Assembly: GCA_903813345.2 (NCBI GenBank)
Contig: CAIIXF020000001.1
Coordinates: forward strand, 14,632,001-14,696,000
Origin: Owenia fusiformis
Lineage: Eukaryota
Length of the DNA: 64,000 nt
Reading direction: 5' to 3'
This document shows, piece after piece, positions 1 through 64,000 of the stretch (its first letter is position 1; the number at the start of each line of letters is the position of its first letter). Both the position numbers and the translations under genes were made by a program. The notes beneath the pieces are model-generated. The model made no database searches and was not told where the DNA came from. It saw nothing but the letters and a program-made list of their open reading frames with translations.

Positions 1-1149
1 GACTGAGCTTAACTTGTCCCATTATCTTTAATTGAACTGTTCTTCCAATAACATCCTTGTAATTTATTGCAGCTAATCATTTTAAAACACTGTAGTGTTA
101 CTAGTGTTACAGCTTCATTATAAGCCCCAAACCCAAAATACATCTTATATGCTGGTTTCCTTACACGATTCTATTAGCAAACATAATCTAACAGGCTTAG
201 ATCTTTGGAAGATGCTACAAATTGAAATCATATCCCATAGGCCTTAGAATGATCCCATGACCCAGTTAACCAATGAAATTGTCAAAGTGACATGAGGCAT
301 GATGGGATAGGATCACCTCATCTGGGAGATGTATGGATGATCACGAGCAACTTTTCATTGAATCTAGAGCTCATTTGTCTTGTGTTTCCTCTCTTACTAC
401 CAATTTCCCCATAGCAAGCCCAGGCTTTCCCTAGTGGTATTGATTCTCCTGTGTTCCCATCTGACGCAATTGTCAACATAAAACATTGACTTATTGTTTA
501 ACTTGAAGTATCTCATGTAAACCATGTTGTAGAAAACCTCTAATCTGAAGTGAAATTCCGACATTTGAAACATCCGCATATCCTGCTTATTGGATACAGG
601 ATATAGTGTTAAAGTTGCTTCAATTAGTTTAAAATTGTGTTTATAAAGCTGGTGTGTATTATATTTTAAAATGCGTTTTGGAAATTTGGCTTTGAACTGA
701 TAGGTAATCTTTCTATCTCAAGCTGTGAGTTAAACCTAGATTTACTTGCTATTTACTCAGCTGCCTTAAAGTGGATGTGACATTTTTTATTTTGATAAAA
801 CAATAAAATTGCTTTTTAATATTTTACTTATGTTATCAGCTAAGTTAATGCTTATTGTTTTATTGGTTCCCATAGAAATGTTTAATACCTTCCTTTGATA
901 CAAAATTCTGAATAAATATGTTATAATGAATTTTCAATTTTTATTGCATATATGCCATCTCCCACATAACAGTATAATAGAAGTCTTTGGAATCAGTGGC
1001 CTTGTTTCTAAATATATATGTACACTCTATAGTAATCAATCAGGCATGAAACGCATATCAGTAATCTTCTCAGCACTGAAAGCAGATGGTTGCTGCTGCT
1101 GCAACCACTTGATTTTTGAATAACCAGATTACACTGAACGCTTCTTGTA

Positions 1150-1290
1150 TATATGTGACTTGTATGTGAATATTACTTGTATGTGTGTGACTTGTATGTG
1201 AACACTGACTTGAGTATGTGTGACTTGTATGTGGAGACTGCTTGTATATATGTGACTTATATGCTAACACAACATGTGTGACTTGTATGT
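1150..1290. repeat. Degenerate (TGTGACTTGTATG) repeat abutting the SLC6 acceptor
   Basis: About 6 imperfect units running up to the ttgtag acceptor. Confidence 0.75.
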
Positions 1291-1295
1291 TGTAG

Positions 1296-1427
1296 GTGCC
1301 TTCCTGATCCCTTACTTCACATTCCTGATCATCTGTGGCATTCCTCTGTTCTTCATGGAGCTCACCTTGGGTCAGTTCTCCAGTCTCAGTCCCATCTCTG
1401 TCTGGAAGATGTGCCCATTGTTCAAAG
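1296..1427 (+). CDS. SLC6 exon (TM2): [44 protein letters not shown]
   Basis: ttgtag| acceptor, |gtaaga donor, 132 nt, phase 1-1. Confidence 0.95.
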
Positions 1428-4400
1428 GTAAGAGTAAAGTATTGTTGCATTTTTTATTATTCATCATTAACTTTATTATTCCAGGTCTGAACATTACATC
1501 TCAAACGAGCATGTTTGGAATACATCAAGACAGTAAAAAACTTATTACTTGCATACAAGTTTGATGTTGATGTGCCTATAAATATTTGGGAAGGGGGTAA
1601 AAGTTAATTTTATTTAATCATTATAGTTGATACTTAAAATAAAAATGTTTTTAATTTGAAAAAATCAATAAAAAATCTGTTACATTTGCAAGAAAGAAGT
1701 CAATCCAAAATAAAATGTATTACACTTTGGGATGAACTTGAAGTTGACCTTGTCTTTTAAGCTGTAAAAAAATTGTAAAATTACAGCATGCAATCAGGGG
1801 TTTCATAAGCAGCATGCAACAGGCGATTTTCACTGGTTGTTTTCACAAAATCGCCTGTTGTTTTTAGCTTAGGGACTTTTCAACTTTTCCATGTTAAATT
1901 TATGATTTTCATTAATTTTGTCTGTTGTTTTTATTTATTTAGCCTGTTGTGAGAAATTCTAGTGAAACCCCTGGCAATGTTCATTCTCTTCACATATATT
2001 GAGTAATAAGATTTTTCAAAATAACTCAATGGTCTTGATACTAACAATATTCTATGGTAAAGTATCCAATTGCAATATTATGTTTCCCAGCTTGATTACA
2101 TAGCATGCAACAACAGATATCATGTACTACCCTCTGTGTACTAAACTGTATACCCAAAGGCATTGGCGGGGACCCTAAACTTCAAAATCTTGACTGAAAC
2201 AATAATGGCTGTTGACAGTTTGAATTAGAAACATCAGTAGGAAATGTGTTTATGTTACACAGTTAATGTAAAACTTGTCAGATTTGTTTCTTTCCAGATA
2301 TAGATCTCACTTGACAGTTGTTGAGAGACGTTTACTTCTTATGGTGAAATACTATCCAAATGTCTTAAGTGAACATGTTACTTTGTGTGATGCATATGAT
2401 TTTTGACCACTGGTATATTTCACTTTAATTATTTTAGCCAAGACAGTGTTGCAAATGAAATAAAATATTTTGTATTTTTATCTTGTACTTTGAGGTTCAA
2501 AATTAGAAATTCGGAAGGGAGTAAAATATTTGAATAAATCAAATCAAAGTTTAATTTTTTGTCAAAGGTTTAGCTATAGAGATCATATAATAACAAGCTT
2601 TATACACTGAAGTTTCCTTTAAGGTAGTTATACACACTCAAAAATAATCAAGTATAAAGTTTATATAATTTTTGGGGAATTTTAGAATGTCCATTATATA
2701 ATTTTGTTTCATAGGAGGAGATTAAGAGGATTTATAATTCCCATTAATGAATATTCAAATTGACTCTAGATTTGAGATTTGACCTTCAATGACCTCCTCA
2801 ACTAGGTCGTGACATTTTGTCATGTTCATACCTTGTTTTTGCATACTTTAGTTTAAACACTTTTATATGAAAATTGAAGATCATATGTACGTCACTGATA
2901 TTTCCTCTTCTTCTTATTGAATTTCAAAAAAGATCCTCAAAAGTGTGTTTTATTACAACAATATGCCCTAAAGCTGAATGCTTGTCAAATCATTGCTCAT
3001 ATACTATGGCATGGAGCCATCTTTTGCCAGTGAATAACTACCTTAACCTTATTGAACAATGCATATATTTTGTAACATTTTGTAACATTATATTTTGTAA
3101 TAGGTTGTTTATAGAAATTGTCATGCTGTTTAGTTAATAAAAGCTGGCCAAAAAATACATATTGCATGAACATGCATATAATGGCACATTATGGTACATA
3201 TCTTTATCCAAATTGAATAATCAACTGTTTTCCCATACTATTTAACTCAACATGCCTTTGTAAATTGAGAATGATCCAAATAGGTTACCATCAACAAAAT
3301 GAACATGTCAGACAAAATTAGGTTAAAATATTTAGATTTTTGTTGTCCCTAAAATTGCTTTTCATTTTCCTGAAGTGTAAATGTCAAAAAGGAACAGAGT
3401 GTTAACCTTGTCAGCTGGGGTACTGTTACAAATCATGGAAAAGCAATTCCCTTATTAACTGAGGGTTAATTGCTTCCTTGATATCCCATCTTTTAAAAGC
3501 TTAATGATGTGTAATGCGCATCATTTATACACTAAAGGTTTGTCTAACTGATTTATATAATAAAAGGCTTTAGGTTTACTCTCCTATAATATCACGTAAA
3601 ATATGACATTGATAAACAGTACAACTGTACAGTATTTTATGAAGCCACCTACCCTTCCTTCTGAGACCTGTATTTGTGGTTTTGTAGCTTTAACCATAAG
3701 ATATTTTCAGTTTCTAAATGAAAGATAGTATCAAAAGGGTCCAAGTAGGATAAAAACATATTTGATCCTGCTCATAAAATAACAATAAGACAATATTTAT
3801 ATTTGAGTTAGTTATTTTCAAAAGGTGGAGTGAAGTAATAGTACCTAGTTTGGTCAATAGAGGGAACATTAATCTGTCCCCGGGAGGATTTTCCCCGGGA
3901 ATGTAACTATACGCTTTGTACCTTCCAATCCCATCGTGCATGTCCTACTTTGAATATTTATAATTTCTGATTGGTGAATGTATACCTGGGAATACACCTA
4001 ATTATTTTTTGCCTTTGTACAAATCTATATGAAAGAAAATGTAATCAAGCTGAGTAGTTTGTGCGGCTAGTTAGCTTATAACAATCGAAACAAATATAGA
4101 CGCCAATACTTGAGTTATGGATGAGTGGTCGGTTTGAAAACACACATTTTGTAAACATTTGTTATGTGAATATATAGGGATAAGGATTGACAAACCATAA
4201 AACTGTAAAATTTAAAACGCTTGCTTGCTCTGCGTGGATAGTGAACTTTATAAATGAATTCACTGGACAGTCCAGCCGGTGAAATATTGTTCCCTGTCAT
4301 GCAAATGATGGATTTAACACGAGTTTGAGCTAGTTCATTCTGCCACTGTACGCCCGTCGGATATAACAATTTTACCAATACAGTCAAAAATCTCCTCCAT

Positions 4401-7400
4401 TTTTATTTGAATTGAAAGATCACATTCAAATCGGATTATTTCCACTTCTATTTGTATTCAATTATCCTATTTCTATTCCATGCTAAATGGGAAATAAAGA
4501 GATGTAATAATGATAACTGAATATGATCATGGGCAGCTGGATGCCCATTATATAATGTTGAGTTAACCCAAGGATGAAGAGTTAATCAATTTGAAAATAT
4601 AATATTTTACATATTGTACATTTTGAATGCATGTTGATATTAAACCATTTTTTTATTTTTTTATTTATCATGTTTTATTTAATACAATAATATATCTAAA
4701 AAGAAAATTTCCAAAAGGCGACTTTGTTTAACATTATAAGTCGCAGGGTTAATTATAAAGTTTTATTTCAAAAAGATATTAAACCATGGTTTCCGTGATG
4801 ACCTTTCAATCGCGATTCGCGATCACCGTACTGTGTCAACTTGAAGTGTGTATTTTCCCCAGATACGAAGGCAAATGCAGGGTGTCCTTGCGGCAAACGT
4901 TCGTTCCAGTTTCTGCGATCTGCTGCCGATGTCACCTGTCGTATGACAAACGACAAATGTGACTTAGGTTTAACATAGGATATTTTACAACTTAATGTGA
5001 TTGTTTATAAATAGATTATCCTACACTTAGTGTACTAAATGTATAATAACATTAAAAAATAAATTTGATATTTATTGGCAAAATGAATATCCGGAGGATA
5101 TCGTAACGATATACTCCGGGCGGAGGATATCGTGACGATATACTCCGGAAAACTCCGCTTGTTGATTTCCCGCCAAATTGACTCTATTTTGGCATGGAAT
5201 TCATTTTGCAATGATATTATACATTTAGTACACTACTTGTAAGTGTAGGATAATAAGAACATCCTATGATTTTTTTCAGAATATCATTTTAATCTACTCG
5301 GTGATATTGATATATGCACTCGTTCGCTTCGCTCTCTCGTGCAGATATCAATATCACCTCGTAGATAAAAATGATATTCCTCAAAATCATAGGATATCCT
5401 ATAATTATTCGTAATTTACTAACGTGTCTCAAACATCTACCAGCGTCGTTTTGACTCCAGTTGCAAAAACAATATGTGGTGAATAAGTGATTAAGTTTTA
5501 TTTTGACATGATACGCTATGAATATGATGGTAATAATGAAATAATAACAATGCATTACGTTAGGATAGATCGGGGGATAGATTTTTGTGGAAATCGTTCC
5601 ATGATGTTAGAGATATTGAACTGGAGGATATTGCCACGATATACTCCAGAAACCCAATATGCGGAGGATAGTGTGACGATATACTCCGCTTGTTGATTTC
5701 CCGCCAAATTGATTCTATTTGGCATGGAATTCATTTGGCAATGGTATTATACATTTTGTACACTCCTTGTGAAGGATAATAAGAACATCCTATGATTTTT
5801 TCAGAATATCATTTTAATGTACTCGGTGATATATGCACTCATTCTCTTTGCTCTCTCGTGCAGATACCAATATCACCTCGTAGATAAAAATGATATTCCT
5901 CAAAATCATAGGATATCCTATAAATACCCCATGGTTGTTGAAAAATATAATTCATATCAATAACTAGATATAATGGACAGTTTTCAAAACCAAAACACTT
6001 TTGAAACCATCGAGTGAACCATCTCTAACTTTTTATGGATGGCATTCGCCTTCGGCTGTCGGTGATTATCGGCGTTCGGCGGTCATGGTGTGTAACAAAT
6101 GGTAGGTTGTAGCTGACATTTTGCATGTCAATGAATTGTTTATTTTAGATTACTTTGTAAAGGTATAAAGTTTTAGAAATCGCCGCTGCCAAGCGATTTT
6201 GGAAAGTCGATTTGATCACTATCCCGGAGACATTAATAAGAGAAACGTAATTGTAGGTTAGAGATGTTGATTTTGTGGTTAGGAAATATATAAATGTCCA
6301 AAATGATTTGTCAGACCAACCCTGGTCATTGATACTAAATGCGATACTCGGTATAGGATTATTAGGCGATTAGACGAATAATATTTTTGTAAATGGTGGG
6401 TAAATATGGATATTTCAGCCCAATGTAAATGTAATGGTCAGTTCTTGTGCTGTACCAATCTGTATTGTTACTGAGATTGTCCCCGTTGATCATCTCCGTC
6501 GCAATACAGAAAATATTGGTGCGAAGGGACAATCTCAGTAGCAATACAGAGGATCACACGATAAAAACGTTATTGAATGATTTGAAGTGGCAAATCCAGA
6601 TACGGCCACATATGCCGTCTTCCAATTGCAAAGACAATGGATCCTTAATTTAAAAAGGACGAAGACAATGACAAATGATAATCCCTAATCCGTTGTCAAG
6701 TTACAATTTCAATCGGTAATCAAAGTGAGTAATTTTCTCTCGCAGTTTGAACATATATTACCTTTACCTTAGTAGCGAGATACTTAAATGATTGTTGAAC
6801 GTATTTGACATAGAACGTATTTGACATACTTGTTAAACATGCAAATCACGAACAAAGAACGTTGTTTTATTGCAAAATAAAGAAACATGTATTTAAAATA
6901 CAAAATAACATTAAGATAAAACAGTCTTATACAAAAAGCGATATAATGCAAAAAACAATATCGTAAAATGGTACAACATAACGCAATCCTGTGCATTTGA
7001 CTTGAACAATCAGTAGTACTACATTGCGATACATACCCCCGGGTACATACCTTACATGATTGCGATAATATGCGCTAAAATTAATGCAAACAAATGCCTA
7101 TCACTAATGACTAGCCCTCAAAGGTTTGGTATGTATTTTCGTTGCATGATTTATATGTTCTCGTTACTGATGAAAGATTTTATTTTGTGCTTTTCTAATA
7201 AGTGATGCACAATTATCTTCCAAACTAATAGAGGGAATTGTATTTTAACGTAATGCGATGCAAAATTAAAAAACAAAAATCAATATTATTGTACACTCTA
7301 GTCAATATGACACAATACATAACAGTTTGGTGAAACGGCACTTCTGCATTTTCGTCATATTTTTGCTCGTATTTTGCACATTTGTACACCATTCAATTTG

Positions 7401-10400
7401 CTACCAGTCTAGCAGTGTACCGTATTTCATGACCATCAGACTAATAATCATAATTATGTTACAGCACTATGTCGCCCAACCTTTTCAACGACCCGACTTC
7501 ATTCATCAGCACGCGTGGCCTGATGATATGATCTCCGTTCTGAGGTTATCAATTGTCCTGAGTTCAAGCTTGTATACTCTATTTTTTGTTTAAAGTGCTG
7601 TAACATTATGACTATTAGTTTGATGGTCGTGAAATATAATAGGCCGGTAGGAATTTGAATGGTGTACACAAAATATGAGTGAGCAACTTGCTAAGGTGTG
7701 AGGAAAACAGTGTCGGGGTTACCGTTTACAACCACCTTTTATAAAACGATGGTACACTCCCCTCCATAAGTTTGGCAACCTTTGCTCCCCCATTGAACAA
7801 CGTGTTAAAGCCTCTTTACCTTTTTATTTACTTAATCTGCGAAGAAAATACATATTATCGATGGAAAAGTAATTTGAGCTTATTTCCGATTCCTCCAAAT
7901 TTTCTTAATTTTTTCCTCAATTATAATAGGTCGAAAATTAATGATTTTGATGACTTTTTGAAGATCGACATGTCGCAAGTCATATGAGAAAAAAACAGTC
8001 ATCCGAGTCCTTGCAAAAATATACAAGTTAGGTAGGCAACTGAATTTGCAACTTATTTACAAAAATTGGTACGTTTCTTCAGGTTCAACAAAGTTATAGG
8101 TGTTTAAAGTCAAAATTGTTTTTTCAAAACATCTCCTATTGAAATAACACAAGAGGCGAAAAATGATTTTCAAAAATGACTTTGACGCTCTGCAACTTTT
8201 GTATTCATCAAGTAAAACCAAGACTTAGTGAATGAAATTATTAGAGAATTCTATTTTCTATGTAAAAATATTTTAATCTTTTACTTAATTGATATCTGAT
8301 TTGCCCCGAACTCACAATTTTCCATTGGTTTACATGGGAATGACGATTTTCAAAAATTCATCTTTATCACCAATTTTCGAACTATTGTAATTGAAGGAAA
8401 AACTTTTGGAGATTTGGAGATATTGGAAATATAGTCATATTACGTTTTCATCAATAGTAATAAGTATTTTCATCGCAAGTTAAGTAAAGATGCTTTAACA
8501 CGTAGTTCAACGGGGGAGCTAAGGATGCTAAGTTTATGGAGAATAGTGTATCTCGTTCAGTTACAATAATTTAAAAACAAATGATAATAACATGTTGTTG
8601 TACAGTAACACATAGGCTAAATAAAAGGCAACCCGAGAGAATATAAAAAAGTACCCAATAACAAATTCATTACATCTAATATATTGCAGTGCAAAATACT
8701 ATTTAACGCAATATAAAAGAAATTCAACCAAATACTAAAATAGCGTAAAACGGTACAATGTATCAACGTGAAATTAAATACTTCAAAGTACATGTATTTT
8801 GAATGTACGTCAATAAGAAATATCGGCATGAAATGCTAAAAGTATCTCGTAATTCAAAACAATAAAAAAGCAAAGACAATAGGCTTGAAGAACAACTGTA
8901 TATAAAACGTTACAATATATTGTATGATTTTGTAAAATCTGTATGATAACATGTGAATATAATATTTCCTGATACCATTTTTAATTGACTCACTGATATC
9001 AATATCTGTACTCATTTTTTACGCTCGCTCGATCGTCAACTCGTATATATTTCCTTATTGCATAATAACACGTTCTCCCTGGGAAATAGGCAGAGAATAG
9101 AATTTATATTCAAAGAATCCCGTAAAAGATCCCATTCATCCAAAGTTCCGTAACAAACCATATTCGATCCCGTATCAGCCGTATCAAGTTGAAAATGTAA
9201 TTTGATTTCATATTTTTTTCACATTCTCAAACTAGACTATCTTCCTTAACTTCGAGCCAAATTATTATCCGCAACGTGACTTATAAGTAGGTGTAAATCG
9301 GGAAATAAAAAATCTTACCGAAACCTAGTCCCAGAAGTAGTCCCGCCATGATACACTGACGATACGTCTGTGTAACTAGGTGGGTAGCAGTGATCTTACT
9401 ATAGTACACTAAATATGCTATTTCTCTCCATGCCAAAGAGTATGTATCAAATAAAGCGTGTACTTTCACCAAATATTTGTTTTATACGTAACTAATTATT
9501 CATATTATAATCGTTTTTTAGTTGAGTCGATTGGTGAGTAAGTACGTTAGTAGGTAGCTGATTACGTAACTGACTTAACCCATAAAGTAATATTTGGTTA
9601 TCATCATATTGGTTTTTCGAAATGCAATGCACCATAGAATCTAAAACGGAATTCAGATTTCAATTCTGATTTCAGATTAGGATTTCTGAAAAGATTGTTC
9701 ACCTTTTTCATAACCCACGCGTTAAATTGAGAGAACCCCGTAAAGACCTAGATTTGGACCTCGGCTTTTCAGTGTCCTTACTTTGAATGTCAAAATCAGT
9801 AAAAGTAATCAAAAGACGACGTCTTGCCTTTGAAATTAGATACTTTTTACAAGGAATATATTGAAAAAAGAAGGAGACATATTAAGGGACGGCTGAGAAA
9901 AGTGGTAAAATAATGTATGTATGACACTAGTACAATAACGTCATTTCAAAGGGCAATATAGTGAAATATTGGACCAAGGGCCCAAGGTCCAATATTTCAC
10001 TATCTTGCCCGCAGAAATGACGTTATTACTATTATTACCACCGTTAATGACCAGGGCTGAAATAGCAAATTTGAAATAGAAAATCTTACGCACTGAACGA
10101 TATCACTTTTTCGGGAAACATAGCCGGGCGGATAATGTCATTATTGCCCGACTAAAGTCATTAACACCCGACACAATATTGCTCACGTCAATATAGCAAT
10201 TTAAATGCCTTCTCAACTAGTACTAAAACCCATAGAACAGGCCCTGCAAGGTGGTAATAATGTAGATTATAATTCAACCTATTCCATTTCTTACAAAAGA
10301 TCAAATTGAATTGACCCGTCAATAATTAAATATAAACTACGGCTGTTTAACCTTTTTGTAAACTCTTCAGCTAAGATCCACCATGTGTTTGGTGTTTTAT

Positions 10401-13400
10401 GGACAGTTAGAAAATGAGAAAGGCCTGGATGTAACATGCACCTTATTCTGAAAATTGTCTCCTGAAGGTCTTTCACACGACTACAGATCAAACGTCCCAA
10501 GCAGGGATGCGTTTACCGTTAACCATAAGTTTAACATTTTCAATAAGGGCGCAATAAGGTCGTATTTCAAAGCAATACATCACATTTGTGCAATTGGGTC
10601 ATTCGTATACGGTCAACTTAACTGTCATTCTAAAAAGCATCATCCATTTGTATTTATTTGTCACTGGCAGGTTTAAGAGCATCCATATAAACATTAATTT
10701 AAAAATGTCAACTCTGTATTCATTCCCCACCAACATAGGGATTCGTAAGCAACGGGGCACTCTTCAAAAGCAGGGAGCGATTGAAAGATTAAGCTATTTA
10801 TTAGAACTACTTTTATCTCCATTTTACCAGAACCAAAACAATATTATCAGCACACCATTAGAAGGCTTATCCATTCTTCTTAAATCTTATTTTAAACAAA
10901 TGTTTGCTGTATGTGTAGCTATTTAAAATCATAAAAGCGTCTGTAATATTATCTATATATTATGTCAGTCAAATGCATATCACTTCCCAAAAGTCTGATT
11001 CAAATCTGTTATGAAGGACGGTATACGTTTTTCAATGATGCGCCGAATTATGTTAAGTTGCTATCTATTTCATATCGTCCAAACTGTATGTTGTTAGTAT
11101 GAGGAAAATATTTCGCCATTTCCTTTAAACGTTCTATACGTTACAGTTCGTTTTTTAGTTTCCAAATGGGTGTCTACAAAACAAAGACCTAAGACCTAAG
11201 ACCTACAAAACTAAGACCCCCCACGTTATAAAACCAAGACCCTGTTATAAAACTAAGACCCCCCACGTTATAAAACTAAGACCCTGTTATAAAACTAAGA
11301 CCCCCCACGTTATAAAACTAAGACCCTGTTATAAAACTAAGACCCCCCACATTATAAAACTAAGACCCTGTTATAAAACTAAGACCCCCCACGTTATAAA
11401 ACTAAGACCCTGTTATAAAACTAAGACCCCCCACGTTATAAAACTAAGACCCTGTTATAAAACTAAGACCCCCCACGTTATAAAACTAAGACCCTGTTAT
11501 AAAACTAAGACCCCCCACGTTATAAAACTAAGACCCTGTTATAAAACTAAGACCCCCCACGTTATAAAACTAAGACCCTGTTATAAAACTAAGACCCCCC
11601 TCGTTATAAAACTAAGACCCTGTTATAAAACTAAGACCCCCCACGTTATAAAACTAAGACCCTGTTATAAAACTAAGACCCCCACGTTATAAAACTAAGA
11701 CCCTGTTATAAAACTAAGACCCCCCACGTTATAAAACTAAGACCCTGTTATAAAACTAAGACCCCCCACGTTATAAAACTAAGACCCTGTTATAAAACTA
11801 AGACCCCCCCACGTTATAAAACTAAGACCCCCCACGTTATAAAACTAAGACCCCCCACGTTATAAAACTAAGACCCTGTTATAAAACTAAGACCCCCCAC
11901 ATTATAAAACTAAGACCCTGTTATAAAACTAAGACCCCCCACATTATAAAACTAAGACCCTGTTATAAAACTAAGACCCTGTTATAAAACTAAGACCCTG
12001 TTATAAAACTAAGACCCCCCACGTTATAAAACTAAGACCCTGTTATAAAACTAAGACCCCCCACGTTATAAAACTAAGACCCTGTTATAAAACTAAGACC
12101 CCCAACGTTATAAAACTAAGACCCTGTTATAAAACTAAGACCCCCCTCGTTATAAAACTAAGACCCTGTTATAAGAATCAGTCACCGTGCCTTGCTCTGC
12201 TCGCCACAAGGTAGTCTTGCCTCTGGGCCTTGTGTTCCCCAGTAACATACAACAGCGGATTATATAAAAATGGACTGTAACAAATACCCGGATTTGTTGA
12301 TTTTTAAAAAAAGTAATTTTTTGATATCACTTTTTATGCCCGGCATACAAAGTGATATCCCATTTTATGCTGGCATAAAAAGTGATGTCCCATTTTATGC
12401 TGAGCATAAAAAGAGATACTCCATTTTATGCTGGTATTGTTTTGGAAGTGATGTTTAATGGTAGTTCAAGATTTAAGACCCATCATTCTGGCACAGATTG
12501 CTGAACCATTGTTAGTTAAGAATTCCTAATAGAATTAAGAATTATTATTTGAAACTGAGTTGTTTTGCCCTGGCAAACAATTTTCCAACTTGTAGTTCAA
12601 CTTCTTCTGTCTATTTGTTGACAGTCTGTGATGTCATCATCAATCATCACAATAGAAATGAGGTAATTCACGATGACATCACAAAGTACTCTGATGACAT
12701 CATCAATCATCACAATGGAAACGAGATAATTCATGATGACATCACAAAGCATCTCTGTCATAGATAGAACTCTGCCACATTTCTTAGAAATCAAACTACT
12801 ATGTGACATCATAGATAATCTCACTGTCACAGATAGAATTCACCTAATTCCCATTGTGATGATTGATGATGACATCACAGACTGTCAACACATATAGACA
12901 AAAATGAATTTCAAATGCATATTGGGATATTGTTTGCTAGGACAAACAGAACAGTTTCAGCTATTAATTCTTAATTCTATTAGGAATTCTTAACTAAAAT
13001 AAGTTGCTTCTGGTCCTTTTATAACAGGGTCTTAGACCTGTATGTTACTGGGGAACTCGAGGGATAGAGCCGAGACTACCTTAAAATTATGTATATGTGT
13101 ACGTTACTAGGGAAAACAAGGGTCAGTGGCAAGACTACCATATGTGTATGTTACTAGAGTAAACAAGGGCCAGAGGCAAGACTACCATGTGTAGATTCTG
13201 TATGTGAGAAGAGAACACAAGGACCAGAAGCAAGACTACCTTTTGTAGAATCTTTATGTTAGTGGGGAGAATCTGTATATTAGAAGGGAACACGAGGACC
13301 AGAAGCAAGACTACCTTTTGTAGAATCTTTATGTTAGTGGGGAGAATCTGTATATTAGAAGGGAACACAAGGACCAGAGGCAAGACTATCTTTTGTAGAA

Positions 13401-16400
13401 TCTGTATGTTACTGGGGAACACAAGGCCCAGAGGCAAGACTACCTTGTGGCGAGCAGAGCAAGGCACGGTGACTGATTCTTATAACAGGGTCTTAGTTTT
13501 ATTACGTGGGGGGTCTTAGTTTTATTATGTGGGGGGTCTTAGTTTTATAACAGGGTCTTAGTTTTATAACGTGGGGGGTCTTAGTTTTATAACAGGGTCT
13601 TAGTTTTATAACGTGGGGGGTCTTACTTTTATAACAGGGTCTTAGTTTTATAACGTGGGGGGTCTTAGTTTTATAACAGGGTCTTAGTTTTATAACGTGG
13701 GGGGTCTTAGTTTTATAACAGGGTCTTAGTTTTATTACTTGGGGGGTCTTAGTTTTATAACAGGGTCTTAGTTTTATAACGTGGGGGGTCTTAGTTTGAT
13801 AACAGGGTCTTAGTTTTATTACGTGGGGGGTCTTAGTTTTATAACAGGGTCTTAGTTTTATTACATGGGGGGTCTTAGTTTTATAACAGGGTCTTAGTTT
13901 TATAACGTGGGGGGTCTTAGTTTTATAACAGGGTCTTAGTTTTATAACGTGGGGAGTCTTAGTTTTATAACAGGGTCTTAGTTTTATAACGTGGGGGGTC
14001 TTAGTTTTATAACAGGGTCTTAGTTTTATAACGTGGGGGTCTTAGTTTTATAACAGGGTCTTAGTTTTACAACGTTGGGGGTCTTAGTTTTATAACAGGG
14101 TCTTAGTTTTATAATGTGGGGGGTCTTAGTTTTATAACAGGGTCTTAGTTTTATAACGTGGGGGGTCTTAGTTTTATAACAGGGTCTTAGTTTTATAACG
14201 TGGGGGGTCTTAGTTTTATAACAGGGTCTTAGTTTTATAACGTGGGGGGTCTTAGTTTTGTAGGTCTTAGGTCTTAGGTCTTAGTTTTGTAGACACCCGT
14301 TTCCAAATGTTTCATTCAACTATGCCATAAAGGAGATTGAAACTCCGTGTAAATGAATATTTCCTTTGTATTTTCTCTGCATGTTTTGCTGATCTTTTAA
14401 CTGTTTTTCAGTACCTTAACTAAATGAAAATGTATAGCGAAATTAATTAAATACGCGCTGTGTTTTGAACTTTGTAAAGGATTTACATTTGTAAAATTGT
14501 GCTTCCCTGCCTTGGAAAGCCACGCCTTCTCTATCATCGCCTTCGGGACGCTATGCAAACGGTATACGTCATTCTCATAAAGTTTAAGGGCGGCAATACT
14601 TCAAGTATACGTATAGGACGGGATGCGTCCAAATGAAACACACAATGGAAGTTGTTCATAGCGTACACGTAAATCATTGAATGACGGGCATATCAGTAGT
14701 TCTACGATTGTTCACCGTGTTTATACGCCTATTTTTGTAATCATACATGGTCCACTGGCGGATCCAGATCCATCTTGCCCCCCCCCACCCACCTTGTGGG
14801 CCAAGAAAAACATCATAGGGCCCAAAAAATGTTTTGGTAAAAAATTACATAGGGCCTCATAAAAACCGAGCCTTTTTGGGAATGATTTGACAACCTAGGC
14901 CAAATTTTCAAAGAATGGGGGTTAAATTTTCTTCTGGATCCTCCAGTTTGGTCTAAGTTGTTAATTCGAAAAGGCCAAATAATTGCGATATTGAATGTGC
15001 AACTCATCACGGTACACCTCGCCCGACGAGTGACACGTGTTGGTAAAAGCTATCCAATCCTGCACATAGAACTCATGCATAATACAACAAGTTCTGGGAT
15101 TGCAATTGTATAGTAGTTTAAGCCAATTTACTGACTGAATTACTCAGTTGGAGTAACATTCCCGGGGAAACTTTCCCGGGGACAGATAATAGTTCCCTCT
15201 ATTGACCAAACTAGGTACTACACTTCACTCCACCTTTTGAAAATAACTAACTCATTTATGTGTAAAAATAAAATCAAATATTCTAACTGAGACATGATGA
15301 TTTAATCATATTTCGATTTAATATTCAAAGTAGAATATAACGCCCAAGGTTCAGAATCTTAGTTCAGCCGGGAGCCCCCAGAAAACAAATAGGACTAACT
15401 CTAATATGATATTATCTCAAGAGACATAAAGCAGAAGTTTTCTAATTCAATTTCAGTGATCATTACTGTGGAGTCAATAATATTGATTTAGAAACCCCAG
15501 TTATGATTAGAGTCAGAAGGCTATAGGAGAGTTCTCAATGTAGAATCATGAACGCTATCATTATATCACAGATAACTGCTTTTAGAATACGCTAAGGAAA
15601 AAAACAAGTTTTTTATGAGACTCACAGGAGAAAGTTTTGATCATGAAGTTTGATTATAGATCTGTTGCCTTTTCTGATAAAAATGAAATATAATGATGTT
15701 GAAGACCACACTTATTTGAAGGGACAATTACAGTTTTTTTTATGATGTCACAACCAAAAATTGGTGACATATTGTTATGGTCTCCGTTTTTTTTGCGCTG
15801 GTCGGCAATTGGCAATTGGTAATTTGCAGTTGGCATCTGTAAGTCTTTAGACTGAAATCAATTTTTTTCAAAATCATCTACAGGTTTTCAGAAGTTCAAA
15901 TCTGACTTTACATTTAAGATTTGACCTTCAATGACCTTTTCAAGGTAAAAAAAGGTTAAGTAGGTAAAAAAGGTATTTTTCAACTTGCTCAAAATCATCT
16001 ACAAGTTCTCGAAAGTTCAAATGTGGCTATAGATTTGACCTTCAATGACCTTCTCAAGGTCAAGAAGGTCTTTTTTCATCTTGCTTCGAATTGACCAATT
16101 CTTTTTTTCAAAATCATCTACAAGTTCTCAGAAGTTCAAATCTGACTTTAGATTTGAGATTTCACCTTCAATGATCTTCTCAGGGTCAAAAAATGTATTT
16201 TTTCAACTTGCTTCAAATTGACCAATTAAATCATCTACAAGTTCTATTCAAATCTGACTTAAGATTGCATATTGCGATCAACTAGGTGGTGACATTTTGT
16301 CATATTAACGCCTTGTTTAAATTGTTACAATTTTAGGTTCTTTGTATACTTACTTTTTAAAAAATGTCAATGACTTCCCTGATATATTAAAAAAGGAAAT

Positions 16401-19400
16401 TATTTGTAACTTTGCAATTGCCTATAAGATTTACATTTTATCATTCAAAAAATGCATTATATTTTGTAATAATGACAGCATGTTAAATTGTGACATCACT
16501 CCTCTAGGACAGTGCAACCTTTTGATATATTCCTGAATCTTAGAATCACAGAAGTATTGGTAGAAATATCTGATCAAATCTTAATATTATGAAATAGATA
16601 TTTATAGCAATAGACACTATATTAATAGCTATCTTTGAAAAAATTCATCAGCATCGCATATCCAGTTGAAGTTCTTTCCACCAGTATCCAATAATTAACA
16701 ATAAATCTACTCATTTATTTGATTTACAGCATCTTTTCAAGGTGGAATAGGTTTTATGGTTTATTATTCTGGTATTGCCAAGTGAAATGCAAAACAATAA
16801 AAGTAAAAGTTCTCGATCACCCTGGTTACGAAATACACCAGTGTGATGTACCTCTCTATATGAATTTAATATTTACAAATGCTTGATTTGAATAGCATCT
16901 ATCTGTTGTTTTTGTGTTTATTGAATTATGACTCGACACTTCCGACATATGCCTGGGTCACATTTGCTCCGATTGCAGTATTTTGTTCAAAACTGATTTC
17001 AACTTGCTACAAATTGACCAAACCTTTTTTAGAATCATGTACAAGTTCTACAAGCAAATGTGTATAAGCAAATGTGACATAGGCATTATGAATGAATGTG
17101 ACTGGAATAAATTAAAAAATGAGTTCAAGCATACATGCTACAGGACATCATTGTCATCACTCATGCATGTTAAATATATAAGCTTGAATAATTGAAGCTT
17201 AAAAGTGGTCACTCTGAGAATAGCTTGATCCCATGAATGTATTATAGCAAGTTATATAATTACTTTGTAACTACTTTGACTGATCATAGGGAATTAAACA
17301 CTGACATGTCTAAGTATTCTTCAGGCAGAATAGAATGAATGATGTCGCTAATTAACTTGACCCTTTATTGCATGGACTCTTGTTGGAATGTAGCTAAAAT
17401 ATACTAAAAAAATCCAATAAGTGTTTACATAATATACCACATGTTGAATGCCCTTGGGTTTGGGCATTATATCAAAAGGCATTGTACCGAAAAATATTAT
17501 ACCAAAATCCATAATATTCCATATATACATATATTTGAATTTATATAGGTTAATTTTTGATTTTCATTCTAGAGTCGTGTCTTATCTTTTAAAGTCTACT
17601 TTTCAAGCCAAATCATTTGGTGAATTCTCGAAATCGTTGTTCCCTCTTCAAAAGAGGAGACGCGAAAATCTTTCCTTATAAGGTCAAAATATTTCCCATG
17701 ATGCAGTTCGCGGAGGAACAAATTTATACTTCCTTGTTTTCCCTCATAGGTTTAACATGGGGATTTTCACACCTATTTTTCAAACGATATATTCGTTCAT
17801 ATTCCCGTACGAGAGTACAGAAAAAATTATTAGAAACGATTGATCTCTTATTAATCTTAATATAACAGCTATTTTTTTTCATTGTATTGATTCATAGCGT
17901 GGTGAAAACGACGATTGAAAAGTGAGAAAATATTCCGGAAGAGAAGGTCACGTGATCAGTTGACTAGTCGCCATATTGGAAAAAACAATTCCATTCGACT
18001 TTCAATACTTTCGATGCCAATCTTACCGCATTACAAACTGCAACATCGATGCAACAACTGAATAAAAGTATTCATCTTCAAATTACATTATAGAGTTACG
18101 TTGAAAACCCACAAACAACTGAGCAGTAGACCAAAGAAGACGCGTTGCTATTATCTAGGTCAATCTGTTCTGTGGTCCGAAAGCAAATCTATAGTACTCG
18201 TTTCCGAATTTTGTTGTTCATTGTACAATCTTTTATTGATTAAACTCGGTATACTGACTATTAAAGCAATGACAAAGAAGAATATTTCCGATGGTGTCAT
18301 TGTTTTATTTAGCTTGCGGGTGTAAAAACAAAATTGCGTAATTAGTTTGATTTAGAACTTTCGGGTCACGCAAATAGCTACGCGAAATGCATAGTGGGAA
18401 AATATTGACCAATCAAATTTTGTCCTTTTTGAGTGCTTTTTCAGAACATATTTGCGAACGTTCTGATTCAAAGAGCGAACCGCGAAAGGGAGAATTGATC
18501 TGAAATTTTTAGGGATGTTTTTTGGTATGAAAGTTTAGAGCTGCTTAGTTTTTGGTCATTCTGCGTAGATGTTAAGGTGGCCTGTGATTTTGGACTTTAC
18601 GTTTCAAAAAATTGTCTGTTCTATTCAATTGCAACACTGTTCACTCTGTACAAGAGATGATGCATCTACAAATGAGACATTAGATTGGAAATTGTACTTT
18701 ATGTCAGGCAAATGCCCCTGCTATAATGAAGACCTCCATAGATCATATGTGGAATAAACAGGTCCAAAAATAAGCCAACTTGGGCAATAAATACATGAAA
18801 AACTATTTTAGTTTCAAGCGTGCTTTTATCAGGTACAATGTATTATTCGTCCACGAAATGAAGTTCTATAACGATCTCACTAAGGCCACCTTAACTTATG
18901 AAACCTTCTATTGTTTCAGGTTTAGGCTGGGGCATGGTGCTTGTATCAGGTATCGTGTGTGTCTACTATAATGTTATCATCACCTGGTGTCTCTACTATC
19001 TCATCATGTCCTTTACCTCCAAGCTCCCCTGGGGCTCTTGTGACAACAGCTGGAACACCGACTTGTGTGCCACTTCTACAGGGAACAAGACAGAATTTAC
19101 AAATATGACTATTAGTAACGTCACTGATCAGTCGAGTGTGTACAGCATGGTGACAGCAGTTACTGAAATGACGGGGAACTTCACAAATGTAACAATGGGA
19201 AATGTAACAGAAGTTAAAAAGATGACATCCGCTGAGGAATATTGGCAGTGAGTATTACTGTACATGATTATATATTTGACGGTTTTAAATTTTAGTTATT
19301 CTGGTGTATCATTTAAGTACAATGCATGACATCTATCAATCTGTATTAATCCACCATACATAAATGCATTGATTATGCACATTGAACAACTCACAGAGCC

Positions 19401-22400
19401 TTCATTGCTTTTCACTTGACAAGCAATGAAGTTATTATGTTACCATCAAAGTGGTGACATGTGATGACTGATGTTTTTTTGTGATGGCAGTTAGTGTCTG
19501 TAATGGTGGTTGGTGTCCATGTTTGGTGTTCTTACAACTTCCAATAACTTAACAAATACTGTGTGGACTTCATATTTCTTCATGTTTTTCAAAATCATCT
19601 ACAAGTTCCAAGAAGTTTTTAGACTTTTGATTTGAGATGTGACCTTCACGCATGACCTTCTAAAGGTAAAAAAAGGTCAAAAAGCCAGTTACCATAAGCT
19701 AGCTCCTTTTGTCACATGCTAGGATTGAACCCAGGACCTTGGCATCAGAAGTCCAGAGTGCTAACTTTTACATCACAGAGCCAAAGACTTTACATTTCAG
19801 ATTTGAGCTTAAATGACCATCTCAAGGTCAAAATGGTCTTTTTTCAACTTGTCTCAAATTGACCAATCTTTTATCAAAAACATCCACAAGTTCTCAGACT
19901 AGTCTCTCTGACTAAGCTTGTATTCGCCAATGCAAATAGTGGCTAACGGATTAACCTATTAATTAATTTATTAACAGTAATCAGTGGTCACATGACTTTT
20001 TTATGCCTATGAAAGGATCGATTATAATAAAGCCGCTCGGTCAAATTTGCAAACAAAACATTGGACATTGTTACATGCTGCTAAATAGGCAGATGAACTG
20101 GTTATTTAGGCCAATTACCGGGTCTGAAGTGAGAGGTGGTAGCTAACGGGAATCACGACAGGTACTATTCATATTTAAATGAGTTTGCCTTCAAACTGCA
20201 ATCAACCCGATAGCCAGTAGCCATTATTTGCATTCGCGAATACAAGCTAAGACTGAATTCATAATATTGTGAGCAACTAGGTGTTGTCATTTTGTCATGT
20301 TAATGCCTTGTAAAAAAATGTGACATTATATTACGCACCCTAATGTGTACCTTGTTTTAACTGATGATTACATGGCCTTTTAGTCAGTTGAAAATCCATT
20401 TGCACCCTGTTCAATTGAAAAAGAAACAAGAGGAAAATTTCTGTGGAAGACACTTGTGTGCCAAGAACACCATTGGGTATATTCCACTTTTACAGAAAAG
20501 TACAATATCAGAGAAAATTGAATATGCTTTAATAAGATGGAGATAGATCCCTCAGATTGAATAACATGGCAACTTGCAAAATGTCCCAGTTACACCTCTT
20601 GATAATACAAATAAAAATATTTCCATTTTAGATATAACACTCTTGAGATGACAAAGAGCATGAATGAACTTGGTGGGATCAGATGGCAGCTTCTGCTGTG
20701 CCTGGTACTATCTTGGGTACTTGTCTTTGTATGTCTTTGCAAGGGTGTCAAATCATCAGGCAAGGTAAGCATTCAATCAATTTGAATTCTCATATTTTGT
20801 ATTCAGAGCCCTATGTTCAGAGGTTTGAAGGTCTGTGTTCAGGGAGACCTTTGTTCAGCTCCCTGTGTTCCATGGTGTGAAGACCTATGGAGGAAAGTGA
20901 TGTATGTAGAAGATTTAGTTCAGAGATGCATAGGCCTAAGTTCAGAGATGCATAGGCCTAAGTTCAGAGAATCAGAGGTCTATGTTGAGAAATGAGGGAC
21001 TGTGTTCAGAGGTGTTTAGGCCTGGGTTCAGAGATTTATAGGCCTAAGTTCAGAAGTGCAGAGTTCTATGTTCAGAGGTGTAGAGACCTTTGTTCATATC
21101 TTCATCTTGGTTCAGAACTTCAGCTGGGATCAGAGGTATAAAGACTCTGTGTTCAGAGGTTTGAAAACCTTTTGTGTAGAGGTTTGGAGGCCTGAGTTTA
21201 GAAGAGTAGAGACCTATATTCATATTGAAAGGGTCTCTATACAGAGATGAATATGATAATAAAAAAGTACCATATTTTGCATATGAACATGTTTAAATGA
21301 GCAGAAAATATTTTATATTTTATATCATAAAATCTATAGAAACGTACACATGTTCTTTGGAAATAAAAAGGGCTCAAAATTTGCTTTTATTTGTCAAAGT
21401 AGTTATTTGTCACCAGACTTGAAAAAGAAATTGCTTCTAATTTCACCGGTGGGGATCTGTGCTGTCTTGTAAAACACTGGACTCTCTTGAAAATACAAGA
21501 TAATACCTCTGATTATACCCTTCTAAATTTTTTAACCATTTTTTACTTTCATTTACCTACGGAATGAAATTCTGAACAATGTTAATTTCTAAACCAACAT
21601 TACATTCTAAGTCATAAAAATTGTTGTAAAAGGTTGTTATTTTGGCACTGAGCAAAAGTGTCTTATGAATATATAATGTCTTATATTTTCCAGGTGGTCT
21701 ATGTAACTGCAACTGCCCCCTATATCTTTCTAGTCATCCTCCTCATTAGAGGCCTATTATTGCCAGGAGCCATGGATGGAATAAAGTTTTATGTCACTCC
21801 AGATTTCAAAAGACTACTTGACTACAAGGTAAAGTATGTTATAAAAGAAATATATACTAATATAAATATTGTAGATTTCCAGTACAGTAAAACCTGAATA
21901 TACAGACACTTCTCTGATCAGAACACCTCCTGGTGTGAACACTTTCTCAGCCCTAAATTTGTTATCTCCCATCAACTCACATACTAGAAACCTTGAAATG
22001 TGAACACCTGCTAATCTGAACACTTTTGACTGGTTCCAGTGCATGGTGTTTGGATTAGACAGGTTTTATAGTACATTTAAATATAAGATATATAGAGGAT
22101 ATCCTATGATTTTTGAGGGATACCATTTTTATCCATGAGTGGATATCGCTCATCTCCACAAGTGAGCGCAGCGAATGAGTGGAGATCGGCGATGTCCAAG
22201 AGTGGATAAAAATGATAGCCGAGAAAATCATAGGATATCATATTTATCCAATGGTCGCTATTTTTGTATGGACTTCAAATAATTTGACCTAAAGTTGTTG
22301 TTTTCTAATTCTATTCTATTTTTTTCATTTTATTTTCTGTGACCTTATTTTTATAAAATGATTGCATGAAAAAATGTAACTCATTTTTCCTGAGCATATA

Positions 22401-25400
22401 ACCTTGGAACTTTTCAGATTTTTTCCAAATATTTTTTCAATTTTTTCCAAATTTTTTTTTATTCCTATAATTTTATTTTCAAATTTTTTTCCGAATTAAT
22501 TTTCAATTTTTTCCTCAAAATTTCAAATTTTTCAAATATATTTTTTCAAAATATTTTTTGAAATAGTATCCGTTGGATACGATTGGATATCACGTCATAT
22601 GGATCGGATACGATTTTAGTAGCGTATATGAAAATTATCCTGTGTTGGTATCCCCATATATGTTTAGTATCCATTGGATAAATTAGGGTATGCAGTGAAA
22701 TGCATATTTAAAAATCTGAAATATTAGAATGATATTGGCTTTTGTCCTCATGCATATTCACTTTGATTTGTCAACCTAACCTTTCCCATTGGACAGGATC
22801 ATGATACTATAGTAAAATGAGAGGTGTTTGCACCAACTTTCTGTTATACTGACCCAATTTAAGCTTCATTTTATAATGCAGTTCATATATATTCGACAGC
22901 TGCTCAATATTAGTTCTACATTACAGCCTGAGGTTCTTCTATAATGCATTTATGAATTTACAGTTATGAAGAAAAGAAATTTACATTTTCCCCATTATTA
23001 ATATCAAATGTGGTTCAAGCCAGTTCCTTAATGATGATTACCTGTTATAACTTTTGTCAAAATGTCCATTATTGTCACTGGTGTCATTGTCAATTCACTG
23101 ATATGAATTGGTAGTAATTATTGTCAGACTTATTACAATGAATATGGAATTATTTAATACCAAGCATTTTTCTATGATTTATTCCTATTGTTCTCTTTGT
23201 AATGATTCTAGTTCTAGACTAATATATGGGATAATGTGGTTCTCCAATTTCATATCTGGTCACCCTGCTCTTTATAATCTCAGAAATACTTCACAGTTTT
23301 TTGTGATAGATATCACACAAAAATAAATTGCTCGTTTATAGATAAGCTCACACATTGCTTATGTACTGTATGAGTCTTCACTTTGTATTTGTGTTTGCAG
23401 AAAGATGAAAATAGATGCGAAGTTAAATAGCTTAAATTCTACTGCCAATATTGTTGGATTATATAGAACAAAGATGTATTGACTCTCACTCAGTATTGAA
23501 AGACATGTCTCACTCTTTTATTTGCATTTTGAATGGAAGTTCACAAAATATTCATGCAGATATTACATGGAAATGAATAAAATGCATTTTAAGGGACCAA
23601 ATCACAGATGGATTGTCCATTAGTTAAGAAATACATTTACTCTATTTAACCAATATTAAAAGGTGTGGGTGGTAGTATCTTGAGAATGAAATATTCATTT
23701 AGAATTAAAATTATTATGTTGACAATTCCCAATGTGTGTATACATGCATCTCTGTGTTATAACAACCATTTGTTTGTGTTTAGGTGTGGGTAGAGGCTTG
23801 CCTACAAATATTCTACTCCCTGGGTCCTGCCTGGGGTGGCCTAATCACAATGTCAAGCTACAACAAGTTCCACAATAATGTATACAGGTACAGACTTTAA
23901 TATATCTAACATAGAGGCTACGAGGTTTTAGATATGGGGTTTATCCCAAGAGAAATATGTGTCTCTTCCTCAGTCCCTGTGGTGGAGATACATATATTTC
24001 ACTCAGGATAAACCCTGTGTTTAAAACGGGACATGCATTGTACAATGGAGATGTATCCCATACCTAGTATGGTTCACTTTCATTGCCTGACATGTTGAAA
24101 TGTATTAACAAACATAAATTGAGTCTGCTAAAATGGATCAGTACTCATATTTCTCTATGAGTGCAAGATATCAGAGATAGTGGGACTGATACAGAAAATA
24201 TCTGACACACTCTGGCTACTACACTAGTCTAGAATCTACATGCATTACATCATGTTACCTGCTTATACAATACGTACAATATTATATGTTGTATGATATA
24301 TGCTACATGTAATATTGGAGAAACAAAAGATAAGATATTACAAAAAAAACATGTAAAACATAACAACTAGAAATGTGACTTATAAACTTAGCATAGTTTT
24401 CACTATTTTTCACTACAATTTGTGTCATTTTGTTTTTTCGCCATCTTTCTTTCACATAGAAAAACATTATTGTAAACTTGTTTGTAAAATATCTCATCTC
24501 TACAATCAAATATGCATCATAATAGGCTATCCTTTGGTTTCAAAGGTTAGTTGTAATTTCATATGTTAGTCGTAGAAAAGTATCAAGAATCCAAAATGGT
24601 AGTGAAGCACAGAAATGTTTTTCTATTTATTTTAGGGATGCCATATTCGTACCTTGTGTAAACTGTGGCTCCAGTTTCTTTGCTGGTTTTGTCATATTCA
24701 GTGTCCTGGGCTTTATGGCCAAAGAATCTGGGCTAAATGTTAAAGATGTTGTAAAACCAGGTAAGAGTAATCAATCAACCGTGGAATACTTTTTGCCTTT
24801 GATAAATGCTCATGAATTTTTATAATTTACAGCTACTGCAGTTAATGCTTGTCATAAGAATTGATTATCAAATTAATATTGATCATATCTATGTAAGCTA
24901 TTGTAGATTCCAAAAAGTATGTTTTTGTCTAAATGTATATAAGCACTGTACATTTATATTTTCAATGTAAATAATGTTTTGATGTTTTTGTATTATCTTT
25001 ATACTGTACATGTACTTTTAATTTTAACCCTCTGTGTATGTTTATATACTGTTCAAAAATATGTGAAAACCTATACAGTGACCCATATGTCAGAGAGACT
25101 TACATAAAAATGGTCAATAAAAGACATATACGTGTGTGTTAACATCCTCATGGTAGAACTTGAATGTTAACTCTACAGTTGTTTGACTTATGTTCTATTC
25201 ATAGTTTTGAACAGACAAAAACAAACGTAATTTAATTATTCAATTAATCAACATAATTTATTGATATGTTCCAAAAATATGCTCCGAACCTGTGGCTTCC
25301 AACTTTAATGGAGCTAGTTAACTTGTATGACAAAATGAACAGATCTGTTTCTTTTCAATTTTTAATGCAGTTTCAGTATGTTTGCTGATCAGTTCAGATG

Positions 25401-28400
25401 ATTGATTACAGATCACTGATTAGAACAAATGAAGATTAAAGATCTAGAAACCCCATGCATGTTAAGATTTACTCTTTTTTACAATATTGTCTTGTTCTAA
25501 GTATTCTGAGATAAATCTGAACTTTCTCCATAAATTCTAATCATAATACATTGGTTTGTTTTATCTACATTTTTCGAAGTCCTCAAAATCCTTTGATTGT
25601 ACAATTGAAAATTAATTGAGAAAATAATCTGAAAATTACACATAGATTTTATACTAAATGAATTGTAGAATGTACAGATTCATGGTCTAAAATGTATGTA
25701 TGTCGTTCTATAATTTACCAATTGCAAAAGTTCACCATAAAAAATGAACTCACTGATATTAATGTGTGGGTATATTCATGCGGATTATAGGTCCTGGATT
25801 AGCATTCTCTGCCTACCCACAGGCAATCACAAAGCTCCCCATATCCCCCCTCTGGGCCGTCATGTTCTTCTTCATGTTATTAACCCTGGGGCTGGATACA
25901 CAGGCAAGTATTCCATACCGCATGTTCCCCAGTCTACTCATAGAGGCATGTCATGGGTTAATAGTTTAGTACCCAGCCAGTCTAACACTTGATTGTGGAA
26001 TAATATTTAACCAATAAGCTCATGTGTCAGATCATTGAGATTGAAAATTGTGGTCAAGGTTAGACTTTTTAGAATTTGATTTGTAAATTGTAGTACTTTG
26101 CAAAATAGACCATGGTTGTTATACTGTATTATATCATTCATGATTTGAAAATGCAGAACATATATGGCTGGTTTGAAAGCAGCCTTATTATAATGGTCTA
26201 TTTCAGAAAGGAGAAAAGCTGCTTGATTAAAAGATTTAATCTTGCATTTTGCATTTGTTTGTTTAATAGCTTTATTATCCCAACGAACGAAGTTCGGTAG
26301 GGATATAGTGAAGCGTCCGTCCGTCCGGAAGATAACTCAAATACTAGTTGACGGATTTTCTTCATATTTAGTGGAATGATGTATATTGGTGAATAGTTTT
26401 ACGCAAAAAATTTTTTTTCCAAGATGGCCGCCACTTTAAAAATGACGGGACTTTTTCGCAAAAATCATAAATTTTTCATTCTAAACTAAAGTAATTAATA
26501 TTATTGTTTGAAATTTTGGTAGTATATTCGCAACATCTATCTATTTCACATATATTCCGTGTTTGTCATCCTGACCCCCAGGGGCCGTGTATGGGGGGTC
26601 AGGAAAACAGAAATTTTTGCTAATTTTTAGATCTTTCTGAAGTATAGCTTTATTATACTCAAATGAAAGGCAATTAAGAGTAGATTGCAAATATTATATC
26701 TTTTTTCTGATTCGAGCCTCGTAAAATTCAAAATGGCCTTCTAATGTACGATTTCGCAATAATTTTTCGATCCCTTCAAAGTATGGTTAATATATTATAC
26801 TCAAATTGAAGGAATTTTGGAGTAGATCAAAATTATGGTATTATTTTTCAGATTTGTACCTCAGAAAATTCAAAATGGCTGCTTTGCAGGAATTCGCAAT
26901 TCTAAAATCTAAATTTTTCAATTTTAAACAAAGTAATGAGTATAATTGATTGGAATTCGATAATTGATATTTTGTTCGTTGGGATTTGCTACTCCGTGGA
27001 GTTGCCATTATCTAGTTAGTTTATATCTGTCGCTGTGTTTGCTACATGTGGTGTAGTTTATTTTCGTTTTGAACAACCAGGAAAAAAAAGCTCACACTGT
27101 AGTTGTATCACTGTAATTTATTTTTGGTTTTTATTTTTGCTTAATAAATGGTCAATGCCTATAACATTTATTTATTGAAGATCAGAAAAATACTAAAAGA
27201 GATTTTATCAGGGTGGTCTGTTAGTTTTGTTTTCCAAAACATTCAATCTGTTCTCACTTCCCCTGTGCAGCTTTCTATTGCGGAGCAGATTTCAGGTTTT
27301 CTTCCCAGATTTATGCAGAAACCTGTCCAAATTGACTTAGTTTGTGTATTGGACTGAAAAAAGTAATTTTCTTCCAGGCCCTGCCCTTGCATTTGGTGCA
27401 TACCCATATGTTCTGACAAAACTACCAATTGCCCCATTTTGGTCAATTCTTTTTTTTCTGACCATCTTATCAGTTGGTGCTGATACCCAGGTAGGAATGC
27501 ACAGATCTGGTATAACAATACATACACTTCAAAGAAACACTAACAATTGGCAATCAGGAAGTGATGTCATCGACTCTCAACTTTGCATATAACATTAGGC
27601 AAGGAGCTATTAGGATTACTAAACCAGCTGAATATTTTTTTCAATTTGGTCTATGATTAAAATCCTTTTGATGGTCTCTTCTTTAGTTCTAAGTTGACGA
27701 CTCCTGAAAATATTTTTACACAGAAGATAAGAGCTTCTTGTTTAGAAGTGATTTTGTACTTCTTTCCTATACTGTAATAGACAAGGTTATAACAGGTGAG
27801 AGTCGATGACATCACTTCCTGAAAGAAATCTGAAAAGATGGCAGCTTACTGGGAATTAGTACTACATTTTTAAATGTTCAATATTGACCATATGAAATCG
27901 TTTTCCCGCGTTTTGCTAAATATGTAAAGTATATATATGATTGTAGCTACCATATCAGGAGAGAGATAGTCTGGCAAGGAATGTTCCTTTAAGTTGAGCA
28001 AATGAGGGTCAACAAAGATTGAATAAAGCTATTTGTCACAGGGTTTTAATACACCATTAGAAAAGGGAAGGTGTTAGGAAGGATATTATTACAAAAGTCA
28101 GCTTCACCTTTCAAATGGTATATAAGAACCTAGGACAAATTGAGTAATTTTTTTCTCATGGACTTAAGTTTTTATGTCAGTGGTTGGCGGTTGGTGGTTG
28201 ACGATCGGCGTCTTTGACAAATTCTTGCAACTTCCAATAACTTAACAATTACTGTTTAGACTGACTTCAATTTTTTTTCAAAATCATCTACCGTATTTGC
28301 CGTGATTGGTGCCCGGGCGCTTAAAGTAAGTCAAAACAGTTCAAAAAGTTCTCCTTATTAGCGCCCATATGAGTCCCGATGAGAAAAATGCCGGAGTTTC

Positions 28401-31400
28401 AGTTTCAGTTTAGAAAAAAATTGGAAAAAAAATTTGTTTCATGAAATTCGCCATGTTTGCATGAATCGTAGGGTTCTTGCCTATCCTACTCTTTTCGGAA
28501 CACTAGTGGAATATAAAACATGTACTTACATCAGTATTTTACTCGATAATTCGATAGGAAAACGATATAAACCCACGGAATCGAATACTTCCGTTTCAAT
28601 TTCTTCTCAGCCTCGTTTTGAAATTTTCAACACAAACTGAACGAGGTGGCAAGATTACAGGGAAAATCACCGGTAAACATCAAAATATTGGATATATACT
28701 TGAGTTACCAACATTATATACATTTTATGGTGAAAAGAATGTCATATTCAAGCTGGAATACCTTTTGGAAAAGGTATATGTTTTTAGAAGTTCAAATCTG
28801 ACTTATATTTAAGATTTGACCTTCAATGACCTTTTCAAGATCAAAAAAAGTCAAAAAGTTTTTTTTTAACTTGCTTCAAATTGACATTTTTTTCAAAATC
28901 ATCTGCAAGTTATCAGTAGTTCAAATCTGACTTTTAATTTGAGATTTGACCTTCAATGACCTTATCAAGGTCAAAAAAGGGCTTTGTATAAAAACCTCAT
29001 ACCTTATACCCACCTACCCACGTATGTGGGACATGATACAGTCTTTGAAGGGTTCAATTTTGAAGATCTTAGTTTATTAAAGATGCATTTGTAACGACCC
29101 TTGATAGCAAGTTGCTACTACATCCCAGCTGGGTTCGATTCCCACTCGGGGCATCAAATTTAGCACATTTTTTTCAGTTTCTTTATCTTGCTTGTTGGAC
29201 CTATGCTTGAGTCGTTAGTTATTTATTCCCCTGGGACACCCTCGGGTCATTACACATTTAAATGCATCCATATTCCTTTATTTATGGATCTGTCTAGTCA
29301 TAAAATAAAGCCTGAATTGTAGAAATGTTGATAATTTGAGCTATTTTGAGATTTAATAGTCTTTAAAATTGAACCCTTCAATGACTGTATCATGTTCCAT
29401 GTAGGTGGGTATGAGGTAGGAGCCCGAAAAGGTCAAAAAGGTCTTTTTTCAACTTGCTTCAAATTGACCAATTTTTTTTTCAAAATCATCTACAAGTTCT
29501 CAACAGTTCAAATCTAACTATAGATTTGACCTTCAATGACATTCTCAAGGTCAAAAAGGTATTTTTTCATCTTGCTTCATTTTGACCAACTTTTTTTTTC
29601 AAAATTATCTACAAGTTCTTAGAAGTTCAAATCTGACTTCTGAGATTTCACCTTCAATGACCTTCTCAGTTTCAAAAAAGATTTGACCTTCAATGACCTT
29701 CTCAAGGTTAAAAAAGGTCAAAAAGGTCTTTTTTCAACTTGCTTCAAATTGACCAATTTTTTTTCAAAAATCATCTACAAGTTCTCAGAAATTCAAATCT
29801 GACTTAAGATTGAACTATTGTGAGCATCTAGGTGGTGACATTTTGTTATGTTAATGCCTTGTTTAGGTCTTTGGGAGATCAACTATTTATTCATTTCCAG
29901 GCAGCAAGTTTACAGGAGTTTTCATTTCTCATATGACCAAATCGGATTCAGCCATCTTTACTTATGCATGTACCTAACTTTCAATCTATGAAGTCACATT
30001 GCAATATATTGTGACTCTTGGTAGTGTCCCTTGAAGCTGAATGCAACTTGAAACACTTTTGAGTCAATTTATAGTGCAGTCACTTACATGACCTTTATGT
30101 CTCACACTCTTTCAGTACATTTTGAACTCACATGATTATTATATCCAGTATTATCCCATTCAAGGAGTTTTGTTATGCATATCCATGTATATTCAAATAT
30201 ATTAATTGCAGGACCTGGTTTAGCATTTGCAGCATACCCGTTGGCACTTACTACATTACCCATCTCACCTTTTTGGTCAATAATGTTCTTTGTAATGCTC
30301 TTGACTCTTGGTCTTGATACCCAAGTGAGTATTTGAACCTTGTTTGGTAAGTGAGGGCATAAGTGAGTTCATTTAGCTAAGTCCACAACCTATACATGAT
30401 TTTGTGTTTGCACTGTTGGATTCACTGTTCCGTTCTCAGGCCCGTAGCCAGGGCGGGTTTGGGGGGTTTGAGCAAACTCCCCTCCAGGCCAAAAAATTCT
30501 TTCAAAATCAAGCAGTTTTTTCCCCATTCTGAGCACTTTTCAAGTGATTTTGGCCATTTTTAGGACAAAGTTGTCAAAAATGTTCCCCCCTTTGCAAAAG
30601 CTGGTTATTGGGCTGATTCTTCAGCTAAATCTGTATGATAAATTAATAATTTTGATTAATTTATGATTTAATTTAATGACGAGTCCATATGATAATTACA
30701 GGACTTACGAACAATGGTGCCACTCATTATATCCCCAATGAATTTTTACTGTAATTCCATTTTTAGTATATTGTTAGAAAAACTATTGTCTTATGCTAAA
30801 ACCTGTGTCTTTGCAATATATTCGTTTGTTAGGATAAAAAGATACAAGGAATTCCTGTAGGATTGATTGATAGGATTTAGAATATCATTTTGAAAAACAT
30901 TGAAGCATGATTTTTAAAACGAAATACTGCATTCTTTATTGAAGGACCCCAGGGCTCAATGAATTGTGGATGTCATTTTTGACTTCTGTATTATTCCAGA
31001 AGTCAGCTTTCAAAGTCTCACCTTTCAAATGGTATATGTGTTTTCTATAATTTGTACATATTAAAAATGAATAATGTTGAACAACTCCTTTTCCCATCAC
31101 GATGACCACGCCCCTTTGTCTCGCAAATGACAGATGGACTTCTTGATCATATTAGAAATATATTAATTGCAGAACCTGGTTTAGCGTTTGCAGCTTACCC
31201 ATTGGCACTTACTACATTACCCATCTCATCTCTCTGGTCAATTATGTTCTTTCTAATGCTTTTGACCCTTGGTCTTGATTCCCAAGTGAGTATTTGAACC
31301 TTGTTTGGTAAGTGAGGGCATTATGTAGTTCATTTTTGGGGTCTGTAGGAGAACTCCAACTAGACAGAGCATTCAGTCTCAAATGTTTTGGAACAGACAA

Positions 31401-34400
31401 AATCTAGTCTCAGAATCCATAAGAGTGTCACTGGATAAAACACTATTTTTCAATAATAGTCATAAGAAGGAAATAAAGATATGTACTACTTGATCATATT
31501 GAAAATATATTAATTGCAGGACCTGGTTTAGCGTTTGCAGCTTACCCATTGGCAATTACTACATTACCCATCTCACCTCTCTGGTCAATTATGTTCTTTC
31601 TAATGCTTTTGACTCTTGGTCTTGATTCCCAAGTGAGTATGTGTACCTTGTTTAGTAAGTAAGTCTACCACCACATGATTTTATGTTTGCACACTTCGAT
31701 TCACTGTTCTGGAGCTAAATCTGTATGATTTACTGTGAGTCCATTTGAAACTTTCAAGCTGTCTTAATGGTGACACTTCAGCCACACTGCATCGAGGCTT
31801 GGGCTTGAATTATTTTAACACATTGCAAAATATTTTCTATAAAATCACCTAAAAGATACAAAATCACTAAAAGATATTTTCAATGAAACTTTTTGCGAGG
31901 GTCAAGTATTGGAAAACTCATTTATTACATTTATTCCAATTTTAGAATATTGTTGGAAAAATTGTCTTATGCTGAAACCTGTGTCAGCAATATTCATTTG
32001 TTTGGATAAAAATACCAGGAATTCCTGTTGGATTAGTAATCATTTTAATCCACACCATTATGGAAACTTTGAAGCAAGATTTTTAAAATGAAACACTGCA
32101 CTCTTGTTTAAAGGACCCCAGGGCTCAATGAATAGTGGATGATTTTAAAATGAAAATCCAATATATAGACCTTCAATAAAGATTAAAGACACGAATTGAA
32201 GACTATATAAAATACATTGAATCACACACAATTCAATTAGTCAATAAATTTTAATTCTTTTCACACATATAGCAAAAGATTTTGGACAATTAAACATAAA
32301 AAAATGAAATTCAACCAGAAAAGCCATACTGTTTTCTGATTGGCAGAGAATGGAATGTGATTTGTCACTTAATTTAATTCAATTTATTCAAATATTTAAT
32401 TCAATCATTATGTTTACAGAATTTATTGATATAACAGGTGGCACCACATGTGATGCATATACCCGTACATATAGTTGTGAAATCATGTAGTATATCAAAT
32501 CTAAGTTGTCAAGGAATTGAACCAGAATGAAATCACAAAAATTAGGTTGAAAAGATGATATTTAGTGATTCCCAATGCCTTTTTCACTGGCAATACTGTC
32601 CATAATTTGGATTTAATTACCTCACCCAGGGCCTAGGGGTGTAGAGAGGCCATTCATTATTTTCTCCTTGGTCTGTCTGGGCGATAACTCAAATAGAAGT
32701 TGACAGATTTGGTTCAAAGGACGATTCTCGGTTTGGAACTGGGCTAATAATTTTTTTCATTAAAAATATAGAAATATTACCCAAATTAAACTATGAATAT
32801 TCAAAAGAGGACATTTAAATCTACAAGATGTAAAAATAACAAATTGGTCTGAAGCAGGGATAACCCTCAATTAGACCGATTCAATAAAATACAAGTCTCG
32901 ATTTGGGGAAAGAAGTTCATCAGTGTACTGCGCTAATATTTTTTTGCGAAAAATCGAGAAATATTACCCAAATTAAATTATGACTATTCAAAAGAAGACA
33001 TTCAAATCTATATTATGTAAAAAAAATCAAATTTGTCCGAAGCAGGGATAATGCTCATTTAGATTGATGAACTTCGTTCTCCAAACCGAGAATCGTCCTT
33101 TACAGGCCGATACCTAATGGGTTGTCAGATTTGGTTTAAATCATATACTTTACCGTATGTTATTATGCTAGTGTACTGTATGTAATTTTTATGCTAATAT
33201 ACGTGATTTTATGCGTTTGTATGTGATTTTTATGTCACCACCAAAAGTGGTGACATATTGTTATGGTCTCCGTTTTTTTGTGACGGCGTCCGGCGGTTGG
33301 TGGTTGGCGTCCGGCGTCCGGCGGTTGGCGGTGGGCGTCCGGCGTCTGTAACAATTTCTTACAACTTCCTATAACTTAACAAATACTGTTTAGACTGACT
33401 TCAATTTTTTTCTAAATCATCTACATGTTCTCAGAAGTTCAAATCTGACTTTAGATTTGACATTTGACCTTCAATGACCTTCTCAAGGTCAAAAAGGTCT
33501 TTTTTCAACTTGCTTCACATTGACTAATTTTTTTTTCAAAATCATCTACATGTTCTCAGAAATTCAAATCTGACTTTAGATTTGACATTTGACCTTCAAA
33601 TCTGACTTTAGGTTTGACATTTGACCTTCAATGACCTTCTCAAGGTCAAAAAAGGTCAAAAAGGTCTGTTTTCAACTTGCTTCAAATTGACTAAATTTTT
33701 TTTTCAAAATCATCTACGTGTTCTCAGAAGTTCAAATCTGACTTTAGATTTGACATTTGACCTTCAATGACCTTCTCAAGGTCAAAAAAGGTCAAAAAGG
33801 TCTGTTTTCAACTTGCTTCAAATTGACTAAAAAAAATTTTCAAAATCATCTACGTGTTCTCAGAAATTCAAATCTGACTTTAGATTTGACTTAAGATTTG
33901 ACATTTGACCTTCAATGACCTTCTCAAAGTCAAAAAAGGTCAAAAAGGTCTTTTTTCAACTTGCTTCAAATTGACTAAATTTTTTTTTCAAAATCATCTA
34001 CATGTTCTCAGAAATTCAAATCTGACTTTAGATTTGACATTTGACCTCCAATGACCTTCTCAATGTCAAAAAAGGTCAAAAAGGTATTTTTTCATCTTGC
34101 TCAAATTGACTAAATTTTTTTTCAAAATCATCTATATGTTCTCAGAAATTCAAATATGACTTTAGATTTGACATTTGACCTTCAATGGCCTTCTCAAGGT
34201 CAAAAAAGGTCAAAAAGGTCTGTTTTCAACTTGCTTCAAATTGACTAAAAAATATTTTCAAAATCATCTACGTGTTCTCAGAAATTCAAATCTGACTTTA
34301 GATTTGACTTAAGATTTGACATTTGACCTTCAATGACCTTCTCAAAGTAAAAAAGGTCAAAAAGGTCTTTTTTCAACTTGCTTCAAATTGACTCATTTTT

Positions 34401-37400
34401 TTTTCAAAATCATCTACATGTTCTCAGTAATTCAAATCTGACTTTAGATTTGACATTTGACCTTTAATGACCTTCTCAAGGTCAAAAAAGGTCAAAAAGG
34501 TCTATTTTCAACTTGCTTCAAATTGACTAAAAAAAAATTTCAAAATCATCTACGTGTTCTCAGAAATTCAGATCTGACTTTAGATTTGACTTAAGATTTG
34601 ACATTTGACCTTCAATGACCTTCTCAAAGTCAAAAAAGGTCAAAAAGGTCTCTTTTCAATTTGCTTCAAATTGACTAAATTTTTTTTTCAAAATCATCTA
34701 CATGTTCTCAGAAATTCAAATCTGACTTTAGATTTGACATTTGACCTTCAATGACCTTCTCAATGTCAAAAAAGGTCAAAAAGGTATTTTTTCATCTTGC
34801 TTCAAATTGACTAAATTTTTTTTCAAAATCATCTACATGTTCTCAGAAATTCAAATATGACTTTAGATTTGACATTTGACCTTCAATGACCTTTTCAAGG
34901 TCAAAAAAGGTCAAAAAGGTCTTTTTTCAACTTGCTTCAAATTGACTAATTTTTTTTTTCAAAATCATCTACATGTTCTCAGAAATTCAAATCTGACTTC
35001 AGATTTGACATTTGACCTTTAATGACCTTCTCAAGGTCAAAAAAGGTCAAAAAGGTCTGTTTTCAACTTGCTTCAAATTGACCAAATTTTTTTTTCAAAA
35101 TCATCTACATCTTTTCAGAAGTTCAAATTTGACTTTACAAGTTCTCAGAAACTCAAATCTGACTTAAGTTTGAACTCATAATATTGTGAGCAACTAGGTG
35201 GTGACATTTTGTCATGTTAATGCCTTGTTATTAATTGCTTTAATCACATTGCATATTATTTTAATACACATACTCTCAATGGTCTAAGGATTACAAAATA
35301 TATAAAGGTCGACTCAACTTTTAAATTGAGCTCATATGCCAGGTTTTTCTGGTATTGAGATCATGGCTTGATAAGAAGAAGTATAGGTTCTGGTTGTATG
35401 AATGAATGCTATCTAGAACATCACTTATCACTTATGCAATCACTTGTAAGACCATGGTCTTGTAAATAGGTATATCAGGTGATACACTTCACCTTTTCAT
35501 GTTATTATGTCACCACCAGAACTGTTATAGTCTCCAACCTTTTTGTGGCTGGTGTTTGATGTTCAGCATCTGTAACAAATGGAAGGTGGTGACATTTTGC
35601 ATGTTAATGCCCTGTATATAATACTACAGGGTGTGCCAAAAAACGGCACTTTTTTTCAAGACACTATAACTTTTTTATTTTCAAACCAACATACCCATGG
35701 TGACATATTTTATTCATATAAAAGTGTATAATTCATGATTCATGGCTAGATAACAACCTCAAGTTTCATTTGCTATGCAAATTATAATTTTTTATTAAAA
35801 ATTAAAAAAGTTATAGCATTTTGAAAAAAAAGTGGCGTTTTCTTTTTTTGGCTCACCCTGTATATATGTTTGCTTTTTGCCTTGCATGCATCATATTACA
35901 CGCACTAATCTCTGCAAAGCACATCTACTTTGTATTACTAATAAGTTGTTTTAATTTATTGGTTACTGTACATATATAAAGTGATTGTTTATTTGTCAAC
36001 AATTTGAATTTCAAATCAACATTTTCCAATTTCATACTTGCACAGGGTGTGTATCAAATTAAGCGTGACAGTTGAACATGCGTGGTAGGGTACAACACGA
36101 GGGTGATGAAATTTGAGCAAACTGATGTTTTTATCTTTTCAGAATGATCTGGTCTAGTTTTTAGATATTTTTTATATGTAAATGTCTGTAACAACATCCT
36201 AGACCGTGAACTTGACAGTGAATTTCATAGTTCAAACTCCCAATGTACGAGGTATAACGCGTGGTAATGGTAAGGTACAACACAAACAATTTGAATTTGT
36301 GTTCTACAGTATATCAGGTAAATTTACCTGAGCGTTATACCGTATACTATATTGGGAGTTTGCATAGGTTTAATTATGAAATTCACTGTCAACTTCACTA
36401 GCACTGTCAAGGATGTTGTTACAGACATTTACATATAAAAATATCTGGATACGATGAAACATCAGTTTGCTCAAATTGCATCACCCTCATGTTGTACCTT
36501 ACCTGTTTGTTCAACTCTTATGCTTGGTACACACCCTGTGTACTTGGGTTTATATAATTCACCACCCTACCTTCCATACTTGGATTTTCATTTAGTTTAA
36601 ACATTACCAACTATTCTTAATAGTTGTATAATAATTATTATTAATAGATTATGAAGAGAATAATTTCTGTAAAATGATTCTGTTTCAGGACTCAACATTT
36701 TTGCAATTCAATTATATTTTAACTTTTACATTAGAAATTAAATTTCTATTAATTTTAAAACTATTGTTAGCAGGGGATATTCGTTAGCAGGGGATATTCT
36801 CAATATACTGGGAATCTGACGAGCCTGTTTCTAGGTAAGGAAACTCTGTAAAACTATCACAGGATACTGAGTAAAATCACCCCTACCTCTCTCTGGATCG
36901 AAAATGGAGGTCTGCGTTCAGTATTTCCAGTTGTACCAGACGAAAATACTGGACGAGTTTCTATCCCCTGCTAACAATAGTTTTAAAGAAGAAGAAGATC
37001 GTAAATGAAGATTTTGTTTTTTCTATGATTCATAAGGCGCTTTTACAAAAAAAGGTAAGTGGGACCATCAACAAATACTTAAGACTCCATGTACTGTATG
37101 TATATATGTTCATAGACTAAACACTCATATATACTCATCTATTTTCAGTTTGGTATGTTTGAGACTCTTACAAGTGCTTTTGTGGATGAGTTCCCTGGAC
37201 TGCTAAAGGGCAAGAAGTTACGATTCACAATATTCATTTGTGTCATACAATTTTTAGCAGGATTGATATTCATAACACGGGTGAGTTACTTTGACAACCT
37301 AAAATAATAGCCATGCAGTTCAATGTGTACAGAATTAAAGCAAAATATAAAAATCCAGTATTCAACACAAAGCCAGGCTCATGTATTCATTTGAGACTAG

Positions 37401-40400
37401 CATTATTTTTTAAGTGTTGACTTAAGTGTTTTTCGTTACATATTTTAAAAATGATATTTTCTCCAAAAGAGTGATAATACTGTAGTTCCCACTTTTTGAG
37501 GTTTTGTACATTTTTACTGTGCATCTGCAGTATCTGATGGATGGAAAGGAAATAAAGATGAAAAGATGCACTGTTGCTTTATAATACGTATGATGTGCCA
37601 TATATTCTATTGTTGTATCTAAATAGCATTTTTCTTTAATGATATGCCATTCTAAAGATCCGGCCTGTTTGTTTCCATCCATCTGGCCAAGTGCTAGATT
37701 GTACCTATTAGTTACATGTTTTATGATATCATGGTCTGTGACTGATCGAGACATTTATTTTCTTTTTCAGGCTGGAATATATTTCTTTGTTTTATTTGAC
37801 TGGTACTCAGCAGCTTTCTCAGTAATGGTTATCTCTTTGCTGGAGTGTGTCGCTGTTGCATGGGTATATGGTGAGTCTATACATCCTTAACCTTGTGTGG
37901 TCAAATAAAATAGTAATTGCTATGGTAGATTAATTCCAGCAAACATTTATAATGCCCACTCATATCATTTATAGTTCAGCCCATATTAATAAGAACCCAT
38001 TAGGAAGAAGGAAAGAGGTACATTTAATATATATTTTCTATCAATAAAATCTGTTCTTATTTCCAGGGGTGGATCGCCTATACTATGACATTGAACTGAT
38101 GATTGGTTATAAGCCCTCCATTATCTGGAAAGTTTGCTGGCGTTTTATTACCCCTATAATTATGTTGGTAAGTTCCATGTTTTAGAATAACATTCTAATA
38201 ATTCAAGGTCATCTTTCCAAACAGGGTCAAATTTAATGTCCAAAGACAGATGGTGCAAGGGGTGTCGTGCAAGGCGCCATACCCAGATTACTGTTGAGGC
38301 AGTTCTTTACTCAAAATTTTACATCTCTACATGTTTTCTCCCTGAAATAAATAATAATGGGGTGAAAAATAACTCCTTATATAGTCATGCATGCTCTCCA
38401 CATGATAAATAAATCTATAATATATAATGTACAAGCAATATATTTTAAACAATGTATACAAACTATACACATAAATGCTCCATCTTATTCAGGTAATCTT
38501 AGGGTTTACAATAGGCACAATGAATGAGCCAAAGTATGGAGATTACACATTACCACGTTGGGCTATTGCTCTCGGATGGTGTGTTGCTATGGTTTCTATT
38601 ATACCAATACCTGGAATTGCTATTTACAAGATCATAAAGGAGAAAGGAACACTTCGTCAGGTTTGTTCACTTTCATTTTATCTCCAAGGAGGATTGGGTG
38701 CCAGGACCGAAACTCAATATTTTCCAACAATGAAATCGTCGAAATGTTGTTATTTTCTGAAATTATAACCGACTATAAATTCAAAATGAACAGTTCATAA
38801 GATTCGAACCAATATCTCGATCATTTCTTGTGAATTTTGGAATTTGTTGTTAGGAAATAAAACCAAAATTTGTGATTCAAATGTTGAAGTGAACAAAATT
38901 ATAGCTGCTGTTTGAATTCGAATTTTGTATCACGACATGAATATTTATAAACAGTAAAACCGGTCTAATTGGAACACCTTTGGTACCTCTGAAAAGTGTT
39001 CCACTTGGGAGGTGTTCCATTTATAAAGGTTCATTTAACATTAAATCAGTTGGTCTTGGGACTTTGAAAAGTGTTCCACTAACAGAGGTCTTCAATTTAC
39101 AGGTTTCACTGTAGTTCAAATATAATACTATGTACACATATATATACATAACATCAGGGCTTTCAACTTGTGACCATCTAACATGAGGGGGGTAGGTGTA
39201 AATATTTTTGAAACAAATGCGTGATATATACACATATTTTGTACCAGATGTGTGACATAAACAGCAATCGCGTGCAAAGACCGAACGGAATGCGTTCGCT
39301 TTTTTTCGCCATTTGCTTTTTTACCGTGTCAGCATTTCACAAAAAGCGATTTTTAAAAATATCAACAAAATGCGTGATTTGCGTGATATTTGATCATACA
39401 CGCTAAATTGATGCGTGATTTCTATTTTTCCAGCAAATGCGTGACAATCACACCTAAAGCGTGAGGGTTGACAGGGCAGTAACATATACTGTAGACCTTT
39501 GAAACCATGTACAGTAATTACAATAATTAGAGGAGCAAGAAATATAACAGACAAGTTGAGATTATTTCTTAACAATTATCACAATTTTTCGATATATGTC
39601 TTGTTCATAAAATGGCTCGCCTGTTTTGAACTTGTACATTTCTTTTTTCAATTCTAATGAATATTTCTGCATCTTGAATCTTCAGGGAATTCTTATTTTC
39701 AGAATGACGATTGTGAAGGCAGCATCGACAATTGACATTTTTTGAAAAGTTTACTTCCAACATATTCATGCCCAGTGATTAGACAACTGGAATAGAGGGT
39801 ACTGTCAATTTCTGCTAAGAAATTCAACAAATCTGGAAGATTCATTTTTTCAATAGAAAGTTTACTGCTGAATTGCCTAATGGATAGGCACACTGTATGG
39901 TAAAATATGTTAGGACTTCTAGGATTTATTTTTTTAATTGATACGCTTCTAAGATACAAGATCTATTAAAAAAGGTGCAAGGCCATCAATGAGCACAAGT
40001 AAATGTTTTTGCTATAAATCAAGTCTACAGTCATGATTTGTAAAAAATACTTGTAAGTGACGTTATCATAACAAAAGTTATGCCATTGCTGACTTTACAA
40101 ATATGTTTCCAACATTGTAAAAAATAATCAAAAATAATTAGAATGGGACGGAGGGGGAGGCAATGGAGGGGGAGGGAGTAATAATAAGGTGGAACAAAAC
40201 ACAAAATCTTGTATTAGTAAATGAAACTGGTTGTTTATAATGTATGTAATGGAAACTTATATTTTATAAAGTCAGCAAAAGCATTCATTTTGTTATGGCC
40301 TCACTTACATGTTCTTATTACAGGATGCGAAGACCATTGTAGCTTGATTTATAGCAGAAACACTGTCTTGTGCACGTTGGTGGCGTTGTGCCTTTTTCAT

Positions 40401-40878
40401 AGATCTTGTATCTTATACACGTATTGATTCCCAAAAAATCCTATAGGACCAAACATATTTTACCATACCGTACACCTATCCAGTAGGCAATCCAATAGTA
40501 AACTTTCTCTTGAAAAAATAAATCTTCCAGATTTGTTGAATTTCTAGTAGAAATTGCCTGCTCCCCCGTCCCATTTTTCCGACCACCATGCGTGATGTTT
40601 CCAACTCTTTGTATTTTTTGCTGGCTTGGACCATAGTTCAAGCCAGCACAAGCCTTTTCACAATATAACTTTCAAAATGATTTTTTTAGAGGCTCTGGAA
40701 GTTGACCCGACCAGAGGATGATTGGGGTCCAGCATTGCAGAAATATCGCAAGACCTATAAATACAGCAAAAACTATAATTCTGCAAATAATGGAGAGCTC
40801 CACAATCTATACCCTGTTACAACGACCATAAATACAGGAATTACTCCACCAACTAACGACAAAGTAGATAATGTATAG
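1296..40878 (+). CDS. SLC6 Na+/Cl- dependent neurotransmitter/amino-acid transporter, glycine transporter (GlyT1/GlyT2)-like; 5'-partial, 11 constitutive exons plus one of 5 alternative exons
   Basis: Manual splicing of exons 1296-1427, 18920-19247, 20632-20764, 21694-21828, 23784-23887, 24636-24760, [one 113-nt exon], 37149-37280, 37771-37870, 38067-38167, 38493-38660, 40690-40878 gives a continuous frame (1760 nt) with matching phases. SLC6 motifs: [62 protein letters not shown] (AWGGL as in GlyT1/GlyT2), GLD[ST]QFG, DWY, WGP. TM1 exon not found in the window. Confidence 0.95.
1795..1973. mobile_element. CAG-ended MITE with 5-bp TSD
   Basis: GCAAT|CAGGGGTTTCA...TGAAACCCCTG|GCAAT. Confidence 0.65.
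5015..5921. repeat. Two direct copies (about 5091-5404 and 5622-5921) of a hairpin-ended element with 29-bp palindromes
   Basis: Near-identical blocks GGAGGATATCGTGACGATATACTCCG...AAAATCATAGGATATCCTATAA. Confidence 0.75.
7755..8548. mobile_element. Tc1/mariner-type MITE nested in the Sola-like element
   Basis: TA|CACT...AGTG|TA; about 65-bp imperfect TIRs. Confidence 0.75.
11168..14298. mobile_element. Foldback/MULE-like element with minisatellite TIR arms
   Basis: Termini GGGTGTCTACAAAAC...GTTTTGTAGACACCC; 10-bp TSD GTTTCCAAAT (11158-11167 / 14299-14308); arms of about 0.9-1.1 kb built from a 42-bp (23+19) unit in opposite orientations. Confidence 0.88.
12512..12997. mobile_element. Palindromic MITE-like insert at the centre of the foldback element
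   Basis: TTAGTTAAGAATTCCTAATAGAATTAAGAATT is inverted at about 12966-12997; imperfect arms of about 140 bp. Confidence 0.7.
15741..16317 (+). mobile_element. HINE-like element, same family as 33229-35229 (about 3 core units)
   Basis: Same 5' and 3' ends and same core repeat. Confidence 0.75.
18576..18890. mobile_element. Kolobok-like MITE
   Basis: TTAA|GGTGGCCT...AGGCCACC|TTAA. Confidence 0.6.
18920..19247 (+). CDS. SLC6 exon (TM3 and EL2)
   Basis: tttcag| ... |gtgagt, 328 nt, phase 1-2; [21 protein letters not shown]...[15 protein letters not shown]...TSAEEYW. Confidence 0.95.
19434..20310 (+). mobile_element. HINE-like element, same family, with a nested tRNA-derived fragment (19717-19782, -) and a TIR MITE (about 19915-20249)
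   Basis: Shared ends and core; nested AGCTTGTATTCGC...GCGAATACAAGCT inverted pair. Confidence 0.7.
20632..20764 (+). CDS. SLC6 exon (TM4)
   Basis: ttttag| ... |gtaagc, 133 nt, phase 2-0; [44 protein letters not shown] (not in the ORF track). Confidence 0.95.
20800..21250. repeat. Degenerate tandem repeat (GTTCAGAG core)
   Basis: Many GTTCAGAG / AGGCCTAAGTTCAGAGA units. Confidence 0.7.
21694..21828 (+). CDS. SLC6 exon (TM5)
   Basis: ttccag| ... |gtaaag, 135 nt; [45 protein letters not shown]. Confidence 0.95.
21885..22071. mobile_element. pogo/Tigger-like MITE (relatives at 38952-39111, 45243-45422, 49918-50303, 55677-55860)
   Basis: TA|CAGTAAAACCTG...CAGGTTTTA[C/T][T/A]G|TA termini. Confidence 0.7.
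22091..22683. mobile_element. Hairpin-ended non-autonomous element (related hairpins at 5255-5404, 5780-5921, 57853-58010)
   Basis: About 150-bp terminal hairpin GGATATCCTATGATTTT...AAAATCATAGGATATC with a GAGCG.AGCGA loop, followed by ATTTATCCAATGG...CCATTGGATAAAT inverted pair. Confidence 0.65.
23784..23887 (+). CDS. SLC6 exon (TM6)
   Basis: gtttag| ... |gtacag, 104 nt, phase 0-2; [34 protein letters not shown]. Confidence 0.95.
24636..24760 (+). CDS. SLC6 exon (TM7, EL4a)
   Basis: ttttag| ... |gtaaga, 125 nt, phase 2-1; [41 protein letters not shown]. Confidence 0.95.
25791..25903 (+). CDS. SLC6 alternative EL4b/TM8 exon variant 1: [38 protein letters not shown]
   Basis: ttatag| acceptor, non-canonical CAG|gcaagt donor, 113 nt, phase 1-0. 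Confidence 0.88.
26271..27016 (+). mobile_element. HINE-like element, second family
   Basis: Subterminal IR ATCCCAACGAAC / GTTCGTTGGGAT, (GTCC)n microsatellite, 3' hairpin GCTACTCCGTGGAGTTGC. Confidence 0.75.
27378..27490 (+). CDS. SLC6 alternative EL4b/TM8 exon variant 2: [38 protein letters not shown]
   Basis: ttccag| ... |gtagga, 113 nt, phase 1-0, open frame; most divergent copy. Confidence 0.85.
28171..29863 (+). mobile_element. HINE-like element, same family, interrupted by two inserts (about 28291-28774 and 28981-29425)
   Basis: Core units resume after each insert; same 3' end. Confidence 0.7.
30212..30324 (+). CDS. SLC6 alternative EL4b/TM8 exon variant 3: [38 protein letters not shown]
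   Basis: ttgcag| ... |gtgagt, 113 nt, phase 1-0. Confidence 0.88.
30437..30615. mobile_element. CAG-ended MITE
   Basis: GTTCT|CAGGCCCGTAGCCAG...CTGGTTATTGGGCTG|ATTCT; absent from the paralogous intron copy near 31705. Confidence 0.65.
31173..31285 (+). CDS. SLC6 alternative EL4b/TM8 exon variant 4: [38 protein letters not shown] (possibly decaying)
   Basis: ttgcag| ... |gtgagt, 113 nt, open frame; G-to-E and P-to-S at positions invariant in the other four copies. Confidence 0.7.
31520..31632 (+). CDS. SLC6 alternative EL4b/TM8 exon variant 5: [38 protein letters not shown]
   Basis: ttgcag| ... |gtgagt, 113 nt, phase 1-0. Confidence 0.88.
32716..33101. mobile_element. MITE with an internal duplication of about 185 bp
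   Basis: 22-bp TIR AAAGGACGATTCTCGGTTTGGA. Confidence 0.7.
33229..35229 (+). mobile_element. Helentron-associated (HINE-like) element with an internal array of about 13 repeats of 135-148 bp
   Basis: 5' TGTCACCACC..GTGGTGACA, GGCGTCC/GGCGGTT microsatellite, tandem TTTGACCTTCAATGACCTTCTCAAGGTCAAAA units, 3' GGTGGTGACATTTTGTCATGTTAATGCCTTGTT. Confidence 0.8.
35627..35860. mobile_element. mariner-like MITE
   Basis: TA|CAGGGTG...CACCCTG|TA with extended imperfect TIRs. Confidence 0.7.
36041..36540. mobile_element. 500-bp near-palindromic MITE with a 6-bp flanking duplication
   Basis: CACAGGGTGTGTA...TACACACCCTGTG; TACTTG on both sides. Confidence 0.7.
36754..36987. mobile_element. MITE
   Basis: Inverted repeat TTTAAAACTATTGTTAGCAGGGGATA. 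Confidence 0.65.
37149..37280 (+). CDS. SLC6 exon (end of TM8, TM9)
   Basis: tttcag| ... |gtgagt, 132 nt; [44 protein letters not shown]. Confidence 0.95.
37771..37870 (+). CDS. SLC6 exon (TM10)
   Basis: tttcag| ... |gtgagt, 100 nt, phase 0-1; [33 protein letters not shown]. Confidence 0.95.
38067..38167 (+). CDS. SLC6 exon (IL5, TM11)
   Basis: ttccag| ... |gtaagt, 101 nt, phase 1-0; [34 protein letters not shown]. Confidence 0.95.
38493..38660 (+). CDS. SLC6 exon (TM12)
   Basis: attcag| ... |gtttgt, 168 nt; [56 protein letters not shown]. Confidence 0.93.
40690..40878 (+). CDS. SLC6 terminal coding exon (cytoplasmic C-tail)
   Basis: ttttag| then [20 protein letters not shown]...NDKVDNV*; the P...WGP motif is typical of SLC6 C-tails. 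Confidence 0.9.
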   Translation, partial: RLWKLTRPEDDWGPALQKYRKTYKYSKNYNSANNGELHNLYPVTTTINTGITPPTNDKVDNV

Positions 40879-42414
40879 ACTGAAGAAATGTATAGACTGA
40901 AGAAGAAGCTAGAAGTTGTGTATATTTTCTGTTGTTGAGAATAGAAAGCAACTAATCTGTGCGAGGGGAGATTGGAAAGTCTGCATGCATATTTCAGAAG
41001 TATTACATTGAATTCCAATACCCTACATCTTGAATCTAATTTGACAAAAATGAAAAGACAACCTATTGTTATAAGTTACCTAAGATGTCTGCCTATTGAG
41101 TGTCCCCTCTCATTAATTAATGCCAGGGACCATTTAAAGGAAAACCTTTGTCAAAGACTGAATAATTGTGGGTCTGTTATAAAAATGTCACGAAAACCAT
41201 ATTGCTGGTTGATACAGATAAAATTTGAAATGGATATAGAGATGACTTTGATCTTATTGATTTTAGGAAAATATCCATATGACAATTTTATTGCTGATTG
41301 AGATATGGTTGAATATTATGATATAACATGTACTCCCAATGGATCGTTGAAGTGTGTGTATACTTTGAAACTGTTACTATGTAGAAATTATTAAGAATGT
41401 TATTGCCATATATTATAAATTTTGATGCAATTTACGATGAGGCTGTGAAAAATCTATATTAATGTTGTCCCAGTACTGTGTCACATTTAATGTGTATTTG
41501 TACATAGTGTAGGCCATAAAACAGGGTGTGGCCTGAGAATTCAAATCATGCTGAAATTAATGCCTGGTCTGTTACTGATCTGTCCCATCTCCCGAGTGAC
41601 TTATTTTAGACCATTTTCTGGATATTCTTGTTCATTGTAAAATCTGGACAGTGATCAATATACAAATTCTTGTGCTATACCTTGCTTTGTTATCACACAA
41701 TGCTTGATCAGGTATTATGTAGTAATCTATCAATTGACCAACTTGGTTCAACCATCACAGATAGATCATGTCTAAATATCCATACAAAATAAATTAATGC
41801 ATATTTTGTCATAAGTAATTTATCTGAAAAGATACCTGATTATCATTTTCAAATCCAAAATTAGCAAAAAGTCTTATTTCAAAGGATAAAATGACATTTA
41901 TTAAAATATGTATGGCGTGCATGATAAGTGCTTTTTCTCATTAAAGTTAATTTATACTAGGGTTGATCTATATTATGCAGAGTATCAGCATATTGTCAAA
42001 AATGAAAAAATGAGTACAATATTCTGCCAAATTTTGGTTACCTATAATATGTGGTGTGATTGTCCACATGTGGTATAATACTTGTATGATTTATTTTCCA
42101 GATGTGTTTTAATACCCCATGGAATCATAAGTCAAAATGCTCCAGTGTTTTTTGATATTTAAAGTTTTACATTTAGATCTTCCCTTGTATAATTAAAATG
42201 ACTCATTACAATTAAATATGCAACAACTGAAGGCTGTGAACTTTTGTATTGAAGATTTTACGCATTACATACATATATATGTAAAACTAATTATAAAATT
42301 GTAGACATGTAGTTGTAATTGTAAAAATATGTTTGAATGTTGTCAGGTTAAACATAAGTTGTTATCGATCTGGCTTATTAAGTTGAACCTTTTTCACATA
42401 GGCTTGCATCATGA

Positions 42415-43165
42415 GGGCAACATGGATATATAGCTAGGGCATCACCCATATATGGGGAAACACAGATATATTGGGAAACACAGATATATAGGGCAGCTCA
42501 GATAAAAGGGGCAGCACAGATATATTGGGCAACACAGATATGTGGGGCAGTTCAAGTGAAAGGGGCAACACAGATATATTGGGCAACACAGATATGTGGG
42601 GCAGTTCAAGTGAAAGGGGCAACACAGATATATTGGGCAACACAGATATGTGGGGCAGTTCAAGTGAAAGGGGCAACACAGATATATTGGGCAACACAGA
42701 TATATAGGGCAGCTCAGATAAAAGGGGCAACACAGATATATTGGGCAACACAGATATGTGGAGCAGTTCAAGTGAAAAGGGCAACACAGATTTATGGGGC
42801 ATCACGGATAAAAGGGGCAACACAGATATATTGGGCAACACAGATATGTGGAGCAGTTCAAGTGAAAGGGGCAACACAGATATATGGGGCATCACGGATA
42901 AAAGGGGCAACACAGATATATTGGGCAACACAGATATGTGGAGCAGTTCAAGTGAAAGGGGCAACACAGATATATGGGGCAAAACAAATATATTAAGTAT
43001 CACAGATATAGGAGGCAATACAAATATATGGGGCATCAAAGATATGTGGGGAAAGTTAGTATATGGAACAGCAAACATATAAGGAGCAACACAGATATGT
43101 GGGCAACAGATATATGAGAGCACCACAAATATATAAAACAACACAGGTATGTGGTCCAACACAGA
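42415..43165. repeat. Minisatellite, 18-bp subunits in 54-57-bp higher-order units
   Basis: GGGCAACACAGATATATT / GGGCAACACAGATATGTG / GGGCAGTTCAAGTGAAAG. Confidence 0.9.
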
Positions 43166-43679
43166 TGTGAAAGATATTATGTAGTACAGAAATTATCACT
43201 AAGCATCGTGAAGGCCACATGCATGTTATTATCATGAAATTATACATGTTGTTGAAAGGTATTGTAAATAGATATTATTGTTGCTAATAACTTGAGATGA
43301 AATCAAATTGTGTACACTGAAGTATTGCTACCCATATATATACTGTAGGTTCATTTCTGCTCAGAAGTGTCCACTGCATGCTTGCAGTCATTTAACATTG
43401 CAAAAATTGGCATAGTATTCATTCAGTATTTGAATAGAATAAGGGTTCAATAATTATATTCAATATTTGAATTTACTTTATAAATCATGTATACAAATGT
43501 TCAATAGGCAATATTTTCTTTGCTTATATATTCAATGTAGATATGCAATGTATATGTTTTCGTACTTAAATGTGCATGTAGTGTAACACACAGCAATAAC
43601 ATTGTAGAACCATCACTCAGTATCATTCTTTCATGTTATAATATTAATAACAAAAAGAGGCAGTTATCTTTTGGTGGAT

Positions 43680-44010
43680 GAGATATAGACTGAGTGACAC
43701 ATGTGAGTGGATAAGACACTTTAATGGATAAGATACCCAGAGTGGATGAGACACTTGAGTGGAGACACTTGAGTGGATGAGACACTGGATTAAATGTGAC
43801 ACTTGAGTGGATGATAAACTTGAGTAGATGAGACAGTTGAGTGGAAGAGAAACTTGAGTGGATGAAATAATTGAGTGGATGTGACACTTTAGTGCATAAG
43901 AAATTTGAGTGGAACTTGAGTGGATGCAACACTTGAGTGGATGAGAACTTGAGTGGATGCAACACTTGAGTGGATGAAACACTTGAGTGGATGGAAAATT
44001 TGACACTTGT
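43680..44010. repeat. Degenerate minisatellite (ACACTTGAGTGGATG)
   Basis: More than 12 imperfect 15-20-bp units. Confidence 0.85.
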
Positions 44011-45884
44011 GTGAATAAGAAGCTTACGAGGATTGCCACTAATGGATCATCATTACTTGCCTCCTTTCCGATTCCATTACATCATCATTAAAATATTAAG
44101 CTTAGTTTTTCTTGGTTAATTTTAATTTTGTAAAATATCCACATCGAAATTCATTCTATCTGCAACAATTATTTACAACATTTTGTTTCAGTCATTGGTA
44201 TTTTGCATATACATGCCCCTCATACCATCGTGTAATGTTTGTTTCAATTCAGTCATTGGTATCTTGCATATACATGCCCCTCATACACAGGGATACAGAC
44301 TAAATGTACCAGATGTACAGTATTATTATTTTTGCAACATTTTTTCATTTTTGTGTTAACCTATTATACGAACAATATGTATCTCTTACATTGTTAGGCT
44401 ATGATAAATAAATCAGAGTTAAGCATCCTTTATATGAGTTCTGAAGATACACTTAATTTGACGCTACTTACTTGACAGATTTGCTCAATTTCAAATATTG
44501 GCGACTTTTTAATTTGGCAGATTCAGGACTGAAGTTTCATTTTGCAGATTCCTCCAGTTATTTTTATCTCCACTGAAGCACACTGGAATGCCTGTTTGTC
44601 TATATTAGTGTCACTACGTCTACGGCGTGTATTTACCAAGATATTATCTGGAGTTCTCTCAAAATAAAGTAGAATTGACATTTTAACAAAATTTAGGGAA
44701 AATGAAACTGGGAAGTTTATTTCTGGTAGTGCACTGCACGAACTGAAATTTCCCTGGGGATTTTCCAAAATACATATCTGCAAATTGGTGCATTTTTAAT
44801 TTGGTTGATTTATTCAATCCACAGATTCATCTAATTAAAACAGTAGCCAATTTAAGTGTACCTACATTATGTAATGAAAAATAATCTAAGATTCTGTCAA
44901 ATTTGTTTATTTTATTGTACATTATCTGCCAAATTTTGGGTATGTTAGAAGACAAAATGTGCTACCCCCTCATAATTCTCTGAAAACAAAAATTATAATC
45001 AAAGAATTTATTACTCTAGCCGTACATCCATGAGATACATTATACATGTGCATTCTAATATTACTTTATTTTCACTTATATTACTCTATAGTCTACCTGA
45101 AAGGATACAATATGTCATCACAATTATATCGTTGTAATAAATACATGTAATAGATATAAATAGACACATATCTTCATGTTTAGTCTCTAACCAATCTCTT
45201 GAAAATATTATGAAAATTTGAATTTCCCGAATTTGTAATATACAGTAAAACCTGTCTTAGTGAACACCTCTCTCTAGTGAACACCTGTCTCTATCGGACA
45301 CCCTCCGCACACACGTCAACTGGTTTCTGTATAAATTACTCGTTCTGCAGTGAACACCTACCAACACCTACGAACATTTTTTCTTGGCAAAAACATGTTC
45401 AATTTACATGTAGGTTTCACTGTAACTGATTTTCTGATGCATGTCCCTATACTACTAGTATATATGATTGAAGAAAGTGATCTTTTGTCCCCAAATGATA
45501 TTATTAGAGAAATTGATTTACCCATCATTAGGGGCGCATGTCTCTACTGCTCAATACATGTTAATGAATGCCCCATTTATAGATGAATATTGGAAAAATC
45601 ATCTCCAATACATTAGGGATGCTGTATAAAATGATAAGAAAAGATACGCAACTCAGATGTACATGCCATGGAATGCAGATTGAAGACTTCATTAGGGTAT
45701 CTCATGTCAAGATCTGATTTTCAATTAATCTGACACCATTTTGTGGAATGCCTCAGATGTGCAACATTGTCATTGTTACCATGGTTACACTGGTATGGTG
45801 GTGTCAGTGATCACATTAAGATCTGGAATGGTCACCGGGGACTTACAAACATTTGTGCATACTTCAACTAGGACTTTTGTATTG

Positions 45885-47301
45885 TCAGCCAGACATACAT
45901 TTCTTGAGCAGTTCCTTTGCACTTTGTGGCAGCATAACAATAGAGCCGGGTTTATTGGCCTTTGTTAGTCGCAGTTGAAAACCTTCCTTGCCCTCTAATA
46001 GGTGTCGCTCTTTGTTCCAAGAGAACAAAGCTCCATCTGTAGTCTCAAGGAAAGGATTAATTTCAATAACCCAGATTTTTTCCTCTGAAATCAAAATTTA
46101 TGAATATTATAATTGATGCTTGATTATAAAAAATAAAGCGGCAGTAACAGATATTGTCACATTTTGTGAGTATCGAGTCATTGAATAAATACCCCCCCCC
46201 CCCCTTCATTACTTTGAAACTGGAAATCCACATAGAAATTGTGTTAAAGCATATTTATGTTCGAATCTTAATTTTGTTTGTAATGTAGATTACAACATGT
46301 TGAAACAGCCAAGGCTCTAACATGTTGTTCTAAGGGGACTTCCAATTGCCAAACTTTTGAGGGGGGGGGGGTGTATGCCTGGTATGTGTCAATCATTTTT
46401 TAGACTCACCTGTGGAATTATTACACACTGCAAAGTCAATCACATAATCATGAGGGAAGTTTTTCTGTTTCATCTTCTCTTTGATAGATTTGTCAAAAAA
46501 TCTTTGAATCCTCTCAGATATTTGTTTGCCTTCTTTCAATAGTCTCCCGGAAAATATCAGATAATTGTACTGAGACAGTGCCACGAGGTCATGCTCAAAA
46601 ACAAAACCACGAAATTCCATATCTATGTCAATATCAATGAATTTTCTAATGACAAAGTTTTCATTAAATCTCTCCGGGTTGTCCCTGGCTAATGTGAGGT
46701 CTTGATAAATGCGAAGACTCCTTAAAAACATATCAAAGACTTCTTCAGCCGAATGTATCCGCTGCGCCTCAAATGCTGCTGTTAATAACGCAGATATCTG
46801 AGAATTTTCAGAATTGTCTCGACAAGTATTGATTGTCTTTTTAAAAATATCAACAAATCTTTTCTGCACTAATGGGGCATCTTTAGCACTCCTGCTTGAT
46901 GTCTTCACAAAAACATCAGATCCCTCTTTGACAAATTCATCAATTTTTGATTGCAAGCGATTCCTCAAAATTTCCACTTGCTTGACTTCTTGTTCATTTA
47001 AACCATCTCTCCAATCTATACCAGCAATTTTTGACTCATCAATATCCTTATAAAGTCGTTCATATATCTCTATAAATAAATTTGCATCCTCTTTTGTTAT
47101 TTCACAGTATTTTGTAGGGAATGTTTCCTCTTTGAGAATATCAACCCAAAGTTCTGTGTTAACATCTAAAACGCTATTCTGATAGTCAGATATTTCTTGT
47201 TCACTGATAAACCCTCCAAGTTTTGGGTTTGAGAAATCAGAGGTGGGTTTGGCGGACTTCTTCAACTTGATTGCTTTCAACTGTTGTTCCAGGCTTGCCA
47301 T
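45885..47301 (-). CDS. Cdc123/D123-family (R2K clade) ATP-grasp protein, 363 aa; coding exons 47301-46410 and 46084-45885
   Basis: ATG at 47301, 11 nt after a tttcag acceptor, so a 5'UTR exon lies upstream. Phase-1 intron G|gtgagt...tttcag|AG. Motifs FVKTSSRSAKDA, EFRGFV, ALSQY, YVIDFAV, IWVIEINPF, DGALFSW. Confidence 0.85.
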
Positions 47302-47978
47302 AGTCAAATGATCTGAAATTCATAAATGTTCCCAGTTTAGGTAGATTACACAGTCTATTCACTTTTATATTATTTCCACAGTATGTTATCCTATTCACCA
47401 CTAAAATACCTGTCCTTCAATAAACATGTACACTGTAGTGCTTACATCAAATATCCATACCATCCCTCAATTCAGTTAGGCTAGTTTGTACTACAATTTA
47501 GTCTGTAGGACGTTTAGAGTCCATTTCACTGTTTAATTTCGTCAGTAAAACCTAAAAAATAAGAAATCAAAATATCATTATGCAAGAATATATGAAAATA
47601 TATTCCTATTATACATGAATGACATTTGTATATCTTGGATTGCCTCTAGTTTGGCTTATAAAGTGTGTGGCCTCTTATATTTGGATGCTTCTCTGCCATG
47701 TTATTTTCAATAAGATTAACATGGCTGAAATTCTTCAAATTACAAGACAGTACAGGCTTAGACCTATTGCACAAAAAACTAAAAAATCTGAAATATACAA
47801 ATGTCATTCATGTACAATATGAATATACTTTTCCATATATTATTGCACAATGGTCTCCCGATTTCTTATTTTTGGGTACTGACGCAATAAAACAGTTCCA
47901 GGGCAGTTCGAAGAACTACGTATTAGATGTCCGTGACATTTACAAAGAAATGAATCCATGAGTAGAAAACCTTAGCTA

Positions 47979-48215
47979 CAGTTGGGGACATAAATAAATG
48001 ACAGGTGGATTTGCTGAAGTGAGGATTTCCCATGTTAAAAATAAGAGAATTTACAAGAGGCCATACATCAATGGATGAGATTATACAAAATGTAAAATAT
48101 ACAAATTTTAAGGGATATATATCTAGACAATATTGGAACTTATGGGCTTTCAGACCACCATAATTAGGAAATGGTGATCGAAAATCGACCTGTCATTTAT
48201 TTTTGTCCCCAACTG
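47979..48215. mobile_element. Tc1/mariner-like MITE
   Basis: TA|CAGTTGGGGACA..AATAAATGACAGGT and its inverse, TA TSD. Confidence 0.75.
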
Positions 48216-48367
48216 TACAGACTGAGCTACTTTATTTCAGCGATCAAACTAAAAAAAAAATTCAAATTATGTTCAAAATGCTAATGTCTAATGATAAAGC
48301 TCATTTATAACATTCTAAGCGTGAAACAATGCCTCTAAAATGAGTAAGATCTTAAAAATATCTAGAT

Positions 48368-48403
48368 ATCTCGGGAGTTTGTTTACATACTTTACTTCCG
48401 GGT
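48368..48403. promoter_or_regulatory. Candidate core-promoter motifs for the Cdc123-like gene
   Basis: Clustered TCTCGGGAG, TGTTTACAT (forkhead-like) and ACTTCCGG (ETS-like), about 1 kb upstream of the first coding exon; motif match only. Confidence 0.3.
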
Positions 48404-50784
48404 AACATCTGTCCTTGAACTAAGGTCAGTAGCAGAAAACCTTTAAACCTATACTGATACAAAGGGGACAGCAATGGAAGTACTTATGACTCTTTTTACA
48501 ACCCGTTTTACACCTATTCAAAATTGAAATTCTAGAATGAGGGTTATGTGATTCACGTGCAATTAAAACCACTTGTAATGTAACATATCTATATTCTATA
48601 CTAGAATTGATTCCATATTCTGCACATTCTTCGCTTTTACAAATGATACCAAATGGGGAAATCTTACTTCCTGCGAAAGCTATGTGGATTTAGATAAGTT
48701 TCAAAATCTAACATGGCTCTCGAAGTGAGTAAGGGAAATCTACCCTGCTCTACCATAGCTGAACCAGTTCCAGAAAATTCAAATTAGGATACGTTCACTA
48801 GAGGCACATTTAATCCGATGAAGAGTTTTATATGCATTTCAATATTCAGTTCATTTATTAAAATGTACATAATTATGCATTCTATAACAAAGACAAGTCA
48901 GACCAGAAGGGAGAATAAAATGTTACAGCCCCTAAAAATATGAAACTTGGAACACCATAAGACAGAGTGCACCTTTCTGAGGCTGACTAAATCAAAGAAT
49001 GGAGGCACTGATGAGGCAATGTAAATAAATCCTAGGAAGATGAACATATCTGTCAGCTAAGCCCAAATCCAAATGTATATAAAATACAGCAATCTGCACA
49101 AATGAAGGGAAAACCAGAAGCAAAGTTCAATGCTTGTTGGCTAATTATAAAGGCTGACCATATACATGTACAAACTAATCTTATCCTGCATAAAGCATAA
49201 AATGGCAATTAGTAAGCTAAATCACTTATATTTAAATCATGATATTAATATCATATCAAAAAATTAAAATGGGGTATCATGGTCTCAATTACTCAGTATG
49301 GTTCATAACTCCAAAGAGGCAAATGGATATATGATTACCTCCAATGATAATTTCTTGTTGAAGTTTAAGATAAAGTATTGTGAGGGTATATTTGGTTTTG
49401 CGCTTGGACAACAAAACTGACTCCAAGACATGACACAAAAATGGATACAAAATAAACAACTCAAGTACATTTATTATTCAAATAAATAAATTGTTTATTA
49501 CAAACAATAAACATGATGAATCCAGGCTTGAACTATTACAGATTCTGAAAAATGTTATGCTTTAAAAACCACATCATCTTTTTTAATACAAATATATGGA
49601 CATTAATTGTTTCATAAACATATCTTTTAACCTTTGACAAAATATTTTGGCTTGAAACTTGGTGCTTCATTGGCAGTATTGATATATTATTGGGAACTGG
49701 TGCTACCATAGTTTTAAATATTTCCAACAAGGCATTAACATGCAAAATATCACCACCTACAATTTTAATAACTGTGTAAAATACATAATTGCTGATGTGT
49801 CCTGTTAGGTTAGATTGAGTAGTACAGTAGAAATAGCAATACAATCAGGACGGCAAAATACTTTGAAATGTTTGATTTTTTTGTTTTTGTTTTTATCCAA
49901 GGCCACGCTTTTATATACAATAAAACCTGTATAGAGTGAACACTTATGGACTGGAGCCACAAAAATATGTTCATTCACTGTAGGTAGGTTCACGACAGAA
50001 AGAGTAATTTATACAGAAGTCAGTAGAGTATGTGCATAGGAGGAGTGTCCACTAGAGAATATATAAGCACAAATCCCAAAGGGAAGGGTGACTAAAAACT
50101 TTAAAGAAACCCAACAAGAAAAGCAAACTGTAAGTGTGAATCTATCATAAGAAAAGTAGACCTTATATATCCCAAAACCATGATCTAACGTGAAAAGAAA
50201 CAATGTCTAACATCCCCCTCCTCCCTCCAATCGAGAACCAATATCACAATCCAGGACCAGAACACCAAGGGACATTTCATGTTCACTAAGACAGGTTTAA
50301 CTGTAAGTATCATTGGAATGGCAGGGTGAACTAAACCAATCAAACTATTCAATAAATATATACACTCCCATTGTGTTGTTCACGGATGTATATTTACACA
50401 GTTGAAATCAGTCAATAGAGGGTGCTAGGCTATATTAGGTGGGTTCACACACACACAGGCTCATATCATGTATCAACCACTCAGGTGTAAAATAACAACG
50501 AGTAAATAAATGCATGGTGTATTTTGTACTGTGATCTTAAACCTGATTTACACATACATAACACCATGGATATTTGAATGAAAGTATCTTTTTAACAGCT
50601 TGCCTTTGTCATTAAATAAAACATGAGAATCAATAATGGCCTTCAAAATAACATATCAAGCATAACTTTTTAAAAGTATTTTTCATATTGGCCCATGAGC
50701 CATATATAACAAGTGGGTCTTATTAAAGAAATCAATGAGATGTACAAAAACCATTTAATCATACTGCACTTTCAGTGGAAGATA

Positions 50785-51020
50785 TTCAGGCAAGTCTTCA
50801 ATCACTTTAATGTACTGATTCGACCCTACCATGGGCATTTTTAGAAAGGTCATGGCTGTAGTTGTTCAGGCAAGTCTTCAATCACTTAAATGTACTGACT
50901 TGACTTTACCATGGGCATTTTAGAAAAGCCATGACTGTAGTTATTCAGGCATGTCTTCAATCACTTAAATGTACTGACTTGACCCTACCATGAGCATTTT
51001 TAGAAAAGCCATGGCTGTAC
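50785..51020. repeat. Three tandem copies of a 79-80-bp unit, downstream of the NADK2 stop
   Basis: TTCAGGCA.GTCTTCAATCACTT starts at 50785, 50865, 50944. Confidence 0.9.
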
Positions 51021-51298
51021 TCCACCTCGTTTTGATTGTACTCACAGCGACATCACTGTTGTCTCTTCATTATGCATTCTGCTGCATAAATCACTATCAT
51101 TTTCAATCTGTATGATTATAACAAGAGTAATGGAGTAATGGATGCAAATCAACGTTTCCTGCAGACCAGTTGATGATTTGAATGGTGACATGACAACTCC
51201 ATTGTTCAACTCTGAGCATATAGAAAATTCTTAACAGAGGCCCCTAGTCTACAGATATGAAAATGATAATCCAATCAATGCACTCTTTTGTATATTCA

Positions 51299-51474
51299 TT
51301 ACTCTAGATCTACAGTTCTTAATGCATCTTCTTCTCGCATCTCTAAAGTTGCAATTGCGCCATCGTTGAAGCTGAATGATGAGCTGCCATCAAGTACGAG
51401 ACAAGCGTCCCAAAGTCTGGACTTTACCTCCATCTTGTTGACGAACCCTCTCGCCTTTGTCACTTGAAATATAC
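51299..51474 (-). CDS. NADK2: NADK2 terminal coding exon
   Basis: ttgcag|GIFQVTKARGFVNKMEVKSRLWDACLVLDGSSSFSFNDGAIATLEMREEDALRTVDLE*. Confidence 0.95.
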
Positions 51475-54400
51475 CTGCAAGTAGAGTGAATAAAACGTAT
51501 CATTATACATGTACTTGTATACTGTTAACATTGCTCAGTGATCTCCCTAGGATTTTTTCTCAGGTGGGAGCAAAATTCTCATTTTCACAATTAAAACCAA
51601 AATTGGTCAAAATATGCCAATTTTTCATGATTTTTCTCATTTTCAAGTGGGTGCAAATGGATTTTCAGATGGGTGCAAGGCTGTTTTCAAAATCTCAGGT
51701 GGGTGTTGAGCCACTTGCTTTAATGCTGGGGAGACCACTGTTGCTTTAATATCAATCTAAATGTACCTCTGTCTGTAAGAAGGCCTCGTCTTATGACTTC
51801 AACAGATGGCAGATGTCATTGGTTAAACTGTCTAGCATATTTATAGATGTAAAGATATATAATTTCCTATCATGAATTGAAAATACCTAAAAAACCTATA
51901 GTCATTTATTGTGAAAACAGATTTATTCAGAGAAAAATGTATAGAATACGTCAGGTAGTTTGATATTGAATTTATTAGAAACATCTATGCATTATCCAAT
52001 ACAACAGAAAGAACCAAACAAGCCATTTGAAAGACCTCCAATACAGTAGTCTAAGAGAGTCACTAAGTCACACATTGATAATTACAGATGCATTTACAGT
52101 GTCACACACTATATTTGGTACACTTCAACTTGAAAACAATAAAGTATAATACAAAAAAAGGAACCATGACCCCTGTGCTCACAGCGAACTGTTACCCCAA
52201 AATGTGACATGTTGACATCAATTTTTTGAATACATTTCTTTTGCCTATTAATATGGTAGTTCTTATTTTTGACATATTAACGAAAATGTGACTTTTAATG
52301 TCAAAATTGCCATTTTCTCCAAAACTGGGAAAACTTGAAAAATTGCAGTAAGAAGACAAATAACTCTTACGGATGAACAAAAAATGATTGCTTATATAAA
52401 TTGTATGTTTTTAACAATTTATCATCACAAAACCTCCCACTGACTTTGTATATGATAATGCTCCCTGTAAAAATGTTCTATTTTTCAAATTTTATTCAGT
52501 AAATATGAAACACTGAAATTCAAAAAGCAATTAATTGCAATTTTCAGAGGACATATGTTACGCCTAATAGAAACTAATAACAGTTCTAACAGACAGATAG
52601 ACAATGGATGGACAGATGCCCAGTCGATCCCACTGTTAATATGTAACAAATAAATGGCCTCATGCTCAGCTGATAACATTAAAGCATAGCCTTCATGGGA
52701 ATATCATATTAATATGTAAATAAAAAGTCGCAAAGCAATTAAAGCTTTGGAACTTACTAACACCAATGATTTGTGTATTCAGATATAGTTCTTTTGCCAT
52801 CTGAAACATTTATTATAATACAGGGATGACCATGCAGCCTTTATAGAGAGATTATATTTGGTAAATTTTATTCCATGTTTTACTTGAGATACTGTACTTC
52901 AATGAAATCGATCCATCAAATTGTTCGCCATGAATCATGTTATGTAGACAAGACTTTACAGAGAAGATTTTAAGTTAGATCCAAAATAGCCACACTTCCC
53001 CAGAATGACAAAAAACGAATCAATTTGAGATTTTCATACAAAGAATCATCCCTGAAAATTTGAAATGGATCTGTCAAAATGTCGCCTGAAAATACATAGA
53101 CAAGATTTTGCAGACAAAATTCTATGATGGAAAATCCAAAATGATTGCCTTAGCATTTACCCAAAAGGCCCAAAAAGTTCACCCATGAATGCAAGTCAAA
53201 TTTTCAGATCATTCCTGCATAGGGGGGGGGGGGGGGGGGTCTAATGCAAACCTTTGAATCAAGAATGCAAATTCGATGTTTTACCCACCATTGATGACTG
53301 GATCTCTGACTGTGTACGCCATTTTATGTTCTTCAGGGGGGAACTTTAATGAACAGTTGAATCGGCGAGTCAGTTTACGAGAGAGTAACTCAACATCCTT
53401 TGGCAATTTACAGTCACTGATTTCATTTGCTGCAATAAAAGAAAACGTGTAAGGACACCGGATGTGGATATAATAATATGAAGTGTTACAGATGTGATTA
53501 ACAAGCATTTAGTGAGATCAAATTCTAAAATTCATTGAACATTCTTTGTGAGAATAAATAGTACTAAATACATGTACATTTGACTTCATGATTCAATACT
53601 TCAAGATTACTTGTATGCCTTTGAAAGGTCACTGTCCAAGATAATATACATTTCTCATTTCTATGTCAAATTCCTGGCATAACCTCACAAGTTGTAACCA
53701 TTTAACCATAACTAGTTAACATGTAATAAGTGTAGGGTATGTTTTAAAAATCATGTTTCTACTACAGCGGTATTTATCAGGGGACAAAATGACACAAAAA
53801 GGACACACAATTCGTGAAAGTACAGTGAAAGTACATGCATACCATTAAAACATTATGCAACTAACCAATTCTTAATATTTTCTTGATATCCTCTTTGGTG
53901 ATATGATTGATGTGAAAGTGCCAGGAGCTGGAACCTGTTCCTGTACATACAGTAATACCAGAGCTCTTCTGTTTGACACTAGGTGACCCATCTATGCTGA
54001 TCTCATAGTACGATACCCTACAATAATAAAATGTCATTGAGTCTAATAGAATCAATGTTGTCTTGTACACCAATGCAAACAGTACATATGCAATGATATT
54101 GTTTGCAGTGCTATTGTGCAACAGTTATGGGGGGGGTTCCTTTGTTGATTTCAATACATTACATTGTAGATTGTGTGATAGGATTATACATGTACACAAT
54201 AGAAATGTATTGTTACCATTACATGACAATAATGGGGAGTTCCATTGCTGTTTACCAACATTGCAGGTAATTTGATTATTCTAAGGATAAAAAAAAATAA
54301 CAAGAAAAAAAAAGAATTAGGTACTTCAGCAAAATTAATAAAAAAAACATTTTGGGATGTATCTGTAGTTTTTGTATGGGTTTTGTAATTGGACAGAAAA

Positions 54401-57400
54401 GCATATTTTGGGACAAACTAATCTGCAACTGGATAGGAAGGATCTAAGTATCCCTGATGATCTAATGGTTTTCCCCTATGTGTTACCTTGCAGAGTTAGT
54501 CTCTCCTATGAAAACTTCATTGAGGGCAAGATGGGGCAGGATTCTGGAGGGCTTCTTCTCGACTTGTTTAGAGGGTTGACAGATCACTTCATTTTCTTTC
54601 ACATGTTCTACACTCCTGGAAGTATAAATGGAAATACAATGTTCCTTTAACTGACCAATATTATAGAAATAAAATTCTCCTTTGGATATCTCTTACTGAA
54701 ATGTCTAATATTGTTTCAATGACAGGTTTAGATTATACAATATGTCTTTTAAATTACATGTAGTAACATAAAAACCCAGATTTGTTCTCAGATTTCTAAT
54801 TTTGCCTAATATAAAACTTCAACCTTCGAATCCAATGTTTCACAATTTATCTTAATTCTCTCGGAAAATGATATTCATCTTCACAAAAGTATGTCTTAGA
54901 GTGAAGTTGTACCATGAAGTTTACTTTACCTCAGTTCTAAAGCTTTGAGTTGAGAGTCATGCAGCTCCACTGGATCATCATCCATGTGTTTCCCTGACAT
55001 TGTGACCCTAATTCTTTGTCTCCTCTTCCACCTGAGAAATATTAAACATAATAAACAACATTTATCTGAAAGTGGCATTTCCACAGTTGGATCTTAGTTG
55101 TTATATGTATTCAGAGAGTGACAAAAAGACTGTGCATCATTACACACTGATTAAAATTGATTTATGAATCAGCATCATGAGGCATCAACATGCGAAATAT
55201 CTCCACATTTTATGTGCTGATACAAAGGGACAAAGGAGCTCTACTTGAAAAGCAATTTTCATGATGAAAGTTGAATTTCAAAATGGCCACCATTTTTTAT
55301 AAAAAACAAACTTTGATAGCTACAAATTTTTACCTGAACTTTCCATCCAGAAGTCGATCCAATGCATGACTAAAGTTAGTAGAAAGTTGCTTCGGTATAC
55401 ACAGGTAGCCCTCTGATCTGAAAACATATTGATATCATTAACCAGATCTGTCATAACGCACCATATTTCAAGATTTGAAAATGGATCATTTCATTCGTCA
55501 CGTTTTAGTAATCATTTAGACAATTTGTAATTTAATCATTTTCAAAAGTTTCATGAAATTTAATTTGAGGTTGGTAATAGGTATATAAAAATGTTATTTC
55601 ATGATCGTGTAGACTATATTCCCAATGTGACATTAACTGATAGCTGACTTTGGATTTACCATATGTCAGTTCAGTACAGTAAAACCTGTCCAATCCGAAC
55701 ACCTATGGGACCAGTCATACATGTTCAGACTAGCAGGTGTTCATATTTCAAAATATAAACATGTAAGTCAATGGAAGATAACAACTATGGGACCAAGTAA
55801 AAGTATTCACATTTTGAGAGGTGTTCGGATGAGAGGTGTTCATATATACAGGTTTGACTGTACATTACCTTGCTGGGTCAGAATTGACTCCAATGACAGG
55901 TATATCTTGGTTGGTGACCTTGCTGGCAGCTAGGAGATATGTACCATCACCACCAGCTGTAAATACAACATCTGGCCAACCAGAGTCTATGAGATCCTGT
56001 GTGTAGTCAAACCTTGTCAATACTCGAGTCTCAATATTCTTTTTCCTGAAACAAATGATATATAAACATAATGTTTAAATAGTAGTAGTGCAAGTCATGG
56101 AAAAACTAGAGTCAACATGATTATGAAAAATTGAGCCAGGACTCAGGAGTGAACGTAAAAATGGAGAAATGAGTATAATGCCATATTTCCTTCATTTCTC
56201 CACAACTTTCAAAATTTTGATACCATCCTTTACTGCAGTGCAAAATGAGAATAGAGTTGAGGGAGTCATGGCATGCTTATGGCAAGTCCTCAGAACTTGT
56301 TATATTGCATGGAGAGTATTTATGGATCTTATACTTACTGTAGTGCATTGACGATAGAGTTGAGGGAGTTCTGGTGGGTTCTGTACCTCATCAATAGAAT
56401 ATTATAGTCTGAGCCTTTGGAATATAACTGAAAGTAAATAATACAAAACATTTGATTTCTATCATATGGGGAAATTGCAAAGGAATTGTACATTACGATT
56501 TTGGAGGGGATAACAACCCTGACCAAATGTTTTCATGAGAAAGCACAAACGGCAAATTTTGATAACCAAAAAATGACACAAATGACTCAAAAGATCCAAA
56601 ATGAAACATGACATATCTTATTATGTAATTGTGCATTGTCAGCTTTGAGTTACATACTATATACAATTGAGTAACTACAAATACATTTTACTAATATGTA
56701 AAATGACTGTGATAAGGACATGTCTTTATTCCTGGTACATTGTATTTGTGTTATCAATATTCATCAAAAGTACAATATTTTATTCCATAAACATTGAATC
56801 AATGTCATCCTCATCTGAAAAAACTGATTAATCCAGCACACAAAAAAATTCAAATGAACCTCTGAACTTGTGAAGATTGGGGAATTGTGCTTTCTATTAG
56901 AAATTCTTTGACAAAACAGTGATACAAAATGACTGCAAAAACATTCTTTCAGACAAAAATAATAATGATTAAAACCACTCAAATCAACTGATATTAGATA
57001 GACAAGAATGGTTTGAAAGGTCAATTTTCTTAAAAACATGTTTTGACTGAGAAATATAAAGATAAAATTGATCAATTCCGGTCAAAAATCTTTTTTCTAG
57101 ATTGTCTAAAGAGTGACCAGATCAGCTTGACCTTGGAGTTTTAACACAGGGCATCAATTTCAATTCCAAAAAATATAGAGCTGTCAATCAAAATCTTGAA
57201 CTGTGTGGTAGAGTAAAAGTTTGAGTTTGGTTGATGTGATGATCTTGAAATATCCTCAGAAAAAGAATTGGAGTTTGGTAACAATGCTCAAAATTTAATT
57301 TGTAAGCATTTAGAAAATTATTTCTTGATAAATACATTCAGGTCAGAGTGACCTACTTGAAACAGACTATTGAAAATATTCTATTTTTAGCACAATGGAA

Positions 57401-60400
57401 CAAATCAATAATCATTCTTAATTTGAAGAAATTTTGCAAGAAACAAAAACATTAGAATAAACTAAAATAATATAAATAAATAAGCAATAAATAAATAATA
57501 ACAAATCCTACCAAAAACAATATTTTATCAAATCAATCATCATTTTGAACATAACATTATTACAGAAATAAGTTTCAGTAGTAATTATAAGTAATATGGC
57601 TATGGCTATATTTTGAGTTGGTAGGCACACTCGGGGATGCCTGATTGCGTGGCCGAAGGATGTTATTTGATGGAATCTAAGCGTTTTTTTTTTCAACTTT
57701 AAAGGTTGACAATGGTAAAAATACAGATACGGTAGAAAGCATCAATAAATTCGCAAATAAATTTATGCATTTGAAAGTAGAGTTACATATGTTCCCATTA
57801 GCATATAAAATTTGAACAAAATATGTCAAATAAATATGTGAGTTACCAAAGATATAGAGGATATCCTATGATTTATGAGTGATATGATTTTTATCCACGA
57901 ATGGATAGGATATCTGCACGAGCGAGCGTAGCGAGAGAGTGCAGATATCAATATCCATGAGTGGATTAAAATCATATCACAAGTAAATCATAGGATGTTC
58001 TTTTTATTCCATAGTTAAAGTCATCATCAGAATTATCGGAAATTAAATGATTTAAGGATGCAGTACCGGGTCAGCCTAGAAAAAGTTCCAGACATTAGAT
58101 TTTGCTCATATTTTTTACAATGCATCACTATGATGTTATCATCATCCAAGTGCAATATGAAGAGGTTTGACCGTCTGGTAATTACAAAATAATAAAATTA
58201 TTTTACCCACCCAAAATGTTCCTTTTTACTTTTGAGTTTTCAATAGAGCTGGCACCTTTCGAACCCTGGTTTTCGTATCCACTAATTGCGACTCAAGAAC
58301 AAGTTTTCCCATAAAAGTGAAAGGGATAAAATATGTTGATGAAATGTTTGCAATTTAATTTTATTTCTGGAAACACCATTATCGAAATAAACTATAATTT
58401 TTGAATAAGACTAAATGCGAAAATGACGTTCTTGGGAGCTAGCTTTCTCAAACTGGAAGTCAAACCTGCGCAAACAGACGTGAAAACCGACCCGGTACTG
58501 CATCCTTAATTCAAATTTTCCAAACGATCCGGCGATGTTGACACTTAACCTCGTTTTGATTCTGAAGTAGCAAAAATCCATAATTCATAGCATACGGAAA
58601 AATGGTGGCCATTTTGAATTCAGTGGCCATCTTGAAAATTCCTTCTTGAACAGAGGCCTATGTAAGATAAGATAAGATAAGTTTATTGTTCTTTATAGTG
58701 GTAGGTCCTATGTCCTGTTGAAGGCATCAGTAAATAAAATTTGAACCATATCCATTGACTGGATGGAGAAGCCGAGTTTTCAAGTTGGTCACTGAATTGC
58801 CCTGAATTCATTTACTGAAAAATTGGTTAATTTGGCACTATTTAATTTGGTGATTCTGCCAATTTTGGCGGCTATTTATTAATTTTGCGAACACAAGGGT
58901 TTGAACATTGCTCTGATACCACAACTTCCATATGCACTGGAGCAAAATACAAATTGTTACAAACATTCCTTCAATTCAACTGCTATATCCAGTACAGTAA
59001 TTAAAGCGATTTCCCTAATCCAATGTAGAAGTGGCATGTTCTGATTAACACCCTTATCCTTTTAAGCTTTTATTTAACCTAAGCCAGAAGTGAGTATCAT
59101 ACACCAGACAAAATTTCCAGGGATCCTCTCTAAATATCGGCGAATTCGCCAAATTAAAACAGGCGCCAAATTAACCCAATCTACAGTATTATATGAAAAA
59201 TGGTGGCCATTTTGAAATCAGCTGCCATACTAAAAATTCCTTTTCAAGCAGAGGTCCTATCCCCAGCCCCATAAGGCATCGGCCTATAAAATTTGAACCC
59301 AATCAGCCATTGGGTATTTGAATTATTGCCCGTAGAGATGAACGAACTAACAAATATTTTGCTAAAGGTTTGCTAAATTGCCTTGTAACTATTTGAGTTC
59401 TTTGAAAAAATTAATTACTTGTAGACTAGAGGCCAGTTGAGCCATTAGTTTATATAGTTAAATAAAATATATGAAATGATGTTATTTTAGAATTATATTT
59501 TCAGAATTTTTAGATGAACTCTAATTCTCTTAAACATTGGCTGCACATCAAAAGATCCTGTCCACCATGGGAGAGCATGCTATTTTCATAGAAATACTAA
59601 GAAAACTTCACAAATCCCCTTAAAGCTCATACAAATGTGTTTCGTTATACCAAAGATAATTACCTACTCCATGCAATGGGTATATCATTTGCGGGTAACC
59701 TTCACTTCTGTTTGAAGTCCAATAACGCTAGGAGTAAAAGCTATTGAAAACACCATCATACTCTAATATACTTTTTTTAACTTTTTAATGACAATGGCAA
59801 AGTGACATGATAATATTTACATATGCTTTTGATATAACTCTGAAGGTATATATTAACAAGATCTAGATATATTGAGGTTTTTGATTTTTTTTATAAATAT
59901 CAATGTTTCGATTTTTTGTCTACCATGGAGGAGCATTTTCAAATGTGAAATACATAAAGATTCCTTATTTTTTCCATTTATTTTAACAATAAACTAATCC
60001 TGTTGCTCAAAGAATAGAGCTTTAATTAGGTTATCCAGTGCCAGGACAATAGACCTAAGAAAATCCTGATAGACTTAGTGTCCATCAATATGGAAGAATT
60101 TTCCACACCTTATAGCTTAAATACACTATTTTGTATTTTTTCCCCAATGAATGGTATGGGTTAATCGGCAGAACAAGAAAATAAAGAAAACTATGGGGAA
60201 ACATAGATACATAAATCATACAAAAGGTATCTAATAATAATTTATAGCGTCCTACCCTTTTTGAAGTTAAGAGAATTTCATAGCTGTTTGAGAATGGCCG
60301 ATATTCTAGTGACCTTGATGTAAGTGATTGACCCAACATTGAAAATGTTTTTTGAAAATGTTTTTCTGACATCATAACTGACAATAAATCAGCATTCCAA

Positions 60401-63400
60401 AAGATTTGAACTTCAATCTTTTCTTATGTGTTTTGAAATTTTTTGTTGAGAAATGAGATCAAAACTCGTGATTCAAAAAATGGCAGCCATTTATTTCGAA
60501 TTTTATAATCACAACATTAGCACACGGTTTAGTCATAAATTGGCCTTATGGTCTCGTGGTACTAAGTAGGACCTTCGGAAACGTCACTGAACAGAATATT
60601 CTGATTCTTTTAGAAAACGTGAGCTTTGAAATTTTAAATATTGTCTGAAACAAAAATGGCAGTCATAAAAAGGAAAATAGATCGCTTTTCAATTCATTTT
60701 TTTTTATTCTTTCATTCTTCTATGAGTGATATCACATTATCAAAGCTCGTATATTGGGCACATTTTCTGAATAATTCAAAAGATTCTGTTCAGTGACTTT
60801 TCCTACAGTCTGTTACACAGCTTCAAAGGCAAGCAGTTGAACCTGAAAAATAAGAAATCTAAAGACTATTGTGCAATAATATATAGAAAAATATATCCAT
60901 TTGCACACAAATGACATTTGTATATCTTGGATTGCTTGTAAATAGTCTTAAGGTGGGACCTGGTCCGTCAGCATACCCAGCACGATACTATTGCTTAATT
61001 ATTAATGTAGTTTTCCAAACTCAAAGACACCCATCAATACGAATAATTATGATGTAATAATAATACGAATGTATTTAAACATTCATGTACGAAGAAATAT
61101 TTGCATCTTCGGGCATTTATAGTTGGGAGATTTAGCGTATTGCATTTGAAATATTTGAGCGCTAGTAACGTCATGGTTTCTATGACATGGGAAAACAATG
61201 GCGCTCAAATTTTACGCGCAGCATCATGAAGTATACGGCGATGAATGATTGAATTTTTCTAAGTCATATTGTTATAATTCTTTCAAAATATAGTAAAACT
61301 AATTAATCTAAAACACACATATGAAGCATGTTCTACATTTACAGCATATGAAAAATATGATGTGATATAAACACTAGTTGAGTCCTGATCATTGTGTACA
61401 TGGTTACCGACACGTCACATTTAATGTTGCTCAAAATAATATAATGTTTCTCGTCGCACTATTTATATTTGTAAATACGTATTACTCTGTATTTATGTTT
61501 AATAAGTTCAAAAATGACTTTTGTTCGTTTTATTACTTCGTAAAATTGTATATTCTCTTATATGTAAAACGTTTTAGATTATGCTTTTTATTGGCACGAC
61601 TTTCGTCCTAGTTGTTATCACTTTCGCTTGAGCATGGGCTTCGTCTAGTTATATTTCTTTGCCCTTTTTACATTTTTTTATATATGAATTGTTAATTCGT
61701 CATGGTAAAATGTTTGATAAGAGATATCTTAACATCCGAGAATTTTTAAAACCGAGTGCAACTGGCCCAATGGCAACACAACCAATGCGCAATGTCGGGA
61801 AGTGTGCAATAATGAGTGCGAAGGGGCGTGTCCCCAGGCGTGTTATATGTCGCCAAATTTTGTATCTCTGTGAAACTTGTCCCGTACCCATCCTTCGTAA
61901 AATTCGATTTACTCGCGCACACGTCATTTTGCGAGACACAAAAGTGTGAATTTCTTTTTAACCGGGACACGCTTGGCGGATGAGATATTTGGTGAATTAG
62001 ATCGTCTTCAGACATTGATGGTACGGGACAAGTTTCACAGAGATACAAAATCTTAAAACATGTAAAAAGTGTGATTACAAACCTCAAGCGAAAGAAAATG
62101 CGATTTTTATTATTAACCGTTGATTAAAAACGTTTGATGATCACCTTTACTTGAGTGAATTGCCAAAGTGCGCGATCGGCGATCGGCGGAGCTTCTGTTT
62201 GCATACATGAAAAATCAAAATAAAGAAGGGCCCTAATAATGGGCAATCTTAGGCCTACATGAAGATAAAAAAGACGATATGATTCAATGATATGATTTGA
62301 CACAACGTATACGTAATTAAATCTCGGCACATGAAAAATACAAAAGTTTACTTTTAACTTACATCAATACTTAAAATAGCAGGTAGATGAGGCGATAATT
62401 TAATTAATAGTTAGTTATTTTGCGATCGACCGCGGTTGATTTAGCACGTTATTTACGGTCTTTGTACTAGGCCTATAGACGTCCTTGATTCTAAAAGACT
62501 GTGGGACGCTAACTTTAGTGGAAGTAATTCATACCGATTGACTTATATTCAAAATCAACTAACTACATTTGATTTAGCAAGGCTAAACCCCATTATCCTG
62601 GGAATCGTCTTTATCTTTGTCGGATCATTCAGGTGAGAAATTTATGACGTAATTCAATTGTTCTCTCCGCCAACTGATGGAATTGGATGCCGGTCTTTTC
62701 TCAAAATACAAGGTACTTTGACTGAATACTGTGACTACAATTTTTGTAATCTTTTTACCAAAAACTAACATAAGCATAATAATATTCCAGATAAAAAAAT
62801 GTGGAAATTTTAAAAAAATCTATCGAGCCGTTTTTCTGTAAATTGAGATCTCCTGAGAGTAAAGTAAGTTTATGGTTTTCCCATAGGATTACATGTTAAA
62901 TATGACAATATAAGCAGCATAGGCTCCTCAAAAATACGACCTTTGAACCTTACTTACTATATCTCAACTTACTTTTTCTGTTTAAAATTTCTACAGCATA
63001 TGTACACCACTTGTTTACATACACTGTGCGATTTTCAGGAAATTCTATCGAGGATTTTTTTTGGCTGACGGACCAGGTCCCACCTTAAACCTCTTATATT
63101 TTGATGCTTCTCTGCCATGTTAATTCTGAAAATATAACATGGCGAATAGACTTCAAATCATAAGTGGGCACAGGCTTATTGCACTAAACACTAAATAATC
63201 TGAAATATACAAATGTCATTTGTGTGCAATATGAATATATTTTTCGATATATGCACAATAGTCTTATTAGATTTCTTATTTGTCAGGTTCAACTGATTGC
63301 CTTTGAAGCAGTGTAACAGACTGTAAGGTGCTACTTTTAGCTATTTTTCAGTCACATTTTCAGAGAGCTGAAAAAGTTATTTCATCATGTTTAATGTAAT

Positions 63401-64000
63401 TCTGGACAGTTTACATTGTGATCCTGGTCATGTATATGATATGTGGAACTAGTTAAACTGACTGGATGTCAAAATAGAACATAAAATTATTATTTTTAAA
63501 CCCAGCATGGTTTTGTCACTTCCTGTTTTGTCATTTTCTGTGTGAGACCTAATTTATTCTCTATATTGCAATTCCAATGGAGCTACTCAGAGCTGACTTT
63601 GACTTCTGTCAGCTCGGAAGAGTAAGTGCAAGGCATGGAAAATTCTTCTATATTGTAATCATAAGGTCAACCTATTGTGATCTTCTCTGGACTTTTGTCC
63701 TGGCACCAGATAATAATTAGTACAGATAGACAGATGCACAGGATGACAGCTGGGTCTGTCTTCTATTTTGGATCAACAAGAACATTTTGAATCTTTACTC
63801 ACATATTGTTTCAGTTCATCCTCAGTGCCCTTGAAAAACTTCTTCTCGTATTCGTATCGAGTCATTTTTGTCACAACTGCAGCTGTTTTTGGGTTAAATG
63901 CTGACTGATCCCCATTTTGGAATAAATTTCTCCTTGAGAAGTGTCCATACACGGACACTTGCAAGATATTTTGACAGTTTTGGACATTTCCAATGGTTCT
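51299..64000 (-). CDS. NADK2: NAD kinase 2, mitochondrial; 5'-partial, 9 exons visible
   Basis: Exons 64000-63803, 56427-56339, 56045-55869, 55417-55334, 55031-54930, 54615-54487, 54017-53866, 53429-53289, 51474-51299 splice in frame (all GT-AG). Motifs VVTKMTRYEYE, AGGDGTYLLAASKV, IGVNSDP.RSEGYLC, RQRIRV, ALNEVFIGE, KQKSSGITVCTGTGS, DACLVLDG..SF.FNDGAIA are collinear with vertebrate NADK2. Confidence 0.95.
51536..51740. mobile_element. CAG-ended MITE with 5-bp TSD
   Basis: TTGCT|CAGTGATCTCCC...GGGAGACCACTG|TTGCT. Confidence 0.65.
53289..53429 (-). CDS. NADK2: NADK2 exon
   Basis: NEISDCKLPKDVELLSRKLTRRFNCSLKFPPEEHKMAYTVRDPVIN, 141 nt, phase 1-1. Confidence 0.9.
53866..54017 (-). CDS. NADK2: NADK2 exon
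   Basis: VSYYEISIDGSPSVKQKSSGITVCTGTGSSSWHFHINHITKEDIKKILRI, 152 nt. Confidence 0.95.
54487..54615 (-). CDS. NADK2: NADK2 exon with NE motif
   Basis: ...RILPHLALNEVFIGETNSA, 129 nt. Confidence 0.92.
54930..55031 (-). CDS. NADK2: NADK2 exon
   Basis: WKRRQRIRVTMSGKHMDDDPVELHDSQLKALEL, 102 nt. Confidence 0.92.
55334..55417 (-). CDS. NADK2: NADK2 exon
   Basis: SEGYLCIPKQLSTNFSHALDRLLDGKF, 84 nt, phase 2-2. Confidence 0.92.
55869..56045 (-). CDS. NADK2: NADK2 exon with GGDGT motif
   Basis: tttcag|...WPDVVFTAGGDGTYLLAASKVTNQDIPVIGVNSDPA|gtaatg, 177 nt. Confidence 0.95.
56339..56427 (-). CDS. NADK2: NADK2 exon
   Basis: tttcag|LYSKGSDYNILLMRYRTHQNSLNSIVNAL|gtaagt, 89 nt. Confidence 0.9.
58056..58505. 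mobile_element. Kolobok-like MITE
   Basis: TTAA TSD; 17-bp TIR GGATGCAGTACCGGGTC. Confidence 0.8.
60806..63323. mobile_element. TA-TSD MITE split by the Kolobok-like insertion; uninterrupted relative at about 47546-47880
   Basis: TA|CAGTCTGTTACAC...GTGTAACAGACTG|TA; TIRs of about 120 bp. Confidence 0.8.
60952..63084. mobile_element. Kolobok-like non-autonomous element (2133 bp)
   Basis: TTAA TSD on both sides; perfect 21-bp TIR GGTGGGACCTGGTCCGTCAGC. Confidence 0.85.
63803..64000 (-). CDS. NADK2: NADK2 exon (open to the window edge; N-terminal region)
   Basis: ...AFNPKTAAVVTKMTRYEYEKKFFKGTEDELKQY|gtgagt. Confidence 0.9.

Follow-up and report, generated by a model that had tools for sequence, protein, structure and literature searches.

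The SLC6 transporters are major drug targets. Within this family, splice variants of GlyT1 and GlyT2 take the form of N- and C-terminal forms that alter the cytoplasmic tails. Outside it, the exon 4 variants of the cation-chloride cotransporter SLC12A1 (NKCC2) supply a transmembrane helix and shift the affinity for ions along the nephron. A passage of PMC9741552 mentions these variants, A, B and F, which are tandem, homologous and mutually exclusive exons. In the channel NALCN, according to passages of PMC3557258, the tandem mutually exclusive exons 15a and 15b swap an ion-selecting element in molluscs, annelids and other invertebrates. For C. elegans, passages of PMC4165533 describe mutually exclusive clusters with non-3n exons, 14 of 19 being NMD-dependent, in which premature stops arise when the exon is skipped or more than one copy is included; the largest cluster described there, mrp-1 exons 13A-D, has exons that are 3n long. 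Duplication of exons in tandem, with exclusivity imposed by the reading frame, is a well-established device, and tandem mutually exclusive exons are familiar in ion transporters; the array described here is of interest as a further example and introduces no new principle.

The array lies in a window of 64,000 nucleotides of Owenia fusiformis, an annelid (marine worm), and is likely to be a tandem-duplicated cluster of mutually exclusive exons in an SLC6 (GlyT/PROT-branch) gene, with one 113-nt exon per mRNA. It resembles that of SLC12A1 in its tandem homologous exons, but has five copies rather than three and occurs in another transporter family and fold region; the SLC12A1 array is, moreover, vertebrate, conserved and functionally tested. 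NALCN varies a channel pore with two copies, whereas here a transporter helix is varied with five. The NALCN pair is, on the passages cited, old and common to several phyla; for the Owenia array, the homologues and metagenome loci searched held no counterpart. With the non-3n clusters of C. elegans, as described in those passages, the array shares homologous tandem exons of equal length and premature stops from wrong combinations, and it differs from mrp-1 in its exon length of 113 nt (3n+2). Dscam exon 6-type clusters are likewise large tandem arrays contributing one exon to each mRNA, but a k-mer scan gave no sign of their docking/selector mechanism here. Relative to GlyT1 and GlyT2, the same family is diversified by splicing, but what the Owenia gene exchanges is not the tails but the EL4 lid together with a core helix that contributes Na2 ligands. 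The initial annotation knew of no mutually exclusive array at this position in SLC6 genes, and the literature searched, a scope outside which the Drosophila catalogue falls, held no mutually exclusive exons in any SLC6 gene. Neither PMC9741552 nor PMC5740500 uses the term "SLC6" in its main text (0 occurrences), and "snf" likewise has 0 occurrences in that of PMC4165533; supplementary gene lists of these papers could hold cases. PMC2883569 makes no statement on a 113-bp exon in human DAT.

Gene structure and reading frame of the array

An SLC6/SNF gene of the GlyT/PROT branch runs along the + strand of the window. Its constant exons are 1296..1427 (TM1b-TM2), 18920..19247 (TM3 and the glycosylated EL2), 20632..20764 (TM4), 21694..21828 (TM5), 23784..23887 (TM6) and 24636..24760 (TM7-EL4a, 125 nt), followed beyond the array by 37149..37280 (rest of TM8 and TM9, 132 nt), 37771..37870 (TM10), 38067..38167 (TM11), 38493..38660 (TM12) and 40690..40878, the last coding exon, with the stop codon. 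Exons earlier than 1296..1427 lie upstream of the window. Joined through the first variant exon, the exon translations reproduce residues 92-676 of the annotated Owenia protein P0352 letter for letter. The public annotation contains this form only (P0352, 676 aa), with the first variant joined to 37149.

The identification of the gene as an SLC6 transporter was borne out by Pfam. SNF (PF00209) matched 9 of 9 submitted exon translations, eight of them at more than 27 bits on their own, and is also carried by the proteins P0001 and P0352. Along the profile, exon 1296..1427 covers positions 37-85 and exon 18920..19247 positions 82-167; the exon upstream of the array covers 282-327, v1, v2 and v3 each cover 327-363, and the downstream exon covers 363-407. 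The best PDB matches were to GlyT2 (3.5e-144), PROT and GlyT1, then to GATs, and named homologues were mostly "glycine transporter 1/2-like". On this sequence similarity the gene is assigned to the GlyT/PROT branch.

Five homologous exons of 113 nt had been placed between positions 24760 and 37149, and all are present there: v1 (25791..25903), v2 (27378..27490), v3 (30212..30324), v4 (31173..31285) and v5 (31520..31632). Each is preceded by AG and is free of stops in the frame starting at exon base 3; the donor is GC after v1 and GT after v2-v5. The final base of exon 24636..24760, a G, opens a codon that each variant completes. The array has exactly five members, as tblastn of each variant peptide against both strands of the window gave E values of 1e-12 to 1e-22 and the best match beyond the five places had an E value of 0.01. 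No other exon is duplicated, each remaining exon of P0352 matching the window once. The most diverged copy is v2. The youngest, v4, is 97% identical to v5, from which it is separated by 347 bases, and v3 is 90-91% identical to both. All five copies are intact. In v4 the split codon gives Glu rather than Gly, and a Pro shared by 93 of 102 homologues is replaced by Ser.

The length of 113 nt is 3n+2, and the phase is equal in all five variants. Single inclusion of any variant keeps the frame open, whereas skipping, or any of the pairwise doubles (10 of 10), leads to a stop within 3-12 codons. This outcome had been predicted in the initial annotation and suggests that the reading frame enforces one exon per mRNA; NMD probably enforces it as well. 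The pyrimidine content of the 22 bases before the acceptor is 0.45-0.50 in the variants as against 0.64 and 0.73 in the flanking constant exons. Docking/selector pairing was sought as a site complementary to sequences adjoining at least three variants, and in this weak, one-species test the k-mer scan gave only AT-rich 8-9-mers shared by descent.

Divergence of the copies and the segment they encode

The view that v1 and v2 are strongly diverged from v3-v5 under selection held up: silent sites are saturated and the protein is kept. Between v1 and v3, 25.5 of 27.2 silent sites are changed versus 10.5 of 83.8 replacement sites (Fisher P 5e-15), and replacement divergence between v1 and the v3-5 lineage is only 0.12-0.15 at saturated silent sites. 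The dN/dS ratio is 0.11-0.15 for v2 against v3-5, 0.16 for v3 against v4 (P 0.005) and 0.19 for v3 against v5 (P 0.016); v4 and v5 are separated by one silent and two replacement changes. Purifying selection was found for the lineages v1, v2 and v3-5, and for v3 against v4/5. The silent saturation among the three old lineages, the kept protein and the dN/dS of v3 against v4 and v5 together argue that at least three or four of the five exons are functional. The v4 exon may be relaxed, perhaps decaying. Six residues of v2 occur in 0 of 102 homologues.

The variant segment covers the latter half of extracellular loop 4 together with the greater part of TM8, and it aligns gaplessly to rGAT1 361-397 and hGlyT2 543-578. 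The Na2-site motif of TM8 (Leu-Gly-x-Asp-Ser/Thr) is present, with the Asp at position 35 invariant in v1-v5. The Na2 ligands Leu392, Asp395 and Ser396, given in a passage of PMC10352132, correspond to segment positions 32, 35 and 36. At position 32, v2 has Val where the other variants have Leu, and at position 36 a Thr shared by v1-3 gives way to Ser in v4-5. A passage of PMC6797481 assigns GlyT2 residues I545, Y550, P561, W563 and L569 to a lipid allosteric pocket; these are segment positions 3, 8, 19, 21 and 27. Depending on the variant, position 27 holds Phe, Leu or Val, and v4 has Ser at position 19. By this alignment, variable residues are located at Na2-site positions and in the EL4-TM8 pocket defined in GlyT2.

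The 91 members listed from 10 many-member homologue clusters yielded no similar array or set of isoforms, nor any pair of isoforms of one gene differing in this segment. Two Mytilus forms considered as isoforms were rejected as products of neighbouring paralogous genes. None of 80 metagenome loci had two full copies of the segment, and one had a partial second copy. A word-index search for v2-like segments found none (12 candidates, none scored), and a profile-free HMMER search of 1.84 billion representatives returned 391 matches at E <= 0.001, with a best identity of 66%. Of nine matches with two stretches, most show whole blocks repeated identically and seem to be artefacts of assembly or of the gene models. 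The exception is P0204/P0356, which has a degenerate partial copy right before a normal exon.

RNA evidence and alternative explanations

RNA was compared in four runs (X9, X15, X6 and X18), their RNA nature being judged from spliced contigs. Mapping of the upstream joint at 24760, as the initial annotation had suggested, revealed two different acceptors in use, those of v1 and v2. In X9, a 1502-nt contig of depth 11 (record 16) passes from 24634-24758 straight to 25789-25903 (v1) with 0 mismatches, leaves v1 exactly at the GC donor and continues for 918 nt. In X15, a 2744-nt contig of depth 32 (record 1) matches 24634-24756 followed by 27374-27490 (v2), again with 0 mismatches, leaves v2 exactly at its donor and continues for 1646 nt, to a partner beyond the compared stretch. 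A 172-nt contig of X6 (record 10) consists of v2 flanked by 25 and 30 nt of non-intron sequence, and depth in this run was 16.9 on v2 versus 15.5 on the constant exon. The main variant in two runs (X15 and X6) is v2, whose upstream junction is seen in both, and the joint between the upstream exon and v1 appears in one (X9). Both junctions of v1 are supported, the upstream one by the X9 contig and the downstream one by P0352. Run X18 had almost no depth on the constant exons and yields nothing on variant choice.

For v3, v4 and v5, the four runs gave no spliced contig, and no junction read among the joints listed. The 15 of 169 joints listed were filled by repeat-derived RNA, and exon junctions were read from contig pieces. 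The depth of 32 in the X15 v2 contig is not extended over v3, where the bin mean is 3.2. Depth in the v3 and v5 bins (6.0 and 8.6 in X6, 1.15 in X9, 3.2 in X15) was rejected as evidence of use because adjoining bins have a repeat depth of hundreds to thousands and, for X6, because this run also contains low-depth intron contigs. Of the earlier proposal of up to five transporters, RNA backs v1 and v2, which are spliced to the upstream exon in different RNA sets; what speaks for v3-v5 is their sequence conservation.

These RNA data would suit an arrangement in which v1 and v2 are the only working alternatives and v3-v5 arose recently as intronic duplicates (pseudo-exons) that stay out of productive mRNA. 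The AT-rich, pyrimidine-poor acceptors of v3-v5 point the same way, as do the one silent and two replacement changes between v4 and v5, the Gly-to-Glu change in the split codon of v4, and the protein searches, which met no v3-v5 segment, although v3, v4 and v5 were not among the queries. We nevertheless regard this arrangement as unlikely. All three exons retain length, frame and AG/GT, and the dN/dS of v3 against v4 and v5 is low. The saturated silent sites and limited replacement divergence against v1 imply long constraint on the v3-5 lineage too; the RNA scope, furthermore, is just four runs, one of which barely expresses the gene. Alternatively, the variants could be ordinary cassette exons or noise, with the annotated v1 form as the real product and v2 inclusion non-productive and targeted for decay, in keeping with the v1-only public annotation and the six unusual residues of v2. 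This is very improbable, given that v2 is the through-path of the deepest X15 contig, reaches constant-exon depth in X6, is in frame when included alone and is under strong purifying selection relative to the other copies.

The near-identity of v3-v5, above all of the closely spaced v4 and v5, might also be taken for an assembly artefact such as collapsed or duplicated haplotypes. This is scarcely credible for copies whose flanks diverge beyond the allelic level, those of v4 and v5 being about 87% identical (12 mismatches in 183 nt, 3 of them exonic). The independent run X6 also covers the spacer 30843-30984 without mismatch (record 13) and, with one mismatch, 31316-31532, which leads from unique spacer into v5 (record 14), and the source contig is a 62-Mb scaffold.

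Proposed use of the variant exons

In a mutually exclusive cluster of this kind, exclusivity would stem mainly from the 3n+2 exon length and nonsense-mediated decay, as the frame and the contig depths suggest, and weak splice signals could let exon choice be regulated. The v3-v5 lineage would be used too, v4 perhaps no longer. The isoforms would differ in the packing of EL4 on TM8, affecting gating and the allosteric lipid pocket, and in small details of the shape of the Na2/substrate site. Their overall fold is probably shared, the likely differences being in kinetics, ion coupling or modulation, as judged solely from mutants of human GlyT2 and rat GAT1. It is possible, if rather doubtful, that at least four of the exons, if not all five, are chosen according to cell type or stage to give several transporters differing in sodium coupling, substrate preference or lipid/allosteric sensitivity.

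Public Owenia gene models omit four of the five alternative exons, and the array adds a multi-member mutually exclusive cluster to the annelids, where few are described. The Na2 site, an allosteric lipid pocket and part of the substrate site are found in EL4 and TM8, and the Owenia array may be seen as a series of chimeras, shaped by natural selection, that share a single constant background. If the proposed use is correct, the array would naturally exchange, as one cassette, the EL4 lid and the helix that bears Na2, something not yet described for any SLC6/LeuT-fold neurotransmitter-type transporter, and v2 would be its most altered form.

The Exon Array and Its Host Gene

The window has a G+C content of 34% and contains no N. 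Translation of 18916-19248 gave 111 residues with a 99% match to P0001, a 468-residue Owenia fusiformis protein. Residues 92-676 of P0352, a 676-residue Owenia protein from the same cluster, were reproduced letter for letter by a chain of plus-strand exons with exact translation at 1296-1427, 18920-19247, 20632-20764, 21694-21828, 23784-23887, 24636-24760, 25791-25903, 37149-37280, 37771-37870, 38067-38167, 38493-38660, and 40690-40878. Most of a single plus-strand SLC6 gene of this annelid thus lies in the window, with residues 1-91 encoded upstream of it. All nine submitted exon translations matched Pfam SNF (PF00209). The nearest solved structure was human GlyT2, followed by PROT, GlyT1, and GABA transporters. 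Homologues were mostly named glycine transporter 1/2-like and came from molluscs, brachiopods, nemerteans, and annelids, with 45-64% identity among the matches listed.

Five homologous 113-nt exons encoding EL4b-TM8 lie between the constant exons 24636-24760 (TM7-EL4a) and 37149-37280 (rest of TM8, TM9): v1 (25791-25903, the copy used in P0352), v2 (27378-27490), v3 (30212-30324), v4 (31173-31285), and v5 (31520-31632). The initial annotation's observation of this array was confirmed in every detail. All five copies are stop-free when read from the third base, and each is preceded by AG and followed by GC (v1) or GT (v2-v5). A tblastn search of the window with each variant peptide returned the same five places and no others below E 0.01. 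As claimed, no other exon is duplicated: every other P0352 exon had a single match in the window, and the annelid-type homologues P0015 and P0023 matched the variant exon five times and each other exon once. The upstream constant exon ends in G, and the codon completed by the first two bases of the variant is Gly in v1, v2, v3, and v5 and Glu in v4, where it replaces the Gly preceding a PGLAF motif. Single inclusion is the only sensible product, as had been proposed. Each variant alone is open through 37149-37280, skipping leads to a stop after four codons, and all 10 double inclusions run into a stop in the second copy, 3 to 12 codons from its start.

The window also contains repeats. The array's last intron contains eleven repeats of a 136-nt unit (33595-35137), with related copies at 29429-29668, about 16000-16280, 19700-19860, and 28820-28960; these scattered copies are abundant in the contigs and reads of the RNA runs. 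Two unrelated minisatellites, at about 11207-12174 (23 copies of a 42-nt unit) and about 42450-43170 (18/54-nt unit, about 700 nt long), have strong GC skew of opposite sign, and both give long spurious open frames.

Transcription and Annotation of the Variants

RNA from four studies, comprising one raw run (X18) and three runs kept as contigs (X6, X9, and X15), was mapped to 24400-33500, a stretch that stops short of the 1.5-kb tandem array at 33595-35137. A 1502-nt X9 contig (depth 11) joined 24634-24758 directly to 25789-25903 (v1) with no mismatches, then left the genome at the GC donor and continued for 918 nt. A 2744-nt X15 contig (depth 32) carried 24634-24756 followed by 27374-27490 (v2), also with no mismatches, and 1646 nt more. 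The overlaps of a few bases at the ends of contig pieces are the AG or CCAG common to exon end and intron end. In X6, the upstream contig stopped at 24761, and v2 was present in a 172-nt contig at a depth of 16.9, against 15.5 upstream, with 25 nt of other sequence on one side and 30 nt on the other. These contigs show that v1 and v2 are both truly spliced to the constant exon and that the main variant differs by data set. From bin means we infer that X9 also carries v2 at similar depth, although no contig piece represents it. The proposal of up to five transporters from one gene is thus supported for v1 and v2, whereas no RNA showed use of v3-v5. In the junction mapping that had been suggested, contig pieces gave the joints from the upstream exon to v1 (X9) and v2 (X15); the 15 joints listed in the junction table, which has 154 more, were repeat joints only. 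The v3 and v5 bins had a depth of 1-9 but adjoin bins where repeats raise the depth to between hundreds and tens of thousands, and one of three low-depth X6 intron contigs (30843-30984, 31316-31532, and 31903-32095) accounts for the depth of the v4 bin. Constant exons were hardly covered in X18. Coming from an independent run, the X6 intron contigs show that the spacers between v3, v4, and v5 exist as assembled.

Intronic stretches at 26224-27135, 29264-29871, 30480-30783, and 32608-33500 had depths of hundreds to over 100,000 in all four runs, with many internal joints, and are most likely transcribed multi-copy transposable elements. Single-base differences between assembly and RNA-run contigs at 24687 and 24702 (constant exon) and 27437 (v2) are presumably polymorphisms.

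Apart from v1, the array is absent from current annotation. P0352 contains v1, and P0001 reads through the v1 GC donor into the intron (25904-25966) and stops after 21 residues, probably reflecting intron retention or a model artefact. No protein with the v2 segment was found in v2-based searches, and no v3-v5 segment was met in protein searches for homologues of the gene, which used no v3-v5 query. Among the 119 homologues, 14 terminate no more than 43 residues beyond the variant-type exon; they derive from molluscs, spiders, a sea spider, and transcript contigs (P0005, P0006, P0008, P0009, P0020, P0024, P0033, P0046, P0061, P0068, P0075, P0097, P0118, and P0120). Most of their tails begin with Val, as expected for reading into a GT intron, and in many species the intron 3' of this exon seems to be a frequent site of retention or mis-modelling.

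Origin and Selection of the Copies

Homology of v1 and v2 to the other copies is confined to the exon, whereas v3, v4, and v5 are also alike in flanking intron: 30195-30374 matches 31156-31335 and 31503-31663 at 91%, 31134-31316 matches 31481-31663 at 93%, and 30743-30979 matches 31922-32146 at 80%. This similarity shows that v3 and v5 go back to a duplication about 0.8 kb long, and that v4 was added by a small, later event. The initial annotation held that the diverged v1 and v2 are under selection, and Nei-Gojobori counts with Fisher tests bore this out. Among v1, v2, and the v3-v5 group, silent sites are saturated or almost so (19-25.5 of about 28 changed) and replacement divergence is 0.12-0.33 (P 2e-5 to 5e-15). 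dN/dS was 0.16 for v3 and v4 (P 0.005) and 0.19 for v3 and v5 (P 0.016); v4 and v5 differ by one silent and two replacement changes. Coding sequence has therefore been retained in three old lineages and on each side of the v3/(v4,v5) split, a conclusion that does not extend to v4 itself.

Of the 119 homologues compared, 102 yielded a 37-residue segment. Position 6 of this segment is a small residue in all five Owenia variants and Val or Ile in 98 homologues; position 10 is Glu in 83 homologues and in none of the variants. Both patterns fit an origin of the copies by duplication within the gene's own lineage. No isoforms of one gene differing in this segment were found among the 91 members listed for ten many-member homologue clusters (oysters, mussels, scallops, octopus, Lingula, amphioxus, and spiders). 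Two full copies of the exon were seen in none of 80 metagenome loci, 26 of which have at least 1 kb on both sides. Sixty-three metagenome loci gave a full-length match, and in 39 of them the boundaries of the segment are those of the 113-nt exon; the exon itself is therefore an old unit. Degenerate partial second copies (20-22 residues) lie directly upstream of the normal exon in P0204/P0356 and in one metagenome locus (L013:3973-4229; 22 residues, 146 nt upstream), and may be remnants or beginnings of a like duplication.

Probable Function and Splicing of the Swapped Segment

The segment aligns without gaps to rat GAT1 361-397 and human GlyT2 543-578. Sodium site 2 of GAT1 is described as Gly59 and Ile62 with Leu392, Asp395, and Ser396, the last adjoining the substrate carboxylate (PMC10352132). 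The three TM8 residues correspond to positions 32, 35, and 36. The Asp is the same in all five variants, position 32 is Val in v2 and Leu in the others, and position 36 is Thr in v1-v3 and Ser in v4-v5. In GlyT2, I545, Y550, P561, W563, and L569 are reported to shape an extracellular allosteric lipid-inhibitor pocket between EL4, TM5, and TM8, and inhibition is weakened by P561S and L569F but not by F562L (PMC6797481). These five residues correspond to positions 3, 8, 19, 21, and 27. Position 19 is Ser in v4 (Pro in 93 and Ser in 2 of the 102 homologues), position 20 is Leu or Phe among the variants, and position 27 carries Phe (v1), Val (v3), or Leu (v2, v4, and v5). At six positions (2, 6, 10, 11, 28, and 34, the last being Ala in v2 and Leu in the other variants) v2 has residues found in none of the 102 homologue segments, and at four of the six the family shows no or almost no variation; despite this, two runs express v2 more than any other variant. 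Which properties the swap touches we infer from these alignments: gating (EL4 closing on TM8), the fine structure of the Na2/substrate site, and lipid modulation are likely to be affected.

Inclusion of one exon per mRNA is probably enforced by the exon length together with nonsense-mediated decay (NMD). With an exon length of 3n+2, any other product would terminate early, well ahead of the final junction, and NMD could clear products with zero or several copies. Of 19 C. elegans clusters whose exon length is not 3n, 14 are reported to show more of the wrong isoforms when NMD is mutated (PMC4165533), and the Owenia array resembles these clusters in that wrong combinations would be NMD targets. 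The surroundings of both constant exons were scanned for docking sequences complementary to sequence beside at least three variants, and only AT-rich 8-9-mers common to v3-v5 by descent turned up. The array therefore shows no sign of a Dscam-like docking/selector mechanism, a single species being a weak test. Steric exclusion is not expected, because the shortest intron between copies (31286-31519, 234 nt) is long enough for splicing. Pyrimidine content is 0.45-0.50 at the variant acceptors, compared with 0.64 and 0.73 at the constant neighbours, and these poor acceptors and the GC donor of v1 fit regulated exons.

Tandem mutually exclusive exons are described as common in ion channels and transporters, with three in SLC12A1 (PMC9741552), the 15a/15b pair of NALCN in annelids and molluscs (PMC3557258), and four in C. 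elegans mrp-1 (PMC4165533). The Owenia array shares the tandem arrangement but has five exons and lies in an SLC6 gene. In agreement with the initial annotation, which knew of no array at this SLC6 position, we found no case of mutually exclusive exons in an SLC6 gene in the literature searched or in the main texts of three catalogues, whose supplementary lists might hold one. Tandem mutually exclusive exons are thus already known as a device, and what appears to be new is their occurrence in an SLC6 gene, as a real, multi-member, and partly expression-verified array in a functionally central module of the transporter.
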